Notes under the pieces: generated by a model
What the model saw: the letters and a program-made list of their open reading frames with translations, nothing else
Told to the model about the DNA's origin: nothing
Database searches by the model: none
Part shown: positions 1 through 64,000 of the stretch, in pieces
Layout of the letters: each line of letters starts with the position of its first letter
How positions within the stretch are numbered: the stretch's first letter is position 1
Origin: Anaerolineales bacterium
Lineage (GTDB): Bacteria; Chloroflexota; Anaerolineae; Anaerolineales; Villigracilaceae
Direction: 5' to 3'
Length of the DNA: 64,000 nt
NCBI GenBank assembly: GCA_034411715.1
Contig: DAOUMJ010000209.1
Location: 11,604 to 75,603, forward strand
Made by a program: the position numbers and the translations under genes

Positions 1-2502
1 CTGCACGCGCGCTTCCACGAGGACTTCGGCGCCATCGTGGACAAGGTGCAAGTGACCATCGTCACCGAGCCCGCGCTCCACGCCGAATGGCTGGAGAAGG
101 CGCGCGCCGCCTACGACTTCCGCAACAAACGTCTCGCCGACCTGACCGACGACAAAGTGGAAGAGTTCTACTCCTGCACATTATGCCAATCTTTTGCGCC
201 GAATCATGTTTGCGTGGTCTCGCCCGAACGACTCGGTTTGTGCGGCGCGTACAACTGGCTGGACTGCAAAGCCTCGTTCAGCATCAACCCGACGGGTCCT
301 AACCAGCCGATCAAACTCGGCAAATTACTGGATGATCGCAAAGGCTACTGGCAAGGCACAAACGACTACGCCCAGATCGGTTCGCATGGCGTGGTACAGG
401 AAGTCTCGATGTATTCCATCATGGAGAATCCGATGACGGCCTGCCTGACCGAAGACGCCGAGGTTTTGATAGATGGGCGATTGACAAAGATCGGCGATTT
501 CGTCAACGCGTATCGCGATCAAACCGAAACGGACTCCGAAGTCTCCAGACTTCGGAACATCCAACGACTGGAGTCGTTGGACTCCGAATTCAAGTTGGAC
601 TCCGAATTCAAGTTGCATACGTTGAACGAAGGCGGCAGGCTGGCGCAAAGCAAACTGCTGGGCGTCCACAAGAATCCCGCGCCCGAAGAGTTGATCCGCC
701 TCGAAACCAAATCGGGATTGGAACTGATCCTGACGCCCAATCACGAAGTCGCGGTGGACCGCTGGGGGCAGAACGGCCACGGTCCCTGGGCGCGCGCCGA
801 CGCGCTGCGCGCGGGCGACCGTCTCTACGCCCTCAAGCATCTGCGCCTCGAAGGAAAGATTCCGCTGACGATTGACCTCCTGCCCGACGATTGCCGCGTA
901 GCGGACGAATCATTGTTGAACGAAATCCGCGAATCCATGCTGGCGCGTTATGGCTCGCTCGCGGCGGCATATCGAACGTTGGGATTGGAGCAACCCAGCC
1001 CGCGCGTAACTTCCATGACAATGAAAGACCTGCGCCATATCGTTGAACAGTTAGGAAATTCCTGGGACGAGTTCAAGCGCAACATCACCACCGTCGCGCC
1101 GAGCAGCGGGCAACCGCGCATGAGACTGCCCGAGATTACTCCCGACTTGCTGTATCTATTGGGTCTGATCGCCTCAGACGGCTCCCTGGGTTGGAAAGGC
1201 CGCGACGAGTGCCGCGTCAACTTCACCAACGCCGAAGCGGGATTGCTGGAAGCCTTCGCCGAAATTTACGCGAGTCACTTCCCCGAAGCCGCGCTCGGAA
1301 AACGCGCCAAGCGCAGCATCGGCAACATTGACGGCCGGCCGATCGTTCCCACACAGGACAGTTTCGATCTCTATGGCAACAACTTCCTCCTGGGATTGAT
1401 GGCTGAAAGTCTCGGCGTGCGGATGCGCGGCGAGCAGGCATGGGATCTGGCGCGCCTGGTTTCCCTGCCCGAAGAACACATCGCCGCGTTCCTGTCAGGC
1501 GTTCTCGACGGCGACGGTTCCGTGCGGCTGCGCGCAGGAACGTGGACAACCGCGGAGTGTTATCTCAGCCACCAGGATAAACAGGCCGCGCATCACCTGC
1601 ATACGTTGTTGAAGCGCTTGGGCGTCGTCAGCGCGCTGCGAAAAGATCGTTCGGTCTATCGTGTGGAAATGCACGGCGCGAACCTGCGCCGCTTCGCCGA
1701 AATGTCCCGCTCGCGCCATCCGCAAAAACGCGCGACGCTGGAGCAAATCGCCGCCCTGCCCAAAAACGGACTCGACAAGGGACAGGATCAAGTCCTGCCC
1801 TACAAGGCTGGCAAGGCGCTGGCGGAATTGCAGGAAAGCCACGCCGTCCTCAGCCCGTCCACGCTGTTCTATTACAAGACGGGACGCTCGCGCCCTGTGG
1901 CGGATAACCTCCGCCTGGTGATCGAGGAAGCCCCCGAGACCTCCGCCGCGCTCGCGCCCCTGCTGGAAACCGATTTCTTCCTCGATACGATCGCTCGCGT
2001 TGAAACCGTGAAAAACGACGGCAAGTACGATTACGTTTACAACGCCAGCCTGCTCGACATCAACAGTTACATCGCCAACGGCATTCACGTCAAGAACTGT
2101 GGCTGCTTCGAATGCATCGTCATGCTCATCCCCGAAGCCAATGGCGTGATGGTCGTCAGCCGCGAGGATACGGCCATGACTCCCGCAGGCATGACCTTCT
2201 CGACCCTCGCGGGCATCGCGGGCGGCGGACTCCAAACCCCGGGCGTGATGGGCGTCGGCAAGTTCTACCTGATCAGCCCCAAGTTCATCTCATCCGACGG
2301 CGGCTTCAAGCGCGTGGTGTGGATGTCGTCGGTGCTGAAACAGTCCATGGCCGATGAGTTCAAGGCCGTCTGCGAACGCGAAGGCGACCCCGACTTTATG
2401 GAGAGAATCGCGGACGCCAGCACCGCTACCACCGTGGATGAACTGCTCGCCTTCCTCGAGGCGCACAATCATCCGGCGATGGCGATGGAGCCGATGTTCT
2501 AG
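1..2502 (+). CDS. acsB: Acetyl-CoA synthase AcsB, C-terminal part (5' end lies outside the window), interrupted by an intein. Extein = 1..441 + 2098..2502.
   Basis: Frame 1 is open from nt 1 (LHARFHEDFGAIV...), stop TAG at 2500-2502. A-cluster cubane motif 'C-TL-C-QSFAPNHV-C-VVSPERLGL-C-G'. Then 'SMYSIMENPMTA' | 552-aa insert | 'CGCFECIVM' (the Cys-Gly-Cys Ni motif). Confidence 0.95.
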   Translation: MHARFHEDFGAIVDKVQVTIVTEPALHAEWLEKARAAYDFRNKRLADLTDDKVEEFYSCTLCQSFAPNHVCVVSPERLGLCGAYNWLDCKASFSINPTGPNQPIKLGKLLDDRKGYWQGTNDYAQIGSHGVVQEVSMYSIMENPMTACLTEDAEVLIDGRLTKIGDFVNAYRDQTETDSEVSRLRNIQRLESLDSEFKLDSEFKLHTLNEGGRLAQSKLLGVHKNPAPEELIRLETKSGLELILTPNHEVAVDRWGQNGHGPWARADALRAGDRLYALKHLRLEGKIPLTIDLLPDDCRVADESLLNEIRESMLARYGSLAAAYRTLGLEQPSPRVTSMTMKDLRHIVEQLGNSWDEFKRNITTVAPSSGQPRMRLPEITPDLLYLLGLIASDGSLGWKGRDECRVNFTNAEAGLLEAFAEIYASHFPEAALGKRAKRSIGNIDGRPIVPTQDSFDLYGNNFLLGLMAESLGVRMRGEQAWDLARLVSLPEEHIAAFLSGVLDGDGSVRLRAGTWTTAECYLSHQDKQAAHHLHTLLKRLGVVSALRKDRSVYRVEMHGANLRRFAEMSRSRHPQKRATLEQIAALPKNGLDKGQDQVLPYKAGKALAELQESHAVLSPSTLFYYKTGRSRPVADNLRLVIEEAPETSAALAPLLETDFFLDTIARVETVKNDGKYDYVYNASLLDINSYIANGIHVKNCGCFECIVMLIPEANGVMVVSREDTAMTPAGMTFSTLAGIAGGGLQTPGVMGVGKFYLISPKFISSDGGFKRVVWMSSVLKQSMADEFKAVCEREGDPDFMERIADASTATTVDELLAFLEAHNHPAMAMEPMF
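442..2097 (+). mobile_element. Full-size intein (552 aa) with a LAGLIDADG homing-endonuclease domain inside acsB
   Basis: Starts with Cys ('CLTEDAEVLIDGRLTKIGDFV', block A). Block B 'LILTPNHEVAV'. Two LAGLIDADG motifs ('LLYLLGLIASDGSL', 'AAFLSGVLDGDGSV'). Ends '...SYIANGIHVKN' followed by the +1 Cys of 'CGCFEC'. Confidence 0.9.
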
Positions 2503-2552
2503 GTAGACCCGTAGACAGGTACACAGGTAACATATTCGGCCTGTGTACCTGT
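2503..2552. repeat. GTACACAG-family hairpin element after acsB
   Basis: 8-nt units GTAGACCC/GTAGACAG/GTACACAG. Stem ACAGGTACACAGG (2515-2527) pairs with CCTGTGTACCTGT (2540-2552). Confidence 0.85.
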
Positions 2553-2576
2553 TTCGTATGCGCAAAACGATACACC

Positions 2577-3545
2577 ATGAACACCAAATTCCTTTTCGCA
2601 AGCGACCTGATAAGGAAATCCCTGCTGATAAAAATTCTGGCAGTTGCTCTGCTTGTTTTGTTGTTATGCAAACTGCCGGGGGAAATTCTTTTTTGGGTGT
2701 TATGCGCGGAACAGGATCGTGACATACCGCCCAATACCGAGGTAATCGTCTCCGCCTGTAAACGTCCAATTGCGATTGGAGTACCTGGCGGTGATGCATT
2801 GTTTGTACGTGAGGAAAGCAGTAGCAAGATATACCTTCTTGATTTGCGCACCAAGGAAAAAAGAAAAGTCCCTAATGATCCGCTATTGGAGAACAAAGGC
2901 ATATTTCTCAGTTCCGAACTAGTTTGGTTGGAAGGCAGCCTAGTGTCACCAGGCGAACCAGGATATAGGCCGCACTACATTCTAGATTTGACTAACGGTC
3001 AGCGATATGAATTGCTCGATTTGGATTTGCTTCCACGTCTCGAAGGCGGCAAGTTTGATTCCAAAAACTATGTCTACATCCAGTCTGCGGAGCGGGTTTT
3101 CCTTCATCACACGGAAAACACCTTAATCGCCTTATCATCGGATTTTCGCACCAACCAAAGTGAAAGACTTATATTTTCTGGCTATTCTATTGCTACTGAG
3201 AACGGCAAAGGGCTCGAGGAACTCCTGGAAGCCCTAGGAATTAATTACGAGATTGTAGATCTGTCCACAACACGCTACGCCGACATTCCTTCGCCAACCG
3301 GTAGATATGTCGTTCGAAATGATGGCATTTACCTTTCCAGCACCAATACCTCGGTTGTGACTCGTGAGTATACAGGTGGCGTTTTCATGGGCGGTTATTT
3401 TAAGGGTTGGTATTATGATGAAAGCGCTGTGGTTGTTCAGGAAAATCCAAACTATTTAATTGTCATCAGTTTCGGCTCTTCTTTCGTTCCTGTCCCACGT
3501 CCGATTCTCAAACTTCATCTGCCTATATCGCCCATTGCCGATTAG
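2577..3545 (+). CDS. Hypothetical membrane-anchored protein (322 aa) in an AT-richer island
   Basis: Long ORF with an N-terminal hydrophobic segment ('LLIKILAVALLVLLLC'). No recognisable catalytic motif. Composition is visibly AT-richer than the flanking acs genes. Confidence 0.6.
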   Translation: MNTKFLFASDLIRKSLLIKILAVALLVLLLCKLPGEILFWVLCAEQDRDIPPNTEVIVSACKRPIAIGVPGGDALFVREESSSKIYLLDLRTKEKRKVPNDPLLENKGIFLSSELVWLEGSLVSPGEPGYRPHYILDLTNGQRYELLDLDLLPRLEGGKFDSKNYVYIQSAERVFLHHTENTLIALSSDFRTNQSERLIFSGYSIATENGKGLEELLEALGINYEIVDLSTTRYADIPSPTGRYVVRNDGIYLSSTNTSVVTREYTGGVFMGGYFKGWYYDESAVVVQENPNYLIVISFGSSFVPVPRPILKLHLPISPIAD

Positions 3546-3640
3546 CAAGTAACCCTACAGACTCTTTGCGAATGGATGCGAGTATCACATGGGCCGCTTC
3601 GGCGCAGAAAAGCAACAAGCCAAACGACTTGGAGGATGAA

Positions 3641-6600
3641 ATGGAAACACGTCGCACTGGTTTCAAACGGACAGTTGTTATCTTTGTCTTTGCCGTGTTT
3701 ATTCTATTTTTATTCATGATTCCACCAGTGTTTGCCCAAGGAGAAAACCCATCAACACCCACTCCTTACGGTACTATGCCACCCTTCCCTGACACTACTC
3801 CGGAACCCTTCTTTATGCCAGAAATTCCACAAGAAAGCCCTATTCAATCACTAAACCAGATGGAATCTACTGCTCCATTAGGTGGAGATTGGGCCGCGCA
3901 AGTCAACATTTCAGACACAGCAGACGAATCCACCAATCCCAAAATAGCAACGGACAACAACGGAATTTTGCATTTTGTTTGGAGAGAAACTGTCGGCGGA
4001 AAGCAGGAAATCTTTTACAGCCGAATTACCGGTCTCGCCCAATCCATGCCAGTCAACGTTTCCAACAGCCCATCCTTCAACTCAGATTCTCCACAAATTG
4101 TGGCTGACAGCATTGGAACAGCACACATTGTCTGGCAGGAGGAGGATAACGACCACGCTGATGATTTCGAGACGCTCTATAGTCGATGCGATGAATCTGG
4201 TTGCACACCCCCAATGATATTGTCAGACGGTAATGTTTGTAGTTCGTACAGCGGTGATTGGAAGGCTGTTACTCCCACAATAGGGATTAACACAGATAAC
4301 AATTTAATAGTCGCATGGATATCATACGAACCAAACCCGAAGAATTACTTGATGTATAGCATCTGGCCAGCATCAAGTTCGCCTCCCACAAATCGAACGG
4401 GATGTCATCCTTATGCTGGATTAATTGGTTTGCCGTTGGTAGCAGGAGATTCGAACGGAAATTTCCATTTGGTTATGCTGGATTATAGTTTTAACGTGTA
4501 TTACAGTAGCAGTAGTAGCGGAAGTTGGACGTCTATTCAAAACATAGGAACGGGATATTACCCGGTAATCTTCATTGATGAAAATAACAAGATTCATACG
4601 GCTTGGTCAGACTACAACAGTATTACTCCACTCTATCGAAGCAGGGAGGGAGCGTCTTGGTCATCGCCAGAGACTGCAATCAGCAATGCACAATGCTATC
4701 AGACTAGCCTTGCAACTGACCAGGACAATCTGCCTCGACTGGTCTGTGCTGGATATGGAACTATCTATGAAACCTCCCGCCAGCCTACTGGATGGACAGA
4801 GGCGACGAACGTTATAGGTGACGAAGCAACACCGAGCCAGCCTAATCTTGCGAAGGATATTAACGGTAATTTACATTTAGTGTGGAGCGATGTTCGCACA
4901 GGAAACAGGGAGACATTTTATTCACCTACCTACAACTGCGAAGGCATTGAACCTGCGACAACAGCTGGGCAAGCGGTTTTGGATGTTTTGGAAAGTGATT
5001 TGAGAAACAGACCATTCCTAAACTACTGCAAAAACCTGGTTGAGGAAATAATCTTAGTCCCCGCTCCCGGTGGACAGGATGATCCTAAGGAGGCTTTTAA
5101 ACAGTGGGCAGACCTCGCTAGTTCCGCCGCCCACGAAGTTGCTTTTACAGTCATGTTTTGGGACAGGGGCAGCCCTGGAGAGATTGTACTTCAAGGAATA
5201 AGGAGCCTTTATGATAAGGTAATAAATCCATCGACTACCATTGGGTATCCACACGGCATGACAGTGCGCATCTTGTTGGGCGTGAAAGTAAATGCAATTG
5301 CTCCCCCTTGGCCGGACCAAAGGGATTCTGTTTTACGCGAATTGCAAAACCAAGATATTCCAATTTATAAGACCTTACCTGATGGGCGTGTTTGGAAAAT
5401 CCAAGTGGGTGTATACCGAGAAGGCCTTCAATGGAGTAAATCGCCGGGAGCCTATAGTCACGTCAAATTAATGGTCGTAGACAGTAATAAAATGATTGTT
5501 TCTGGCTATCATCCTCAATATGCATTTCAGACCGCTGAAAATGGAGAGGCCGATTACCATGATTTGGGAATAAAAGTCGCCGGCCCTATTGCTGCAAACG
5601 GGATGGCAGTTTTCGACTCTTTATGGGCTGATAGCGAGATTAAATGTACCGAAGAAGGTGCTTGGATAATTGACAATGATCTCTCTTTAGATCTATGCGG
5701 CGAACCTGGGCTTGGGGAGAATCCAACACATTGGTTCTTTGTTCCAACTGGAGATGACATTGCCCTACCGCTATATCGCGACCTTACTCAAAAAGTAGCG
5801 GACATGGCTGTGGAGCAAGCGATTAAGTCTGCAAATACTCAAGTCTATGTTATCCAGAACCGCGTTGGGGTATCTGGAAATTTTCCTGTTTTATCTTACG
5901 GAGAAGATGGGTGGCTGAATTATGCGAACGCACTTCTTAAAGAAGCATTGGAGAATACGGAAGTTCGCATCCTCTTTTCCAGAGACACAGCCAATTTTTA
6001 CTATAACCTTCCTTCCATGTTAAATTTCATGGATAAATATTATCAAGAGGGAGGACAGGAAGAGGAATGGAATATCTTTAGATTTTATCACCCGGAGGGA
6101 TATAACCTCTTTACCCAGATTGGACTACACGCCAAAACTTTCATGATCGACGGAGAATTTCTTGTCATTGGGAGCCAGAATTTCGATCACTCTGCATTTG
6201 GTAGTTCTCGCGATGATTTAGATTTGGTAGAGTATAGCCTGGGAATAGAAGACAGTACTACTATCATAAATATAAAGCAAGATTATTATTCAGATGCCCT
6301 GTGGAATTCATCTATTGGTCCGGAGGTAATCAGCCCGGAAGATTCTTTCAAAGCAAGCGTTGAACAGGCCAGCCCCGGGGCAATTATTTTTATGAAGCCG
6401 GGATACTATGAGATTTCCAGTCCAGTAACGATTCCCGAAGGAGTTACAGTCGTTGGCTTGGATGCGGTCATCAGGCCATCAGTTTATTTCGTTGGACAAA
6501 CAGAGACGTTCAAGCTGGCTGCGCCCAATTTTGCTTCCACTCCTGCTCCACTATTGCACATTACTGGCAGTAACGTGACATTGATTGGGTTGACTCTTCA

Positions 6601-7783
6601 GAACAGTTCTGGTTATGCTATTGAAATTGGAGATGGAAGTACAGCAATTGAGAACGTTTATTTGTCTCGATTGGTTTTTGAAAACAACGCATTGGGCGGC
6701 GTTCATGTTCAAGGCCCCGCCGATGGCGGCCTTGCCGACTACACAATTGAAAATAACACCTTTGTGGGCGGCGGTTCCGGGGTGACAATCACAGCCAGTG
6801 CAACTGCAACTGGGATCATCCGTAATAACATCTTTGCCGGGCAAAGCCTCGCGCCAGTACAGATAACCTCTGAGAATGATGGAAATGTCGAGTATAATTA
6901 TAACCTGTTTTACGCTTGCGCGAGCGGCGGTTGCGCGGACAATTGGCACATTGGAAACCTGGGAGTTGGTTCGAACGCACATGACAACCTCTTTGACCTA
7001 AATCCGCTGTTCGCCAATCCCGCATTTGGAGATTACCATCTCTCTTCTGCCTCGCCCGCGATAGATATTGGCGATCCGGACATTTTGAACGATCTGGTCT
7101 ACGATGGGAATGGCGACGGTTTGCCGCGCATTGACATGGGAGCATTCGAATACTTGGGAGAATCTGGCGGGCCTACGCCAACTGTGGCTCCTTCGCCTAC
7201 ACTAACGGCAACTCCGACGCTTACATGGACACCCATATTTACCTTCACACCAACATTGACCCGGACGCCTACCTCTACTTTCACACCGACGCCAAGCCCA
7301 ACACCGACCTTGACTCGAACATCTACAGCAACTTTCACGCCAACAGTGAGCCTAACACCGACTTTCACACTGACATCGAGCCCAACACCGACCAAAACCT
7401 CGCCCCCTACAAGTTCGCCGACACAAACTGGCCTATATCAATTCACTGGGTTTTTCCCGCCGGTTGATAACCAGCCGATTCTAAATGAATTGAAAGCCGG
7501 AAGCGCCGTACCGATCAAGTTCAGTTTGGGCGGCTATCAGGGCATGAATATCTTGGCCGAGGGTTATCCAGTCTCTGGCATAGTAACTTGCGGTTTCTCC
7601 ATCGTGGACGCCATTGAGCAGACGGTCACTGCGGAATCAAGTAGTCTCTCTTACGATGCCTCGTACAACCAATATATCTACGTCTGGAAAACCAATAGCG
7701 CTTGGTCTGGCGCCTGCCGAACGTTCGTAATGAAACTGCTTGACGGCTCCTACCATCGAGCAGACTTCAAATTCAGAAAGTAG
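3641..7783 (+). CDS. Giant secreted multidomain protein: signal peptide, degenerate propeller repeats, PLD-like domain (2x HKD), right-handed beta-helix, Thr/Pro linker, C-terminal ~115-aa domain
   Basis: Start chosen at ATG 3641 ('[10 protein letters not shown]' plus the hydrophobic '[23 protein letters not shown]'), preceded by GGAGGA at 3631-3636. The ORF track start is 3566. Six to seven ~50-aa repeats ('[21 protein letters not shown]', '[15 protein letters not shown]', '[18 protein letters not shown]'). HKD motifs '[16 protein letters not shown]' (from 5459) and '[20 protein letters not shown]' (from 6128). Beta-helix repeats ('[13 protein letters not shown]', 'IRNNIFAG'). TP-rich linker ~7165-7420. 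The C-terminal domain carries 'PIKF'. Confidence 0.8.
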
Positions 7784-7788
7784 CTCGG

Positions 7789-8307
7789 ATGCGAGAGATG
7801 ATTCTAGTGGATGCGCCAGTCCTTATTCGCGACCTCATGACTATCGGTGTACCAACTTGCAAGACCACTACTCCGGTTGTTGACATCGCGCGTTTTCTGA
7901 TAGACAATAACGTGGAAGAAATGGTCGTTCTGGGAAGCGAGGGCGAAGGCGTGGGAGTGGTCGGCTACGAGGAATTGGTCACGGCCTATCATCGTGAGAA
8001 CGCCCGCGAGTTGACCGCCGAGGACGTGATGCGCGAAGGCGTGACCGAGTTACCCTCCGACATCCCGCTCACCGTCGCCGCGCAGATGATGAAAGACAAA
8101 GGCGTCCGCGTCGCGTACATGAACCATAATTCGGCAGGCATCATCTATCCCGCCGCGATGATCTCGTACCGCCACATTGTCCGTCATTTGGCCGCGAAAG
8201 ACGAGAGCGAACTGAAAGACTTGGGTCTCGCGGCGGAACGCAAATCACCTGTCGAAGTGTTTGTCGCGCGAAGAGACCAAGCGCGCAAAGAAGCGAAGAT
8301 TACATAG
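7789..8307 (+). CDS. CBS-domain pair protein
   Basis: 172-aa ORF with two CBS-like halves ('IRDLMTIGVPTC...VVDIARFLIDNNVEEMVVL', 'AEDVMREGVTELPSD..PLTVAAQMMKDKGVRVAYM'). Confidence 0.75.
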   Translation: MREMILVDAPVLIRDLMTIGVPTCKTTTPVVDIARFLIDNNVEEMVVLGSEGEGVGVVGYEELVTAYHRENARELTAEDVMREGVTELPSDIPLTVAAQMMKDKGVRVAYMNHNSAGIIYPAAMISYRHIVRHLAAKDESELKDLGLAAERKSPVEVFVARRDQARKEAKIT

Positions 8308-8308
8308 C

Positions 8309-8362
8309 AGTACCGCAAGATTTATCTTGCCTGCTGGTGGGCAACATGAATGTTGCGGTACT
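8309..8362. repeat. ~54-nt double-hairpin element, copy A
   Basis: AGTACCG-CAAGATTTATCTTG-(spacer)-CAACATGAATGTTG-CGGTACT: a 7-bp outer stem enclosing two small hairpins. Confidence 0.8.
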
Positions 8363-8375
8363 ACAAACTGCACAA

Positions 8376-8416
8376 CCTGAAACCTGACACCTGAAACCTG
8401 ACACCGAAACACCACA
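8376..8416. repeat. CCTGAAA/CCTGACA heptamer array upstream of acsD
   Basis: CCTGAAA CCTGACA CCTGAAA CCTGACA CCGAAAC ACCACAC. Confidence 0.8.
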
Positions 8417-8431
8417 CTCACTGGAGGAACA

Positions 8432-9376
8432 ATGCCAATCGAAATCCCAAAGGATAAGTGGCCTGGAAGCGTCCGCACCGTGACCATCGGCGCGACAGCC
8501 GCGGAGGGCGGGACGCGCGCCAAGTCCGTCACTGTCGGCGGCGAGACCACCCTGCCATACATGCACTTCGAAGCGCCCATGCCGAACAAACCCGTGATCG
8601 CCATCGAGATCAAGTCGCGCAAACCCGATGATTGGTCGCCGTTGTTGGCCGAGGCCTGGGGCGAGGCGATGTCCGACCCCGCTCAATGGGCGAAAAAAGC
8701 CGAAGAAGCAGGCGCCGACCTCCTCGTCCTGGCGTTGACGCTGGCCGATTCGCCCGACGACGCGGTGAAGGCCGTCAAGTCGGTCCTCGCCGCGACGGGA
8801 CACCCGCTCGTCGTCTGGGGACCCGGTCAGGCCGAGAAAGACAACGAACTGCTCGTTCCTGTGTCCGAAGCGACGAAGGGCGAGCGGATCGTCCTCGGCA
8901 TTTGCGAAGACAAAAACTACCGCACCATCGTTGCGACCGCCATGGCGAACGGACATCTCGTGCAGGCGCGCACGCCGATGGACGTGAACCTGTCGAAGCA
9001 GTTGAACATCCTCATCAGCGACATGGGCATGCCGAAGGATCGCATCATCATGGACCCGACGACGGGAGCATTGGGTTACGGGATTGAGTACGGCTACTCG
9101 GTGATGGAACGCCTGCGCCTCGCCGCGTTGCAAGGCGACGCGATGACGCAATCGCCGATGCTGGTCACGCCTGGATTCGAAGCGTGGAAAACAAAAGAGG
9201 CGAAAGTCGGCGAGGGCGTCCCCGAAACCTGGGGCGATTGGAAGGGGCGCTCGATCAATTGGGAAACCCTCACCGCCCTCGCGCTGGTCGAATCGGGCGC
9301 GGATATTCTCGTGTTGCGGTATCCCGAGTCGGTCGCGCGAGTGAAGAACGCGATTGAAGAGTTGGTGGTGGCGTGA
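8432..9376 (+). CDS. acsD: Corrinoid iron-sulfur protein small subunit (CFeSP delta, AcsD/CdhD)
   Basis: 'MPIEIPKDKWPGSVRTVTIGAT...TVGGETTLPYMHFE' is a typical AcsD N-terminus. GGAGGA lies upstream. Sits in acs operon context next to acsC. Confidence 0.9.
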   Translation: MPIEIPKDKWPGSVRTVTIGATAAEGGTRAKSVTVGGETTLPYMHFEAPMPNKPVIAIEIKSRKPDDWSPLLAEAWGEAMSDPAQWAKKAEEAGADLLVLALTLADSPDDAVKAVKSVLAATGHPLVVWGPGQAEKDNELLVPVSEATKGERIVLGICEDKNYRTIVATAMANGHLVQARTPMDVNLSKQLNILISDMGMPKDRIIMDPTTGALGYGIEYGYSVMERLRLAALQGDAMTQSPMLVTPGFEAWKTKEAKVGEGVPETWGDWKGRSINWETLTALALVESGADILVLRYPESVARVKNAIEELVVA

Positions 9377-9378
9377 AC

Positions 9379-9468
9379 GTACACAGGTAGACACGTACAC
9401 ACGTAAACATGCGGAACGGAACACGAAACACGCAACACGCACCACATAACTATGTAACCACGTAACTA
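9379..9468. repeat. Direct 8-mer (GTACACAG-type) then 7-mer (GAACACG-type) tandem array, acsD-acsC spacer
   Basis: GTACACAG GTAGACAC GTACACAC GTAAACAT, then GAACACG AAACACG CAACACG CACCACA TAACTAT GTAACCA CGTAACT. Confidence 0.8.
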
Positions 9469-9478
9469 AGGAGTCCCC

Positions 9479-10783
9479 ATGGCGCTCTCTGGAATTCAAA
9501 TCTACAAACTCTTGCCTCAGACGAACTGTAAAGAGTGTGGTTTCCCAACTTGTTTGGCCTTCGCGATGAAACTCGCCGCCAAGCAGGTCGAACTCGGCGC
9601 GTGTCCCTACGTCACCGATGAATCGAAAAAGCAACTGGCTGAATCGTCCGCGCCGCCCATCCGCCTCGTGGCGCTCAAGGCTGGCACGGAAGTCAAAGCG
9701 GGCAACGAGGTCTGCCTCTTCCGCCACGAAAAAACTTTTTACAACAAGCCTGGCCTGTTCATCCGCGTCAACGCCAGCGACCCCGACCTCGCGAAAAAAG
9801 TCGCGCAGGCCGACGCGTACAAGGTCAACTACGTGGGCATGGACTTCACGATTGACGGCTTCGCGGTCGGTGGGGATTCGGACCTGGGCGCGGCGGTCAA
9901 GACGATTCGCGGCGTGACGAAGCGACCGCTCATCCTCATCGGCGACGCGGCCTCGCTTCAATCTGGACTTTCGGCCTGCGGAGGCGAGACCCCATTGCTC
10001 TACGCGGCTGACGCGTCCAACGCCGACGCGCTCGCGGACCTCGCCAAGGGCAAAGCCGCCCTCGTCGTCAAAGCCGATTCGCTCGACGCGCTTGCCGACT
10101 TGACTCAGAAAGTCCAGGCGAAGGGCGTGGAAGATATCGTTCTCGATCCGTCCGCCTCCACGCTTGGCGCGTCCTTGGCTGTCAACACGCAACTGCGCCG
10201 ACTCGCCCTGAAAAATTTCCGTCCATTGGGCTATCCCATCATCGCCTTCCCCTGCGACGCGAAAGACGAGGGCATCGCGGCCGCGCAAGCCATCGCCAAG
10301 TATGCGGGCTTCATCGTGTTGAGCGAGTTCAAACCCGAACTGCTCTACCCGCTGCTCGTCCTGCGCGAGAACATCTACACCGACCCGCAGAAACCGATTC
10401 AAGTCCAACCTGGCATCTACGAGATCAACCAGCCCAAACCCGAAAGCCCCGTGCTGGTCACCACGAACTTCAGCATCACCTACTTCTCGGTTGCCAACGA
10501 GGTCGAAGGCTCAGGCCTTCCCGCCTGGCTGGTCGTGACCGACGCGGAAGGTATGTCCGTGCTGACCGCGTGGGCGGCGGGAAAATTCGACGCGGAGAGA
10601 ATCGCCAAGGCCATCAAAGGCTTCGACGTGGCGAGCAAAGTCAGCAAGAAGCGCGTCGTCCTGCCTGGACACGTCGCCGTGCTTTCGGGCGAACTCGAAG
10701 CGGAACTGCCCGACTGGGAGATTCGCGTCGGCCCGCGCGAGGCGGTGGATTTGCCCGCGTTTATGAAGCAGGCGCTGAATTAG
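9479..10783 (+). CDS. acsC: Corrinoid iron-sulfur protein large subunit (CFeSP gamma, AcsC/CdhE)
   Basis: N-terminal 4Fe-4S motif 'LPQTNCKECGFPTCLAFAMKLAAKQVELGACPYV'. 434 aa. AAGGAG lies upstream. Confidence 0.92.
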   Translation: MALSGIQIYKLLPQTNCKECGFPTCLAFAMKLAAKQVELGACPYVTDESKKQLAESSAPPIRLVALKAGTEVKAGNEVCLFRHEKTFYNKPGLFIRVNASDPDLAKKVAQADAYKVNYVGMDFTIDGFAVGGDSDLGAAVKTIRGVTKRPLILIGDAASLQSGLSACGGETPLLYAADASNADALADLAKGKAALVVKADSLDALADLTQKVQAKGVEDIVLDPSASTLGASLAVNTQLRRLALKNFRPLGYPIIAFPCDAKDEGIAAAQAIAKYAGFIVLSEFKPELLYPLLVLRENIYTDPQKPIQVQPGIYEINQPKPESPVLVTTNFSITYFSVANEVEGSGLPAWLVVTDAEGMSVLTAWAAGKFDAERIAKAIKGFDVASKVSKKRVVLPGHVAVLSGELEAELPDWEIRVGPREAVDLPAFMKQALN

Positions 10784-10845
10784 GTAGACAGGTAAACAGG
10801 TCGCGCGCTCCACGTGTGTACTTGTGTACGTGTTTACCTGTGTAC
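10784..10845. repeat. GTACACAG-family imperfect palindrome, acsC-acsV spacer
   Basis: Left arm GTAGACAGGTAAACAGGT. Right arm ACGTGTGTACTTGTGTACGTGTTTACCTGTGTAC. Confidence 0.85.
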
Positions 10846-10851
10846 CCCCCC

Positions 10852-12801
10852 ATGAACCACACCCTCACCTTCACTCACGAAGACAAGCAAGCCAGCGTCA
10901 CCGTTCCCACCAACACGCTGCTGGCTGACGCGGCGCGTCTCGCGGGGATTGATATCGGCCAGCCATGCGGCGGGCAGGGACGCTGCGGCCGCTGCGCGGT
11001 GCAGGTGACGGAGGGCGAAGTTCGACGCAGAAGCACACTCCGCCTCTCCGTGTCGGACGTGAATGAGGGTTACGCGTTGGCTTGTCAAACCGTTGCTGAA
11101 GGCAACGCCGCGATCTTCGTCCCGCCGCAGGAAAAGATCGAACGGCGACTCACGACCGATCGCGTCGTCGCGGAAGTCACCGTCCCTGCGGATTACGATT
11201 ACGACGCGTTCCAGACCGTCCGCCGTGTGCATCTGCAACTCAGCCCTCCCAGCATGGATGACCAGACCGACGACTGGGCGAGATTGCAAATCGCGTTTCG
11301 ATTGCAGCATGGGATGGAGAGTGTTGCGTGTTCCGTTGGCTTGCTGCGAAAGATCGGCGCCGTCCTCCGCGAAGGCGATTGGAACGTCACCGCCGTCATC
11401 GAAACTCCGCGACTAGCCGACCACGCGACTATTCGACTATTAGACTTACAACCGGGCCGCGTGGACGAATACTCCCCCCTCTGGGGCGCGGCGATTGACA
11501 TCGGCACAACGACGGTCACGCTCTGGCTGGTGGATCTGGTGACGGGACAAGTCCGCGCGCAGGCCGCCGAATACAACGGCCAGATCGCGCGCGGCGAGGA
11601 CGTGATCTCGCGCATCATCTACGCCAGCAAGGACGGCGGCGGGGACGAGATGCGCCAGCGCGTGCTGGATACGATCAACGGCCTGCTCGAAGCCGCCTGC
11701 AAGCGCGTGAAGTCCCCCGAGGGAAAAGTGACGCCCGACCAGGTTGTGAAAGCGACCATCTCTGGCAATAGCACGATGATGCACCTTCTGCTTGGAATCC
11801 CCGCCGCGCCGATTCGACTCTCGCCGTTTATCACGACGGTCAATCATCCGCCCGCGATGACCGCGCGCGAAGTGGGCTTGCACGCGCACCCCGAAGCGGC
11901 GGTGGATTGCCTGCCCGGCGTCGCGAGTTACGTCGGCGCGGATATTACGGCGGGCGCGCTGTCGTCCGGACTCGACGACGCGGAAAACGTGACGCTGTTC
12001 CTCGATGTCGGCACGAACGGCGAAACGGTGCTGGGCAACCGCGATTGGCTGGTGACGTGCGCGTGTTCGGCGGGTCCTGCCTTCGAGGGCGCGGGGGTGG
12101 TGGACGGGATGCGCGCAACGCAAGGCGCCATCGAAGAGGTGTGGATCAACAGCGAAACGCTCGAGCCGACGTACCGCGTCATCGGCGGAGGCAAGCCGAA
12201 GGGAATTTGCGGAAGCGGGCTGATCTCCCTCTTGTCGGAGGCGTTCATCACGGGAGTCCTCGACAAGGGAGGCAACGTCAATTTGGCCGCGCCCAGCCCG
12301 AGGGTCCGGGAAGGAGCGCACGGCGGGGAGTACGTCGTCGCCTGGGGAGCGGAGACCGAGTCGGGCGAGGATATTGTCCTGACGCGCGTCGACATTGACA
12401 ATCTCCTGCGCGCCAAGGCCGCGATCTACGCGGGCTTTACCGTCCTTGCCGAGAATGTCGGCATCCCGCTCGAAAGCGTGGAGCGCGTGCTGGTGGGCGG
12501 GTCGTTCGGAAAATACATCAACGTCGAGAAGGCCGTGCAGATCGGGCTTTTACCAGATCTCGAATGGAAGCGCTTCGAGTTTCTCGGCAATACGTCGGTG
12601 AAGGGCGCGTATCTCGCGCTGCTCGATTGGAGGAAGCGCGAGCGCATCACTGAGATCGCGAAGCGAATGACTTATATCGAACTTTCCGCGGACAACACAT
12701 TCTACGAGGCGTTCACGTCCGCGTTGTTTTTGCCGCACACGGATTTGAGCAAGTTTCCGAGTGTGGCGGAGGCTCTTGAACGTAAACAGGTAGACACGTA
12801 A
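10852..12801 (+). CDS. acsV: Reductive activator of CFeSP (RACo/AcsV type: 2Fe-2S ferredoxin domain plus ASKHA ATPase)
   Basis: Start moved to ATG 10852 ('MNHTLTF...'), because the track ORF from 10570 overlaps acsC. Plant-type ferredoxin motif 'CGGQGRCGRCAV..ACQ', then an ASKHA-like 'AAIDIGTTTVTLWLVD' and 'LFLDVGTNGE'. The stop lies inside a repeat element. Confidence 0.85.
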   Translation: MNHTLTFTHEDKQASVTVPTNTLLADAARLAGIDIGQPCGGQGRCGRCAVQVTEGEVRRRSTLRLSVSDVNEGYALACQTVAEGNAAIFVPPQEKIERRLTTDRVVAEVTVPADYDYDAFQTVRRVHLQLSPPSMDDQTDDWARLQIAFRLQHGMESVACSVGLLRKIGAVLREGDWNVTAVIETPRLADHATIRLLDLQPGRVDEYSPLWGAAIDIGTTTVTLWLVDLVTGQVRAQAAEYNGQIARGEDVISRIIYASKDGGGDEMRQRVLDTINGLLEAACKRVKSPEGKVTPDQVVKATISGNSTMMHLLLGIPAAPIRLSPFITTVNHPPAMTAREVGLHAHPEAAVDCLPGVASYVGADITAGALSSGLDDAENVTLFLDVGTNGETVLGNRDWLVTCACSAGPAFEGAGVVDGMRATQGAIEEVWINSETLEPTYRVIGGGKPKGICGSGLISLLSEAFITGVLDKGGNVNLAAPSPRVREGAHGGEYVVAWGAETESGEDIVLTRVDIDNLLRAKAAIYAGFTVLAENVGIPLESVERVLVGGSFGKYINVEKAVQIGLLPDLEWKRFEFLGNTSVKGAYLALLDWRKRERITEIAKRMTYIELSADNTFYEAFTSALFLPHTDLSKFPSVAEALERKQVDT

Positions 12802-12850
12802 ACAGGTACACAGGTGACGTGTGTACGTGTGTACCTGTGTACTTGTGTAC
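12782..12850. repeat. GTACACAG-family palindrome spanning the acsV stop codon
   Basis: GTAAACAGGTAGACACGTAAACAGGTACACAGGTGAC / GTGTGTACGTGTGTACCTGTGTACTTGTGTAC. The TAA at 12799-12801 lies inside the left arm. Confidence 0.85.
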
Positions 12851-12865
12851 TCGAAAGGAGAGACC

Positions 12866-13432
12866 ATGCTGCCAGACCAAATCAAAACATTCCGCGAAAT
12901 GGTCACGTTGAAAGACGGCGTTCACGTCCTGTTGAGACCGATGGTAAAAGAGGATCGCCCGCACCTGGATGAACTCTACCTGTCCGCGGCGGATGAGGAT
13001 GCGCGTTACCTGCGCGATAACGTCAAAGACCCGTCAGTTCTGCAGAAGTGGTGCGACACGCTGAATTACGACAACATCCTCCCCATGCTGGCGATGGTCA
13101 AGGATCGCGCCGTCGGAAGCGGCACGCTTCACTTTCTCAAAGGACCGAAACGCCATATCGGCGAGATTCGAATTTTCCTGACGCGCGAGTTTCGCAAGCG
13201 CGGGCTTGGCACGAAGATCATCCGCATGCTGGTGGATTTCGCGCGCCGGCAGGGACTCTCGCTCCTGCTGGCGGAGGTCACAGCCGACCAGCCGAAAGTG
13301 ATCCACGCCTTCGAGCAAATTGGTTTCAAAGCCCGCTGCACGCTCGAAGATTACTTCATGTTCCCCGACGGCGATTGCTCGGATGTGGTTGTGATGACCA
13401 TGGAGCTGAAGCCGCGCGGGGAGGAGTTCTGA
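12866..13432 (+). CDS. GNAT-family N-acetyltransferase
   Basis: Start at ATG 12866 after AGGAG. Acetyl-CoA-binding-like 'REFRKRGLGTKIIRMLVDFARRQG'. Embedded between acsV and acsE. Confidence 0.75.
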   Translation: MLPDQIKTFREMVTLKDGVHVLLRPMVKEDRPHLDELYLSAADEDARYLRDNVKDPSVLQKWCDTLNYDNILPMLAMVKDRAVGSGTLHFLKGPKRHIGEIRIFLTREFRKRGLGTKIIRMLVDFARRQGLSLLLAEVTADQPKVIHAFEQIGFKARCTLEDYFMFPDGDCSDVVVMTMELKPRGEEF

Positions 13433-13436
13433 GGAG

Positions 13437-13513
13437 GTAAACACGTAGACAGGTACACAGGTAAACACGTATACACGTGACCTGTCTACCTGTGTACTTG
13501 TGTACTTGTATAC
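13437..13513. repeat. GTACACAG-family palindrome, GNAT-acsE spacer
   Basis: GTAAACACGTAGACAGGTACACAGGTAAACACGTATACACGTGAC / CTGTCTACCTGTGTACTTGTGTACTTGTATAC. Confidence 0.85.
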
Positions 13514-13532
13514 CAACCAACTGGAGGCACAA

Positions 13533-14456
13533 ATGCTGATCATAGGCGAAAACATTCATATCATCTCCGAGAAAGTCAAGGAGGCGTTGGCTAATCGCGA
13601 CCGCGAGTTCTTCATGGATTTGGCCGTCAAGCAGGTGGAGGCGGGGGCGAAGGCGATTGACATCAACCTCGGGCCGCGCAAGAAGGATTGGGCGGAGGTC
13701 TTCCCGTGGATCGTCGAGACGATCGAGACCGTGGTGGATGTGCCGCTCTCGATTGACACGACCAACGTGGACGGGATGGAAGCCGCGCTCAAAACCATCA
13801 AGAAGGCGCAGCCGATCCTGAATTCGACATCGGCGGAACCCGAACGATTGGAAAAAGTCCCGCTGCTGGCAAAGAAATACAACGCCAAGATCATCGCGCT
13901 GACGATGGGGACGAGCGGCATCCCCGTCGAGGCCGACGCGCGCGTCAATATCGCGGTCGAGACGTTGATTCCGCGACTCATGGAGATCGGCTTCAACATG
14001 GACGATCTCATCATTGACCCGCTGGTGCTGACCGTTTCAGGCTGCCAGCAATACTGCCCGCACTTGATCGAAACCGTGCGGATGTTGCAATACGCCTGGG
14101 ATCCGGCGCCGAAGATCTCGGTCGGGTTGAGCAACGTGTCGAACGCCGTCCCGAACGAGAACCGTCCGCTCATCAACCGCGTCTACCTCGCCATGCTGAT
14201 GGGCGTCGGCCTGCAGACGATGATCGCCAATCCGTTCGACGAAAAGCAGAACGACGTCATCCGCTGGATCGAAACGAAGGACGCCTCGTCCCCGCTGGCG
14301 CGGCTGTATAACAAGATCGCCGAACGCACCGCCAACAGCGAAGAACCGCAGATGGAAGACTTCGATTTGTCCGATCCCGAACAGTCCGCCATCTGGAAGA
14401 CGACGCAGATTCTGTTGAACAAAGTCATTTATGCGGATGCGTATCTGGCGAACTGA
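13533..14456 (+). CDS. acsE: Methyltetrahydrofolate:CFeSP methyltransferase (pterin-binding domain)
   Basis: Start at ATG 13533 after GGAGG. 'MLIIGENIHIISEKV...AGAKAIDINLGP' is a typical AcsE/MeTr N-terminus. Confidence 0.9.
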   Translation: MLIIGENIHIISEKVKEALANRDREFFMDLAVKQVEAGAKAIDINLGPRKKDWAEVFPWIVETIETVVDVPLSIDTTNVDGMEAALKTIKKAQPILNSTSAEPERLEKVPLLAKKYNAKIIALTMGTSGIPVEADARVNIAVETLIPRLMEIGFNMDDLIIDPLVLTVSGCQQYCPHLIETVRMLQYAWDPAPKISVGLSNVSNAVPNENRPLINRVYLAMLMGVGLQTMIANPFDEKQNDVIRWIETKDASSPLARLYNKIAERTANSEEPQMEDFDLSDPEQSAIWKTTQILLNKVIYADAYLAN

Positions 14457-14700
14457 GCCGCGCCCCACCAGATGGATAATTGACCGCTTGCATAAGTCAG
14501 CCGACGTTAGAGAACGTCTCTTACGCAGGGCGTATTGTGCGCTCTCCCCTGGCACCGCCCGCCAGGGCAGGTGTAGCGCACTTCTGCAAGAGGTCTAATG
14601 AAAGGATTTCGCGTAAAAAGCGGAATGATGTCAGCAGAATAGAGACAAACGACACTGGCGAGATGCGGGCAAAAGTCTACAATTAAGATAAGGATACTTT

Positions 14701-17700
14701 ATGTCTAACGCCGCACCCTTTCCCGCTCGTCGAAAGCCCGCCGTAACGCTGGTGGTCGGTGGCGGCATCGGGGGAATGCGCGCCGCGCTCGATTTGGCGG
14801 ACGCGGGCTTGAAGGTCTGCCTGGTCGAGCAGACGCCCTACCTCGGCGGCCGCGTCGCGCAATTGGGATTCATGTTTCCCCAACACGACTGCGTCCTCTG
14901 CCGCGGCACACCCGACCACGGATACGGCTGTACGCGTCCCTCGATCTCGCCCGCCTACATCCAGCACAACCAGCATCCCAACATCGAAATCCTGACCAGC
15001 ACGCATATCACCGACGTGGAGGGGGAGGCGGGCGATTTCACCGTCTCCCTGCGCGAGGAGCCGCGTTATGTTGACGTGTCGCGCTGCACCAGTTGCGGCT
15101 TGTGCGCCGAGGCTTGTCCCGTCGAACTGCCAAATGACTATCAACTGGGCATGACCAGGCGGAAGGCGGCCTACAAACTGGCCGCCCGCGCCGCGCCCGA
15201 CGCGTATTGCATTGACCGCGGCCCCTATTGCGACGACTGCCGCAAATGCGTCGAAGCCTGCCCGAGCAAGGCGATCAACCTCGAGGAACAGCCGCGTCTT
15301 TCCTCGGTGGAGGTGGGCGCGATCATCCTCGCGCTCGGCCACCAGATGTACAACGCCGCCGAACTGGAGGAACTGGGCTACGGACGCTACCCAAACGTGG
15401 TGCAGGCTCTCCAGTACGAGCGTCTCGCCTCCCGGTCAGGCCCGACCGAGGGGTTGGTCGTCCGTCCCTCGGACGGCAAGCCGCCCCGATCCATCGCCTG
15501 GCTGCAGTGCATCGGTTCCCGCGACCAGGACAATCCGTTCTGCTCCTCCATTTGCTGCATGTACGCCACCAAGGAGGCGATCCTCGCCAAGCAGCGCCTG
15601 GGCGCAGACGTGCATTGCAGCGTCTTCATCATGGACGAGCGCGCCTTCAACAAGGAATACAGCGCCTATTTTGCCACGGCGCGCAACCGCCACAAGATCC
15701 AGTACAACCGCTGCCGCGTCTCTGCCGTGCGCGAAGATCCCGCCACGCGCCAGCTCATCCTGAACTTTGCCGACCCCAATGGAAAACTGCGCGAGGAAAC
15801 GTTCGACATGGTGGTTCTTGCCACCGGGCTCCAGCCGCCCGAATCGGCCGGGCAACTGGCGGAGATGCTCGACATCGGGCTGAACAAGTACGGCTTTTGC
15901 GAGACCGACAAATTCGCCCCGCTCCAGACCACGCGGCCGGGCGTCTTTGTCTGCGGCGCGTTCTCGTCCCCGAAGGAAATCGCCGAGACCATCATAGACG
16001 CCAGCGGCGCGGCGGCCGAGGTCATGCGCCTGCTCAACGACCGGCTGAACACGTACCCATACAGCCGCGAGTGGCCGTTCCTTTCCACGCAAAACGGATT
16101 CCCTCCCGAACGCGACGTGAGCGAAGAAGAACCGCGCGTGGGCGTCTTCGCCTGCAATTGCGGCGGGACGCTCAACGAGCATCTCGATTTCCCCAGGCTC
16201 ATTCAACAAGCCGGTCTCCTGCCCGGCGTGAAGACGGCAGAGATGGTGGATTTTGCCTGTTTCCCCGAAGGGCTGAGATATCTCCAGGAGCATATCCAAA
16301 ATGACCGGCTCAACCGGGTGGCGATCGCGGCGTGCAGCAACCGCACGCACGAATCGCTCTTCCAGCGGATGATGCGTCAGGCGGGACTCAACCCCTACTT
16401 GCTCGAACTGGTCAACCTGCGCGAGCAATGCGGCCGCGTCCACGAAGGACAACATGACCTTGCGAATCGCAAGGCGCTCGAAATGATCCGCCTCGCGGTG
16501 GGACGCGTCGGACTGGCGCAGCCCGTCTACAAGAAGAAGCATCGCTGCCGACCGAGCGCGCTCGTGATCGGCGGAGGGCTGGCCGGTATGACCGCCAGCC
16601 TGGCGATTGCCGACAGCGGTTACGACGTGGACCTGGTCGAACGCTCCGACCGATTGGGCGGAAACCTGCTCGACCTCTATTACGTCGCCGAGGGCTTCAA
16701 CCCCCAACGCCTGCTGCGCGATCTGGTGAATCGCGTGCGCGCCCACTCGCGCATCACGGTCCACACGCGTACCGAACTGGCCAGCCACAGCGGGCATTTG
16801 GGAAATTACGTCACCGGCCTGCGCGCCGGGCATAACGGGACAAGCGAAAACTTCGAGGTCGAACATGGCGTGACCATCATCGCCACCGGGGCCCAGGAAG
16901 CCCGCCAGCATCCCTATCCGAAGGCGCCCGGCGTGATCACCCAGCACGAGCTGGAAGAGAAGATCATCCACCAGCCGGAAGAGATCGCCGCCCTCAAGGA
17001 CGTGGTGATGATCCAATGCGTGCGGCCCGAAAGCGCGCCCGAATATTGCTCGCGGGTGTGCTGCACCAACGCCCTGAAAAACGCCATCCGCCTCAAACTG
17101 TTCAATCCCGCCTGCAATGTGACCGTCCTGTTCAAGAACATCGTGACCTATGGCTTCCGCGAGGAATACTACACCGAAGCGCGTGAACTGGGCGTGGTCT
17201 TCGTCCGCTACACCGACGCGGAGCCGCCGCAGGTCGCGTTCGATCACGATTACGACCGTCTCAAAGTGCGCGTGCGCGACCTGTCGCTCGATCGCTGGCT
17301 GAACCTCAAGGCGGATCTGATTCCCCTCAGCACGTCCATCGTCCCTTCGGCCGGCGCGGCGGAACTGGCGCGCCTCCTGCGCGTCCCGCTTTCCAGCGAG
17401 GGCTTCTTCGAGGAAGCGCAGATGAAACTGCGACCAATGGACTTCATGCGCGAGGGCATTTTCCTGGCGGGGATGGCGCATTACCCCAAATTCAGCGAGG
17501 AGGCCATCAGCCACGCCCTGGCAGCCGCGGCCCGCGCCGTGACCGTCCTCTCCCAGCGCGATTCGCTCTACCTCGGCGGCGTGGTCGCCCAGGTGGACCC
17601 GGAAAAATGCGTCGGCTGTCTCACCTGCACGCGCACCTGTCCGTTCGGCATTCCCCAGGTGATCCAGGAGGAAGGTCGGACGGGCGTCGGCGGTCTGGGC

Positions 17701-17865
17701 GGCGCGGCGTTCATTGACTCGGCCTTATGCCAGGGCTGCGGAACCTGCACCGGCGAGTGCCCGGCCAATGCCATCCAGTTGGTGCATTACACCGACGAGC
17801 AAATGATGCTGCACGACATCGGCGGACTGGGCGCATGGAGAGTGCCAGTAATCAGTGATCAGTGA
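14701..17865 (+). CDS. hdrA: HdrA-like FAD/FeS oxidoreductase (two HdrA-type modules, 1054 aa)
   Basis: 'VVGGGIGGMRAALDLADAG', 'MFPQHDCVLC', 'LQCIGSRD...CSSICCMYATKEA', a second 'VIGGGLAGMTASLAIADSG', and C-terminal 2x[4Fe-4S] 'CVGCLTCTRTCPFG...CQGCGTCTGECP'. Confidence 0.88.
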   Translation: MSNAAPFPARRKPAVTLVVGGGIGGMRAALDLADAGLKVCLVEQTPYLGGRVAQLGFMFPQHDCVLCRGTPDHGYGCTRPSISPAYIQHNQHPNIEILTSTHITDVEGEAGDFTVSLREEPRYVDVSRCTSCGLCAEACPVELPNDYQLGMTRRKAAYKLAARAAPDAYCIDRGPYCDDCRKCVEACPSKAINLEEQPRLSSVEVGAIILALGHQMYNAAELEELGYGRYPNVVQALQYERLASRSGPTEGLVVRPSDGKPPRSIAWLQCIGSRDQDNPFCSSICCMYATKEAILAKQRLGADVHCSVFIMDERAFNKEYSAYFATARNRHKIQYNRCRVSAVREDPATRQLILNFADPNGKLREETFDMVVLATGLQPPESAGQLAEMLDIGLNKYGFCETDKFAPLQTTRPGVFVCGAFSSPKEIAETIIDASGAAAEVMRLLNDRLNTYPYSREWPFLSTQNGFPPERDVSEEEPRVGVFACNCGGTLNEHLDFPRLIQQAGLLPGVKTAEMVDFACFPEGLRYLQEHIQNDRLNRVAIAACSNRTHESLFQRMMRQAGLNPYLLELVNLREQCGRVHEGQHDLANRKALEMIRLAVGRVGLAQPVYKKKHRCRPSALVIGGGLAGMTASLAIADSGYDVDLVERSDRLGGNLLDLYYVAEGFNPQRLLRDLVNRVRAHSRITVHTRTELASHSGHLGNYVTGLRAGHNGTSENFEVEHGVTIIATGAQEARQHPYPKAPGVITQHELEEKIIHQPEEIAALKDVVMIQCVRPESAPEYCSRVCCTNALKNAIRLKLFNPACNVTVLFKNIVTYGFREEYYTEARELGVVFVRYTDAEPPQVAFDHDYDRLKVRVRDLSLDRWLNLKADLIPLSTSIVPSAGAAELARLLRVPLSSEGFFEEAQMKLRPMDFMREGIFLAGMAHYPKFSEEAISHALAAAARAVTVLSQRDSLYLGGVVAQVDPEKCVGCLTCTRTCPFGIPQVIQEEGRTGVGGLGGAAFIDSALCQGCGTCTGECPANAIQLVHYTDEQMMLHDIGGLGAWRVPVISDQ

Positions 17866-17879
17866 TCAGCGGAAAAAAT

Positions 17880-18386
17880 ATGACCCAACCAGAAAAAATT
17901 TTCGAACCCGAGATCACCGCGTTTTATTGTATCTACTGCGGTTACATGGCCGCGGACACCGCCGGGGCGTTGCAGGTGCAGTACCCCGCCAATGTCAAAT
18001 TTGTGCGGATGCCCTGCTCCGGCAAGACCGACGTCCGCTACCTGCTGGAGGCCTTCGAGCGCGGCGCGGACGGCGTGTACGTGGTCGCCTGCCCAATCGG
18101 CAACTGTCATCACGTGCGCGGCAACGAACGCGGACGCGCCCGGCTCAATCGGGCAAAGAAGATCCTGGATGAAATCGGCCTGGGCGGGGAACGGTTGGAT
18201 ATGTTCTTCATGTCCGGCAGCCAGGCTCGCGCCTACGCGGCCGCCGCGCGGACGATGACGGATCGCATCCGCAAATTGGGACCGAATCCGTTGAAAGATG
18301 AAAGCGGAAAGATGAAAGATGAAATGAAGCCGCCGGTGGAAGAAGAAGAAGCCGAGTTCCGCGGCAGACGGCAGAAGAAAGGATAA
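17880..18386 (+). CDS. mvhD: MvhD-type (methyl-viologen-reducing hydrogenase delta-like) protein, Cys form, with a repeat-derived C-terminal tail
   Basis: 'ITAFYCIYCGYMAAD...MPCSGKTD...GADGVYVVACPIGNCHH'. The tail 'LKDESGKMKDEMKPPVEEEE' is encoded by GATGAAG-type repeats. Confidence 0.85.
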   Translation: MTQPEKIFEPEITAFYCIYCGYMAADTAGALQVQYPANVKFVRMPCSGKTDVRYLLEAFERGADGVYVVACPIGNCHHVRGNERGRARLNRAKKILDEIGLGGERLDMFFMSGSQARAYAAAARTMTDRIRKLGPNPLKDESGKMKDEMKPPVEEEEAEFRGRRQKKG

Positions 18387-18523
18387 GCAAGAAAGGATGA
18401 AGGCGGAAGGATGAAGGATGAAATGAAAGTCCCCGCAAAAGAAGAAGATGAGAGGATGAAATCGAACGATTCATCCTTCATCCCTTCGACTTCGCTCAGG
18501 GCAAGCCTTCATAATTCATCCTT
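18292..18523. repeat. GATGAAG/GATGAAA heptamer arrays and hairpins spanning the mvhD 3' end, the spacer and the hdrL 5' end
   Basis: GAAAGATGAAAGCGGAAAGATGAAAGATGAAATGAAG; AGGATGAAGGCGGAAGGATGAAGGATGAAATGAAAG; hairpin GGATGAAATCG-AA-CGATTCATCC; then TTCGACTTCGCTCAGGGCAAG. Confidence 0.85.
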
Positions 18524-21500
18524 GCCTGTCGGCGCGGTGATGGTTGTCGGCGGAGGCATCGCGGGCATGCAGGCCTCGCTCGACCTGGCCGAGCAGGGAT
18601 TCAAAGTCTATTTGGTGGAGAAAAATTCCGCCATCGGCGGACACATGGCGCAATTGGATAAGACCTTCCCGACCAACGACTGCGCCATGTGCACCATCTC
18701 GCCTCGCCTGGTAGAAACGGGCCGACATCCGAACATCGAAATCCTCACGAACTCCGAAGTTCTCGACATGACCGGCCAGGCGGGCAATTTCACTGCGACC
18801 ATCGAGCGGCGGCCGCGCTACATTGATACGACCAAATGTATTGCCTGCGGCGATTGCGTCAAGGTCTGCCCGGTGCTTGTGCCGGACACTTTCAACGAAG
18901 GGCTTGCCTCCCGCCGCGCGGCCTACAAACTTTATCCGCAAGCCGTTCCCAATGCCTTCGCAATCGAGAAGAACGGCATCGCCCCATGCCGGGACGCCTG
19001 TCCTGCCCATCAGCGCGCACAGGGATACATCGCGCTGATCCGCGAGGGCCGTTGGGCGGACGCGCTGCGCGTCATCAAAATGGACAATCCCTTCCCCGGC
19101 ATCTGCGGGCGCATCTGCAACCACCGCTGCGAAACGGCCTGCAATCGCGGCGAAGTGGACGAACCGATCAATATCCGCGCCCTCAAACGATTCGTGACCG
19201 ACAAGGTGTATTCCGAGCCGCGCCAACCCGTCGGGCCGGTCGAGATCAAATATCCGGATCAACGCGTCGCCATCATCGGCGCGGGACCGTGCGGATTGAC
19301 CGCCGCGCAAGACATTATCCGACAGGGTTATCCGGTCACGATTTTCGAAGCCATGCCGGTCGCGGGCGGGATGTTACGCCTGGGCGTGCCGGAGTTCCGC
19401 CTGCCGGCCGAGATCATCGAGCGCGAGGTGGCGGACATTGTTGACCTGGGCATCGAGTTGAGACTCAATACGCCCGTGACCAATCTCGACGATATTTTCA
19501 ACGAGGGATTTACTTCGGTGTTGATTTCCGTCGGCGCGCACGAGGGCGTGCGCCTGCCGATCCCCGGCGCGAATTTGGACGGCGTCATAATCAATACTCA
19601 GTTCTTGAAGGATGTGCGTTTGGGAAAATATGAAACAAAAGATGAAAGCGGAAAGCCTGCCCTGAGCGAAGTCGAAGGGATGAAAGAGGAAAGAGGCGAC
19701 GGTTCCGATAATTCATCTTTCATCTCTCATCTTTCATCTTTGGGTAAGAACGTTCTCGTCCTCGGCGGCGGAAACGTGGCGATTGACGTGGCGCGGACAG
19801 CCGTGCGTTTGGGTTGCAAGGTCTCGATGGCTTGCCTGGAAAGCCGCGAACAAATGCCCGCGCACGAATGGGAGATTCAAGCCGCGCTCGACGAAGGCAT
19901 CGCAATTTACAACGACCGTTCTTTCGAGCAAATCTTCAGCGACGAAAACGGGCGCGCTCGCGGCGTGGAATGTATGCAGGTCAGTTCGTTCAGTTTCGAC
20001 GAGATGGGACGGTTGAGCGTCGAGAAAATCCCTGAGTCGAATCACGTCCTCCCGTGCGACACGGTCATTTTCTCGGTCGGGCAGCGCGCAGGTCTGGCGT
20101 TCATCCCCGCCGACGCGGGCGTCGGTCTCACCGAACGCAAGACCATCGCCATCAATCCCAACACCTTTGCCGCCACACGTCCCGGCGTCTTCGCGGCGGG
20201 CGATAGCGTCAGCGGGACGGCCTTTGTCATCGAGGCGGTTGCCAGCGGACACAAAGCGGCGGAATCCATTCTTCGTTATTTGCAAGGCGAGGCGCTGGAA
20301 CGTCCGCCCAAGCCTGAACTGCCGGTGGTCAAACTCACGCGGCAGGAGATTGACGACCGCATCGCGCGCGGCGAGATCAAAAAACAACCGCGCGTCCCAC
20401 TCCCCGAACTGCCCGTTGAACAACGCATCAACAACTTCATCGAAGTCGAAGGCGGCTATGACGACGAATCGGCGCAGCGTGAGGCGGCGCGCTGCCTGGC
20501 CTGCGGCATCTGCTCGGAATGTATGTCCTGCACCTTCGCGTGCGGTGTCAACGCGATTGACCACGATATGGTGGCGCGGCAGGAAGCGCTCAACATCGGC
20601 GCGGTGATCCTCGCGCCGGGCTATCAGGCGTATCACGCGGAACTGTCGGAGGAATTCGGCTACGGACGCTACCCGAACGTGGTCACGTCCCTGCAATTCG
20701 AACGCCTCCTCTCCGCCTCCGGCCCGACGATGGGACACGTCCACCGGCCCTCGGATCATCGCCCGCCGAAGCGGATCGCCTTCCTCCAGTGCATCGGCTC
20801 GCGCGACCAGACTCACGATTACTGCTCGGCGGTGTGCTGTATGTATGCGACGAAGGAAGCGGTCATCGCGAAAGAGCACCAGCCTGGGCTGGACGTTCAC
20901 GTTTTTATGATGGACATGCGCGCCTTCTCGAAAGGCTATTGGGGATATTTCGAGCGCGCCCGCGAGAGATATGGAATCCAATACCATCGTTCGCGCGTCA
21001 GCATGATCCGCGAAGACCCGAATACGCATGATTTGATTCTCAGTTACATGAGTGATCAGTTATCAGTAATCAGTGATCAGTTTGATATGGTCGTACTTTC
21101 CGTCGGGATGGAAATCTCCGAGTCGGTCAGAAATCTTGGGCGGCGATTGGGCGTCGAACTGGACGATTACGGATTCTGCCAGACGGTCCAGTTCAACCCG
21201 CTCGAAACTTCGCGGCCGGGAATCTACGCCGTCGGGCCGTTCCGCGAGCCGAAAGACATTCCCGAATCGGTCGTCGAGGGGAGCGGAGCGGCCGGGGCGG
21301 CCGCGGCCCGCCTCAGTCACGCGCGATTCGCCCTGACCGTCAGCCGCGAATATCCCGAGGAGCGGGACGTCAGCCAGGAGTCGCCGCGCGTCGGCGTCTT
21401 CGTCTGCTCGTGCGGCACGAACATCGGCGGCTTTGTGGACGTGCCAACGGTCTCAGAGTACGCGTCGAAGTTGCCAAACGTGGTTCACGCCGAGTCGAAT

Positions 21501-23162
21501 CTTTATACTTGTTCGCAGGACAGCATCAAGCACATCACCGAGCAGGTGATCGAGCATGGATTGAACCGCGTGGTGGTAGCGAGTTGCACGCCGCTGACGC
21601 ATCAGCCGCTGTTTCAGGATAGCATCCGCATGGCGGGGTTGAACCCGTACCTGTACGAGATGGCGAATATTCGCAATCAGTGTTCGTGGGTGCATTCGAC
21701 GGACAAGGAAGCCGCGACGGCCAAAGCCAAAGACCTGGTGCGCGCGGCGGTGGCGCGCGCCGCGTTGCTCGAAGCGCAGCACACGATTGACGTGCCGGTG
21801 AAAAACGCCGCGCTGATCGTTGGCGGAGGCGTCGCGGGGATGACGGCTGCCCTTTCCTTGGCGGAACAAGGATTCCCGGTGCATCTCGTGGAACGGGAAG
21901 CGGAACTCGGCGGTAACTTGCGATACGTGACTGCCCTCACCCCCGGCCCCTCTCCAGATTACGGGAGAGGGGGGCAAAGAAGCCCGCAAGAAATTTTGCA
22001 AAGCCTGGCGGAAAAAATTCAAGCAAATCCAAATATCGCCCTGCACATGAACAGCGAGGTTGCGTCCTCCGCTGGCTTCATGGGCAATTTCACCAGCACG
22101 CTCAAAGGCCGCGACGGAAGCCGCTGTGAGATCGCGCACGGCGCGACCATCCTCGCGACCGGCGCGCAGGAGTATCGTGGTCCTGAATATGGCTATGGGA
22201 GCGATCCGCGCATTGTGACGCAGCAGGAATTCGAGGCGGTGTTGGCAGGTAAACAGGTAAACATGTACACAGGTACACAGGGCGGCTCATCCCTGTCTGC
22301 CTGTTTACCTGTGTACGTGTCTACCGCCTCACCAGACTCCGTCGTTATGATCCAATGCGTCGGGCCGGCAGAAAAATTCTGTGCGCGCATTTGCTGTGCG
22401 GTGGCGCTGAAGAACGCGATTCGACTCAAGGAAGTCAATCCAAAAGCGGAAGTTGTGATTCTGTATCGCGACATCCGCACTTATGGTTTCAAGGAACGGT
22501 TGTATACAGAGGCGCGCGAAAAGGGCGTGGTTTTCATTCGCTATGAGCCTGAACGCAAACCGGAAGTCGCAATTACCAATTACCAATTACCAATTACCGT
22601 TCAAGTTTGGGAGCCTGTTTTACGAAAGGAACTGACCCTCCATCCCGACCTGCTCGTGCTTTCGATGCCGGTTGTACCCAGAGAGGATGCTCACGAAACG
22701 GCGGCCGCGTTTAAAGTCCCGCGCGACGCGGACGGGTTCTTCCTCGAAGCGCACGTCAAACTGCGCCCGGTGGATTTCGCCTCGGACGGCGCTTTCATGG
22801 CTGGGATGGCGCATTATCCGAAATTGCTTGAAGAAACCATGATCCAGGCGCAGGCCGCGGCGGCGCGGGCGGCGCGCGTTCTCAGCCGCGAAACGCTAAC
22901 CGCGGGCGGGCGCGTCGCAGTGGTGGATCAAACTCAATGCACCGGCTGTCTGACCTGCGTCCGCATCTGTCCGTTTGGCGTGCCGAAGATTCGCATTGAC
23001 ATGACCGGCGTCGGCGGAATTGTTGGCGCGGCTTATGTCGAAGCCGCCGTCTGTCAAGGCTGTGGCATTTGCGCGGCGGAATGTCCCGCGCGCGCGATCC
23101 AGTTAATGCACTACACCGACGCGCAGATGACGGCGAAGGTTGGCGCGTTGATACAAGGATGA
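18411..23162 (+). CDS. Giant HdrA / GltD(NfnB)-like / HdrA fusion flavoprotein (HdrL-like, 1583 aa)
   Basis: HdrA N-terminus 'VVGGGIAGMQASLDLAEQG..TNDCAMC'. GltD-like block 'CPAHQRAQGYIALIREGRWADALRVIKMDNPFPGICGRICNHRCETAC...RVAIIGAGPCGLTAAQD'. HdrA core 'LQCIGSRDQTHDYCSAVCCMYATKEA'. Second FAD site 'IVGGGVAGMTAALSLAEQG'. C-terminal ferredoxin 'CTGCLTCVRICPFG..CQGCGICAAECP'. Repeat elements lie in frame inside it. The exact start is uncertain because it falls inside a repeat. Confidence 0.85.
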   Translation: MKDEMKVPAKEEDERMKSNDSSFIPSTSLRASLHNSSLPVGAVMVVGGGIAGMQASLDLAEQGFKVYLVEKNSAIGGHMAQLDKTFPTNDCAMCTISPRLVETGRHPNIEILTNSEVLDMTGQAGNFTATIERRPRYIDTTKCIACGDCVKVCPVLVPDTFNEGLASRRAAYKLYPQAVPNAFAIEKNGIAPCRDACPAHQRAQGYIALIREGRWADALRVIKMDNPFPGICGRICNHRCETACNRGEVDEPINIRALKRFVTDKVYSEPRQPVGPVEIKYPDQRVAIIGAGPCGLTAAQDIIRQGYPVTIFEAMPVAGGMLRLGVPEFRLPAEIIEREVADIVDLGIELRLNTPVTNLDDIFNEGFTSVLISVGAHEGVRLPIPGANLDGVIINTQFLKDVRLGKYETKDESGKPALSEVEGMKEERGDGSDNSSFISHLSSLGKNVLVLGGGNVAIDVARTAVRLGCKVSMACLESREQMPAHEWEIQAALDEGIAIYNDRSFEQIFSDENGRARGVECMQVSSFSFDEMGRLSVEKIPESNHVLPCDTVIFSVGQRAGLAFIPADAGVGLTERKTIAINPNTFAATRPGVFAAGDSVSGTAFVIEAVASGHKAAESILRYLQGEALERPPKPELPVVKLTRQEIDDRIARGEIKKQPRVPLPELPVEQRINNFIEVEGGYDDESAQREAARCLACGICSECMSCTFACGVNAIDHDMVARQEALNIGAVILAPGYQAYHAELSEEFGYGRYPNVVTSLQFERLLSASGPTMGHVHRPSDHRPPKRIAFLQCIGSRDQTHDYCSAVCCMYATKEAVIAKEHQPGLDVHVFMMDMRAFSKGYWGYFERARERYGIQYHRSRVSMIREDPNTHDLILSYMSDQLSVISDQFDMVVLSVGMEISESVRNLGRRLGVELDDYGFCQTVQFNPLETSRPGIYAVGPFREPKDIPESVVEGSGAAGAAAARLSHARFALTVSREYPEERDVSQESPRVGVFVCSCGTNIGGFVDVPTVSEYASKLPNVVHAESNLYTCSQDSIKHITEQVIEHGLNRVVVASCTPLTHQPLFQDSIRMAGLNPYLYEMANIRNQCSWVHSTDKEAATAKAKDLVRAAVARAALLEAQHTIDVPVKNAALIVGGGVAGMTAALSLAEQGFPVHLVEREAELGGNLRYVTALTPGPSPDYGRGGQRSPQEILQSLAEKIQANPNIALHMNSEVASSAGFMGNFTSTLKGRDGSRCEIAHGATILATGAQEYRGPEYGYGSDPRIVTQQEFEAVLAGKQVNMYTGTQGGSSLSACLPVYVSTASPDSVVMIQCVGPAEKFCARICCAVALKNAIRLKEVNPKAEVVILYRDIRTYGFKERLYTEAREKGVVFIRYEPERKPEVAITNYQLPITVQVWEPVLRKELTLHPDLLVLSMPVVPREDAHETAAAFKVPRDADGFFLEAHVKLRPVDFASDGAFMAGMAHYPKLLEETMIQAQAAAARAARVLSRETLTAGGRVAVVDQTQCTGCLTCVRICPFGVPKIRIDMTGVGGIVGAAYVEAAVCQGCGICAAECPARAIQLMHYTDAQMTAKVGALIQG
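19628..19742. repeat. GATGAAG-family palindromic element in frame inside the GltD-like part of hdrL
   Basis: Left AAAGATGAAAGCGGAAAG. Core CCTGAGCGAAGTCGAAGGGATGAAAGAGG. Right TTCATCTTTCATCTCTCATCTTTCATCTTT. Translates to 'YETKDESGKPALSEVEGMKEERGDGSDNSSFISHLSSL'. Confidence 0.85.
21947..21972. repeat. CCCCTCTCC...GGAGAGGGG hairpin in frame in hdrL
   Basis: CCCCTCTCC [AGATTACG] GGAGAGGGG. Translates within 'TPGPSPDYGRGGQ', which is extra relative to the HdrA paralogue. Confidence 0.8.
22246..22325. repeat. GTACACAG-family palindrome in frame inside the hdrL-like CDS
   Basis: CAGGTAAACAGGTAAACATGTACACAGGTACACAGGG [CGGCTCAT] CCCTGTCTGCCTGTTTACCTGTGTACGTGTCTACC. Translates to 'AGKQVNMYTGTQGGSSLSACLPVYVST', a segment with no counterpart in the HdrA paralogue (14701..17865). 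Confidence 0.85.
22571..22598. repeat. (AATTACC)x4 heptamer tract inside hdrL
   Basis: AATTACCAATTACCAATTACCAATTACC. Related tracts at 36587-36610 (in res) and 59451-59478 (upstream of fdhA). Confidence 0.9.
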
Positions 23163-23187
23163 AGGATGAAAGATGAAGGATGAAATT
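23157..23187. repeat. GATGAAG heptamer array containing the hdrL stop codon
   Basis: GGATGAAGGATGAAAGATGAAGGATGAAATT. The TGA at 23160-23162 is part of the first unit. Confidence 0.85.
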
Positions 23188-23232
23188 GCGTGGAACGTGT
23201 TGCGTCCCTTCGACTTCACTCAGGACAAGATT

Positions 23233-23274
23233 GTGTGTTCCGTGTTTACCTGTGCACTTGTGTACCTGTCTACC
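23233..23274. repeat. GTACACAG-family half element (reverse-orientation arm only), upstream of the Sec-mvhD
   Basis: GTGTGTTCCGTGTTTACCTGTGCACTTGTGTACCTGTCTACC. Confidence 0.75.
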
Positions 23275-23285
23275 TGACGCGACCA

Positions 23286-23711
23286 ATGAATGAACCGTTG
23301 AACATCATCGCTTATTGCTGTGAGCATTGCGCCTACGCCGCGGCCGATCTCGCGGGCGGACTGCGGATGCAGTATCCGCCTTCGGTGAAGGTGGTGCTGT
23401 TGCCCTGCACCGGTAAGCTGGATGTGCTGCTGGCGCTGAAAGCCTTCGAGGACGGCGCGGACGGCGTGATGACGGCTGGCTGACTGCCGGGCGACTGCCA
23501 TTACCTGGAAGGTAATGCTAATGCAAAGCGCAGAGTGGAATACCTGCAATCATTATTGAAAGAAATCGGCCTGGAGCCGGAGCGGGCGCGCATGTTCAAT
23601 CTCTCGGCGGCCATGGCTGGAAAATTTGTGGAAGCGACGAAAGAAATGACGGAGAAGATTGAAAAGTTGGGTCCGAATCCGTTGAAAACAAGGATGAATG
23701 ATGAAGGATGA
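23286..23711 (+). CDS. mvhD: MvhD-type protein with in-frame UGA (23481-23483) read as selenocysteine. The ORF track truncates it at 23483.
   Basis: Collinear with the paralogue at 17880: 'GADGVYVVAC-PIGNCHH' versus 'GADGVMTAG[UGA]LPGDCHY'. The frame stays open after the UGA for 75 codons with homology to the end ('KLGPNPLK'). A hairpin lies 16 nt downstream. Confidence 0.8.
23499..23517 (+). promoter_or_regulatory. Candidate bacterial SECIS hairpin for mvhD UGA
   Basis: Perfect 7-bp stem CATTACC / GGTAATG with loop TGGAA, starting 16 nt after the UGA. Confidence 0.5.
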
Positions 23712-23720
23712 AGGATGAAA
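23691..23720. repeat. GATGAAG heptamer array (left flank of the four-helix-bundle gene) containing the Sec-mvhD stop
   Basis: AGGATGAATGATGAAGGATGAAGGATGAAA. Confidence 0.85.
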
Positions 23721-23760
23721 AACGTAATACGGAAATCGCGCAAAGATATGGAGACGATCA

Positions 23761-24132
23761 ATGAACAATGAACAGCCACAAGACTTGCGGACAAGGACGA
23801 GCGATTTTGCATTGAGAATCATTCGGCTGTATGTAAGCCTGCCAAAGGCAACCGAAGCCCAGGTCATCGGAAAGCAGGTTCTACGTTCAGGCACATCGGT
23901 TGGCGCGCATTATCGCGAGGGTCATCGAGCGAAGTCCGACGCCGATATCATCAATAAATTCGAGACCGCGTTGCAGGAATTGGACGAGACCGATTACTGG
24001 TTGGAATTGCTCGTGAAAGCCGATATTGTCCCTGCCCAAAAACTGGAATCGCTTCGCAAAGAAACGAGCGAACTTCTCGCAATATTCACAACCATCGTAA
24101 CCAAAATCAAGAAGAGAACTGGAAAGAAGTGA
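23761..24132 (+). CDS. Four-helix-bundle protein (23S rRNA intervening-sequence protein family)
   Basis: 'FALRIIRLYVSLPKATEAQVIGKQVLRSGTSVGAHYREGHRAKSDADIINKF..ALQELDETDYWLELL' matches the family signature. AT-richer than its neighbours and flanked by inverted GATGAAG arrays. Confidence 0.8.
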   Translation: MNNEQPQDLRTRTSDFALRIIRLYVSLPKATEAQVIGKQVLRSGTSVGAHYREGHRAKSDADIINKFETALQELDETDYWLELLVKADIVPAQKLESLRKETSELLAIFTTIVTKIKKRTGKK

Positions 24133-24139
24133 TGAAACC

Positions 24140-24173
24140 CATTCATCCTTCATCCTTTATCCTTCATCCTTTC
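24140..24173. repeat. Inverted GATGAAG array (right flank of the four-helix-bundle gene)
   Basis: CATTCATCCTTCATCCTTTATCCTTCATCCTTTC, the reverse complement of the units at 23691-23720. Confidence 0.85.
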
Positions 24174-24184
24174 GGAGGTGAAGA

Positions 24185-24868
24185 ATGATCGTTGCAGAAC
24201 AAAAAACTTTGGAAGAGATCAAGAACCTGGTCGGCGGCGCGAAGAACGTGCTGGTCGTCGGATGCGGCACGTGCGTCACCGTCTGCTTCGCAGGCGGGGC
24301 GCGCGAGGCGGCCATCGTCTCGGCCGAGTTGCGGATGGCCTCCAAACTCGACGGCGACCCGAAAGCCGTCACCGATGTGACCGTCCAGCGGCAATGCGAG
24401 TGGGAGTATCTCGATGAGATCGCCGAGCAGATCAAGGATGTGGATGTGGTGCTTTCGCTTGGCTGCGGCGTGGGCGTGCAAGCCATCGCGGAACACTTCC
24501 CGAACGCGTGGGTTGTGCCTGGGCTGAATACCAAGTTCATGGGACTGCCGACCGAGCAGGGAGTCTGGGCGGAACGTTGCGCGGCCTGCGGCGACTGCAT
24601 CCTCGGGCTGACGGGCGGAATCTGCCCGATCGCGCGCTGTTCCAAGTCGCTTCTTAATGGACCTTGCGGCGGGTCGCTGGATGGACACTGCGAGATCAAC
24701 GAGGAGGTCTCCTGCGCCTGGCAGTTGATCTATGACCGCTTGAAGAGTATGGACAAACTGGAAGTCCTCATGGACATCCAGCCGCCCAAGAATTGGCGAA
24801 CGTCCCGCGACGGCGGCCCGCGCAAGATCGTGCGCGAAGACCTGCGTCTGATCGCAGAGGAGAAGTAG
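24185..24868 (+). CDS. metV: Methylene-THF reductase small subunit (MetV, Cys-rich MTHFR_C-type)
   Basis: 'VVGCGTCVTVCFAGG', 'CAACGDCILGLTGGICPIARCSKSLLNGPCGGS..GHCE'. Immediately upstream of metF. Confidence 0.85.
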   Translation: MIVAEQKTLEEIKNLVGGAKNVLVVGCGTCVTVCFAGGAREAAIVSAELRMASKLDGDPKAVTDVTVQRQCEWEYLDEIAEQIKDVDVVLSLGCGVGVQAIAEHFPNAWVVPGLNTKFMGLPTEQGVWAERCAACGDCILGLTGGICPIARCSKSLLNGPCGGSLDGHCEINEEVSCAWQLIYDRLKSMDKLEVLMDIQPPKNWRTSRDGGPRKIVREDLRLIAEEK

Positions 24869-24870
24869 AC

Positions 24871-25896
24871 ATGGCTGGCACAAACGGTTATCTCTCCGGC
24901 TCGAATCTCGAGCGTGTTTTGAAAAACGGTCACTTTGCCGTCACTGCCGAACTCGGCCCACCCCAGAACGCGGATGGAAATGTGATTCGAAAAAAAGTCG
25001 GTCTGCTGAAGGGATATTGTGACGCCGCCAACCTGACCGACAACCAGACCGCCATCGTGCGCATGTCCAGCATCGGCGCGGGGGCGATCCTGGTGCAGGA
25101 GGGAATCGAACCCGTTATCCAGATGGTCTGCCGCGACCGCAACCGCCTGGCCATGCAAAGCGACCTGCTCGGCGCGTACGCGCTCGGCATCCGCAACCTG
25201 CTGTGTCTCACCGGCGACCATCAGACCTTCGGAAACCATCCCACCGCTAAGAATGTGTTCGACATTGACTCCACCCAGATGGTGCAGATGGTGACGGACA
25301 TGCGCGATAAGCGCGTCTTCCAGTGCGGCGAGGAATTGAAAGGACAGGAACCGCGCTTTTTCGTCGGCGCGGCCGAATCACCCTTCGCGCATCCGGTGGA
25401 CTTCCGTCCGTACCGCCTCGGCAAGAAGGTCAAGGCGGGCGCGAGTTTCATCCAGACGCAACTGGTCTTCGACATCGCGGCCTTCAAGAAGTTCATGGAA
25501 AAAGCGCGCGAGTTGGGCATCCACAAACAAACGTACATCCTAGCCGGAGTCGGTCCGCTCAAAAGCCCGACCATGGCGAAGTACATGAAAGATAACGTAC
25601 CAGGCATTTTGATTCCCGACGAATTGATCGCGCGCATGACCGCGGCCGGCAAACCCTGGGCTGGCAAGAACAAGGATGAGTTGACCGCCGAAGACAAGAA
25701 AGCCCGCTCGAAAGCCTGGCAGGAAGAAGGCATCAAGATCTGCATCGAACTCATCCGGCAAATGCGCGAGATCGAAGGCGTGTCGGGCGTGCATCTCATG
25801 TGCATCGAATGGGAAGAGGCGGTCAAGCCGATCGTCGAGGGCGCGGGGCTGTATCCGCGGCCAATCGTGGCTGAGCCGCAGGAAGTCAGACCCTAA
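24871..25896 (+). CDS. metF: Methylenetetrahydrofolate reductase
   Basis: Start at ATG 24871, 2 nt after the metV stop. 'FAVTAELGPP', 'NLTDNQTAIVRMSS', 'CRDRNRLAMQSDLLGAYALGIRNLLCLTGDH'. Confidence 0.88.
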   Translation: MAGTNGYLSGSNLERVLKNGHFAVTAELGPPQNADGNVIRKKVGLLKGYCDAANLTDNQTAIVRMSSIGAGAILVQEGIEPVIQMVCRDRNRLAMQSDLLGAYALGIRNLLCLTGDHQTFGNHPTAKNVFDIDSTQMVQMVTDMRDKRVFQCGEELKGQEPRFFVGAAESPFAHPVDFRPYRLGKKVKAGASFIQTQLVFDIAAFKKFMEKARELGIHKQTYILAGVGPLKSPTMAKYMKDNVPGILIPDELIARMTAAGKPWAGKNKDELTAEDKKARSKAWQEEGIKICIELIRQMREIEGVSGVHLMCIEWEEAVKPIVEGAGLYPRPIVAEPQEVRP

Positions 25897-26004
25897 AGGT
25901 TTTTCCGGCGAACCATGTGGAAAGTTCGCAGGAAAACCGTGTCTGAAGAGCTCGTTTGAATGCAAAGGAAACCTTTAGGGTCTCTCTTGCAAAGGAGATA
26001 GACG

Positions 26005-27432
26005 ATGGAAGCACAAACCAATCTTAGAGAAACGATCACCATCAATCCCAAACTGGCCCAGCGCATCAAAGACGAATTGGGACAGAACGTCTATCTCTGC
26101 TATCAATGCGTCAAATGCACCAGCGGCTGTCCGCTGGCGGAATATTTCGACTGGCAGCCCAACCAGGTCATGCGCGCCGTGCAACTGGGACAGGAGGACA
26201 TCGCCCTCCATGCAAAGACTCCGTGGCTGTGCGCGTCTTGCCAGGTTTGCGCGACGCGTTGCCCACAGGGGCTGGACGTGACGGGGATCATGGCCTTCCT
26301 GACGCGCGAAGCGATTCAAAACGGAATCGAACCCGAGGTCCCGGAGGTGGACGCGCTGAATCAAGCCTTCCAGCGCGAAGTGCGTCTGTGGGGACGATCC
26401 TATGAATTGGGATTGATGGCGGAGATGAAACTCCGCACCGGACGATTGACAGAGGACCTGGATCTCGGCGTGCGAATCATCGGCAAGAACAAACTGCCGT
26501 TCCTGCCCAAACGCGTGAGACCCCCGAAGCGCCCCAAGCCCGTGCCTGCCGCGGCAGACACGGTCGCTTACTACCCCGGATGTTCGCTCCACTCCACCGC
26601 CAAAGAATACGACGCCTCCGCCAAAGCCGTGTGCGAGGCGCTGGGGCTGAAATTGCACGAGCCGCCCGGCTGGGTCTGCTGCGGAAGCACGCCCATCCAT
26701 CGCGCCTACCCCGAAACCGCCCTGCGCCTGCCCATGGAAAACCTGCGCCTGGTCGAGCAAAGCGGACTGAACGAGGTGGTGATGCCCTGCGCGGCCTGCT
26801 TCAACCACACGCGCATGGCCTTGCACGAGATTCACCACGATCCGCAGCGAAAAGCGGAAGTGGAACAGGCGATGGGCTACGCTTATCGCGACCGCGTACG
26901 CGTCAGCGCGTTGTGCGAAGCGCTCTTCCGCCGCGTGGGCGCGCAGAAAGTCGCGGACAAAGTGAAACGTCCGCTGGCTGGCTTGCGCGTGGTCTGCTAT
27001 TACGGCTGTCTGTTGACGCGTCCGCCGCAGATCACCGGCGCGGCGCACCCGGAAAACCCGACCGAAATGGACGCGCTGATGTCCGCCCTGGGCGCGGAGG
27101 TGAAGGATTGGTCGTATAAAACCACCTGTTGCGGCGCGACCCATTCGCTTTCCCGCCCGGATATCGTCCGCAAACTCAGCAGTAATCTGATCGAACACGC
27201 CCGCGAGGCTGGCGCGGATGCGATGGCGGTCGCCTGTCCGCTGTGCCACACCAACCTGGACGCGCGCCAGTTCCAGATGAAACTGGAACAGCCGATGCCG
27301 ATCTTCTACTTCACGCAGTTGATGGCAATAGCCCTGGGCTTGCCCGAGAAAGCCGCGGCGCTCGAAAAGAACCTGGTTGATCCGCGCCCGTTGTTGCAAA
27401 GCAAAGCGATGCTGCGCGGCAATCACTCCTGA
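26005..27432 (+). CDS. Fused HdrC-like (2x4Fe-4S) / HdrB-like (two CCG domains) subunit
   Basis: 'CYQCVKCTSGCP...CASCQVCATRCP', then 'YYPGCSLHSTAKEY...WVCCGS' and 'CYYGCLLTRP...TTCCGA'. AAGGAG lies upstream. Confidence 0.85.
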   Translation: MEAQTNLRETITINPKLAQRIKDELGQNVYLCYQCVKCTSGCPLAEYFDWQPNQVMRAVQLGQEDIALHAKTPWLCASCQVCATRCPQGLDVTGIMAFLTREAIQNGIEPEVPEVDALNQAFQREVRLWGRSYELGLMAEMKLRTGRLTEDLDLGVRIIGKNKLPFLPKRVRPPKRPKPVPAAADTVAYYPGCSLHSTAKEYDASAKAVCEALGLKLHEPPGWVCCGSTPIHRAYPETALRLPMENLRLVEQSGLNEVVMPCAACFNHTRMALHEIHHDPQRKAEVEQAMGYAYRDRVRVSALCEALFRRVGAQKVADKVKRPLAGLRVVCYYGCLLTRPPQITGAAHPENPTEMDALMSALGAEVKDWSYKTTCCGATHSLSRPDIVRKLSSNLIEHAREAGADAMAVACPLCHTNLDARQFQMKLEQPMPIFYFTQLMAIALGLPEKAAALEKNLVDPRPLLQSKAMLRGNHS

Positions 27433-29216
27433 AACCCCGTCTTATACAACCTGAAATAATAGCCGCCCTTCTCCAGCAACTCGCGGTGATCCCCCTGCTC
27501 GATGACGCGGCCATCATGGATGACGACGATCCTGTCCGCGTTGGTGATGGTGGACAGGCGATGCGCGATGACGAAGGACGTGCGTCCCTTCAACAAGGTC
27601 GCGAGCGCGGATTGGATGACCTGCTCGGTTTGCGTATCCACCGAGGAGGTGGCTTCATCCAGAATCAGGATTCGAGGGTCGGCCAGCAGCGCGCGGGCGA
27701 AGGAGATGAGTTGCCGCTGACCCACCGATAGCAGAACGCCGCCCTCCTCCACCGATGTGTCGTAACCGTTTTTCAGTTGCGAAATAAATTCGTGCGCGCC
27801 AACGGCAGTCGCGGCGGCGATCACTTCGCCGTCGGCCGCGTCCAACCTTCCAAACAAAATATTTTCCTTCGCCGTCCCGTTGAACAGGAACGGGTCTTGC
27901 AGGACCATCCCCATTTGGCGGCGAAGCGACTGCTGAGTCGTCGTCCGCAGGTCGAAGCCGTCCACGAGCACGCGGCCCGAGGTCGGGTCGTGGAAGCGGG
28001 CCAGCAGTTTGACGAGGGTCGTCTTGCCCGCGCCCGTCTCGCCGACGAGGGCGACGGTCTCGCCGGCGCGGATGTCGAGAGAGATGCCGTCCAGCACGAG
28101 GGTCGGATCGTCGGCGTAATGGAACGAAACGCCGTCGAAGCGGACGTCCCCGCGCAGGGGCGGGAGGCCGCGGGCGTCGGGAGCGTCCTGCACTTCCACT
28201 TCGGAATCGAGCAGGGCCAGGATGCGCTCCCCGCCTGCCATGGTGGACTGGAGGTCGTTGAAGCGGCGGCTCAGGTCGCGGATCGGCTCGAAGAAGCGGT
28301 CAACGTAAAGGATGAAGGCCACCAGCACGCCGGCGGTGATCTGCTCGCCCAATACCGCCGCGCCGCCAAGCCAGACGACCAGCATGACAGCGATGGCGCC
28401 CAGCGCGTCCACGGTGGGGCCGAAGAACGAGGCGATGCGCGCCGCGTGGATCGAGCGCTCCAGGTGATAGCGGTTGACAGTATCGGCAAATTGCCGGTAA
28501 TTGTAGCCCTGGCGCGAAAAAGCCTGCACCACGCGCACCGCGTTGACGTTTTCCGCCAGCACCGAGTTGACCCACGAGACGGCGGCGCGCACCTTGCGGT
28601 AGGCGGCGCGCGAGACGCGGCGGAAGTAGACCGTCGCCAGCGCCATCAGCGGCAGGACGCTGAAGGTGATGAGCGCCAGCCGCAGGTTCATGGTCAGCAT
28701 GATGACGACGATGAAGAAGAGGGTGAACAGGTCGCGGGTGATGGCCAGCACCGCCCAGGTCAGGAAGTCGCGCAGGGTTTCCACGTCGTTGACGACGCGG
28801 GTGATGATGCGTCCCACCGAGTAGCGGCTGTAGAAGCCGAGCGAGAGTTCCTGCAGGCGGCGGAAGAGGGTGAGGCGCACGTCGTAGATGACGGACTGTC
28901 CCACCCAGGCCATCAGGTTGACGCGCAGGTAAATGAAAAGCCATTGCAGAACCGCCGCGCCCAGGTAGGCCAGGACGATCCAGCGCAGGGAGTCGTAATC
29001 CCGCGCTGCCAGGCCGTTGTCAATGGCGAGTTTGACGAAATACGGCCCCGCGACCGCCGCGGCCGAGGCGCCCAGCATCAGCAGCATGGCAAGGAACAAT
29101 TTCCAGGCATAGGGCCGCGCAAAGGCGAACAGCCGCCGCGCCACGCGCGGGTCGTAGGATTTGTCGTATTGTTCTTCGGATTGAATCACATAAGAGGGTG
29201 GAGTGATGGTGGTCAT
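27423..29216 (-). CDS. ABC exporter, fused permease/ATPase
   Basis: Six-TM N-terminal half. Walker A 'GETGAGKTT', signature 'LSVGQRQ', Walker B 'ILILDEATS'. Convergent 10-nt overlap with hdrCB. Confidence 0.9.
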   Translation of the reverse strand: MTTITPPSYVIQSEEQYDKSYDPRVARRLFAFARPYAWKLFLAMLLMLGASAAAVAGPYFVKLAIDNGLAARDYDSLRWIVLAYLGAAVLQWLFIYLRVNLMAWVGQSVIYDVRLTLFRRLQELSLGFYSRYSVGRIITRVVNDVETLRDFLTWAVLAITRDLFTLFFIVVIMLTMNLRLALITFSVLPLMALATVYFRRVSRAAYRKVRAAVSWVNSVLAENVNAVRVVQAFSRQGYNYRQFADTVNRYHLERSIHAARIASFFGPTVDALGAIAVMLVVWLGGAAVLGEQITAGVLVAFILYVDRFFEPIRDLSRRFNDLQSTMAGGERILALLDSEVEVQDAPDARGLPPLRGDVRFDGVSFHYADDPTLVLDGISLDIRAGETVALVGETGAGKTTLVKLLARFHDPTSGRVLVDGFDLRTTTQQSLRRQMGMVLQDPFLFNGTAKENILFGRLDAADGEVIAAATAVGAHEFISQLKNGYDTSVEEGGVLLSVGQRQLISFARALLADPRILILDEATSSVDTQTEQVIQSALATLLKGRTSFVIAHRLSTITNADRIVVIHDGRVIEQGDHRELLEKGGYYFRLYKTGFQE

Positions 29217-29223
29217 TGGGTAT

Positions 29224-29264
29224 GTGTCAGGTTTCAGGTTTCAAGTGTCAGGTTTCAAGGTGTC
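29224..29264. repeat. Reverse-complement copy of the CCTGAAA/CCTGACA heptamer array (between the two ABC genes)
   Basis: GTGTCAGGTTTCAGGTTTCAAGTGTCAGGTTTCAAGGTGTC. Confidence 0.8.
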
Positions 29265-31111
29265 GCCGTCCTGAGCGGACTCCCCTCTCCCCGAATGGGG
29301 AGAGGGGTTGGGAAGGGCGGAGTGACCAGCGGATAGGAAGCGGATAATCGGATGGAAGGCGCGCTATCCGCTTCTTCGGACGGTTTGTATTGCATCAACT
29401 GCAAATCGTGAATCTCCCGGTACAGCCCGCCCTGGGCCAGCAGTTCGGCGTGGCGGCCGCGCTGGACGATGCGCCCGTCGTCCATCACCAGGATCAGGTC
29501 GGCGCGGCGGACGGTGGCGAGGCGGTGGGCGATGACGAAGGTGGTGCGGCCTTCCATCAGGCGGTCGAGCGCTTCCTGGATCAACTTTTCGGTCTGCGTG
29601 TCCACGCTGGAGGTGGAGTCGTCCAAAATCAAAATGCGCGGGTCCATCAGCAGGGCGCGGGCGATGGCCACGCGCTGGCGCTGTCCGCCGCTCAGGGTCA
29701 CGCCGCGCTCGCCGACCAGGGTGTCGTACCCTTTTGGAAATCCCACGATGAAATCGTGCGCCTGCGCGGCCCGCGCCGCGGCGACGATCTCCTCCTCGCC
29801 GGCGTCGGGGCGGCCATAGGCGACGTTGGCGCGGATCGTATCGGAGAACAACAGCGAGGTTTGCAGGACGATGCCGATCTGCTTTCGCAACGAGAGCAGG
29901 TCCACCGTCCGCACGTCGCGGCCGTCCACCAGCAGCGCGCCCTCGGTCACGTCGTAGAAGCGCGGGATGAGATTGACGAGCGAGGTCTTGCCCGAGCCCG
30001 TCCCCCCGATCAGCGCGACGAGTTGGTTCGGCTCCACGGCCAGGTGGATGCCGGTCAGCGCGACCGACTTCTCGTCCTGATAGCGAAGCGAGACGCCGCG
30101 GAATTCGACGCGGCCGCGCAGGGCGGGAAGAACCTCCGCTTCGCGCGGCGACCGAATGGCGGGTTCCGTTTCGAGAATCTCCAGCGCACGCTGGGCGCCC
30201 GCGCCCGCCTCCCCCGCCGCGTTGACCAGCCAGGCGATCTGCTGGACGGGCGCGGAAAGCATCAGCCAGTAGGCGTTGAAGGCCACGATCCCGCCGACGG
30301 TCAGCCTGCCTTCGAGAACCATCCGCCCGCCGAAGATCAGGATGAGGATTGTGCCGAGGGCGATCAGCAGGTTGGTGGTGGGCATGACCTTGGACCATTC
30401 GCCGATGATGCGGACGCGCGAGTCGAAGTACGTGCGGTTGGCCTGCTCGAAGCGTCCGATCTCGTAGGGTTCGCGGGCGAAGGCGCGCACCACCTGCACG
30501 CCGCTGACGCTCTCCTGCAAGCGGGTCGAGAGGTCGCCGAGGGCCGTGTCCACCCTGTAGAACAAGCGCGTGACGCGCCCGCCGAAGTCGGCGGTGATCA
30601 TCACCATCGGGATCAGCGGCAGGAGCGCGATGGCCGCCAGGCGGGAGTCCGCCGAGAACAGGGCGGCCGTCACGCCGACGGCGATGAAGGCCAGTTGGAC
30701 GATCTCGATGAGGCTGCCGCCGGCGAAGTTCTGGATGGCGCGCACGTCTTCGATGCAGCGGGTGATCAGTTGTCCCGTCTGGGCGTGATCGTGGTACGTG
30801 AAGGGCAGATGCTGGATGCGGTCGTACATCGCGTTGCGCAGGTCATAGCCGATGCGCGCGGCCACCCACTCGGAGAAATAGCGCTGGAAGAAATTGAGCA
30901 GGGCGGTCGTTAATCCCAGTCCCAGCAGGATCAGGGCGGCGCGCGCGAGGTAATCCGTCTCGCCCTGAAGCAGTCCCTGATCCACCACGTCCTTGAGGAT
31001 GCGCGGGACGATCAGCGAAAGGCCGGTGATGACCAGCAGGATGAGCAGGTTGAGCAGGAGTTTGCCGAGGTAGGGTTTGAGGTAGGAGCGGAGTTTGAAA
31101 AGATAGTTCAT
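29255..31111 (-). CDS. ABC exporter, fused permease/ATPase, with a repeat-encoded C-terminal tail
   Basis: Walker A 'GGTGSGKTS', 'LSGGQRQR', 'ILILDDSTS'. The last ~40 aa ('...PPFPTPLPIRGEGSPLRTATP') run through the hairpin repeat at 29282-29307. Confidence 0.88.
   Translation of the reverse strand: MNYLFKLRSYLKPYLGKLLLNLLILLVITGLSLIVPRILKDVVDQGLLQGETDYLARAALILLGLGLTTALLNFFQRYFSEWVAARIGYDLRNAMYDRIQHLPFTYHDHAQTGQLITRCIEDVRAIQNFAGGSLIEIVQLAFIAVGVTAALFSADSRLAAIALLPLIPMVMITADFGGRVTRLFYRVDTALGDLSTRLQESVSGVQVVRAFAREPYEIGRFEQANRTYFDSRVRIIGEWSKVMPTTNLLIALGTILILIFGGRMVLEGRLTVGGIVAFNAYWLMLSAPVQQIAWLVNAAGEAGAGAQRALEILETEPAIRSPREAEVLPALRGRVEFRGVSLRYQDEKSVALTGIHLAVEPNQLVALIGGTGSGKTSLVNLIPRFYDVTEGALLVDGRDVRTVDLLSLRKQIGIVLQTSLLFSDTIRANVAYGRPDAGEEEIVAAARAAQAHDFIVGFPKGYDTLVGERGVTLSGGQRQRVAIARALLMDPRILILDDSTSSVDTQTEKLIQEALDRLMEGRTTFVIAHRLATVRRADLILVMDDGRIVQRGRHAELLAQGGLYREIHDLQLMQYKPSEEADSAPSIRLSASYPLVTPPFPTPLPIRGEGSPLRTATP
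29282..29307. repeat. CCCCTCTCCCC...GGGGAGAGGGG hairpin in the 3' tail of the ABC exporter gene
   Basis: 11-bp stem with loop GAAT. Same family as 21947-21972. Confidence 0.8.
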
Positions 31112-31112
31112 T

Positions 31113-31240
31113 GGTTGCGTAGTTTGGTAGTGGGTAGTTGGGTAGTTGGGTAGTTATGTAGTTTGGTAGTTGTGTAGTTCGGTAGTCGATTCGTCGAGTG
31201 GTCAAATGGTCGGATAGTCTGATAGTCGGGTGGTTGGATG
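31113..31240. repeat. GGTAGTTG-type direct octamer array (~15 units) between the ABC exporter start and marR
   Basis: GCGTAGTT TGGTAGTG GGTAGTTG GGTAGTTG GGTAGTTA TGTAGTTT GGTAGTTG TGTAGTTC GGTAGTCG ... GGTCAAAT GGTCGGAT AGTCTGAT AGTCGGGT. Confidence 0.85.
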
Positions 31241-31307
31241 AGGCGCGGAGTCCAACGTCTCCAGACGTTGGGGAAAAGCCTGGAGACTTTTGAGTCCGCT
31301 TAAACGA

Positions 31308-31748
31308 TTAGGGTGTGGGGTAATTGAATGCGGCGCGCAGGAGGGAAAGCGCCTGCCCGATCTGCTCGGTCTGTGCGGGCAGAAGGGACTGGAAGCGTTC
31401 GGCCAGCCAGGCTTCCGTCTCGGCACGGATGGCGGAGAGGACGCGCTGCCCCTCCTCGGTCAACGAGAGATGGACGCGGCGGCGGTCGCGGCTGTCGGCG
31501 AGGCGCGTCACCAGTTTCCTGTTGACCAGCGCGTCCACCGCCCGGCTGGCTTGTGAGCGGCCGAGGCGTCCCTCCTCGGCCAGCGCGCTGACGGAATCGT
31601 GTCCCTTGCGGATGCGCCGCAGCGCCTGGAACTGCTCCACGGTCAGCCCGAAGCGCTCGGCCGCCACGCCGCGAATCTGGCCGCGCGTCTGCCGCCATAC
31701 GGGAGGGATGGTCTCCCAGAATTTTTCGATCAAATCGGTGGTTGACAT
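31308..31748 (-). CDS. MarR-family transcriptional regulator
   Basis: Start placed at ATG 31748 ('MSTTDLIEKFWE'). Winged-helix 'VSALAEEGRLGRSQASRAVDALVNRKLVTRLADSRDRRRVHLSLTEEG'. Lies next to the two ABC exporter genes on the same strand. Confidence 0.8.
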   Translation of the reverse strand: MSTTDLIEKFWETIPPVWRQTRGQIRGVAAERFGLTVEQFQALRRIRKGHDSVSALAEEGRLGRSQASRAVDALVNRKLVTRLADSRDRRRVHLSLTEEGQRVLSAIRAETEAWLAERFQSLLPAQTEQIGQALSLLRAAFNYPTP

Positions 31749-31950
31749 GGAATTGGCTGCGCTCCAGAATAGTTGCGTTTTGAAACTATTATAGCACAGG
31801 AGGATGCCCGCTTTTTGGGGAGAAGAACGAAGAAGGCGCGCGTAAACCATGTCAGTGGGACAAGTCCATAGCGAAACCATGCTTTTGGGCGAGGGATGGT
31901 AAAATCACAACACAAAAAGCGATCATCTCTTACGGAAACAGGGAAATCTC

Positions 31951-34656
31951 ATGCCAACGATCAACCGCTACGAAAGACAATTCCTCGACGCGCTGAAAGA
32001 CATCTTCGTCGGCGCAAAAGTGGAAGGGGATTCGGGCTACATCAACCTGATGAAGATCAAGTCGCGCTATTTTACCGCGGGCGTCTTTCCGCAGTTAATG
32101 AAAGACATCGAAAAAGCCTGCAAGCCTTTTGAGAAGCCCTTCCGCGAGGAATTGTTCGATAAACTCTACGATTTCTTCAAGCGTTATTTCAGCGAAAGCG
32201 GCTCGATCTATTTCCGCTATACGGCTTTGCACAACAACGTGTACGAGAGGGTGTACACCGACGACCGCGACGTGATGTTGTTCTGGAAGACGCACATGCT
32301 GTATTACGTCAAGACCGACCGATTGTTCAACAGCATGGAAATCGAAGTGGACGGCGAGAAATTCTTCTTCGACGTTTCGGGGATGGAACTTAAACGCGCC
32401 AACGAAAAGCGCGAGTTGACCTACGCCTTTCAGTCATACAAAAGCGGCAAAGCAATTTTGTCCGTTGGTTATTCCGAAAAGGGACGCAAGACCAAGATTG
32501 ACGACATCCTGCGCGCCTTGAAGGAAAAGGGCATCACGCTCGGCGAAGAGACGCTCGAAAAAGCCTTCCGCGTTTTCGAGAAGCAAAGCGAAGTGGATTA
32601 CTTCATCAACAAGAACGCCAAAGCCTTCCTCAAAGAGCAATTCGACTTATGGCGGTATCAATATGTGTTTTCAGGCGAGAGCGACTTCGACGAGACGCGT
32701 CTGAAACAACTGCAAGCCATCAAGGGCATTGCCTACAAGATCATTGACTTCATCGCCCAATTTGAAGACGAACTGGTGCGCGTGTGGAATAAACCCAAGT
32801 TTGTTAGAAACTCGCACTACATCATCACCCTCGACCACGTCATTGCGAGAAGCGGAGCGACGAAGCAATCTCCCAATGGCAAGAAGAAAGGCCGCGAACA
32901 GGGGATTGCTTCGGGTCTCGATACGGCGGGAGAACGCCGCCTACTCGACCCTCGCAATGACGGACTGCTTGCGAAGATTTTCGCCCACAAAGGCATGAAA
33001 GTTCAATTGCAGGAATGGCAGGATTTGGGCATGGTGGATTCCAGGTTCAAACTCGACCAGGTTCTCGAAAAGGACTTGCTCGGCGAACCCATTCACCCGC
33101 AAGTTCAATTCCTGCCGCTGGACACCAAATATTTCCCCGATTTGGAACTGGATATTCTGGCGCTCTTCGACGATCTCGATTCTGCTCTGGATGGCTGGTT
33201 GATTCACAGCGAGAATTATCAGGCGCTGAATACGTTTTCGCGGAAATTTCAGGAGCGAGTGAAGTGCGTACATATTGATCCGCCGTACAATACGGAAACA
33301 AGCGGCTTTCTTTACGCAAATACATACCAACATTCCAGTTGGCTTACAATGATGGAAAATCGCATCGCAGAAAGTGTGGGGTTTTTGACACGAGACGGTT
33401 CAGTGTTATGTCACATTGACGAAAACGAATACGAAAGATTGCATTTGCTGTTTGAGCAACTCTCTATCCCAAACGCAGGTACCATAACATGGGACAAAAG
33501 AAATCCGATGAATTCGGGAAGCGGTATAGCAACTCAACACGAGTATATTGTTTGGAGAACCAAGCAAGAATCCCCGATTTACCTTAGAAACGAGAGCGTT
33601 TTAGAAATGCTTCAAGTGGCGCGCGAGTTGGTGAAGAAATACGGAAAAGGATCGGAGAAGGCTCAGAAAGAATATGCGACATGGGTGACAAATAATGAAA
33701 ACTTATCAGGAGGCGAAAAGGCTTATCGTTATCTTGATAAGGAGGGTGTAGTCTATCAAAGCGTAAGTTTGAGAGCTCCCGAACCAAGAACCGACCCCAA
33801 GTTCTTTGTACCCTTAATTCATCCTGTCACCAAGAAACCCTGCGCCGTTCCTCCAAATGGGTTTTCTCGAACTCCCGACACTCTGAAGAGAATGGTGGAT
33901 GACGGCGAGATCATTTTTGGTGATGATGAGACAACGCAACCCCGACAAAAAGTGCCGCTAACCGAAGGGAAAAGAAGACAAATTGCATCACTCATTCAAG
34001 ACGGTAAAAAGGGTAAAGCAGACTTAGATTTACTGGGACTTGATTTTCCTTACTGTCATCCAGTTTCTCTATATGAGAGATTGACGGGTGCGGCATCGGA
34101 TTCCCCCGATGACATTGTTCTAGATTTCTTTGCTGGTTCTGGAACAACTGCGCATGCTGTATTCAAGTTGAATCGTCTCGATAACGGCAAGCGCAAGTAC
34201 ATTCTGGTCGAAATGGGCGAGCATTTCAACACGGTCATCTTGCCGCGCGTCAAGAAGGTTGCCTTTAACGATACATGGAAAGACGGCAAGGCACAGGCAG
34301 GCAAAGGCATCAGCCACTTTGCCAAGTACTTTGAACTGGAACAATACGAAGACGCCCTGCGCCGCGCCCGCTATGAAGAAAGCGATCTGTTCGCCGCCAG
34401 TGACGCCTACACCAGTTACGTCTTCCTGCGCGACTTGAAAATGCTCGAGGCGGTGTCGCTCGACAAGATGAAGAACAAGGTGGATGTCCAGTTGGATAAA
34501 CTCTACGATGGCATTGACCTGGCTGAAACGCTCTCGTGCGTCACGGGCAAGTGGATCAAGCGTATTACCAAAGATATGGTCGAGTTTCAGGATGGCACAT
34601 CCGCAAGTTTGACGGAGCCTGATTGGGCGCTGGTCAAGCCGTTGGTGTGGTGGTAA
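31951..34656 (+). CDS. mod: Type III-like R-M DNA methyltransferase (beta-class N6A/N4C, 901 aa) with a long N-terminal domain
   Basis: Motif IV 'VHIDPPYNT' (DPPY at 33277-33288) precedes motif I 'LDFFAGSGTTAHA' (from 34123). N-terminal 'EVDYFINKNAKAFLKEQFDLW' box. In-frame hairpin repeat at 32839-32961. Confidence 0.85.
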   Translation: MPTINRYERQFLDALKDIFVGAKVEGDSGYINLMKIKSRYFTAGVFPQLMKDIEKACKPFEKPFREELFDKLYDFFKRYFSESGSIYFRYTALHNNVYERVYTDDRDVMLFWKTHMLYYVKTDRLFNSMEIEVDGEKFFFDVSGMELKRANEKRELTYAFQSYKSGKAILSVGYSEKGRKTKIDDILRALKEKGITLGEETLEKAFRVFEKQSEVDYFINKNAKAFLKEQFDLWRYQYVFSGESDFDETRLKQLQAIKGIAYKIIDFIAQFEDELVRVWNKPKFVRNSHYIITLDHVIARSGATKQSPNGKKKGREQGIASGLDTAGERRLLDPRNDGLLAKIFAHKGMKVQLQEWQDLGMVDSRFKLDQVLEKDLLGEPIHPQVQFLPLDTKYFPDLELDILALFDDLDSALDGWLIHSENYQALNTFSRKFQERVKCVHIDPPYNTETSGFLYANTYQHSSWLTMMENRIAESVGFLTRDGSVLCHIDENEYERLHLLFEQLSIPNAGTITWDKRNPMNSGSGIATQHEYIVWRTKQESPIYLRNESVLEMLQVARELVKKYGKGSEKAQKEYATWVTNNENLSGGEKAYRYLDKEGVVYQSVSLRAPEPRTDPKFFVPLIHPVTKKPCAVPPNGFSRTPDTLKRMVDDGEIIFGDDETTQPRQKVPLTEGKRRQIASLIQDGKKGKADLDLLGLDFPYCHPVSLYERLTGAASDSPDDIVLDFFAGSGTTAHAVFKLNRLDNGKRKYILVEMGEHFNTVILPRVKKVAFNDTWKDGKAQAGKGISHFAKYFELEQYEDALRRARYEESDLFAASDAYTSYVFLRDLKMLEAVSLDKMKNKVDVQLDKLYDGIDLAETLSCVTGKWIKRITKDMVEFQDGTSASLTEPDWALVKPLVWW
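32839..32961. repeat. GTCATTGCGAG...CTCGCAATGAC nested-hairpin element in frame in mod (123 nt = 41 codons)
   Basis: Outer arms GTCATTGCGAG / CTCGCAATGAC. Inner GAAGCAATCTCCC / GGGGATTGCTTC. Translates to 'VIARSGATKQSPNGKKKGREQGIASGLDTAGERRLLDPRND'. Confidence 0.85.
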
Positions 34657-34823
34657 CCGTCCACGAATGAAACCACGAATGCACGAATGACCATGCTCGT
34701 ATTCGTTTATTCGTGAACAATTCGTGGATGGTCGGCGATGGAAGAACCGTCCACGAATGAAACCACGAATGCACGAATGTTGGCGGTGCGGAATTCGTTT
34801 ACTCGTGAACAATTCGTGGATGG
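34657..34823. repeat. Two tandem ~77-nt CACGAAT-family hairpin elements (period 90 nt) right after the mod stop
   Basis: Each copy: CCGTCCACGAATGAAACCACGAATGCACGAATG-(loop)-ATTCGTTTAYTCGTGAACAATTCGTGGATGG. Copies at 34657-34732 and 34747-34823. Confidence 0.9.
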
Positions 34824-34844
34824 AGCTTTTTGAAAGGAGACCCT

Positions 34845-35282
34845 ATGTCACTTGTAACGGACGCAACTGGAAACGACCTGACATATAAAATCATCGGCCT
34901 TGCTATGGAAGTCCATAATGAGATTGGGCATGGCTTCAAGGAGGATGTGTACGAGAAGGCGATGGAAGTCAAGCTCAACCATGCGGGCATGGAACCCTTC
35001 CGTCAACATGAAGTATTCGTTGATTTTGAAGGAGAAAGGGTTGCAACCTTCTATTTGGATTTATTTCCAAACAGGCAGGTGGTGGTCGAGATCAAGGCGT
35101 TCAGCCACCAACTGACCAACGATGAACTGGCGCAAGTCATAAACTACTTGAAGGCCGCTGGCGCGCCTGTGAGTCTGTTGCTCAATTTTGGACGCAGAAG
35201 ATTGGAATATCGGCGCATCTTCCCTGGCAAGGATATGAAACCTGTGCAGCGAATTGGCAGGGATAATGCCATCAAAAGGTGA
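34845..35282 (+). CDS. GxxExxY-family protein (PD-(D/E)XK-like small protein)
   Basis: Start at ATG 34845 after AGGAG. 'IGLAMEVHNEIGHGFKEDVYEKAMEVKL' (G-FK-E-DV-Y), 'VVVEIKA', 'QVINYLKAAGAPVSLLLNFG'. Flanked by CACGAAT-type repeats. Confidence 0.8.
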   Translation: MSLVTDATGNDLTYKIIGLAMEVHNEIGHGFKEDVYEKAMEVKLNHAGMEPFRQHEVFVDFEGERVATFYLDLFPNRQVVVEIKAFSHQLTNDELAQVINYLKAAGAPVSLLLNFGRRRLEYRRIFPGKDMKPVQRIGRDNAIKR

Positions 35283-35293
35283 CATTGCTTCCA

Positions 35294-35392
35294 AATTCGT
35301 TTATTCGTGAAATATTCGTGGATGGTCTGCCCCGCGAAACCATCCAAGAATGATGCCGCGAATTCGTTTATTCGTGATAAATTCGTGGACGG
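35294..35392. repeat. CACGAAT-family arms downstream of the GxxExxY gene
   Basis: ATTCGTTTATTCGTGAAATATTCGTGGATGG ... CCATCCAAGAATG ... GAATTCGTTTATTCGTGATAAATTCGTGGACGG. Confidence 0.85.
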
Positions 35393-35407
35393 TTCATACT
35401 GGAGCAA

Positions 35408-35656
35408 ATGATGAGTTCTTTATTTTCCGATACCCATCCCAAAATGGAAGCCCTGCAAATCGAATTGATTCGGCACATGCCATCGTGGAAAAAGATCTCC
35501 ATGGTGGACAGCCTGAACGAAACGGTGAAAACACTGGCGGTCAGCGGCATTAAACAACGACATCCCGAAGCGACGCCCGAACAAATCCGCCGCATGTTGG
35601 CGGAAATCGTGCTCGGCCTGGAACTGGCGCGAAAGGTATACGACCATGCAAGGTGA
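35408..35656 (+). CDS. Small hypothetical protein (82 aa), probable partner of the downstream nucleotidyltransferase
   Basis: GGAG lies upstream. Overlaps the next ORF by 11 nt, suggesting translational coupling. No recognisable motif. Confidence 0.5.
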   Translation: MMSSLFSDTHPKMEALQIELIRHMPSWKKISMVDSLNETVKTLAVSGIKQRHPEATPEQIRRMLAEIVLGLELARKVYDHAR

Positions 35657-36221
35657 AGCCACTCGAATTACATTGCTCGTCACGCAAACGCTGGAACGGA
35701 TCGGGATTCCCTACGCGGTGGGCGGCTCGCTGGCGAGTTCCCTGCACGGCGTCATGCGCTCCACGCTGGATGTGGACATTGTGGCAGATATGAAGGTGGA
35801 ACACATCCCCGCCCTGGTTGCCGCGCTCTCGAAGGAATTTTATGCCGATGACGAAATGATGAAAGACGCCATCGCGCATCACAGCAGTTTCAACCTCATC
35901 CATTACGAAACCGCCTTCAAGGTGGATATTTTCATCCGCAAGTTGCGCGCCTTCGATCAAATGCAGTTGGAACGGCGCAGGCCATCGGTCATTGCCACCG
36001 AACCCGAAGAAAGCGTGTACGTTGTCAGCCCCGAAGATATCATCCTCTCCAAACTGGAATGGTATCGCATGGGCGGGGAAGTGTCCGACCGCCAGTGGCG
36101 CGATATCCTGGGTGTGCTGAAAGCCCGCGCGGGCGAACTCGACCTGGCCTACCTGCGAAAATGGGCGGGCGAACTGAAGGTCAGTGATTTGATGGAACGC
36201 GCTTTGAACGAAGCGGCATGA
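35646..36221 (+). CDS. Nucleotidyltransferase-fold protein (MNT/AbiEii-like)
   Basis: NTase signature 'AVGGSLASSLHGVMRSTLDVDIV' (G-S ... D-x-D). ATGA overlap with the res start. Confidence 0.65.
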   Translation: MQGEATRITLLVTQTLERIGIPYAVGGSLASSLHGVMRSTLDVDIVADMKVEHIPALVAALSKEFYADDEMMKDAIAHHSSFNLIHYETAFKVDIFIRKLRAFDQMQLERRRPSVIATEPEESVYVVSPEDIILSKLEWYRMGGEVSDRQWRDILGVLKARAGELDLAYLRKWAGELKVSDLMERALNEAA

Positions 36222-39200
36222 AAAAACTTCAAACCCTCCTCAATGATATTGATTTCGAGTCCATGCCTGCCGCATGGACAGAGTTCGATTTGGCGCGCTT
36301 TTCCAGGTCCAAGAAGTTGTGGGATTACCAGCAAACCGCCGTCGAGAACGCGCTCAAGGCATTGTGGAAGTATTACTCGTTTGATTCCGTCATTGCGAGC
36401 GAAGCGAAGCAATCTCGTGTTAGCGCGGGGATTGCTTCGGGCGGGCAAAAAACGCCCGAACGCCCTCGCAATGACGCGATACGAAAAGAAGCCTTCCATC
36501 AATGGTACGCCGACAACCAAATCGAACTTCCCGAACTTTCCTTCGGCAAAAAGCGCGATAACGCGGCTCTGCTATCTCCTTATTATCCAATTACCAATAA
36601 CCAATTACCATATTCCCACTTCATCAACCGCATGGGCTTCTGGATGGCGACAGGTTCGGGGAAAACCATTGTCATCGTCAAACTCATCGAAATCCTGTGG
36701 GCGCTCATCGGGCGCAAAGAAATCCCCGATAACGACATTCTGGTACTCACCCATCGCGAAGACCTGATCCAGCAATTGCGCGGCCACGTGGACGAATACA
36801 ACGCGGCGAGCGGCAGTCTCTTCATCCGCTTGAAGGAACTCAGGGAATATGCCGATATCAAGCGCGGCTTTCCGTCCCTGCTCGGGCATCAGGAAATCAC
36901 GGTCTTTTACTATCGCTCCGACAACCTGAGCGACGAACAAAAAGAACGCATCGTTGACTTCCGCAATTACGACAACAACGGCCGCTGGTACATCTTGCTG
37001 GATGAGGCGCACAAAGGCGATAAGGAAGATTCCAAACGCCAGCACATCTACAGCATTTTGAGCCGGGACGGTTTCCTGTTCAACTTCTCTGCCACCTTCA
37101 CCGACGACCGCGACAAACTCACCACTGCCGCCGAATTCAACCTGTCCAGTTTCATCGAAGCGGGTTACGGCAAGCACATCTCCATTCTCAAACAGGAAAA
37201 CAGCGCCTTCCGCAAAGACAGCGGCGATTTCACCGACGAGGAAAAACAGAAGATCGTCCTGCAATCCCTGTTGATGATGACTTATATCAACAAGACACGG
37301 GAAGGTTTGCTGGAAGCCACCGGCACGGAACTCTATCACCGTCCGCTTTTGCTGGCGCTGGTCAACTCGGTCAACACCGATGACGCCGACCTGAAAATCT
37401 TCTTCGCCCAACTGGAACGCATCGCCAAAGGCGAACTTGGCCGCGAGGCCTTCTCCCGCGCCAAATCCGACCTGTGGAATGAACTCAAAGCCGAACCTGA
37501 ATGGCTGTACGAAGATTCCCGCTTCATCCCCGACCAAAGCCTGTTCCAAAGCCTGACGCTCAAAGACATCCTGAAAACGGTCTTCAACTCCGAAAATCAC
37601 AGCGAGATCGAAGTGCTGACGCGTCCGAGCAACGACAAGGAACTGGCGTTCAAACTCAAAACGTCCGCCGCGCCGTTTGCCCTTATCCGCATCGGCAACA
37701 CCGCCGAATGGCTCAAAGACGTGCTGGCAGGCTACCAGTTCGTGCAGGGTTTCGAAGATGAGAGTTTCTTCCAGCGCATCAACGAGGAAGACAGTGAAAT
37801 AAATCTGCTCATGGGTTCGCGCAGTTTCTACGAAGGCTGGGATTCCAACCGCCCCAACGTGATTACCTTCATCAACATCGGCGGCGCGGACGCCAAGAAA
37901 TTCATCCTGCAATCCGTTGGGCGCGGCGTCCGCATCGAACCCATCCCCAATAAACGCAAACGACTTGCGTCACTGGATACTGCGAAAGAAGTAGATCATT
38001 CCCTGTTCACACAGGCAAGACCATTCCTCCCTGCTGTTGAAACCCTCTTTATCTTCGGTACCAATCGCGCCGCGCTCGAAAGCGTCTTCAAAGAACTCGA
38101 CAACGAAAAAGAGAAGGAGGAAGGCGTCGAAATTGCGCTCGAAGTCAATCCCGCCGCTGTGGATGGTCGGCCTTTGCTCATTCCCACCTATCGCTATTCC
38201 AACCAACCGCTCATCGAGCAACGCGCCCCAAGCAAGTTCGATATTCCGCAGGAGGAATTGGACTATCTGAACAAGTATCTCAAGTATCTTGGCGATGAAC
38301 GTTTATTGCTGGCGCATCACGATCTATCCCCGCAACAAATCGGCTACGTTCAAAAAAGCGTTGCCGATCCTGATACCTATTTCGACACATCGGGCGGACG
38401 GAAATTCGGGAATATCAACATCCTGCTCCCGCGCCTCGTTCGCTATCTCGACATCATCCCGTGCGAGTTGGAAGGCTTCAAGCCGCTGGAGGCCGAGATC
38501 AACCATTACAAGCATATCCGCGTGTTTCTCAAAGACATCGAAGAATTGCGCAGGAAAATAAAGGCAGTCCAGCAATTCAGCGATCCTGAAGAGCGAAAAA
38601 CCTTTTTGAAACAACGACTGGCAACAGGGGAAATCAACATTGATACCTACACCGCTACCATCGAAGGCATTGCCCGCACGTCCGCCGAAGAAACCTTTAC
38701 CCCGCCACAAGGCGCGACCCTGAAAATCAAAAACATCGCCGCGCATTACTATATGCCTCTGCTTTTATCCGAAGACGAAAAAATTGATTACATTCGTCAT
38801 GTCATCCACGTGGAAAGCGAAGTTTTTTTCATCAAGCAATTGGAAGATTACCTTCAACAAGACGACAACTACTTCAAGTCCTTTGACTGGTGGATGTTCA
38901 GCCGCGCCGATGAAACGCTGGATAAAGTCGTCATCCCCTATTACGACCCAACCCAAAACAAAATGCGCGACTTCCATCCCGACTTCATCTTCTGGCTCAA
39001 ACGCTGGAACGATTACTTCATCCTGTTCGTTGACCCCAAAGGTATGCAAAATACTGGTTACGAATACAAGGTGGATGGCTACAAGGATATTTTCTGGGAG
39101 AACGGAAAGATGAAATCCATCCCTTATCGCGGCCTGAATGTTTGCGTCTCACTGGCGATGTTCAATCCTAAAGCAAGCCAATCGCCGCAGGGATACAACG

Positions 39201-39256
39201 ATTGTTGGTACGACCATCCAAAGCAGGTTTTGAAGAAGTTGATTGCACATAATTAA
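36218..39256 (+). CDS. res: Type III-like restriction subunit: SF2 helicase plus C-terminal PD-(D/E)XK nuclease (1012 aa)
   Basis: 'LWDYQ', Walker A 'MATGSGKT', 'LLDEAHKG', 'SATF', 'QSVGRGVRI'. C-terminal 'FHPDFIFW...ILFVDPKG'. In-frame hairpin repeat at 36389-36475 and a heptamer tract at 36587-36610. Confidence 0.85.
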   Translation: MKKLQTLLNDIDFESMPAAWTEFDLARFSRSKKLWDYQQTAVENALKALWKYYSFDSVIASEAKQSRVSAGIASGGQKTPERPRNDAIRKEAFHQWYADNQIELPELSFGKKRDNAALLSPYYPITNNQLPYSHFINRMGFWMATGSGKTIVIVKLIEILWALIGRKEIPDNDILVLTHREDLIQQLRGHVDEYNAASGSLFIRLKELREYADIKRGFPSLLGHQEITVFYYRSDNLSDEQKERIVDFRNYDNNGRWYILLDEAHKGDKEDSKRQHIYSILSRDGFLFNFSATFTDDRDKLTTAAEFNLSSFIEAGYGKHISILKQENSAFRKDSGDFTDEEKQKIVLQSLLMMTYINKTREGLLEATGTELYHRPLLLALVNSVNTDDADLKIFFAQLERIAKGELGREAFSRAKSDLWNELKAEPEWLYEDSRFIPDQSLFQSLTLKDILKTVFNSENHSEIEVLTRPSNDKELAFKLKTSAAPFALIRIGNTAEWLKDVLAGYQFVQGFEDESFFQRINEEDSEINLLMGSRSFYEGWDSNRPNVITFINIGGADAKKFILQSVGRGVRIEPIPNKRKRLASLDTAKEVDHSLFTQARPFLPAVETLFIFGTNRAALESVFKELDNEKEKEEGVEIALEVNPAAVDGRPLLIPTYRYSNQPLIEQRAPSKFDIPQEELDYLNKYLKYLGDERLLLAHHDLSPQQIGYVQKSVADPDTYFDTSGGRKFGNINILLPRLVRYLDIIPCELEGFKPLEAEINHYKHIRVFLKDIEELRRKIKAVQQFSDPEERKTFLKQRLATGEINIDTYTATIEGIARTSAEETFTPPQGATLKIKNIAAHYYMPLLLSEDEKIDYIRHVIHVESEVFFIKQLEDYLQQDDNYFKSFDWWMFSRADETLDKVVIPYYDPTQNKMRDFHPDFIFWLKRWNDYFILFVDPKGMQNTGYEYKVDGYKDIFWENGKMKSIPYRGLNVCVSLAMFNPKASQSPQGYNDCWYDHPKQVLKKLIAHN
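36389..36475. repeat. Same GTCATTGCGAG...CTCGCAATGAC element in frame in res (87 nt = 29 codons)
   Basis: GTCATTGCGAG-CGAAGCGAAGCAATCTC...GGGGATTGCTTCGGG-CGGGCAAAAAACGCCCG-...CTCGCAATGAC. Translates to 'VIASEAKQSRVSAGIASGGQKTPERPRND'. A partial left arm also occurs at ~56618-56632. Confidence 0.85.
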
Positions 39257-39423
39257 AAAACGACTCCTCCTTTCCTCGGCGGGAATTTATTTGAACTTCC
39301 TTCGCGCTTCTTTGTGTCCTTCGCGGTTCGAAAGTTTTTCCGCTCCAAACTCGTGATATTCGTCAATTGTCCGATACGCCAACTTGACCTATACTTGGAG
39401 CATCCCAACCCTTCGGATATTAC

Positions 39424-41412
39424 ATGAGCAAACGACGTACTCCTACTCGAATTGACCCGATCAACCTGCCGCGCCGCCTGCGGGAGAGCCTCGCGGAAGC
39501 GAGTGAATTGCTGGAAGAAAAAAAACCAGTCAAAGCGAAAGCGATACTCGAAGAATTAGTCAAAGCCTTTCCTCGCCAGGAGGACGCGCTCGGCCTGCTT
39601 GCCAACGCCTGTGCGGACACAAAAGATGATCGAGGCTATCTTCAGGTGATGCTAAAACTCCACAGCCTCCGTCCCAACAACCCGGAATACAATCTTGGTT
39701 TGGCGGGCGGCTACCTGAGCAACGCCTACATAGTCCTGGCCCTGCAGACTTTCGAACGTTTCATCAATCGGTGGCCGGGACATCCAAAAGCGGACGATGC
39801 CCGTGAGGCCATCAAAACAATTCGCGGAGGGCTGGATAATATTCTTGGCGAACTTCGCCTGGAGGAAAAGGATGGGCTCGAATTTTCAGCAAAACACGAT
39901 GAATTAAGACTCTGCCTCGACACCGGCCAATACCAACGCGGCAAGACGCTCGCAAAGGAACTACTCAAGGTCAAGCCCGATTTTGCCCCGGCGCGCAACA
40001 ACCTGAGCCAGATCTATTGGCTGGAAGGCGACACTGAAAAAGCCATCGAAACCTGCAAGGAGGTGCTTGCCCTCGAGCCCGATAACATCCACGCGCTTTC
40101 GAACATCATCCGCCTCCTGTTTCTGGCCGGTCGAAAAGAAGAGTCGTCGGTCTACATAGCAAGGCTGAAGGAATCCAGAGCCGAAGCGGCAGACCGCTGG
40201 AAGAAAATCGCCGAGGTGTTGAGTTTCATCGGCGACGACCAGGGAATTCTCGAATTGAAAGCGCAGGCGCAGAAAGAAGCCAGGCCGGAGGAGTTGGACG
40301 AGTATTTTCATCATTTTGCGGCAGTTTCAGAGCTGATTGTGGGACAGGAGAATGAGGCCAGGAACGATTGGAGACATGCCCTGAAACTCCAACCAGGTTT
40401 TTCTCCCGCCCAGGAAAACCTCGATGACCTGAAACTGCCGAAACACAAGCGGAACGGTCCCTGGGCGCATTCGATGGCGGAAATGGTCACCAGGAAAACC
40501 GTCCGTGAATTGACCGATGTAATCCAACGCGCCGCCAAAAGCAAAAGCGGGAATAGCGTCCAATTTGCCGCGCAACGCTTCCTGAATTCGCACCCCGAAA
40601 TCCTTCAACTTGCGCCGTTGATATTAGAGCGAGGCGAGAAGATCGCGAAGGAACTCATTTTGAACGTCGCGGATATGTCCGCTCATCCAGAATTTCTCGC
40701 CCTGCTCAAGGAGTTTGCCTTCGGCCAGGCGGGGTCCGACAAGATGCGAATGGAAGCGGCCCAAATCCTTTCGCAACACAACGCCGCGCCGGGCGGCCGG
40801 GTCAATATGTGGATTGAAGGCGAGCAAAGGGAACTTCTCCTGCTCGGATTTGAAATAACTCCCGAGCCGACGCTCGACATCCCCTTGAAACCCAAAGTAG
40901 CGGGCCTGCTGGAGCAAGCCATCTACGCGCTTCGCGAGCGTGACGGCGCGCGGGCCGAACAGCGCCTGCGAAACGCGCTCGCCCTCCAGCCCGAAGTTCC
41001 CACCTTGCTCAACAACCTCGCGGTAGCCCTCGTCCTGCAAGGGAAACAGGCCGAATCAGACTCCATCCTGAACCATCTCATCCAGGATTTTCCCAATTAC
41101 TTTTTCGGGCAAATGTCGCTCGCCCGAATATCACTCAATGCGGGAGACTACGAAAAAGCCCATGCCATTCTTAATCATTGGCTGGAAACCAAAAAGAAAT
41201 ATCACCACACTGAATATAACATGCTGTGCAAGACCGAGATTGACCTTATGCTGGCGGAGAAAAAATACGAAGGCGCAACCTCGTGGCTTGAGATGTGGGA
41301 ACGCACCGAACCGGACGACCCTGAGTTCGAAAAGTACAAAGCATTGGTGCAGATGTCCCGAGGCCTGTTCAAAAATCCTTTCGGAAACAAAGACCAAAAG
41401 AAAAAGGAGTAA
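39424..41412 (+). CDS. TPR-repeat protein (662 aa)
   Basis: Repeated 34-aa TPR-like units ('NLGLAGGYLSNAYIVLALQTFERFI', 'NLSQIYWLEGDTEKAIETCKEVLALEPDN', 'LNNLAVALVLQGKQAES'). Confidence 0.75.
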   Translation: MSKRRTPTRIDPINLPRRLRESLAEASELLEEKKPVKAKAILEELVKAFPRQEDALGLLANACADTKDDRGYLQVMLKLHSLRPNNPEYNLGLAGGYLSNAYIVLALQTFERFINRWPGHPKADDAREAIKTIRGGLDNILGELRLEEKDGLEFSAKHDELRLCLDTGQYQRGKTLAKELLKVKPDFAPARNNLSQIYWLEGDTEKAIETCKEVLALEPDNIHALSNIIRLLFLAGRKEESSVYIARLKESRAEAADRWKKIAEVLSFIGDDQGILELKAQAQKEARPEELDEYFHHFAAVSELIVGQENEARNDWRHALKLQPGFSPAQENLDDLKLPKHKRNGPWAHSMAEMVTRKTVRELTDVIQRAAKSKSGNSVQFAAQRFLNSHPEILQLAPLILERGEKIAKELILNVADMSAHPEFLALLKEFAFGQAGSDKMRMEAAQILSQHNAAPGGRVNMWIEGEQRELLLLGFEITPEPTLDIPLKPKVAGLLEQAIYALRERDGARAEQRLRNALALQPEVPTLLNNLAVALVLQGKQAESDSILNHLIQDFPNYFFGQMSLARISLNAGDYEKAHAILNHWLETKKKYHHTEYNMLCKTEIDLMLAEKKYEGATSWLEMWERTEPDDPEFEKYKALVQMSRGLFKNPFGNKDQKKKE

Positions 41413-41415
41413 TCC

Positions 41416-42273
41416 ATGTCCGAACCCCGCAAGAAGATCACCCTGCCCTACCTCTTCGACAAAGTGAGGAAGGGCGAACCCATCACCTGGCTGACGTGCT
41501 ACGACTATCCCACCGCCTATTTGCAGGAGCAGGCGGGCATCGAGATGATCCTCGTCGGCGACAGCCTCGGAATGACCATGCTCGGCTACGATTCCACGCT
41601 GCCGGTCACGATGGACGACATGATCCGCCACTCGCAGGCCGTGAGGCGCGGCGCGCCGACCGCGTTCGTCATCGGGGATATGCCCTATATGACGTACCAG
41701 CCGAGTGTTGAACTGGCTATACGCAACGCGGGACGCTTCATGGCCGAAGCCGGTTGCGACGCCATCAAACTGGAGGGCGGCGCGGCCATGGCCGACCGCG
41801 TCAAAGGCATCGTGGAAGCGGGCATCCCGGCCATCGGCCACCTCGGGCTCACGCCGCAATCCGTCTCCGCGCTGGGCGGCTTCCGCCTGCAGGGCAAGTC
41901 CGCCGCCCTGGCGAAAAAGATCGTGGATGACGCCAAAGCCCTCGAACAGGCGGGCGCGTTCTGCATCCTGCTCGAACTCGTCCCCGACCGGCTATGCCAA
42001 CTGATCACCGAGCGCGCCGAGAATTGCATCATCATGAGTCTCGGCTCCGGGCCGAACGCGCACGGTCAACTGCTCATCTACCACGACATGTTCGGGCTGT
42101 ATCCCAAATTCAAGCCGAAGATGGCCAAGGTCTACGGCAACGCGGGCGAGGTCATTCTCAACGGCCTCAAGAACTACCACGATGAAGTCATCGCCAAAAA
42201 ATTCCCCGCGCCCGATAACTGGTTCGGGATGCCGGATGAGGAATATGACGAACTGAAGAAGATGCTTGGATAG
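41416..42273 (+). CDS. panB: 3-methyl-2-oxobutanoate hydroxymethyltransferase
   Basis: 'TCYDYPTAYLQEQAGIEMILVGDSLGMTMLGYDSTLPVTMDDMIRHSQAV', 'DAIKLEGG', 'GHLGLTPQS'. AAGGAG lies upstream. Confidence 0.92.
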   Translation: MSEPRKKITLPYLFDKVRKGEPITWLTCYDYPTAYLQEQAGIEMILVGDSLGMTMLGYDSTLPVTMDDMIRHSQAVRRGAPTAFVIGDMPYMTYQPSVELAIRNAGRFMAEAGCDAIKLEGGAAMADRVKGIVEAGIPAIGHLGLTPQSVSALGGFRLQGKSAALAKKIVDDAKALEQAGAFCILLELVPDRLCQLITERAENCIIMSLGSGPNAHGQLLIYHDMFGLYPKFKPKMAKVYGNAGEVILNGLKNYHDEVIAKKFPAPDNWFGMPDEEYDELKKMLG

Positions 42274-42365
42274 TCTCATAGTCTGATAGTCAAATGGTCA
42301 AGCCGGCCATGGGACTATCAGACCAACGACTATAAGACTATGAGACCATGAGACTATAAGACTAC
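42270..42365. repeat. AGTCTGAT/GACTATAA-family palindrome after panB (shares units with 31195-31235)
   Basis: GATAGTCTCATAGTCTGATAGTC [AAATGGTCAAGCCGGCCATGG] GACTATCAGACCAACGACTATAAGACTATGAGACCATGAGACTATAAGACTAC. Confidence 0.85.
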
Positions 42366-42385
42366 AAAACCAGGAGACTACCCCC

Positions 42386-43648
42386 ATGACCAACCTCCAA
42401 AAATCCCTCAAAATCTCCCCCGATAAACTCAAAGCCGTCAATTCTGTTTTTCTCGACCCCGACTCGCGGGTGATGAAAGACTTCCTCGCCGTGGTGGAAA
42501 AATACGGCACGCCCGAAGAGATCAACCGCAAACACCGCGCCGCGCGCAAAATGGAGAATCTCTTCAAGATCGTGCGGGAACGCAACCCCCAGGCGATCCA
42601 GGATTTGAACTGGCTCATCGAACAGCGCGACCGGGGCGCGTTCATCTCCGTCGAAGACTATCGCCGCCGCGTTCTTGGACCCAAAGCGGACGCGACCAAA
42701 TTCAAGGACCGCTACGCCGTCACGCTCGAAGTCTCGGCGCTCCAATATTTCCCGTGGATTCGTCCCATGGCGGAACGCGCTATCGCCGAGAAGACGCTCG
42801 TCCCCGGCCGCTTCATCGCCGTCCGCAAGATGAAGGAATCCGAGGCCGACGGCGACTTGCCAGCCATCGTCGCCGCGCTGGACATCATCGGCGCGTCCTT
42901 CGTCGAGACGCTGGACACGAAGGGGACGGACGGCTCGAATCCGCACCTCGGCGGCCCCGCCACCATCACCGGCTACTTCGGCGGGATCGGCCAGCCCAAC
43001 GAGCACGCCCTGCAATGGCTGGACGAGTTCCTCTACTACTACACCAACTACGGCGTCCAGCACGTCCTGAACTTCAACGCGGGGACGATCCTGCTCGGCT
43101 TCCTGCTCCACCGCCTCGGCGTGGACATCCAGTTCAAGATCTCGGTCTTCTTCGGCTCAGACAATCCCTACCACGCGCTGTGGATCATGACCATGGCGAA
43201 ACTGTTCAGCCGCGACGACGGGACCAGCCCGCTCATCGGCTTCAACTGGTCGAACTCGATCAACAACCAGACCATGGAACTGACCGCCGAATTTCGAAAG
43301 GCGCTCGGCTTCGAGAAGGTCGTCCGCTTCGAGCATCACATCGTCGAGACGTGGAAGAGCATCGTCGTCCAGCCCTACAACCGCCGCGCCGAACTGATCG
43401 AAATTGCCGACCACGTGGCGAACATCGCCGCCAAACACGAGGGCGGCGACCCCGAAGTGGAGCAGACCCTCGCCCACCCCTCCGACATCCTGGATTACTT
43501 CCGCGAGAAGAAGGAGGTCATCGAAAGCGGCGATTGGGAGGCTCTCCAGACCAACTTCCTGTACAAGGTGGAGGCGGCCAATCACACCGCCTGGGATTTG
43601 ACGGCGAAAGGATTGTCCTTTATTGCCGCAAGGAATTTGCACAAGTAA
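42386..43648 (+). CDS. Conserved-looking hypothetical protein (420 aa), function unknown
   Basis: Long ORF with host-like composition and AGGAG upstream. No motif I can assign. Confidence 0.7.
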   Translation: MTNLQKSLKISPDKLKAVNSVFLDPDSRVMKDFLAVVEKYGTPEEINRKHRAARKMENLFKIVRERNPQAIQDLNWLIEQRDRGAFISVEDYRRRVLGPKADATKFKDRYAVTLEVSALQYFPWIRPMAERAIAEKTLVPGRFIAVRKMKESEADGDLPAIVAALDIIGASFVETLDTKGTDGSNPHLGGPATITGYFGGIGQPNEHALQWLDEFLYYYTNYGVQHVLNFNAGTILLGFLLHRLGVDIQFKISVFFGSDNPYHALWIMTMAKLFSRDDGTSPLIGFNWSNSINNQTMELTAEFRKALGFEKVVRFEHHIVETWKSIVVQPYNRRAELIEIADHVANIAAKHEGGDPEVEQTLAHPSDILDYFREKKEVIESGDWEALQTNFLYKVEAANHTAWDLTAKGLSFIAARNLHK

Positions 43649-43670
43649 GGTTGAACAAATTACGAACAAA

Positions 43671-43704
43671 ACGCCCTCCCAGGCCGCTGGAGAGGGCGTT
43701 TTCT
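43671..43704. terminator. Bidirectional rho-independent terminator between convergent genes
   Basis: ACGCCCTC-CCAG [GCCG] CTGG-A-GAGGGCGT followed by TTTTCT. An A-rich run on the other side serves the minus-strand gene. Confidence 0.7.
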
Positions 43705-43725
43705 GATGGCAATTCTCCACACGCG

Positions 43726-44667
43726 CTATTTCATTTCAAATGGATACACAGCCACCAATGTATCGCCCACGGCAATCCAATATTCATACTTATCGCCCAC
43801 CTTGATATTTCTAAGCACGGCACTGCAATGTCTATAACCCAGCATTTCATAATACGCTTTAGTCTCAATCTTCTGTGTCTGAACGTTATATAAGCCAATC
43901 ATAAATTGTTCCCGACTTGCCTTTTTCGGATAATCTTGGAAACAAATTAAACGGCCTTCAGTATACCCTTCGCTAATATCGTCAAAGCGTTGCGAGGCAA
44001 AATCAAAGACTGTAATACTTATGGCATGGAAATAATTTTTGAACGCCTCTTCGTCCAAAACATCGGGAAAGGGCAACGTAGCGGGTGGCACGATTTGATC
44101 CGGGAGTAGCCTTTCCACCTGTTGTGCTAAAGTCACCACATCATCCAAATTCGCTTTTCCGTTGGGGTTGAAATTGCTTATCCGAATCATGGCATTCCCC
44201 TTGTAGAAAAAGAGCTGAATTTCCTTACCGCCCTCCTCCACCTCGGCGGCAATCGCTGCCTGCCCAATCGTTGGCACAGTAAGTGTGACAACAGGATTGT
44301 GAATGATTAGATCTGCCTCGGTAAGTAACTTATCGCTTGCGGTCACGGTGGCGCTAAGATTGATGTTGCCAGGCAAATTGCACAACAGCCTTGCGGATGT
44401 CATGCCAACAGAATACTCAATCCACTTGCATTGAGGAAGGTCAGCAACCGTAGGCAAGTAGACAATTGGTTCGGGGCCTGGAATTGGAGTGGGGGTGCTG
44501 GTAAAGGTTGGCGTAGGCGGTACAGGCGTAAGGGTTGGCGTTGATGTTGACGTTGCCGTTACAGTCGGGGTAATAGTAGGGCCAAACACCTGTCCCGGAC
44601 CGCAGCCTGAAACAAGCAGGCTGAGCGCCAATAAACATACTGTAACCGCTTTTGCGCTTGTGTCCAT
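43726..44667 (-). CDS. Lipoprotein with a Thr/Pro-rich linker, function unknown
   Basis: Start at ATG 44667 after AGGAGG. Lipobox 'LLVSGC'. 'TPTVTATSTSTPTLTPVPPTPTFTSTPTP' linker. AT-richer island. Confidence 0.75.
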   Translation of the reverse strand: MDTSAKAVTVCLLALSLLVSGCGPGQVFGPTITPTVTATSTSTPTLTPVPPTPTFTSTPTPIPGPEPIVYLPTVADLPQCKWIEYSVGMTSARLLCNLPGNINLSATVTASDKLLTEADLIIHNPVVTLTVPTIGQAAIAAEVEEGGKEIQLFFYKGNAMIRISNFNPNGKANLDDVVTLAQQVERLLPDQIVPPATLPFPDVLDEEAFKNYFHAISITVFDFASQRFDDISEGYTEGRLICFQDYPKKASREQFMIGLYNVQTQKIETKAYYEMLGYRHCSAVLRNIKVGDKYEYWIAVGDTLVAVYPFEMK

Positions 44668-44932
44668 GATTCCTCCTGTCGCTATTACGGGCGCACCCGG
44701 CAACTGCTCATGCGAGTTGCAATATCACAAGGCGGTTCGCAATGGTTGTTGTGATACTCACATATTATTATAACATTAAAGCCAGACAATTGGCTGGCCG
44801 AGCAGTAGCGAGATCCAAACACAGAAAAGGTCGCGGCAAAAGGCGAATGACTCTAATATTGTAACGCAAGGTTGGCAGCATGGGGTCGTGAAAGTGACCA
44901 GCGGAAGGGTCTCGGAGATTCTCTTATTATCG

Positions 44933-45460
44933 CTAATCGTCCTCAGGCGGCGGCATTTCCTGTTCTTTTTTACCGATGAAGATAAATGACTCCAGGTCAT
45001 CCAAATCTTCGGGGGCATATTTTCGGAAGACCGCGCGAACTTCATCCAGCGCCTCATCGGACGCCCAGCCTAATAGCGTGCCCAAATCACCCAGGTCGCG
45101 AACTCGTTGGGCAGACATTTTCATCAGCACCAGATACGGCAAACCAACAACAGGGTATCCGGCAGGATCCTGTTCCGTATGCGATAAGGCTTCCTTCAAC
45201 CACTTGTATTTTCCAAAGATGACATCCAGCTCAGTTCCATCAGGAGCGACCAACAGATAACCAGGGACAGCCAAACGCGAAGCCACACGATAACCAGCCT
45301 GTTTCAGTTTCCTGATCGCCTCTTCGCCATCCTTCGCATGAACAACTATGTCCAAATCCTTCGTTGTGCGTTCAGGCATGTAGGCGCGAGTCGCCACGCC
45401 TCCAACAATCGCCCATTGGATCTCCTTCAAGATGGGGCGTAAATCAGGCCATGGATTCAT
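44933..45460 (-). CDS. Nucleotidyltransferase-fold protein
   Basis: Start preferred at ATG 45460 (AAGGAG 7 nt upstream). The track ORF extends to 45616. 'AIVGGVATRAYMPERTTKDLDIVV' G-x ... D-x-D signature. Confidence 0.6.
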   Translation of the reverse strand: MNPWPDLRPILKEIQWAIVGGVATRAYMPERTTKDLDIVVHAKDGEEAIRKLKQAGYRVASRLAVPGYLLVAPDGTELDVIFGKYKWLKEALSHTEQDPAGYPVVGLPYLVLMKMSAQRVRDLGDLGTLLGWASDEALDEVRAVFRKYAPEDLDDLESFIFIGKKEQEMPPPEDD

Positions 45461-45660
45461 AGCCGTTCTCCTTCTCATAAACTCGTGACTACTGCCCGTG
45501 CCTGGCCTGCCTCGCTTCAACGCCATGTCAATCATAAACCGCCGCACTTGGCGCGGGGTTAGGTTGCCGTCTGGCGCAATCCTGGCAATGGCTGGGGGGA
45601 CCGGTAATGCGCTCATACGGCAATCTTACTATAACTTTGGCAGGTGTTACAATCGAAGCC

Positions 45661-46707
45661 ATGCCTGACTTCCATTTCCAGACAACCCACGTCGGCTCCG
45701 TGCCGCACAAGGACCCGACCGACCTGACCCACCGCCTCGCCTCCCAACTTGACATTCCCTGCTGGCTGCAACTCCCGCGCCGCCACTACCTCGAAAACAT
45801 CTACACTCAATACGCCGCCACCCTGCCCGGCGCTCACGTGGACGCGGAAAAAGAGAAAGCCTTCATGCGCACCGACGCGGCGGACTTCGACGCGCAACTC
45901 GAAGCCTTCTATCAATCCGTGATTGACGACGATCTCAATCACTTCGCGCTCACCCGCGATTGCGCGCTCGGCTTCTTCACTTTGCTGGATGAACTCAAAA
46001 CCAACCCGGCCAAATGGGTCAAGGGACAGGTGATGGGTCCCATCAGTTTCGGCCTCACGGTCACAGATCAAAACCTGCGCGCCAGCCTCTACGACGAAAC
46101 GCTCGCCGATGCCCTCGTCAAGAACATGGGCATGAACGCCCGCTGGCAGGTTCGTCAGTTGAAAAAGGTGGGAGAGAACGTAATCATGTTCGTGGACGAG
46201 CCGTATATGGCCTCCTTCGGCTCCGCTTTCATCAGTCTCAGCCGCGAGCAGGCACTGGGCTATATGAACGAGGTCTACGAGGCGGTGCATGGCGAGGGCG
46301 TGCTGGTCGGCGTTCACTGCTGCGGCAACACCGATTGGAGCATCCTGCTCGACTCGCAGGCGGACATCCTGAACCTCGACGCGTATGGCTACCTCGAAAA
46401 CCTCGCCCTCTACCCCGCCGAACTCCGCCTCTTCCTGGACCGAGGCGGCGCGCTCTGCTGGGGAATCGTTCCCAACAACGAGCAGATTTGGAACGAAACG
46501 CCACAGTCGCTCGCGGACCGCCTGCGCGCCGGGCTGAAACTTATCTCAGCGAAGGCGGCCGCGCGCGGTATGACCATCACCACAGACGAACTGGCTTCCC
46601 GAAGCCTCGTCAGCCCCGCCTGCGGGCTTGGGTCAACCACCGTTGAAATCGCGGAGCAGGTTTTCGAGGTGATGGTAGAGACGAGCATGATGCTGAAAAA
46701 GGGATAA
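45661..46707 (+). CDS. Short (core) MetE-like / UROD-superfamily methyltransferase, candidate corrinoid-dependent methionine synthase
   Basis: Start at ATG 45661. ~348 aa, a single MetE-like barrel. 'VDEPYM', 'GVHCCGNTDW' and 'VSPACGLG' resemble the His/Cys/Cys zinc site of cobalamin-independent methionine synthase. Confidence 0.7.
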   Translation: MPDFHFQTTHVGSVPHKDPTDLTHRLASQLDIPCWLQLPRRHYLENIYTQYAATLPGAHVDAEKEKAFMRTDAADFDAQLEAFYQSVIDDDLNHFALTRDCALGFFTLLDELKTNPAKWVKGQVMGPISFGLTVTDQNLRASLYDETLADALVKNMGMNARWQVRQLKKVGENVIMFVDEPYMASFGSAFISLSREQALGYMNEVYEAVHGEGVLVGVHCCGNTDWSILLDSQADILNLDAYGYLENLALYPAELRLFLDRGGALCWGIVPNNEQIWNETPQSLADRLRAGLKLISAKAAARGMTITTDELASRSLVSPACGLGSTTVEIAEQVFEVMVETSMMLKKG

Positions 46708-46829
46708 CTCGTATGGATGTTTACCAGCGGGCTTGTTCATTACATCGTTGAAGAGAAAAAGAGCAATATACTGGCTACACGCAAGATGCGATTCTTGCCC
46801 CTCTAAAATTGGAGACTTTGGAATTTGCC

Positions 46830-47618
46830 TCAAGACAGGAGTTTTTCCATCATCGTCACAACCGACTGGTAAACCGGCGAACTGTCCGGCAGATCCACCA
46901 GCGGCTTGCCGGAATATTCAAAGTTCGCCAGTTCTTCGTTCGCGGGGATGGTTCCCAGCAGCGGCACATCCATCGTTTCCACAAAGGTTTTCAGGTCGGG
47001 GGGCGTTTCGGCGGGAAGACGGTTGAGGATCAGGCAGGCGTTCTCGATGCGGATGTCCAACTCTTTGCGCATGTCGGCGATGCGCTGCGCGGCGACCAAC
47101 CCGCGCTGGGTGGGATCGCTGACGATGAGCAGATGCTGAACGTCGCGCGTGGTGCGCCGCGAGAGATGCTCCATCCCCGCTTCGTTGTCAATGACGACGT
47201 AGGCGTAATGTTTGCTCATCCCGTCAATGACCTCGCGCAGGTTGTGGTTGACCGCGCAGTAGCATCCCTGTCCCTCGCCGCGCCCCATGGCGATCAGGTC
47301 GAAGCGGCTCCCCTCTGCCAGCGCCGACTTGACGTGATATTCCAGGTAATCGCGCTTGTTGACGCCGCCGGGCAGCGCGCCCATGGCCGCTCCGCCTCCC
47401 AGCAGCGACGATTTGACCTGCTCCAGCATATCCTCGCGGATGTCGCCGACGGTCCAATCGAGGTCGAGTCCCAGCACCATGTTGAGGTTGCTGGACGGGT
47501 CCGCGTCTATGGCGAGGATGCTGCCCGGCTGGTTCTGCGCCAGCCACTTGATGACCATTCCTGCGACGGTGGTCTTGCCGACGCCGCCCTTGCCTGCGAG
47601 TGCGATGGTGGTTGTCAA
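46830..47618 (-). CDS. cooC: CooC/AcsF-type Ni-insertion ATPase (CODH/ACS maturation)
   Basis: Deviant Walker A 'IALAGKGGVGKTT', 'DADPSSN', 'CYCAVN'. Start proposed at TTG 47618, 1 nt after the relE-like stop. The ORF-track ATG at 47660 would overlap that gene by 41 nt. Confidence 0.8.
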   Translation of the reverse strand: MTTTIALAGKGGVGKTTVAGMVIKWLAQNQPGSILAIDADPSSNLNMVLGLDLDWTVGDIREDMLEQVKSSLLGGGAAMGALPGGVNKRDYLEYHVKSALAEGSRFDLIAMGRGEGQGCYCAVNHNLREVIDGMSKHYAYVVIDNEAGMEHLSRRTTRDVQHLLIVSDPTQRGLVAAQRIADMRKELDIRIENACLILNRLPAETPPDLKTFVETMDVPLLGTIPANEELANFEYSGKPLVDLPDSSPVYQSVVTMMEKLLS

Positions 47619-47619
47619 T

Positions 47620-47883
47620 TTACTTTCCTTTGTAAACTTCCCGACGGTGACCAATCTCATACACTACGATCAAGCCTTCCTTATCGAAAACTTGGTAAAT
47701 GGCGCGATAATCACCAATACGGAATTTCAAAAATTCAGACAAATCGCCAGTCAAAGGTTCGCGTCGAACTATTTCAATATTTTCCGCTAACCATTTCAAC
47801 TTCCTGGCGATACGACGTGCGGTTTCTTTTTCGAGAGACGCCAGATCGTTTTGAGCCCGATCAAGCAGGCGCAATTGGTACAT
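47620..47883 (-). CDS. RelE/ParE-family toxin
   Basis: 87 aa. 'KLKWLAEN...PLTGDLSEFLKFRIGDYRAIYQVFDKEGLIVVYEIGHRREVY' is a typical RelE/ParE fold signature. Confidence 0.8.
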   Translation of the reverse strand: MYQLRLLDRAQNDLASLEKETARRIARKLKWLAENIEIVRREPLTGDLSEFLKFRIGDYRAIYQVFDKEGLIVVYEIGHRREVYKGK

Positions 47884-47886
47884 TGC

Positions 47887-48102
47887 CTAAAGCCCCAAAT
47901 CTTTGACTACATCCTGGAGTAATTTTCCGCGTTCTCCACGATCTACAGCAGACTTGCTCTTCAACAGCCGCAGGCGAACTTCCTCGCGTAAAACAAGACC
48001 TTCATCGGGGTCCCCGAATAACTCGATGAGTTTGTTCTCAATGGAGGATTCAATCACCTGTTGAAGTTCCTCTTTTGTCATTTGAGACACCATTTGTTCC
48101 AT
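47887..48102 (-). CDS. Putative antitoxin of the RelE/ParE-like toxin
   Basis: 71-aa ORF 3 nt upstream of the toxin, with GAGGTG ahead of the ATG. Confidence 0.6.
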   Translation of the reverse strand: MEQMVSQMTKEELQQVIESSIENKLIELFGDPDEGLVLREEVRLRLLKSKSAVDRGERGKLLQDVVKDLGL

Positions 48103-48160
48103 AGTACACCTCGGCTCTTATTTTACTCTTTTTTTGATTGGCACAGACGACGCGTGGATT

Positions 48161-49678
48161 CTAACGCTCGTATAAATAATTCAACTCACGGATTCGATCC
48201 CGCAATTCATCCGTCAGCGCGGACGAGTCCATCCGCCAGCCCCAGTTGCCGTCCGGGCGCGAGGGATAGTTCATGCGCGCCTCCCCTCCGAGGGCGAGAA
48301 AGTCCTGCATGGGCGCGAGGGCGAAGACAGCCAGAGAAGACCACGCCGTGCGAATGAGATGCGCGGGAAATTCCCTTGCCATGCTTCGCCCTGCCTTCAG
48401 GCCGAGGTAACGGAGGGCAAATTCGCGTTCCGCATCGGGGGCGGTTTCGTACCAGCCGCGCGACGTGTCGTTATCGTGGACGCCGGTGTAAACAACGCAG
48501 TTCTCAGGGAAATGATGCGGCAGGAAGAGATTATCGGGGCCGGAAAAAGCGAAATGGAGAATCTTCATGCCGGGAAAGCCAAAGTCGTCGCGCAGGGCGA
48601 TGACATCTTCGGTGATCAGGCCGAGGTCTTCGGCGACGATGGGAAGTTCGCCGAGGGACTGCTTCATGGCGGCGAACAGGTCTGCGCCAAGGGCGGGGAC
48701 CCAGCGCCCCTGTTCGGCGGTGGGAGCGGAGGCGGGGATTTCGTAGCAACCCGCGAAGCCGCGAAAGTGGTCGAGGCGGATGATGTCCACCTGCGCGAGC
48801 GCGGAGCGGAAGCGCGCCAGCCACCAGGCGAAGCCCGTCTCTTTGTGCCTCTGCCAGTCATAGAGCGGATTGCCCCACAACTGCCCCGTTGGTGAAAAGA
48901 AATCAGGCGGGACGCCCGCCACAACCGTGGGGCGTCGCTGCTCGTCGAGAAAAAAAAGATCGGGGTTGGCCCACGCGTCGGCGGAGTCGTAGGCGACGAA
49001 GATGGGGATATCGCCGATGATCTTCACGCCGCGCCGACTGGCGCAATCGCGAAGTTCGCGCCACTGCTTGAAAAACAGGAACTGGATAAACTTATGGCGG
49101 GCAATGGAATCGGCCAGGCCGGCGCGCGCCTGCGCGAGCGCGGAGGGTTCGCGCAGGCGGAGGGGCCCGGGCCAATCGCTCCACGCGCCGCCGCCGTAGG
49201 CTTCCTTGACGGCCATGAAGAGCGCGAAGTCGTCGAGCCAGGGGGCCTCCTCGGCGGCGAACCGGTCGAAGTCGGCCTCACCCGCACCGGGGTCGGAGGC
49301 GAAGCGCCGCCAGGCCCGCTCGAGCAGGTTCAACTTCCAGGGGATGATCCGCCCGTAATCCACCCTTCGACTTCGCCCAGGGTTTCGCGCGCCGGCCGGG
49401 AAGTCCGCCTGTTCGAGATCGTCGGATTGGAGGAAACCGTCGCGAATCAGGAAATCGGGGCTGACGAGGAAGGGATTGCCCGCAAAAGCCGAGAAACATT
49501 GATAGGGCGAATCGCCATAGCCGGTGGGTCCAAGCGGAAGCACCTGCCAGAGTTTGTTGCCCGCCTCGGCGAGGAAATCCACGAAACGATGCGCCTCCGG
49601 GCCGAGGTCGCCAATGCCGTAGGAGCCGGGCAGGCTGGTGGGATGGAGGAGGATGCCGCTGGAGCGTTGAAATGACAT
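48161..49678 (-). CDS. malQ: 4-alpha-glucanotransferase (amylomaltase, GH77)
   Basis: 'RSSGILLHPTSLPGSYGIGDLG', 'WQVLPLGPTGYGDSPYQ', 'IGDIPIFVAYDSADAW', 'IRLDHFRGF'. Confidence 0.92.
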   Translation of the reverse strand: MSFQRSSGILLHPTSLPGSYGIGDLGPEAHRFVDFLAEAGNKLWQVLPLGPTGYGDSPYQCFSAFAGNPFLVSPDFLIRDGFLQSDDLEQADFPAGARNPGRSRRVDYGRIIPWKLNLLERAWRRFASDPGAGEADFDRFAAEEAPWLDDFALFMAVKEAYGGGAWSDWPGPLRLREPSALAQARAGLADSIARHKFIQFLFFKQWRELRDCASRRGVKIIGDIPIFVAYDSADAWANPDLFFLDEQRRPTVVAGVPPDFFSPTGQLWGNPLYDWQRHKETGFAWWLARFRSALAQVDIIRLDHFRGFAGCYEIPASAPTAEQGRWVPALGADLFAAMKQSLGELPIVAEDLGLITEDVIALRDDFGFPGMKILHFAFSGPDNLFLPHHFPENCVVYTGVHDNDTSRGWYETAPDAEREFALRYLGLKAGRSMAREFPAHLIRTAWSSLAVFALAPMQDFLALGGEARMNYPSRPDGNWGWRMDSSALTDELRDRIRELNYLYER

Positions 49679-49692
49679 ATAAAATCTTCTTT

Positions 49693-49780
49693 GTACACGG
49701 ATTGCACGGATTTACGGATTTTCACGGAAAGTCAAAAGAAAAATCCGTGCCCGTCCGTGCAATCCGCGTAATCCGTGTAC
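49693..49780. repeat. CACGGAT-family hairpin between glgA and malQ
   Basis: GTACACGGATTGCACGGATTTACGGATTTTCACGG [AAAGTCAAAAGAAAA] ATCCGTGCCCGTCCGTGCAATCCGCGTAATCCGTGTAC. Confidence 0.9.
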
Positions 49781-49785
49781 GGTTT

Positions 49786-51219
49786 TTATTTCGTCTTTGA
49801 GAGCAACGTTCGATACAGTTCGAAATATTCCCGCGCGGGTTTCGACCACGAGAAATCGGCGCGCATGGCGGATTGCTGCATGGCGCGCCAGCGCGTTCGG
49901 TCGGGATACACCGACAGGGCTTTGACGAGCGCGGCGCGCAGCGAGCGCGGCGCTGCAGACTTGAAGCGGAAGCCCGTTTCGTCGGTGACGGTATCGTTCA
50001 GGCCGCCGGTGGCGTGAACGATGGGCAGGCATCCGTAACGCATGGCGATCATCTGCGCCAGGCCGCAGGGTTCGTAGCGCGAGGGCATGAGAAGCATGTC
50101 GGCCGCGGCGTAGATGTGACGCGCCAGCGCGCCGTCGAAGCGCAGTTCGGCGCGCACGCGGCCGGGAAATTCCATCTGCAACTTGCGGGCGGCTTCCTCC
50201 AGGGCAGAGTCGCCGGTGCCGAGCAGGACGAATTGCCATGGAATATCGGCCAGTTTTTTCAGCGCGCCCAGCGCCAGGTCCACCCCCTTCTGGCGGTCCA
50301 TGCGCCCGACCATGGCGATCATCGGCGTGACGGGATCAACGGGCAGGTTGAGTTTCTCCTGCAGGGCGGTCTTGTTCTTTTCGCGAATGGCGGGATTTTC
50401 GGCGGTGAACTGGAAGGGGACGGCCGGGTCGTTGGAAGGGTCGAACGATTCGGTATCCAGCCCATTGAGGATGCCGCGCAGCGCTTCGCGGTGGCGGTGG
50501 ATGAAATCCTCCAGCCCGCCGCCGAATTCGGGCGTGAGAATCTCGCGCGCGTAGGTGGGAGAAACCGCGACGATGGCGTCGGCGGAAAAGAGACCCAGCG
50601 GCAGGGGCAGGGCGCGCGCCCAATCGGGCAGGTCGGTTTGGGCGATGGGCAGGTTGTAGGAGGCCAGAATGTCGGTCGCGTCCGCGCCCATGTAGGGCAG
50701 GTTGTGCAGAGTCAACACCGAGGCCGCACGGGACATCTCCCCGGACCAGCGCTTGAGGAGCAGGGCGTAAACGGCCAGGGCGGTATGCCAATCGTGAGCG
50801 TGGAAGATATCCACCTCCCAATTGAGAATGCGCGGCAACTCCAGCGCGGCCAGCGAGAAGAAGGCATATTTCTCCGCGTCCACTGCGGGGTTGGAGGAAT
50901 ACACCGACCCGACCGAGGAAATCGGCCCGCCGCCGATGAAATAGACGGGCATGTTATCCAGCGCAGTCTCGGAGACCTGCACCGCCAGGTCTTTGCCGCC
51001 GCGTTCGAGCGGGAAGATGGCGAGCGGGCGCGCTTCGGCTTTGATCGCGCTGTGGTGCGGCAGAACCAGCCTCACGTCGAGGAACGAATCGCCGCGCGCC
51101 TCGGCGGGCAAATTCCGCAGGGCGCGCGGCAGCGCGCTGGCCACATCTCCCAGTCCGCCCACTTTGACGAACGGCTCGGCCTCGGCCGCGAGAAACAGCA
51201 CATTGATATTTTTGGGCAT
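49786..51219 (-). CDS. glgA: Glycogen synthase
   Basis: 'NVLFLAAEAEPFVKVGGLGDVASALPRAL', 'HAHDWHTA', 'MPSRYEPCGLAQMIAMRYG'. Confidence 0.92.
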   Translation of the reverse strand: MPKNINVLFLAAEAEPFVKVGGLGDVASALPRALRNLPAEARGDSFLDVRLVLPHHSAIKAEARPLAIFPLERGGKDLAVQVSETALDNMPVYFIGGGPISSVGSVYSSNPAVDAEKYAFFSLAALELPRILNWEVDIFHAHDWHTALAVYALLLKRWSGEMSRAASVLTLHNLPYMGADATDILASYNLPIAQTDLPDWARALPLPLGLFSADAIVAVSPTYAREILTPEFGGGLEDFIHRHREALRGILNGLDTESFDPSNDPAVPFQFTAENPAIREKNKTALQEKLNLPVDPVTPMIAMVGRMDRQKGVDLALGALKKLADIPWQFVLLGTGDSALEEAARKLQMEFPGRVRAELRFDGALARHIYAAADMLLMPSRYEPCGLAQMIAMRYGCLPIVHATGGLNDTVTDETGFRFKSAAPRSLRAALVKALSVYPDRTRWRAMQQSAMRADFSWSKPAREYFELYRTLLSKTK

Positions 51220-51312
51220 GGGGCAATTGTAACGTGAATTGGCGGAATTTTTACAATCCGCTCATATTCGGATAACCTTCGCGAGGCATAATACGGAGCG
51301 AAAGAAACGAAT

Positions 51313-52242
51313 ATGAAACGGACGATCTTTGCCGCCCTCGCGATCTTGATTCTTGCGACATCCTGCCGCTTCACGCGTGACGTTGGGCCTGCTTCCGCGC
51401 AAGACGCGGCCTCCACGCCCGATCCGCTCCCTCCCGCCCCGCGCCCTACGCTGGATTCCGCCAAACCCATCCTTAACCTCCGATACAGCGAAGAAACACC
51501 CCCGCGTCCCGATGCCCTCAGCCTCGACGTGTATCCCGCCAGCGGCGCGAACCTGCCCGTGATGATCTCCGTGCATGGCGGGGGCTGGTTCCGCGGCGAC
51601 AAATCGCAAGTGGACGCCAAGCCCGCCGCGTTCAACGCGCGCGGCTTCGTCTTCGTTTCGGTCAATTACCGCCTGATCGCCGAGGTGAACCTGACCCAAC
51701 AGGTGAAGGATGTGGCCCGCGCCATCGCCTGGGTGAAACAGAACATCGCCCAGTACGGCGGCGACCCGGCGCGCCTGTTCCTGATGGGACATTCATCGGG
51801 CGCGCACCTCGTCTCGTTGATCGGCACAGACGAAACGTACCTGCGCGAGGAGGGACTTTCGTTTTCGGATATCAAAGGCGTGGTCTCGCTCGACACGCAG
51901 GCCTACGATATGTTCACGCTCATGTCGAACCTTACTCCGCCCAGCGGCGAGGTGTATTGGGCGGCCTTCGGCGACGATCCCGAATTCTGGAAGGTCATGT
52001 CTCCCCTGCGGCACGTGGAAGCGGGCAAGGACATTCCTCCCTTCGTGGTGGCGTACACAGGCGACCGTGAAACACGCGCCTATTTCTCGAAACAATTCTT
52101 CGCCGCCCTGCAGGAGGCGGGCGTCCCCTCCCTGCTGCTGCCCGCGCCCGAATACGCGCACGAGGAGATGGCCGCCAACTTCGGCCTGCCCGGCGACCGC
52201 GTCAGCGAAATCGTCTTCGAGTGGCTGGAGGGACTACTGTAA
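51313..52242 (+). CDS. Alpha/beta-hydrolase (esterase/lipase-like) lipoprotein
   Basis: Lipobox 'LILATSC'. Oxyanion 'VHGGGW'. Nucleophile elbow 'GHSSGAH'. Confidence 0.8.
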   Translation: MKRTIFAALAILILATSCRFTRDVGPASAQDAASTPDPLPPAPRPTLDSAKPILNLRYSEETPPRPDALSLDVYPASGANLPVMISVHGGGWFRGDKSQVDAKPAAFNARGFVFVSVNYRLIAEVNLTQQVKDVARAIAWVKQNIAQYGGDPARLFLMGHSSGAHLVSLIGTDETYLREEGLSFSDIKGVVSLDTQAYDMFTLMSNLTPPSGEVYWAAFGDDPEFWKVMSPLRHVEAGKDIPPFVVAYTGDRETRAYFSKQFFAALQEAGVPSLLLPAPEYAHEEMAANFGLPGDRVSEIVFEWLEGLL

Positions 52243-52431
52243 TTCCTTATTGCCGAACCCTCACTCCGCCTTCTGCCCGAAGCCTGGGGATTTGTGTGCG
52301 CGCAAAGGTTGTCGCCGCGGACTGCAAAATCTCCTGATTTTGCTCGAAAGTCGGGAGACTTTCGACTCCGTACCTGACATGGTTTGCGTGCACACGGGGA
52401 TTTCGGACTCCGCCCTCCTGGATGGTGAAAC

Positions 52432-52440
52432 TGGTATACT
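52432..52440 (+). promoter_or_regulatory. Possible extended -10 promoter (TGGTATACT) for the Hcy-methyltransferase gene
   Basis: TGnTATACT lies 28 nt upstream of ATG 52468. A similar TGCTATACT at 62320-62328 precedes the CBS gene at 62362. Confidence 0.3.
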
Positions 52441-52467
52441 CGCCCCATCACACATTTGGAGGGCCGC

Positions 52468-53349
52468 ATGGCAGATTTCATCGGAAGATTGCAAGCGGGG
52501 GAAATTCTCGTGGCAGACGGCGCGACGGGGACAAATTTCCAAAAAATGGGACTGTCCCCGGGCCAACCGCCCGAGGCCTGGGCGCTGGAACAGCCCGATA
52601 AAATCCTGACATTGTCGCAAAGTTTCGTGGACGCCGGCGCGGACATCATCCTGACCTGCACTTTCGGCGGGACGCGCCTGCGCCTGCGCGAATCTCCCCT
52701 GGCCGACCGCGTGACGGAGATCAACCATCGCGCCGCGGAACTGGCGCGCCAGGCCGCCTCGAAACGGACGAACATCCTCGTGGGCGGTTCGCTCGGACCG
52801 ACCGGCCTGCTGATGAACCCCTACGGGCCGATGACACCCGAGGAGGCGGCCGCGGCCTACGAAGAGCAGGCCAAAGCGCTCGCCGAGGGAGGCGTGGACC
52901 TGCTCGTCATCGAGACGATGTTCGCGCTCGACGAGGCGAAGTCCGCGCTGGAGGGCGCGCGGCGCGTCACCGATCTGCCCGTTGTCGTCTCGTTCAGTTA
53001 CGACCGCGGCGTCCGCACCATGATGGGCGTCAAGCCCGCGCAGGTGGCCTCCACCTTTCTGCCGCTGGGCGCGGACGTGATCGGCGCGAACTGCGGGACG
53101 ACGCTCGAAAACATGGAAACGATCATCGCGGAATACAAAGCCGCCGCGCCCGAGGCGATCCTGTGGGCCAAGCCGAACGCCGGCCTGCCCGAAATGGGGC
53201 CGGACAACCAGGCATTGTACAAAGTGACCCCCGAGGAAATGGGCGCGTTCGCGAAGAAATATGTCGAGGCCGGGGCGCGCATCGTGGGCGGATGCTGCGG
53301 CTCCACACCCGAACATGTGGCGGGGATCGTGAAGGCGGCGCTTGATTAG
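52468..53349 (+). CDS. Homocysteine S-methyltransferase-domain protein (MetH N-terminal-like, stand-alone)
   Basis: Start at ATG 52468 after GGAGGG. 'LVADGATGTNFQKMGL', 'ILTCTFGG', 'IGANCG', 'GGCCGSTPEH' (Zn/Hcy-binding cysteines). Confidence 0.85.
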   Translation: MADFIGRLQAGEILVADGATGTNFQKMGLSPGQPPEAWALEQPDKILTLSQSFVDAGADIILTCTFGGTRLRLRESPLADRVTEINHRAAELARQAASKRTNILVGGSLGPTGLLMNPYGPMTPEEAAAAYEEQAKALAEGGVDLLVIETMFALDEAKSALEGARRVTDLPVVVSFSYDRGVRTMMGVKPAQVASTFLPLGADVIGANCGTTLENMETIIAEYKAAAPEAILWAKPNAGLPEMGPDNQALYKVTPEEMGAFAKKYVEAGARIVGGCCGSTPEHVAGIVKAALD

Positions 53350-53519
53350 ACGAATTAGCGGAATTTGCCTGCAAGTTGCCGTCCGCCCAATTTAGCGAAG
53401 TCGTACAAAAGTTGAGCGCGTTGATACCGAGGCAAATTCAAATCAGTTGATTCACCAGAGACCTGACGCCTTATTTTTGTGCAAATTAGGCTACATCTCA
53501 TCGCGCGCCGCCAAAACCT

Positions 53520-53607
53520 GTACACGGATTTCGCGGATTTCACGGACAAACACGGAAAAATCCAAAAAAATCCGCGAAAATCCGTGCGATCCGTGTAATC
53601 CGTGTCC
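53520..53607. repeat. CACGGAT-family hairpin in the 510-nt spacer upstream of hicB
   Basis: GTACACGGATTTCGCGGATTTCACGGACAAACACGG [AAAAATCCAAAAAA] ATCCGCGAAAATCCGTGCGATCCGTGTAATCCGTGTCC. Confidence 0.9.
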
Positions 53608-53687
53608 GAAAAAGATGTCAGTCAGCCAATCACGCGATGACTTGTCGCTTATTTTGGGCAAAATTTAGGTGTCAGGTCTTTCCCATT

Positions 53688-53787
53688 ACCCCCACCCCGA
53701 AAGAATTTTCTCCGCCGTTGAACTGCCAACGTGATAGTCGGAAAGCGACTTTTTATTGTCATAATGAGTAGTGTGGTTGTATAATCC
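53688..53787 (+). repeat. ~100-nt promoter-bearing cassette, copy 1 (upstream of hicBA)
   Basis: CCCCACCCCGAAAGAATTTTCTCCGCCGTTGAAC...TTGTATAATCC. Roughly 70% identical by eye to 54457-54554. Confidence 0.75.
53756..53785 (+). promoter_or_regulatory. Sigma-70-like promoter for hicBA
   Basis: -35 TTGTCA (53756-53761), 18-nt spacer, -10 TATAAT (53780-53785). The hicB ATG lies 75 nt downstream. Confidence 0.5.
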
Positions 53788-53859
53788 ATGCGGAAGCGAT
53801 GATTAGATTGTTTATCCGAAAAAGCAACGCTCGCAAGAGTAGAATGCGGAGGTTCGCGC

Positions 53860-54144
53860 ATGTTAACGTATAGAGCCATGTACAAATATCTGGATAAAGG
53901 CGTCCACGCTGAAGTGCTGGACTTCCCTGGCGTCATTTCCTTTGGCGCGAGTTTGGAGGAAGCCCGCCGCATGTTATCCAGCGCCCTGGTGGACATGGCA
54001 GAGACCAATTGGCTCAATGGCGAACCATTGCCATCCCCCGATCCACGCATCAGCGACCCAGAGGCCGACCTGGAGGAACCAATCCACCTGTTGTTGACCG
54101 CCGCGTCTCGTGTCGCTCATGTGCCGCAAGACGCACTCACATGA
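53860..54144 (+). CDS. hicB: HicB-family antitoxin
   Basis: 'YLDKGVHAEVLDFPGVISFGASLEEARRMLSSALVDM'. ATGA overlap with hicA. Confidence 0.8.
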   Translation: MLTYRAMYKYLDKGVHAEVLDFPGVISFGASLEEARRMLSSALVDMAETNWLNGEPLPSPDPRISDPEADLEEPIHLLLTAASRVAHVPQDALT

Positions 54145-54329
54145 AACGCCGCGATCTGTTGCAGCATCTACGCAAGCATGGATGTCGTTTTGTGCGCGAG
54201 GGCGCGGAACATTCGATCTGGGAGAATCCAGCGACAGGCCGCCGCACAACGGTACCGCGGCATCGCGAAATTCCCGCTTACACCGCGATCAAGATCTGCA
54301 AGCAATTGGGCATTCCTGAGCCGAAGTGA
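54141..54329 (+). CDS. hicA: HicA-family mRNA-interferase toxin
   Basis: 'MKRRDLLQHLRKHGCRFVREGAEHSIWENPATGRRTTVPRHREIPAYTAIKICKQLGI'. Start at 54141 overlaps the hicB stop. Confidence 0.85.
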   Translation: MKRRDLLQHLRKHGCRFVREGAEHSIWENPATGRRTTVPRHREIPAYTAIKICKQLGIPEPK

Positions 54330-54455
54330 CCATCCACCAATGGGAATTACGAATTAACGAATGCCGCACTCCCCAATAATCCGCCCGTGGATGGGGATCG
54401 AACGCGCGAACGCACGACTCCCCATTCGTTTATTCGTGGCCAAATTCGTGGATGG
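54330..54455. repeat. CACGAAT-family hairpin with a large loop, immediately after the hicA stop
   Basis: CCATCCACCAATGGGAATTACGAATTAACGAATG ... CATTCGTTTATTCGTGGCCAAATTCGTGGATGG. Confidence 0.85.
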
Positions 54456-54456
54456 T

Positions 54457-54554
54457 TCCCCCATCCCGAAACAATTTTGTCCGCCGTTGGACAACCATCG
54501 TGAGAATCGGGCAAGAGTTTTCGTTGTCGTGAGTAAGGCGCAGTTGTATAATCT
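54457..54554 (+). repeat. ~100-nt promoter-bearing cassette, copy 2 (upstream of the 246-aa gene)
   Basis: CCCCATCCCGAAACAATTTTGTCCGCCGTTGGAC...TTGTATAATCT. Confidence 0.75.
54524..54552 (+). promoter_or_regulatory. Sigma-70-like promoter for the 54591/55402 gene pair
   Basis: -35 TTGTCG (54524-54529), 17-nt spacer, -10 TATAAT (54547-54552). The ATG lies 39 nt downstream. Confidence 0.5.
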
Positions 54555-54590
54555 GAACACAAACGATTAGTCGGCTTCTGGATAAAAAAA

Positions 54591-55331
54591 ATGACTGACA
54601 ACAAAAAAGCCAGAGAACGCCTCTTCCTCGATGAATTTGCAACAATTTATCCTGCATTTCCCGCAGGGAATATTGTTCACCGCGAAAGCCCAGATTTCTT
54701 AATCGAGCAAGATACACAAGTTATCGGTATTGAGATTGTAGATTACATTAGGGGTCAAAACAAAGGCGAGTCCGAAGAACGTCGAATTGAAGTTTTATGG
54801 CAAAAAGTTGCAAATGAAGCAAAACAAAAATTTGAGGCAAAATACAATATCCCTCTTTTAGTTCATTTTCACTGGAACAAACACTACGTTCTTCGTCAGT
54901 CAGAAATATCTCAATTAGCAGACAATGCAGTTAATATCATGGAAAACTTTGTTCCGACACAGTTGTTTGAAAATGTTCGTATTGGCTCAGACGAACTTGA
55001 TGACACTTTGTTGGAAAAAGTATGTCATTCAATCACAGTCTGGAAAGTTAGGAATGAAAAACAAAGTTTGTGGTCATTTATAGGTTCGGGCTGGATTGAA
55101 GGTCAAACCAACGAAATACAATATCTTCTGGATTCGAAAGATAACAAGGTGCAGGAGTACTTGCGAGTTTGCGACAAAGTCTGGCTCATCATAGTCGCGG
55201 ACGGGCGTTATATTTCATCGAACATTGACATTTCTAGCGCGGTAGCAAACAATGCTTATAAATCTTCGTTTGAGCAAGTTTTTGTTTATGACCGCTTTAG
55301 CAAAACTGTGTTTCCATTAAGAATTCAATAA
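54591..55331 (+). CDS. Hypothetical protein (246 aa) with a possible PD-(D/E)XK-like N-terminal motif
   Basis: AT-rich ORF. 'HRESPDFLIEQDTQVIGIEIVDY' resembles a PD...E-x-(K) nuclease core, but the Lys is not obvious. Confidence 0.6.
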   Translation: MTDNKKARERLFLDEFATIYPAFPAGNIVHRESPDFLIEQDTQVIGIEIVDYIRGQNKGESEERRIEVLWQKVANEAKQKFEAKYNIPLLVHFHWNKHYVLRQSEISQLADNAVNIMENFVPTQLFENVRIGSDELDDTLLEKVCHSITVWKVRNEKQSLWSFIGSGWIEGQTNEIQYLLDSKDNKVQEYLRVCDKVWLIIVADGRYISSNIDISSAVANNAYKSSFEQVFVYDRFSKTVFPLRIQ

Positions 55332-55401
55332 GCACAAAACTGTAACCAAGAGCGCATGAGCTGTTCCCTTTTCTATCAAATTGGGCGAGAGATAAAGAGT
55401 T

Positions 55402-56583
55402 ATGAAATCGAGAGCCAATAAAAAGACGCCTAAAAAAGTTCGATTACCTCCAGTGTCATTGGGCATTACGGTGAGGGAGGATCTGCCATTTCCCGTTGTT
55501 CATTACCCAAGCCATTATGGTACTTTTATTGCCTTCGCTAAAGACGAGCAGTCACGGGCTTATCTCTGTTTATGCGCTCGTTCAGCAGTTGAAAACTATA
55601 TCAAACTTCGTCCACTACATTATCCAAATTCAACATTTGAAGGATTGTCTAATGCTCCTTTAAGTGGCGGTCAGTTTCCAAGTATTATTGCGGAAATTTC
55701 ACAGGGCATGACTTTTGAAGACGGCGTAACTGACTCTATTTTTGCTCCAAATCTATGTCACCGTTGCAACATGAAAACGCCATCCGTTCGTTGGTGTCAC
55801 GAAATGTATGGAGTTTCCTTTGTTCAGTATTATGGATGGTATATCAATCAAACTTATTTTAGGCTTGGAATTTTTCCTGGGGAATTTTCCAGCACCTTTT
55901 TGGATGAAATATGTCCTGACGAAATACAACAGGATATTATTTCCGCAAAGTTTGCAAACGAAAAATTCCGAGCAGAGGAAGCAAGAATTTATGAAATGAT
56001 TGCTAGGCCGAAGCGCGAAGATATTCCCGATGATGAAATTACATACTTTCATAATGTCAAGTTGGTGGAGGCAAAAGAGTATGCAAAATTAAGGCGTGAG
56101 GCCGCTCAATTTCGCCGAAAATTTACAAGTAAAGTTGAAAACATTGCTCGCGCTGAATTTGGGTTCAAGAAAATTGGCGAAGGTTGGGTTAATGAGACGT
56201 TACTTTACAACACAATCACACATATATATCCGAGCCAGACCATCATTAGGCATCATCGTCCTGACTGGCTCGACAGGCTAGAACTTGACATTTTTTTACC
56301 AGAGTTGAAATTGGCTTTTGAATATCAGGGGCAACAGCATTTTCATGCTATTAAGGCTTGGGGTGGCGAAAAAGCATTAATTAATTTGCAAGAACGAGAC
56401 AGAAAGAAAGCGCATTTATGTAGCCAACATGGAATTACGCTCATCCCGATAGATTATACAGAACCATTAACTGAGGGATACTTGCACCAAGTAATTTCAC
56501 AGAAAACTGACAAGGTTCGTAATGGCAATAACTCGCGACTAATCAGGACAAAAATCACCCTCTCCCACGAAGAAAAGGACTAA
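55402..56583 (+). CDS. Hypothetical protein (393 aa): Cys/His-rich N-terminal half plus a Vsr/DUF559-like endonuclease-fold C-terminus
   Basis: 'CLCARS...CHRCNMKTPSVRWCHEMYG', then 'LELDIFLPELKLAFEYQGQQHF' (the D-x-(F/Y)-x-P...E-(Y/V)-x-G..H pattern of DUF559/Vsr-like domains). Confidence 0.6.
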   Translation: MKSRANKKTPKKVRLPPVSLGITVREDLPFPVVHYPSHYGTFIAFAKDEQSRAYLCLCARSAVENYIKLRPLHYPNSTFEGLSNAPLSGGQFPSIIAEISQGMTFEDGVTDSIFAPNLCHRCNMKTPSVRWCHEMYGVSFVQYYGWYINQTYFRLGIFPGEFSSTFLDEICPDEIQQDIISAKFANEKFRAEEARIYEMIARPKREDIPDDEITYFHNVKLVEAKEYAKLRREAAQFRRKFTSKVENIARAEFGFKKIGEGWVNETLLYNTITHIYPSQTIIRHHRPDWLDRLELDIFLPELKLAFEYQGQQHFHAIKAWGGEKALINLQERDRKKAHLCSQHGITLIPIDYTEPLTEGYLHQVISQKTDKVRNGNNSRLIRTKITLSHEEKD

Positions 56584-56641
56584 CGCAGAACCCCCCGAGG
56601 GGCGATAATAGCCTTGTGTCCGTCATTGCGAGCGAGGCCCC

Positions 56642-58354
56642 ATGACCAACAAAAAAATCGTCCACACCCCCATCCAACCCGAAATCCTGCAACTGGCCGC
56701 CGAGCACGGGAACAGTCCCGAAGCCGTCCTCGAAGTCCTGAGCGACATCCAGGCGCGGCACGGCGGTCTCTCGCGCCAGCGCATCACCGATGCCGCCCGC
56801 GCCCTCGGCCTGCCCGCCAGCCGCGCCTACGGCATCGCCACCTTCTACTCCATGCTCTCGCTCGACGAACGCCGCGCCGTTCTGCGCGTCTGCGATGGAC
56901 CCGTCTGCTGGCTCAAGCGCGCCTCGGTGGACGCGTGGAAAAAGAAAATGCCCGCCGACGATTGGACGGTGGAGCGTACTTCCTGTTTGGGACTCTGCGA
57001 CCGCGCCCCCGCCGTCCTCGTCAACGACGATCAGGCTGGACCCGCCAGCGGGCGCGACGCAACGCGCGTGACGCGCGGCTGGCGCGGCCAACCGACAGAT
57101 TACTCCAAGCCTCGACGCGGCGAACTGCGCGTGATGACCGAACTGATCAGCAAGATCAATCCCGATTCGATTGACGACGCGCTCGCGCATGGCGTGTACG
57201 GCGGAATTAATTCCGCCCTGCAAAAATCACCCGAGGAAGTGATCGCCATCGTCGAGGCGAGCGGACTGCAAGGACGCGGCGGCGCGGGATTCCCCGTCGG
57301 TCGAAAATGGAAATTCGTCGCCGCGGAAAAACGGACGCCGCGTTACATCATCTGCAACGCGGACGAGAGCGAGCCGCTGATCTTCAAAGACCGCGTACTG
57401 ATTGACACGAACCCGCATCAACTGCTGGAGGGCATCGCGATTGCGGGCTACGCCTGCGGCGCGGCGGAGGCGTGGATCTACATTCGAGGGGAATACGAGA
57501 GCCAGACGCGGCGGTTGGAAAACGCGATCAAGCAAGCCGAAGCGAAAAACCTGCTCGGCGAAAATATTTTGGGAAGCGGATTTAGTTTTAAGATTCACGC
57601 GCATCGCGGCGCGGGCGCGTATATTTGCGGAGAGGAGACCGCGCTGATCGAGTCGCTCGAAGGCAAGCGCGGCGAACCGAGGCTGAGGCCGCCATTCCCG
57701 CCCGCCTACGGATTCCGCGGCCAACCAACCGCCGTCAACAACGTGGAGTCATTTTGCGCCGCGACGCATATTTTGAAAAACGGCGCGGATTGGTGGAAGT
57801 CGCTGACGGGTTACCCCGTGGCTGGAACGAAAATTTACATGGTTCTCGGACACGTCAAGAACCCTGGGCTGTTCGAAGCGCCGTTCGGGTTGACGTTGCG
57901 CGATGTCATCAAGATGGGCGGCGGGATGGCGGAAGGCTCGAAGTTCCAGTTTGCGCTGTGCGGCGGCGCGGCAGGGACGATTGTGGACAAGTCGTTGATG
58001 GACGTGCCACTGGATTACTCGTCCACGCAAAAGGGAATCTCCATCGGCGCGGGCGCGTTTTTGATCTGCGATCAGAGTGTCTCACTCGTCGCATTCCTGC
58101 GTGAGTTGCTGCGCTTCTTCGCGGCGGAGAGTTGCGGAAAGTGTACACCCTGCCGCGTCGGGACGTGGCGCTCGCTGGAGATTCTCAATCGCATGGCCGC
58201 GGGCGAAGGTCACGCGGGAGATGTGGACGTATTGAAATCCCTCTCCGCGCTCATGCTCGATTCGTCGTTCTGCGGATTGGGACAGTCCGTGCCGATACCG
58301 ATGAATTCGGCGATGGCTAATTTTGGAAAAGAGTTTGAGAAGATGGAGAAGTAG
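56642..58354 (+). CDS. NuoE-NuoF-like fusion (NAD(P)H-binding FMN/FeS subunit of a soluble formate dehydrogenase/hydrogenase-type complex)
   Basis: NuoE-like 'AYGIATFYSMLS...VCDGPVCW'. NuoF-like 'GLQGRGGAGFPVGRKWKF', 'YICGEETALIESLEG', 'ESCGKCTPCRVGT'. Confidence 0.88.
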   Translation: MTNKKIVHTPIQPEILQLAAEHGNSPEAVLEVLSDIQARHGGLSRQRITDAARALGLPASRAYGIATFYSMLSLDERRAVLRVCDGPVCWLKRASVDAWKKKMPADDWTVERTSCLGLCDRAPAVLVNDDQAGPASGRDATRVTRGWRGQPTDYSKPRRGELRVMTELISKINPDSIDDALAHGVYGGINSALQKSPEEVIAIVEASGLQGRGGAGFPVGRKWKFVAAEKRTPRYIICNADESEPLIFKDRVLIDTNPHQLLEGIAIAGYACGAAEAWIYIRGEYESQTRRLENAIKQAEAKNLLGENILGSGFSFKIHAHRGAGAYICGEETALIESLEGKRGEPRLRPPFPPAYGFRGQPTAVNNVESFCAATHILKNGADWWKSLTGYPVAGTKIYMVLGHVKNPGLFEAPFGLTLRDVIKMGGGMAEGSKFQFALCGGAAGTIVDKSLMDVPLDYSSTQKGISIGAGAFLICDQSVSLVAFLRELLRFFAAESCGKCTPCRVGTWRSLEILNRMAAGEGHAGDVDVLKSLSALMLDSSFCGLGQSVPIPMNSAMANFGKEFEKMEK

Positions 58355-58382
58355 ACAGGTACACAAGTACACAGGTACACAC
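58351..58382. repeat. GTACACAG-family half element overlapping the nuoEF-like stop codon
   Basis: GTAGACAGGTACACAAGTACACAGGTACACAC. Confidence 0.75.
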
Positions 58383-58386
58383 GGCC

Positions 58387-58438
58387 AGTACCGCAACATT
58401 CATGTTGCTTCTCGTGGCAAGATAAATCTTGCGGTACT
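58387..58438. repeat. ~52-nt double-hairpin element, copy B (reverse complement of copy A with a different central spacer)
   Basis: AGTACCG-CAACATTCATGTTG-CTTCTCGTGG-CAAGATAAATCTTG-CGGTACT. Confidence 0.8.
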
Positions 58439-58677
58439 AATACCCGCGAGCGACGCGGCGCAACGCGATCCGTCGGGGATGAATTCCCCGCCTCAGCACG
58501 TGAAAGTCGGATGAATCCGACTCGGCGCTCTCGCGGCCAGTCCGAAGGACTTTCACGTACTGAGCAGGCGGCTTTCGCGAAGCACCCTTTAGGGTAGCCC
58601 CGCGAGCCTGCGAACACGGAAGAACAAAAATCGGGAGGACAAGCCTCCCGACCCAGAACCTTGAAAACCGATAGCAT

Positions 58678-58968
58678 TTACGCCGCGAGCGGCGCGGGCA
58701 GGATGGTCGGGGTCCATTCGATTTGTTGAACCATTCGCTTCTCCATACGGATGTAAACGAATGGCGCATCCTCGGGCGGTTTCGGCGAGGATTTCACCAT
58801 CTCGATGTTGGCGCGGTTGAATTCCTCATCCTCTGGATCGAGCAGAACGATGACGGCACGCTCTGGCAAATCATCGAGAATATCAGGATGAGTGAAAATG
58901 TAATGGTTGAACTGTTCCATGAGTTCAAACACTTTATCGGCTACAACTTTAGGATTTAGTTTGTCCAT
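58678..58968 (-). CDS. Small hypothetical protein (96 aa)
   Basis: AT-richer ORF that overlaps the upstream small ORF by 13 nt. No assignable motif. Confidence 0.45.
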   Translation of the reverse strand: MDKLNPKVVADKVFELMEQFNHYIFTHPDILDDLPERAVIVLLDPEDEEFNRANIEMVKSSPKPPEDAPFVYIRMEKRMVQQIEWTPTILPAPLAA

Positions 58969-59270
58969 TCTCTATACCTTTCTGCATAGAACTCATAATT
59001 CACACGAAAATCTCGAATGGCAAAGTTGAAAGCATCCTCGTAGTTTGGAAACACCATCGGCAATGTTTTTATCTGTTCGCCGTTTGGTTGAAGATCGTCG
59101 CGATGAACAAAGCCGTGAGAAGTATCGTAGCGAGAAATTGGCGTCCAATCATCGTTCCAGTAGATTTCCAACTGAACCACGAACCAAAGGAAGTGTCCAC
59201 GGTCTTTGAGGTAACGAACCCGAATACGCACCAGAACGCCAGGATATTGAAAGTATTCTCGCTCGTTCAT
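58956..59270 (-). CDS. Small hypothetical protein (104 aa)
   Basis: AT-richer ORF, first gene of an overlapping pair on the strand opposite to the flanking FDH genes. Confidence 0.45.
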   Translation of the reverse strand: MNEREYFQYPGVLVRIRVRYLKDRGHFLWFVVQLEIYWNDDWTPISRYDTSHGFVHRDDLQPNGEQIKTLPMVFPNYEDAFNFAIRDFRVNYEFYAERYREWTN

Positions 59271-59327
59271 CCTGGCAAAATGCTATCACAACTTGGATAA
59301 ACCTACAAGCAAGGCTCCTGCCCCCAT

Positions 59328-59440
59328 CCGACGCTAGAGAGCGTCTCCTACGCGTCATCGCGTAACGGACGTTCTCTAGTCCCGTTCGACGCCAGAGAGC
59401 GTCTCCTACGCTCGGCGCGTAACGGACGTTCTCTAACGTC
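59328..59440. repeat. Two tandem ~55-nt palindromic units upstream of fdhA
   Basis: Unit: CGACGC[T/C]AGAGAGCGTCTCCTACGC-(6 nt)-GCGTAACGGACGTTCTCTA[G/A]. Units at 59328-59381 and 59387-59440. A partial copy lies at 14501-14526. Confidence 0.85.
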
Positions 59441-59490
59441 CGCCAGACACAATTACCAATCACTAATTACCAATTACCCCCGAGGTGATC

Positions 59491-62298
59491 ATGACAATCA
59501 GCCTAACCATCAACGGACAAAAAATCGAAGCCCAGCCTAGTCAAACCATCCTCGATGTGGCGCGCTCGAACGGCGTTGACATCCCGACCCTCTGCTATCA
59601 CAAAGACCTGTCCCCCACTGGCAACTGCCGAATGTGCGTGGTCGAGGTCAAGGGCGGACGATTCCTGTCCGCCGCGTGTGTGACTTCGGTGTGGGAGGGG
59701 ATGGAAATCCAGACGCACAGCGAAAAAGTGGTCAAAGATCGCAAACTGACGCTGGAACTCATGCTGGCAAATCACCCGCAGGATTGCATCACCTGTGACG
59801 TGAGCGGCGAGTGCGAGTTGCAGGATTTGGCCTACGAACACAAGGTTGTCGTTCCGAGTTGGGGGACGAAAGGGACGCGCTATCCTGTTGACAGCGACCC
59901 GAATCCCTTCATCCGCGTGGACATGAACCGCTGTATCCTGTGCCGTCGCTGCGTGCTGGCCTGCGGCGAGATTCAAGTGCGGGATGTTTGGGGTGTCGCC
60001 AAGCGCGGCTTCGAGGAGATCATCGTTGCGGGAGCGGGGACTTCCATGCTCGAAGCGCGCTGCGAGTCCTGCGGGCAGTGCGTGGCGTACTGTCCGACGG
60101 GCGCGCTATCGAACAAGATGAACTACGGGGTGGCGCGCGCGCATCAGGTCGGGAAAGTGACGACGACCTGTTCGTATTGCGGCGTCGGCTGTCAGTTTGA
60201 TTTATTGGTGAAAAATAACAAGGTGATTGGCGTTCAGTCCAATCCCAATGCGCCAGTAAATGGAATGGCACTCTGCGTCAAAGGACGTTACGGTTACGAC
60301 TATATCCACCACCCCGACAGACTCTTGAAACCCAAAGTCCGCCGCTATTTACTCGACGGCGATTCAAAGCCAATCGTAAATCGTAAATCTGAAATCCAAA
60401 ATCCAAAATGGGACTGGGTTGAGACAGATTGGGAAACCGCGCTCGGCATCACTGCTCGAAAATTAGTGGAGACACGCGAAAAACACGGCGCGGACAGCGT
60501 CGGCATATTGACTTCGGCGAAGTGTTTGAACGAAGAAAACTACCTGATGAACAAACTGGCGCGGCAGGTCTTGGGGACGAACAACATAGACCACTGCGCC
60601 CGTCTCTGACACTCCAGCACGGTGGCCGGTCTGGCCGCCTCCTTCGGTTCGGGCGCGATGTCCAACAGCATGGACGACGTGGCTGCGCAAGCAAAAGCCT
60701 TCTTCATCATTGGCTCCAACACCACGGAACAGCATCCCGTCTTCGGGACGATGCTCCGCCGCGCGGTTCGCTTCCGCGGCGCGAAACTGGTGGTAGCCGA
60801 TCCGCGTCGCATTGACATCACCGACTTCGCCACGCTTCACCTCCGTCACAAACCCGGCACGGACATCGCCCTCGTCAACGGGCTGATGTACATCATCCTC
60901 GAAAAAGGCTGGGAGGACAAAGCCTTCATCGAGGAGCGCTGCGAGAACTTCGACGAGTTCAAAGCCACGGTGATGAACTACCAGCCCGAGAAAGCCAGCG
61001 AGATCACGGGCATTCCCGTGGAGCAACTTTATCAAGCCGCCGAAATCATCTCGCAAAACAAGCCCAGCGCGGTGATATGGGCGATGGGAATCACCCAACA
61101 CATTTCGGGCGTCCGCAACGTGATGGACCTCGCCAACCTGCAAATGCTGCTCGGAAACATGGGCAAAGCGGGCGGAGGCGTCAACCCGTTGCGCGGACAA
61201 AACAACGTTCAGGGCGCGTGCGATATGGGCGGATTGCCGAATGTCTATCCTGCCTACCAACCCGTCACCAGCGAGGAAGTCCGCGAGAAATTTGTCAAAG
61301 CCTGGGGCGCGACCAGTTCCACAAAAGTCGGCGCGGTTGTCACCGAAATGATCCCTGGCATTCTCGAAGGCAAGACCCACGCGCTTTACATCCTCGGCGA
61401 AGACCCCGTGATGTCCGATCCCGATACGAACCACATCCGCAAGTGTCTCGAAGCGATTGACTTCCTCGTCTTGCAGGAAATCTTCCCCTCTGAGACCTCG
61501 GCTTACGCGGACGTTCTCCTGCCTGGCGTTTCCTTCGCCGAAAAGACGGGGACGTTCACCAATACCGAGCGGCGGGTTCAGATGGTTCGTCAAGCGATTC
61601 CCCCTCTCGGCGACGCGCGTGACGATTGGTGGATCACGGCTGAAATTGCAAAACGCGTCATCCAATTCAGAATTCAGAATTCAGAATTCAGAATTGATCC
61701 GGAAGCGCCGTGGGCGAAGTGGGATTACAAAGACACATCCGCCATCATGGACGAGATCAACGCGCTGACCCCCTCCTACGCTGGCATCACGCACGCCCGT
61801 CTCGAAAAGGGCGAGCGATTGCAATGGCCTTGCCCAACGACAGACCATCCTGGCACGCCGATCCTGCACACGAAACAATTCACGCGTGGAAAGGGCAAGT
61901 TCATGCCGATTGACCACGTCCCGCCTGCGGAAGAGCCGACGGAGGAGTATCCGTTCGTTTTGTCCACGGGACGCGTTCTCTACCACTGGCACGGCGGAGG
62001 AATGACGCGCCGCGCGGCAGGCCTGATGCAAGTCTACGACGAGGCGCTGGTGGAGTTGAATCCCGACGACGCGGCGCGGCTGGGGGTCAATGGCAAGAAG
62101 CGGGTGCGTGTCACGTCGCGGCGCGGCAACATCGAAGTTCAGGCATGGATCACGGATCGAGTCCCGCCGGGAATGGTCTACGCCAACTTCCACTTCCCCG
62201 AAGCCTCCGCCAACGAGCTGACCATCGCCGCGCTCGATCCCGTTTCGAAGATTCCTTCGTACAAGGTCGCGGCGGTAAAAGTTGAGTTGGCAAAATAA
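59491..62298 (+). CDS. fdhA: Formate dehydrogenase catalytic subunit (NuoG-like FeS N-terminus plus molybdopterin domain) with selenocysteine at UGA 60607-60609. The ORF track splits it into 59485..60609 and 60622..62298.
   Basis: Both track ORFs are in one frame. The read-through gives '[30 protein letters not shown]' (compare E. coli FdhF 'CARV-U-HGPSVAGL'). 2Fe-2S 'CYHKDLSPTGNCRMC'. 4Fe-4S motifs. C-terminal 'PPGMVYANFHF'. Confidence 0.9.
60372..60408. repeat. AATCGTA/AATCCAA heptamer tract inside fdhA
   Basis: AATCGTA AATCGTA AATCTGA AATCCAA AATCCAA AA. Translates to 'IVNRKSEIQNPK'. Confidence 0.85.
60621..60639 (+). promoter_or_regulatory. Candidate SECIS hairpin for fdhA UGA
   Basis: GGTGGCC [GGTCT] GGCCGCC, a 7-bp stem (one G-U pair) starting 12 nt after the UGA, with GGU in the loop. 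Confidence 0.6.
61664..61696. repeat. (AATTCAG)x4.7 heptamer tract inside fdhA
   Basis: AATTCAGAATTCAGAATTCAGAATTCAGAATTG. Translates to 'IQFRIQNSEFRID'. Confidence 0.9.
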
Positions 62299-62361
62299 TG
62301 CGCCAAAGGCTCGAATTTTTGCTATACTGGAATCAACCCAAACGCCAAAAGGAGAGCAGAC

Positions 62362-62808
62362 ATGACCACCGTTCGACAACTACTTGAGGAGAAGGAGCAA
62401 ACGGGCTACATCTCGGTCGCGTCCACAGACACTATCCTGCAAGCGCTCAAAGTGATGTCCGAGAAAAGAATCGGATCGGTGATGGTGACAGAGGGAGGAA
62501 AAATCGTGGGCATCTACACCGAGCGCGATTACCTCCACAAAGGCGAGCTCGAAGGCCGCGTCGCGAAGGATACGCTCATCAAGGATGTGATGACGCCGCG
62601 CATGGTCACGGTGACGCGGGATACGTCGGTGGAGGAATGTTCCGCGCTAATGAAGGAACATCACATCCGCCACCTGCCCGTGGTGGAGAACGACCAACTC
62701 ATCGGCCTGGTTTCCATGCGCGACGTGCTGGTTGCCGCGCTCGAAGACCGCGAGAGCGAGATCCGCGGCCTGGAGAATTTCATCACGGGTTCGGGGTTTC
62801 AGTCGTAG
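62362..62808 (+). CDS. CBS-domain pair protein
   Basis: 148 aa. 'ILQALKVMSEKRIGSVMVTEGGKIVGIYTERD' and 'ECSALMKEHHIRHLPVVENDQLIGLVSMRD'. AAGGAG lies upstream. Confidence 0.8.
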   Translation: MTTVRQLLEEKEQTGYISVASTDTILQALKVMSEKRIGSVMVTEGGKIVGIYTERDYLHKGELEGRVAKDTLIKDVMTPRMVTVTRDTSVEECSALMKEHHIRHLPVVENDQLIGLVSMRDVLVAALEDRESEIRGLENFITGSGFQS

Positions 62809-62945
62809 GAAAAGCAGGACGATCTGGTAATCGCAAGCGGTTTGCCGAGTTGGAAAATGGGAATACCTTGCGCCCAGCAGGAGTGAACTTTTTTTGCAGG
62901 AAAATCCTGTCGCTTTCCACCCAACCACCGAAAGGAGGCGCCGCC

Positions 62946-63197
62946 ATGTCCGAAGTGGAAATTGGAAAAGTCACGCACTACTTCGATCACATCAGCGTGG
63001 CCGTGCTTGCGCTCACCAGTCCGCTCAAGGTGGGCGAGACGATCCACATTCACGGTCACTCCACCGACTTCACCCAAACCGTGGCCTCGCTGCAGATCGA
63101 GCATCAGCCCGTCCAATCCGCGAAAGAGGGGGATGACGTTGCGCTCAAAGTGGAACACAAGGCGCATCCGCACGACAAGGTGTTCAGGGTCGAATAG
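62946..63197 (+). CDS. Small beta-barrel protein (EF-Tu domain-2-like), 83 aa
   Basis: Start at ATG 62946 after AAGGAGG. 'IGKVTHYFDHISVAVLALTSPLKVGETIHIHG...AKEGDDVALKV'. Confidence 0.55.
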   Translation: MSEVEIGKVTHYFDHISVAVLALTSPLKVGETIHIHGHSTDFTQTVASLQIEHQPVQSAKEGDDVALKVEHKAHPHDKVFRVE

Positions 63198-63331
63198 TCC
63201 GCGCCTGTCGCGTCCGTGCGGGAGAGAGGGGATGATTTCGCGTGCCTGTAATTCATCAACCGCTGAGTTCGCGGAGAAATCACAACGAATATTCTCTGCG
63301 CTCTCCGCGTACTCTGCGGTAAAATTAAGAT

Positions 63332-64000
63332 ATGGATATCGTTACCGGTAAGATCCTCAAACGCAACGGCTGGCCCGATGGACGCATCATCGGCATCGCC
63401 AAGGACGCCGCGGCGCGCCTGCTCGAAACGGGCCTCGACCGCGACTCGGTTCTCGCGCGACTTTCGGCGGTGCGCGCCGACCCGGGCCGTTTCCTCGCCG
63501 ACGCGACCCTGTCCGAGTTGGCGCGCGAATGTGTCCGCGTGAGTCAGCCCAGGGAGGAGAGTCCCGCCGAACTGCGCGGCGAGGCGATTCCCTATCCGAT
63601 CTGGGGACGCGAAAATATTGACGACCAGTCCCTCGCGCAAATGAACAACGCCATGCGACTGCCCATCACCGTGGCGGGCGCGCTCATGCCCGACGCGCAC
63701 GTGGGCTACGGCCTGCCCATCGGCGGCGTGCTGGCCACCGAGAACGCCGTCATCCCGTATGCCGTGGGAGTTGATATTGCCTGTTTTTCAGGGGATACAA
63801 AAGTTCCGCTGTTGGACGGAAATGACTATACGCTCGAAGAACTTGTAAATCGAACAGAACCGTTTTACGTTTATGCCTGCAAATCTGATGGGAAAATCGT
63901 TATTGCTCCTGCAACTGCCGTCAAAACCGCGAAAAATGCCCGACTTGTTGAAGTGACGCTTGATAATGGCGAGAAAGTTTTCTGCACTCCAGATCATGAT
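63332..64000 (+). CDS. rtcB: RNA ligase RtcB, 5' part (runs off the window), interrupted by an intein from 63782
   Basis: Not in the ORF track (no stop in the window). ATG at 63332. 'ALMPDAHVGYGLPIGGV' and 'IPYAVGVDIA' | 'CFSGDTKVPLLDG...' (the RtcB 'GVDIGCG' metal site is interrupted). Confidence 0.85.
   Translation, partial: MDIVTGKILKRNGWPDGRIIGIAKDAAARLLETGLDRDSVLARLSAVRADPGRFLADATLSELARECVRVSQPREESPAELRGEAIPYPIWGRENIDDQSLAQMNNAMRLPITVAGALMPDAHVGYGLPIGGVLATENAVIPYAVGVDIACFSGDTKVPLLDGNDYTLEELVNRTEPFYVYACKSDGKIVIAPATAVKTAKNARLVEVTLDNGEKVFCTPDHD
63782..64000 (+). mobile_element. Intein N-terminal part inside rtcB (continues beyond the window)
   Basis: Block A 'CFSGDTKVPLLDGNDYTLEELV', later 'VFCTPDH' (block B-like). 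An abrupt shift to AT-rich sequence falls exactly at the junction. Confidence 0.8.

Follow-up and report, generated by a model that had tools for sequence, protein, structure and literature searches.

A predicted selenocysteine codon in an mvhD gene of a Chloroflexota Wood-Ljungdahl gene cluster

Introduction

The Wood-Ljungdahl gene cluster described here contains two genes of the FlpD/MvhD family, and in one of them, mvhD2, the reading frame is interrupted by a TGA. This locus raises the question of whether the TGA ends the gene or is read as selenocysteine (Sec), and what the presence of two such genes in one cluster means. We analyzed a 64,000-nucleotide stretch of DNA from an Anaerolineales bacterium (the window, to which all coordinates refer) and compared it with 80 related loci, labeled L with a number, that were collected by a scan at one genome per species. 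These loci share 58-77% protein identity with the window and come nearly all from Anaerolineae or other Chloroflexota metagenome-assembled genomes (MAGs). On the comparative data presented below, mvhD2 is very likely a true selenoprotein gene with the UGA recoded as Sec, for which we predict incorporation.

Gene neighborhood of mvhD2

The window holds a Wood-Ljungdahl cluster of a Chloroflexota (Anaerolineae-type) bacterium. Its first part is formed by acsB, acsD, acsC, a RACo activase gene, a GNAT gene, acsE, hdrA1 and the Cys-type mvhD1; these are followed by hdrL, mvhD2 with its TGA, a small PF05635 gene, metV, metF and an hdrCB fusion, and further along the window by a NuoF-like gene and fdhA. 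The features around mvhD2 are as follows:

14701..17865, plus strand: hdrA1, a 1054-aa HdrA-type flavoprotein, precedes mvhD1
17880..18386, plus strand: mvhD1, the Cys paralog ('VAC-PIGNCHH'; Pfam FlpD, E 1.3e-40)
18411..23162, plus strand: hdrL, a 1583-aa HdrA/GltD-type fusion flavoprotein (Pfam Pyr_redox_2, Fer4_20, Fer4)
23286..23711, plus strand: mvhD2, predicted Sec-containing FlpD/MvhD gene (141 codons, Sec at codon 66, terminal stop an ordinary TGA)
23481..23483, plus strand: predicted UGA selenocysteine codon of mvhD2 (Cys in homologs; TGA in 72 of 80 related loci)
23499..23517, plus strand: candidate SECIS hairpin of mvhD2 (stem CAUUACC/GGUAAUG, loop UGGAA; conserved core 23499-23516)
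24185..24868, plus strand: metV (Pfam PF12225)
24871..25896, plus strand: metF, methylene-THF reductase (Pfam MTHFR; a 341-aa gene call in L086)
26005..27432, plus strand: hdrCB fusion (CCG domains plus Fer4, by domain matches)

Each of the two mvhD genes is preceded by its own HdrA-type gene, hdrA1 before mvhD1 and hdrL before mvhD2, as the original prediction had described. HdrL also matches the NCBIfam models for HdrA2 and for the glutamate synthase small subunit. Its true start may lie about 96 nt downstream of 18411, and the L081 homolog lacks the first 32 aa. Neither hdrA1 nor hdrL contains an in-frame TGA. The distance from the end of hdrL to mvhD2 is 123 nt. An hdrL-type gene is the upstream neighbor of mvhD2 in about 75 of the 80 related loci; none was detected in L062, L064, L079 and L080, all of which have upstream sequence. 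Directly downstream of mvhD2, metV is found in 63 of 80 loci. The mvhD, metV, metF, hdrA-type and hdrC/B genes of the window are thus co-located in a Wood-Ljungdahl cluster, which is the arrangement of an HdrABC-MvhD-MetVF type reductase.

In seven loci (L037, L043, L046, L050, L056, L065, L069) a second hdrL-like gene lies about 2 kb past the Sec-type mvhD and takes the place of metV. Given these loci, the HdrL/Sec-MvhD pair serves as a module in more than one context, including outside metVF.

The mvhD2 gene and its in-frame TGA

The frame of mvhD2 has a single internal stop, its translation reading MNEPLNIIAYCCEHC...GADGVMTAG-(stop)-LPGDCHYLEGN...KLGPNPLKTRMNDEG before the terminal stop, so that the predicted peptide across the UGA is GADGVMTAG-U-LPGDCHYLEGNANAK. 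An earlier ORF call placed this gene at 23190..23483. This call does stop at the TGA, and its start at GTG 23190 is disfavored; the likely start is ATG 23286, because a close homolog (P0004) begins with MNEPLQ. Downstream of the UGA there are 75 further codons.

The FlpD domain extends across the stop. When Cys was substituted at the TGA, the Pfam FlpD profile (PF02662) matched MvhD2 over its whole length (1-123 of 123; E = 1e-47, 161.6 bits against a cut-off of 22.3), and VhuD/MvhD chains from the PDB matched with E-values from 1e-41 to 1e-34. The paralog MvhD1 (...GADGVYVVACPIGNCHH...KLGPNPLK) aligns collinearly across the stop with a Cys opposite the TGA, which agrees with the original prediction, as does the open frame with homology past this codon: the Pfam domain spans it and the downstream codons are conserved among relatives.

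The position of the TGA is one where cysteine is otherwise the rule. Among the best 120 protein-database matches, all of them full-length, we aligned 23 sequences, and the TGA column is Cys in 23 of 23 (motif AG-C-LPGDCHY). The conserved cysteine set of the family, C12, C15, C41, C66 and C71 in window numbering, occupies invariant or nearly invariant columns of this alignment and is complete in MvhD2, with Sec replacing Cys at 66. In the protein databases, every one of the closest relatives (78-85% identity) is a Cys form, which is a sampling artifact, since Sec genes are stored there as truncated fragments.

Conservation of the TGA across related loci

Nucleotide-level comparison gave a different distribution of codons at this column: TGA in 72 of the 80 related loci (about 90%) and TGC or TGT in the other 8. 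Ten of the loci were read by hand at the Sec column, with nine TGA and one TGT. In every TGA locus the frame continues without a further stop or indel, and the two halves share one frame in all 73 sequences. The original prediction had made its case depend on conservation past the TGA, and such conservation was found. In a codon alignment of the 72 TGA genes, the residues that follow are conserved while their codons vary (four codons are used for G61, two each for D62 and C63), and therefore this region is translated and under selection at the protein level.

The TGA recurs in GCA_964470465.1 (L086, contig CAYYDC010000041.1), a separate NCBI MAG assembly with 99.97% identity to the window (2 mismatches in 6 kb). 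SRR5011273 is represented by a Logan assembly with 100% identity, whose 4.5-kb contig covers only positions 24806-29307 of the window and ends short of the TGA.

Cys-type orthologs differ in what remains of the hairpin downstream. In the distant ones, L021 and L077, the same peptide is written in other codons and the hairpin is missing (CAC TAC CTG AAG GGC AAT in the stem region of L021; CAT TAT CTT ACC GGC AAC in L077). The Cys forms L023, L027, L081 and L084 are nested among Sec forms and have an intact hairpin, and the Cys pair L082/L083 carries a first C-to-T change in the stem. Judged from this pattern of sequences, Sec looks ancestral in the clade, and TGA appears to have reverted sporadically to TGY, leaving a fossil SECIS behind.

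The candidate recoding hairpin

The 7-bp perfect hairpin that had been claimed at 23499-23517 is present. It is formed by CATTACC (23499-23505) and GGTAATG (23511-23517) around the loop TGGAA (23506-23510), and it begins 15 nt past the last base of the TGA. With its stem of 6-7 bp, its UGGAA loop and this spacing from the UGA, it carries the signature of a bacterial SECIS.

In an alignment of 64 TGA sequences, the 18-nt core CATTACCTGGAAGGTAAT (23499-23516, without the closing G at 23517) is invariant or nearly so, and the third codon positions flanking it have an entropy of 1-2 bits. The G in the apical loop (alignment position 27) is unchanged in all 64 genes and was found in 9 further TGA loci. 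We also computed synonymous-site entropy over 47 conserved, degenerate amino-acid columns of the whole gene in 72 TGA sequences. No synonymous change occurs at five stem codons (His CAT, Tyr TAC, Leu CTG, Gly GGT, Asn AAT), the Glu codon of the loop has 0.48 bits and the Leu codon immediately 3' of the UGA 0.43 bits; the remaining columns range from about 0.8 to 2.3 bits, and all 41 columns outside the hairpin vary. This freezing of synonymous sites in TGA genes, together with the loss of the hairpin in the distant Cys forms, bears out its assignment as the SECIS of mvhD2; like the selenoprotein itself, this SECIS is very well supported.

Folding of the window sequence by itself is uninformative: the segment 23481-23545 has a z-score of -0.54 against shuffled sequences, 58 of 200 of which fold at least as well, and hence the significance of the hairpin comes only from the comparative data. 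RNAalifold on the aligned TGA genes returned the consensus stem AUUACC/GGUAAU with 0 compensatory pairs. Covariation is missing because the stem never varies, and the stem is frozen because a compensating change at any of its pairs would alter a conserved amino acid, only G-U wobbles being possible. Support for a SECIS therefore rests on invariance and on loss in Cys forms. Rfam gave no match in the whole window at gathering thresholds, and at E <= 10 on 23380-23620 it gave two chance matches (hya and mir-132) and no curated bacterial SECIS. The mvhD2 locus thus makes a clean teaching case, with a SECIS frozen by coding and structure at once and fossil hairpins that outlast the reversion to Cys.

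Selenocysteine use by the organism

The original prediction held that the organism uses Sec and that the window also encodes a Sec-containing formate dehydrogenase. Both statements agree with the second selenoprotein gene in the window, which has a TGA at the canonical 'HCARL-U-HSS' site and a hairpin with a GGUCU loop:

59485..62298, plus strand: fdhA, second selenoprotein gene (Sec TGA at 60607-60609, within HCARL-(stop)-HSSTVAGL)
60621-60639, plus strand: SECIS of fdhA (GGUGGCC / GGUCU / GGCCGCC; 7-bp hairpin, 11 nt after the UGA)

FdhA has N-terminal 2Fe-2S/4Fe-4S domains, and its gene is located about 1.1 kb downstream of the gene for a NuoF-like NAD(P)H/FMN subunit (56642-58354). TGA is the ordinary stop of 9 of 25 well-supported genes in the window, mvhD2 and hdrL among them, and the genetic code is thus standard. 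A crude scan for in-frame TGAs with at least 60 open codons on both sides yielded 81 sites, of which only 23481 and 60607 fall in supported gene frames; nearly all the others lie in non-coding frames of GC-rich DNA. [quoted passage not shown] Sec elongation factors have been reported in Anaerolineales genomes (PMC4959059).

Alternative explanations of the TGA

A nonsense mutation or a sequencing error could be taken to account for the TGA, with a former TGC or TGT changed to TGA in a pseudogene and the downstream frame left as an undecayed remnant. A single-base change would suffice, the closest database proteins have Cys, and public annotation calls only a 65-aa fragment. We give this explanation hardly any credence, given that 72 of 80 species-level genomes share a TGA at this column and have intact, selected frames beyond it, its recurrence in the separate MAG assembly, and an invariant hairpin that is specific to the TGA forms. 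A split gene, in which the TGA is a real stop and polypeptides of 65 aa and about 58-75 aa assemble into MvhD, would have a candidate restart in the GTG-started ORF 23535..23711. The 17 codons between the TGA and this GTG, however, include the invariant Cys71-His72 and are conserved as protein with synonymous change; the halves keep the same frame in all 73 sequences with no indels between them, no conserved start codon or ribosome-binding site follows the TGA, and the Cys homologs are single chains. It is therefore very improbable that the protein is made in two pieces. Nonsense mutation, assembly error and split gene are ruled out by the comparative data on the 80 loci.

The chance that TGA is a sense codon genome-wide (code 4 or 25) is negligible. 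In-frame TGAs are all that speaks for it, and it is refuted by the TGA stops in 9 of 25 genes and by the fact that both in-frame TGAs align with Cys/Sec columns of known selenoprotein families. Recoding of the UGA as Sec is the reading that we follow below.

Two MvhD modules in one cluster

In the window as in 33 related loci, a single operon-like cluster contains a Cys and a Sec paralog separated by about 5 kb. The original prediction proposed selenium-dependent switching between two modules feeding MetVF. Cys-MvhD/HdrA1 and Sec-MvhD/HdrL would then be alternative isoenzymes, chosen by selenium supply in the manner of Vhu/Vhc in Methanococcus. Switching between Sec and Cys isoenzymes exists in methanogens (PMC11097638, PMC13518236) and has been speculated for Desulfobacterium autotrophicum (PMC2702500). 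Isoenzymes of this kind should be close, interchangeable isoforms with equivalent partners, whereas MvhD1 and MvhD2 are 47% identical over 137 residues and their partners are a 1054-aa HdrA and a 1583-aa HdrL, the GltD-type NAD(P)H module being found only in HdrL. A Cys copy should also accompany the Sec copy and become redundant once Sec is replaced. However, mvhD1 is directly upstream of hdrL in 33 of 80 loci and absent from that place in roughly 25 with sufficient upstream sequence, and L021 keeps both mvhD genes though both are of the Cys type. In addition, both mvhD genes are encoded on the same strand and the gaps are short, an arrangement that points to co-transcription and away from alternative expression. 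We consequently consider the switch improbable, and this part of the original prediction was not upheld.

Other data on the mvhD1 region are the following. At the Sec column, mvhD1 has TGC or TGT in every related locus that possesses this gene. In L060, L071, L073 and L078, acsE is located immediately before hdrL, and in L015 and L017 hdrA1 is found downstream. Overall, mvhD1 and mvhD2 look like two functionally distinct modules and not a backup of the Vhu/Vhc isoenzyme type.

Proposed role of the selenocysteine-containing MvhD

During translation of mvhD2, the UGA at 23481-23483 would be recoded to selenocysteine, SelB and Sec-tRNA presumably being recruited by the hairpin that starts 15 nt further along the mRNA (stem AUUACC/GGUAAU with a closing C-G pair, loop UGGAA). 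The product would be a 141-residue MvhD with Sec66 in the motif AG-U-LPGDCHY. We propose that MvhD2 is a [2Fe-2S] adaptor docking on the preceding HdrL flavoprotein and that it acts in an HdrL/HdrCB-MvhD-MetVF methylene-tetrahydrofolate reductase module of the Wood-Ljungdahl cluster; its placement in the MetVF module is suggested by metV directly following mvhD2 in most of the related loci. Within the cysteine set around the [2Fe-2S] cluster, Sec66 could be either a cluster ligand or a near-cluster redox-active residue, and a selenenylsulfide is possible. In the literature on the MvhD cysteines that ligate this cluster we found no residue-level statement.

A more far-reaching idea, which we regard as unlikely, is that in Anaerolineae-type Wood-Ljungdahl clusters the MvhD linking HdrL and MetVF is obligatorily selenium-dependent at a residue beside or on the [2Fe-2S] cluster. 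A Cys15-Sec66 selenenylsulfide, for example, could convert one-electron into two-electron transfer. If this were true, FdhA and MvhD would make the methyl branch dependent on selenium at two of its steps, and carbon fixation in a widespread sediment clade could be gated by the supply of this element. In a weaker variant of selenium dependence, the Cys-MvhD/HdrA1 module may take over when selenium is scarce.

Relation to known systems

PF02662 (FrhD/MvhD/VhuD) is a listed prokaryotic selenoprotein family (PMC13188914, PMC9312934), in line with the original prediction. MvhD2 belongs to this known Sec-MvhD family and is nothing new in kind. In a review, Sec-containing hydrogenase subunits, MvhD/VhuD among them, are described as limited to sulfate reducers and methanogens (PMC13188914).

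MvhD2 shares the FlpD fold family with VhuD of Methanococcus maripaludis/voltae (PDB 9SFI chain K; E 9e-41, collinear over residues 3-134). The M. maripaludis protein is likewise a [2Fe-2S] adaptor, bound to HdrA (PMC13518236, PMC13188914), and the non-standard residue of 9SFI chain K, a Sec, is exactly at the Sec66 column 'AG-U' (PMC13518236). VhuD differs from MvhD2 in carrying another Sec in its N-terminal CxxU site, a position occupied by Cys15 in the window protein, and in serving a hydrogenase or Fdh, not MetVF. VhuD is archaeal and depends on a SECIS in the 3'-UTR, whereas the hairpin of mvhD2 is inside the ORF. Against the NCBIfam VhuD equivalog model NF045873, MvhD2 scores 169.6 bits with a cut-off of 215, and it is thus a relative of VhuD rather than a VhuD equivalog.

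Among bacteria, D. autotrophicum HRM2 has four Sec-MvhDs (MvhD1/2/3/5), and each of its HdrL genes is followed by mvhD (PMC2702500). These Sec-MvhDs resemble MvhD2 in that they follow HdrA or HdrL, an HdrA/glutamate-synthase fusion with an NADH site, in an organism with the Wood-Ljungdahl pathway (PMC2702500); they differ in that HdrA and HdrL of D. autotrophicum are themselves selenoproteins and that the phylum is another. BamF of the Geobacter metallireducens class II benzoyl-CoA reductase is also a bacterial MvhD-type [2Fe-2S] adaptor with one Sec and adjoins an HdrA-type bifurcating subunit; for its Sec19, a near-cluster residue, a selenenylsulfide role has been proposed (bioRxiv 10.64898/2026.04.10.717634). 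This Sec19 is near the N-terminus, probably at the CxxU site and not at the AG-U column, and BamF is >100 aa longer than MvhD2, with extra domains.

With respect to gene order, the window resembles the Moorella thermoacetica MetFV-HdrABC-MvhD system and the marine Anaerolineae clusters, in which mvhD-metV-metF-hdrCB lie beside acsE and the ACS genes. A Chloroflexi hdrABC-mvhD-metVF cluster with fused hdrCB was described earlier, Sec in MvhD being unmentioned there (PMC5736913). In contrast to the Moorella and marine Anaerolineae clusters, the window has two HdrA-type and two mvhD genes, and the HdrA-type gene proximal to metVF is an HdrL-type fusion. The hairpin, in turn, is similar to the fdhF-type bacterial SECIS of Escherichia coli and Moorella in that its stem-loop lies within the ORF, a short distance past the UGA, and has a small apical loop containing a G, and departs from it in its 15-nt distance from the UGA, its UGGAA loop, and the absence of both GGUC and a bulged U.

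Consequences for annotation

The main value of this locus concerns annotation, as gene callers routinely cut genes of the mvhD2 type in half. In the public MAG GCA_964470465.1, mvhD2 is called as a 65-aa FlpD fragment and the 75 C-terminal codons are left uncalled; the same truncated call is expected in most of the 72 TGA-bearing MAGs. The NCBI VhuD 'exception' model, too, does not reach its cut-off with MvhD2. Metabolic reconstructions for these bacteria, which are common in sediments and the subsurface, could therefore overlook or misinterpret one subunit of the methylene-THF reductase module, and the same gap may hide a need for selenium in the clade's Wood-Ljungdahl pathway.

Inserted elements and repeats in the window

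The small gene between mvhD2 and metV (23761-24132) encodes a PF05635 '23S rRNA intervening-sequence protein' and is flanked by inverted arms of 30 nt (23690-23719 and 24142-24171), which show 93% complementarity and are made of AAGGATG heptamer arrays. From this architecture, the gene with its arms resembles an insertion of an IVS-like cassette between mvhD2 and metV. No PF05635 homolog was found at this place in the related loci, and most of them join mvhD and metV directly; in L034 a homolog is found between mvhD1 and hdrL.

Dozens of short tandem arrays, with units of 7-8 nt in about 4 copies and often as adjacent or inverted pairs, are scattered over the intergenic spacers of the whole window (for example, 12782-12850, 13437-13514, 18393-18483, 19625-19741, 22246-22325 and 23155-23276). 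Some arrays are inside the hdrL ORF, at the sites of in-frame insertions relative to the L081 homolog (aa 410-443 and aa 1286-1304). The sequence GGATGAAGGATGAA occurs 11 times in the window, with 0.05 occurrences expected.

Finally, AcsB (37-2502) contains an intein with a LAGLIDADG homing-endonuclease domain, its junctions being 'ENPMTA' / 'CLTEDAEV...' and '...GIHVKN' / 'CGCFEC'. We take the CGC that follows the intein to be the Cys-Gly-Cys motif of the ACS A-cluster, in which case the insertion would sit at the active site.

Follow-up and report, generated by a model that had tools for sequence, protein, structure and literature searches.

The insert between mvhD and metV

Within the 64-kb window, that is, the whole stretch of 64,000 nucleotides analysed here, an insert of 484 bp (23690-24173) separates mvhD from metV (Table 1). 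The window belongs to a fragmented metagenome assembly of 3.95 Mb in 306 contigs, with a G+C content of 58.7%. Profile matches identify the neighboring genes as mvhD, metV (PF12225), metF and an hdrCB-like gene. The insert consists of an intact gene for a 123-aa four-helix-bundle protein held between two inverted-repeat arms of 30 nt each (AAGGATGAATGATGAAGGATGAAGGATGAA on the left, 24142-24171 on the right), which are 93% complementary, lie 422 nt apart and are each formed by a 4.3-copy heptamer array of GGATGAA or its complement. The original prediction, which placed such a gene in the loop of inverted GATGAAG arrays, is thus confirmed in its main features. The right-array end that it gave, 24173, lies slightly past the 30 letters quoted with it, which stop at 24169, a trivial offset.

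Table 1. Coordinates of the insert and of the adjoining host features in the window.
Feature	Position	Strand	Description
mvhD (PF02662), upstream host gene	23286..23711	+	in-frame TGA (Sec) at 23481-23483
Extra GGATGAA-unit array at the hdrA stop	23155..23184	+	plus orientation; 93% complementary to the right arm, with a 957-nt loop
Left arm	23690..23719	+	4.3 tandem GGATGAA (GATGAAG in the AG-ending register); homology to the closest cassettes elsewhere starts here
Leader	23720..23760	+	RBS GGAGA at 23750-23754, 6 nt 5' of the ATG
Four-helix-bundle gene, 123 aa	23761..24132	+	PF05635 / TIGR02436, '23S rRNA intervening sequence protein' family; intact
Trailer, gene stop codon to right arm	24133..24141	+	short
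Right arm	24142..24173	+	TTCATCC units, complementary to the left array; element terminates on this side at about 24173
Host sequence again	24174..24187	+	metV RBS GGAGG at 24174-24178, ATG at 24185

The arms reach into the signals of both host genes. As had been proposed, the left array provides the mvhD stop codon: the TGA at 23709-23711 lies inside the left arm, which encodes the protein tail KTRMNDEG*. On the other side, the GGAGG of metV directly adjoins the right arm, and the distance from the end of this arm to the metV ATG, previously put at 11 nt, was measured as about 11-13 nt. The true start of mvhD is probably the ATG at 23286. Its in-frame TGA aligns with a Cys codon in four relatives and with TGA in six, in agreement with the earlier labeling of this gene as Sec-mvhD. 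The additional array at the hdrA stop is specific to this genome.

The 14-mer GGATGAAGGATGAA, with at most one mismatch, occurs 11 times in the window compared with 0.05 times in shuffled sequence. Chance as the origin of the arms was rejected on the basis of this excess and of the sliding-control comparison described below. The G+C content of the ORF is 0.49 compared with 0.587 for the genome, so that the gene is indeed AT-richer, as originally noted.

The assignment of the protein to its family rests on matches to PF05635 (73.5 bits for a cut-off of 33.8, model positions 8-103 of 106) and TIGR02436 (91.6 bits for a cut-off of 24, model positions 3-109 of 109), in line with the gene call of the original prediction. 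The closest solved structure is chain A of 2RLD (E = 2.5e-24, residues 9-116), an entry with five chains entitled only 'Uncharacterized protein'; the four-helix fold of the 123-aa protein is taken from the family, without a model of its own. Values of dN between the gene and members of its clade range from 0.10 to 0.27 with saturated dS, a pattern indicating that the protein is under purifying selection. Stop codons or a split ORF are found in about 8 of the 27 closest homologues.

The encoded protein is not an HUH/Y1 transposase, as its sole profile matches are PF05635 and TIGR02436, and to our knowledge a four-helix bundle has no catalytic activity able to move DNA. A search of the insert for a plus-strand, sigma-70-like promoter gave no match. 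Likewise, no Rfam match was obtained in 23100-24400 at E values up to 1, and there was no PADLOC match. Identity as a DGR component (Avd) was rejected, as no reverse transcriptase, template or variable repeat is present at the locus.

Boundaries and inheritance of the arms

The original prediction proposed a comparison with orthologous hdr-met loci that lack the insert. MetV homologues with 69-92% identity were found in 13 relatives, and the four-helix-bundle gene is absent from the mvhD-metV junction in all of them. Ten of these relatives have no hairpin and a spacer of only 0-30 nt. Taken together, these comparisons support the view that the ancestral hdr-met operon did not include the cassette. 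The remaining three junctions are more complex. In G030 (MetV 92%), the same junction carries a gene-less hairpin of GGATGAA units, composed of AAGGATGAAAGATGAAGGA, a 17-nt loop and TTCATCCTTCATCCTTCCGTCCTCATCCTT. In G022 (MetV 90%), the same arms as in G030 enclose a nested octamer array that is unrelated to them, and G053 has a different hairpin. The right junction, CATCCTT..GGAGGTG..ATG, is common to this genome, G030 and G022. Judging from this shared junction, a GGATGAA element, with or without the gene, was probably on site before the operons of these three genomes split.

The closest relatives of the gene are found elsewhere. The homologues in G190 and G032, with 84% and 85% protein identity (the G032 copy being in two pieces), sit outside any hdr operon, at a junction of two ABC-transporter genes. 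In the nucleotide alignment with these copies, homology extends from AAGGATGAATGATGAAGG to ...CATCCTTT and the flanks are unrelated. Because homology breaks at the outer ends of the arms, the element was delimited as spanning the whole of the insert. Over its first 18 nt, the left arm is identical to that of the cassette L194, and among the copies compared the variant unit TGATGAA in second position is found only in these two. The points where homology breaks show no target duplication, although the divergence between filled and empty sites is too great for this to be firm. The insert also has no transposase gene, so that neither hallmark of an insertion sequence or a MITE is seen.

The repeat unit follows the protein clade from site to site. 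Among pairs of genes located at different sites, the units agree within one mismatch in 93% of pairs with at least 70% protein identity, compared with 1-2% of pairs below 50% identity (permutation p = 0.006). Units of the NNNTGAA type occur in all 20 sampled members of the gene's own clade, and the sub-clade variants comprise GGATGAA, AGATGAA, ATTATGA, GAATGCA and ACGATGA. The unit is unchanged between the gene and its clade members despite saturated synonymous sites, which implies that the arrays are under sequence constraint.

A common register emerges when the left-arm units of 71 cassettes are read on the sense strand of the gene. They follow N-N-R-K-H-A-G, with the A and the G each present in 96%, and contain 4.72 bits of information compared with 3.32 +/- 0.12 bits in a letter-shuffled null. 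The local unit in this AG register is GATGAAG, and the polarity of the cassette is fixed as (NNNNHAG)n - gene - (CTDNNNN)n. The period of the arrays was determined in this order only; among 197 arms of four-helix-bundle genes, 159 have a period of 7. In the arms of GxxExxY genes, also in this order only, it is 8-10 in 42 of 44 and never 7 (0/44). These alignments support the conclusions that arms and gene are inherited and relocated together and that the repeat unit is constrained and tracks the protein clade. Concerning the question of whether the repeats are the ends or the target of the element, the homology edges and the co-variation of unit and clade favor the ends; a target or recombination component remains open in view of the gene-less hairpin in G030.

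Inverted arrays across the two gene families

To quantify matching flanks, the 250 nt on a gene's left side were compared, without gaps, with the reverse-complemented 250 nt on its right side, and the best match was scored with a cut at >=12; same-sized pseudo-genes slid along the same loci served as controls. In a set of the 59 top PF05635 genes, drawn from 60 genomes of this order, 71% reached this score compared with 1.6% of 1731 controls; a score of at least 16 was obtained for 42% of the genes and 0% of the controls (Mann-Whitney p = 6e-26). For 73 family genes sampled across phyla the fraction at or above the cut was 77%, against 2.6% of 534 controls, and for 39 GxxExxY genes of relatives it was again 77%, with 1.9% of 957 controls. 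The cross-phylum genes come from Acidobacteriota, Planctomycetota, Bacteroidota, Verrucomicrobiota, Gemmatimonadota and Elusimicrobiota, as well as from CPR bacteria, Luteimonas, Desulfosarcina and a Methanophagales archaeon (MAG). This set was collected with a five-sequence alignment of the ANIAEG subfamily and hence covers that subfamily and not the clade of the 123-aa gene, which was sampled within the order only.

The order of parts at the loci is constant, running from the host stop through the left array, a leader with an RBS, the gene and the right array to the next host RBS. The gene is co-oriented with both neighbors at no fewer than 41 of the 59 loci. This figure is a lower bound, since orientation was derived from crude longest-ORF calls that are noisy at high G+C and wrong at the present locus. 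In the sets compared, the inverted-array layout is a rule for the PF05635/TIGR02436 family. GxxExxY genes obey the same layout, but with units of about 9 nt.

The genome itself contains 11 PF05635 matches, five of which are Avd genes and six stand-alone genes. Inverted short-unit arrays enclose four of the six stand-alone genes, and the unit differs from gene to gene (GGATGAA, GGTGTCA, GTGCGTA and CTAAAGTG). Of the other two, one (C278) has mostly lost its right arm to another repeat and one (C147) has a complex flank. When the genome was searched for every inverted repeat whose loop spans 120-1500 nt, four further array-type pairs were found to have an AT-richer small gene in the loop, and all four genes are GxxExxY (TIGR04256). 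The GxxExxY gene of the window (about 34866-35283) has CACGAATG-type arrays on both sides. The survey of paralogues suggested by the original prediction therefore found arrays around four of six stand-alone four-helix-bundle genes and four GxxExxY genes. Paralogues without arrays had been named as a refuting observation; the five that have none are all Avd genes of DGRs, a different context in which each gene lies 3' of a reverse transcriptase and is followed by the template repeat.

Short-unit arrays are abundant in the genome, which contains 1397 of them and 52 short-loop inverted pairs. Arrays of the GGATGAA family number 111 by array search (58 by TRF census), and only six of the 111 begin a plus/minus pair. 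In the unpaired arrays of this family, plus arms are located directly 3' of stop codons and minus arms directly 5' of start sites. A census of pairing in this genome with loops longer than 500 nt found inverted pairs not above direct same-unit pairs, which corresponds to background. Conservation seems to attach to the repeats more than to their pairing, and the pairing of the arms may be secondary to the repeats.

Across 201 genomes of the order, at least 10 (GGATGAA)3 matches were found in 19 of 48 genomes with the gene clade compared with 2 of 153 without it. For a second unit, AGTGATC, arrays are associated with the AGTGATC gene clade, at 8 of 24 genomes with that clade compared with 7 of 177 others. 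However, AGTGATC arrays associate equally strongly with the GGATGAA clade, and many are present without the AGTGATC clade in this genome (G000, 64 matches) and in G226 (136 matches). Genomes rich in one kind of cassette are also rich in others. On genome content alone, the co-occurrence of arrays and gene clades is strong but not clade-specific, and the gene is not shown to be the driver of the dispersed arrays.

At the RNA level, the insert is predicted to fold (-145.4 kcal/mol, z = -2.8) with its ends joined in a helix of 33 bp, which the MFE and centroid structures have in common. Mismatches between the arms, counted on the sense strand, comprise 146 of the G:U type and 169 of the A:C type (p = 0.2). 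In the absence of a G:U excess, selection on an RNA stem is not demonstrated.

Interpretation and comparison with known systems

We consider it probable that the insert represents an IVS-type selfish cassette without a promoter, in which the gene and its cognate arms form one unit that sits harmlessly between cistrons and is expressed by read-through. It would be the same kind of element as the ORF-bearing 23S rRNA IVS, placed here in the spacer of an mRNA operon and oriented with that operon. The selfish cassette inferred in the original prediction thus stands as the most economical reading, with the reservation that movement itself is unobserved.

The main competing explanation is that the hairpin is older than the gene, so that inverted heptamer arrays resident between the cistrons later received the gene in their loop. 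The most plausible route would be recombination or gene conversion between the arms of a donor cassette and resident arms of the same unit. The gene-less hairpin of G030, the same arms around an octamer array in G022 and the right junction shared with both are what this sequence of events would leave, and the wealth of short-unit arrays and short-loop inverted pairs in the genome would provide resident sites; moreover, the E1beta-E2 spacer hosts two unrelated gene clades in different genomes. However, the arms at the present locus are closer to those of the closest gene relatives, at another site, than to the hairpins at the same site, TGATGAA being shared with L194 only. Unit and gene clade also co-vary across sites, and the G030 hairpin can equally be a cassette that has lost its interior. 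We therefore regard an older hairpin as unlikely without dismissing it.

Two explanations that give the element a role for the host are weaker. The arms could be mainly structural RNA, a stabilizing or processing stem or a terminator-like insulator selected by the host for the stoichiometry of hdrA-mvhD versus metVF, with the gene incidental. The predicted stem closes the entire insert, and here and at most other loci the arms lie exactly between a stop codon and the next RBS. Such a role is nevertheless very improbable, given that the arms have no bias of G:U over A:C mismatches, that arrays of the same family are mostly unpaired single arms, and that the operons of ten relatives do without a hairpin; it also leaves unexplained the invariant AG, the family-specific period and the conservation of the unit past dS saturation. 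The idea that the four-helix-bundle protein is an accessory subunit or regulator of an Hdr-MvhD-MetVF complex, recruited into the operon, draws on a gene that is co-oriented, tightly packed between mvhD and metV, provided with its own RBS, intact and under purifying selection. It was rejected, with hardly any residual likelihood, on the absence of the gene from all 13 orthologous junctions. Its closest relatives, moreover, occupy the junction of two ABC-transporter genes as well as further junctions unrelated to this one, and nearly a third of the closest homologues are interrupted or split, as given above.

For the selfish cassette, a working mechanism can be outlined, all of it inferred. The gene is likely to owe its expression to read-through from the host operon, with translation starting from its own RBS. 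By analogy with the Coxiella IVS, the arms might pair in the transcript into a stem of about 33 bp cut by RNase III, which would free a small mRNA and separate the flanking cistrons; we hold the chances of this step to be evenly balanced. That the arrays are binding sites of the encoded protein is conceivable, but there are no binding data and we lean slightly against assuming it; one heptamer per subunit would be a guess, prompted by the five chains in the 2RLD entry. More doubtfully, new sites could be gained and old ones lost through DNA events at the arms, for example recombination between arrays of the same unit.

A broader model, which we put forward as speculation, would make sequence-specific readers of both protein families, the four-helix-bundle 'IVS proteins' and the GxxExxY proteins, each for one of two parallel classes of phased tandem repeats; in this order, these are 7-nt units ending in AG for the former and CRCRRA-type units of about 9 nt for the latter. 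Each clade would keep, and occasionally spread, its own repeats; the unexplained short-unit arrays, which number hundreds to thousands in genomes of this kind and include intragenic ones and perhaps the cyanobacterial STRR heptamers, would be gene-less offspring, and the 23S IVS would be a special insertion site. Such a model would explain genomes littered with short-unit arrays that alter gene ends, as in the stop and tail of mvhD.

PF05635/TIGR02436 and GxxExxY are very large multi-copy families whose function is not known, and work on their context has so far been confined to the rRNA intervening sequence, the origin and purpose of which are also open. The present locus joins a protein, a constrained 7-nt repeat and a hairpin build as one evolving unit that spans Chloroflexota, Acidobacteriota, Bacteroidota, CPR bacteria and the MAG of a Methanophagales archaeon. 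It makes two questions concrete, namely whether the protein binds the heptamers and whether RNase III cuts the stem. For annotation, it means that small four-helix-bundle genes of this kind are inserts and not operon members. The literature searched by family accessions and heptamer repeats covers the rRNA IVS, the connection to Avd and some brief mentions of the family, but in it the layout with heptamer arms is nowhere described outside rRNA.

Several known systems share part of this layout. The Avd proteins belong to the same PF05635 family and are encoded by five genes of this genome, but the insert has neither the reverse transcriptase nor the template and variable repeats of a DGR, and the Avd copies have no heptamer arms. 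Cyanobacterial STRR are tandem 7-nt units that are intergenic in operons. Two of three classical STRR units fit the ...CAG register of the cassette arms, and we know of no described link between STRR and a gene family.

In their logic, REP/RAYT and the Ssn nucleases come nearest. The REP/RAYT system, in which REPINs accompany a flanked tnpA-REP gene, likewise has one small gene between inverted short repeats that also occur gene-less across the genome, as do the 111 arrays here, and in both cases gene clade and repeat sequence co-vary. The differences lie in the protein, which is a four-helix bundle here and an HUH/Y1 transposase in RAYT, in the repeats, which are tandem 7-nt arrays as opposed to the single imperfect palindromes of REP, and in the genome-level link between gene and repeat, which is not clade-specific here. 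The Ssn proteins are GIY-YIG ssDNA nucleases with demonstrated cleavage, framed by the NTS repeats that they cut (PMC11893778). The Ssn NTS/SRM arrangement resembles the insert in that a small gene is often framed by a hairpin-forming repeat, which the Ssn product recognizes and which is present in hundreds of copies near other genes (PMC11893778). Unlike Ssn, the insert protein has neither a catalytic fold nor binding data, and the repeat architecture is different.

The closest parallel is the ORF-bearing 23S rRNA IVS, known from Coxiella burnetii and Leptospira. In Coxiella burnetii, the IVS in helix 45 of the 23S rRNA is 428 nt long. RNase III cuts its terminal stem of 28 bp, and its loop holds an S23p ORF flanked by tandem heptamers; this ORF is decaying and probably not translated (PMC4990558). 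The insert differs in its location, the mRNA spacer between mvhD and metV and not helix 25 or 45, in its arms, which consist wholly of phased heptamers, and in its ORF, which is intact with a good RBS whereas that of Coxiella is decaying; in addition, excision by RNase III has been shown only for the rRNA IVSs. Yet the two kinds of element agree in size (484 bp compared with 428 nt), in a terminal stem of about 28-33 bp, in an S23p/PF05635 ORF within the loop and in tandem heptamers near this ORF, and both lack a promoter of their own, which for the insert implies transcription within a host transcript by inference only, and are sporadically distributed.

Variation in site, arms and repeat units of the cassettes

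A four-helix-bundle cassette lies in the spacer between E1-beta and E2 of a 2-oxoacid dehydrogenase operon in eight genomes (loci L016, L019, L033, L037, L041, L046, L049 and L060). The genes of these eight cassettes belong to two unrelated clades whose repeat units differ, indicating that this spacer has been occupied at least twice.

Within the clade of the gene inserted between mvhD and metV, three cassettes (L194, L195 and L196, in genomes G190, G019 and G162) carry an extra palindrome of ~30 nt (GACACTTGC...GCAGGTGTG) downstream of the stop codon and ahead of the right arm. This palindrome, itself flanked by GGATGAA units, is absent from the window's copy of the cassette. The arm copy numbers are very unequal in another cassette of this clade (L204, G069:C12:1-162), with at least 14 perfect GGATGAA units in the left arm versus ~4 in the right.

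Across the whole 3.95 Mb genome containing the window (G000), we found 1397 tandem arrays with a period of 6-9. By unit family, the most numerous are those of AACACGC (111), ACACAGGT (110), AATTACC (85), AGTGATC (67), GGTGTCA (66) and GGATGAA (58), and arrays from different families frequently abut.

Repeats and genes of the hdr-met operon

A third GGATGAA-unit array is found upstream of mvhD, and its pairing with the right arm of the cassette could enclose both mvhD and the cassette in a 957-nt loop. This array is not present in G030 or G022, the two relatives with a GGATGAA hairpin devoid of a four-helix-bundle gene at the mvhD-metV junction. At that junction in G022 (locus L002, about 1868-2000), an octamer array of the GTACACG type, from an unrelated family, sits inside the loop of the GGATGAA hairpin; here, repeat elements nest within one another's loops.

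Positions of the repeat arrays and genes in the window
Feature	Position	Remark
Third GGATGAA-unit array	23155-23184	plus orientation; at hdrA stop
In-frame TGA of mvhD	23481-23483	
Right arm of the cassette	24142-24171	
GxxExxY gene region	34655-35395	gene at about 34866-35283
Outermost arm pair of this region	34744-34758 / 35381-35395	100% complementary

The hdrA-mvhD spacer also contains further repeat elements, so that the true start of mvhD is probably the ATG at 23286. In the alignment, the in-frame TGA of mvhD is opposite a Cys codon (TGC or TGT) in four relatives and opposite TGA in six, which makes this a classical Sec/Cys position and mvhD a selenoprotein gene in this genome.

MetV of G000 is closer to its counterparts in two genomes of other genera, G030 and G022 (92% and 90%), than to those in two genomes of the same genus, G003 and G008 (88% and 86%). 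Judging from these sequences alone, the hdr-met operon may have passed from one genus to another; alternatively, the taxonomy may be loose.

GxxExxY locus and Avd-type genes

In the window, two complete short CACGAATG-type hairpins precede the GxxExxY gene and two right arms follow it, an arrangement suggestive of cassette nesting or duplication.

The genome also contains five diversity-generating retroelements (C251:2870, C220:11235, C65:6197, C62:42404 and C87:493), in each of which the reverse transcriptase is followed downstream by an Avd-type PF05635 gene and then by a template-like repeat (GGCGGCTCGTGGAACAACAA...).
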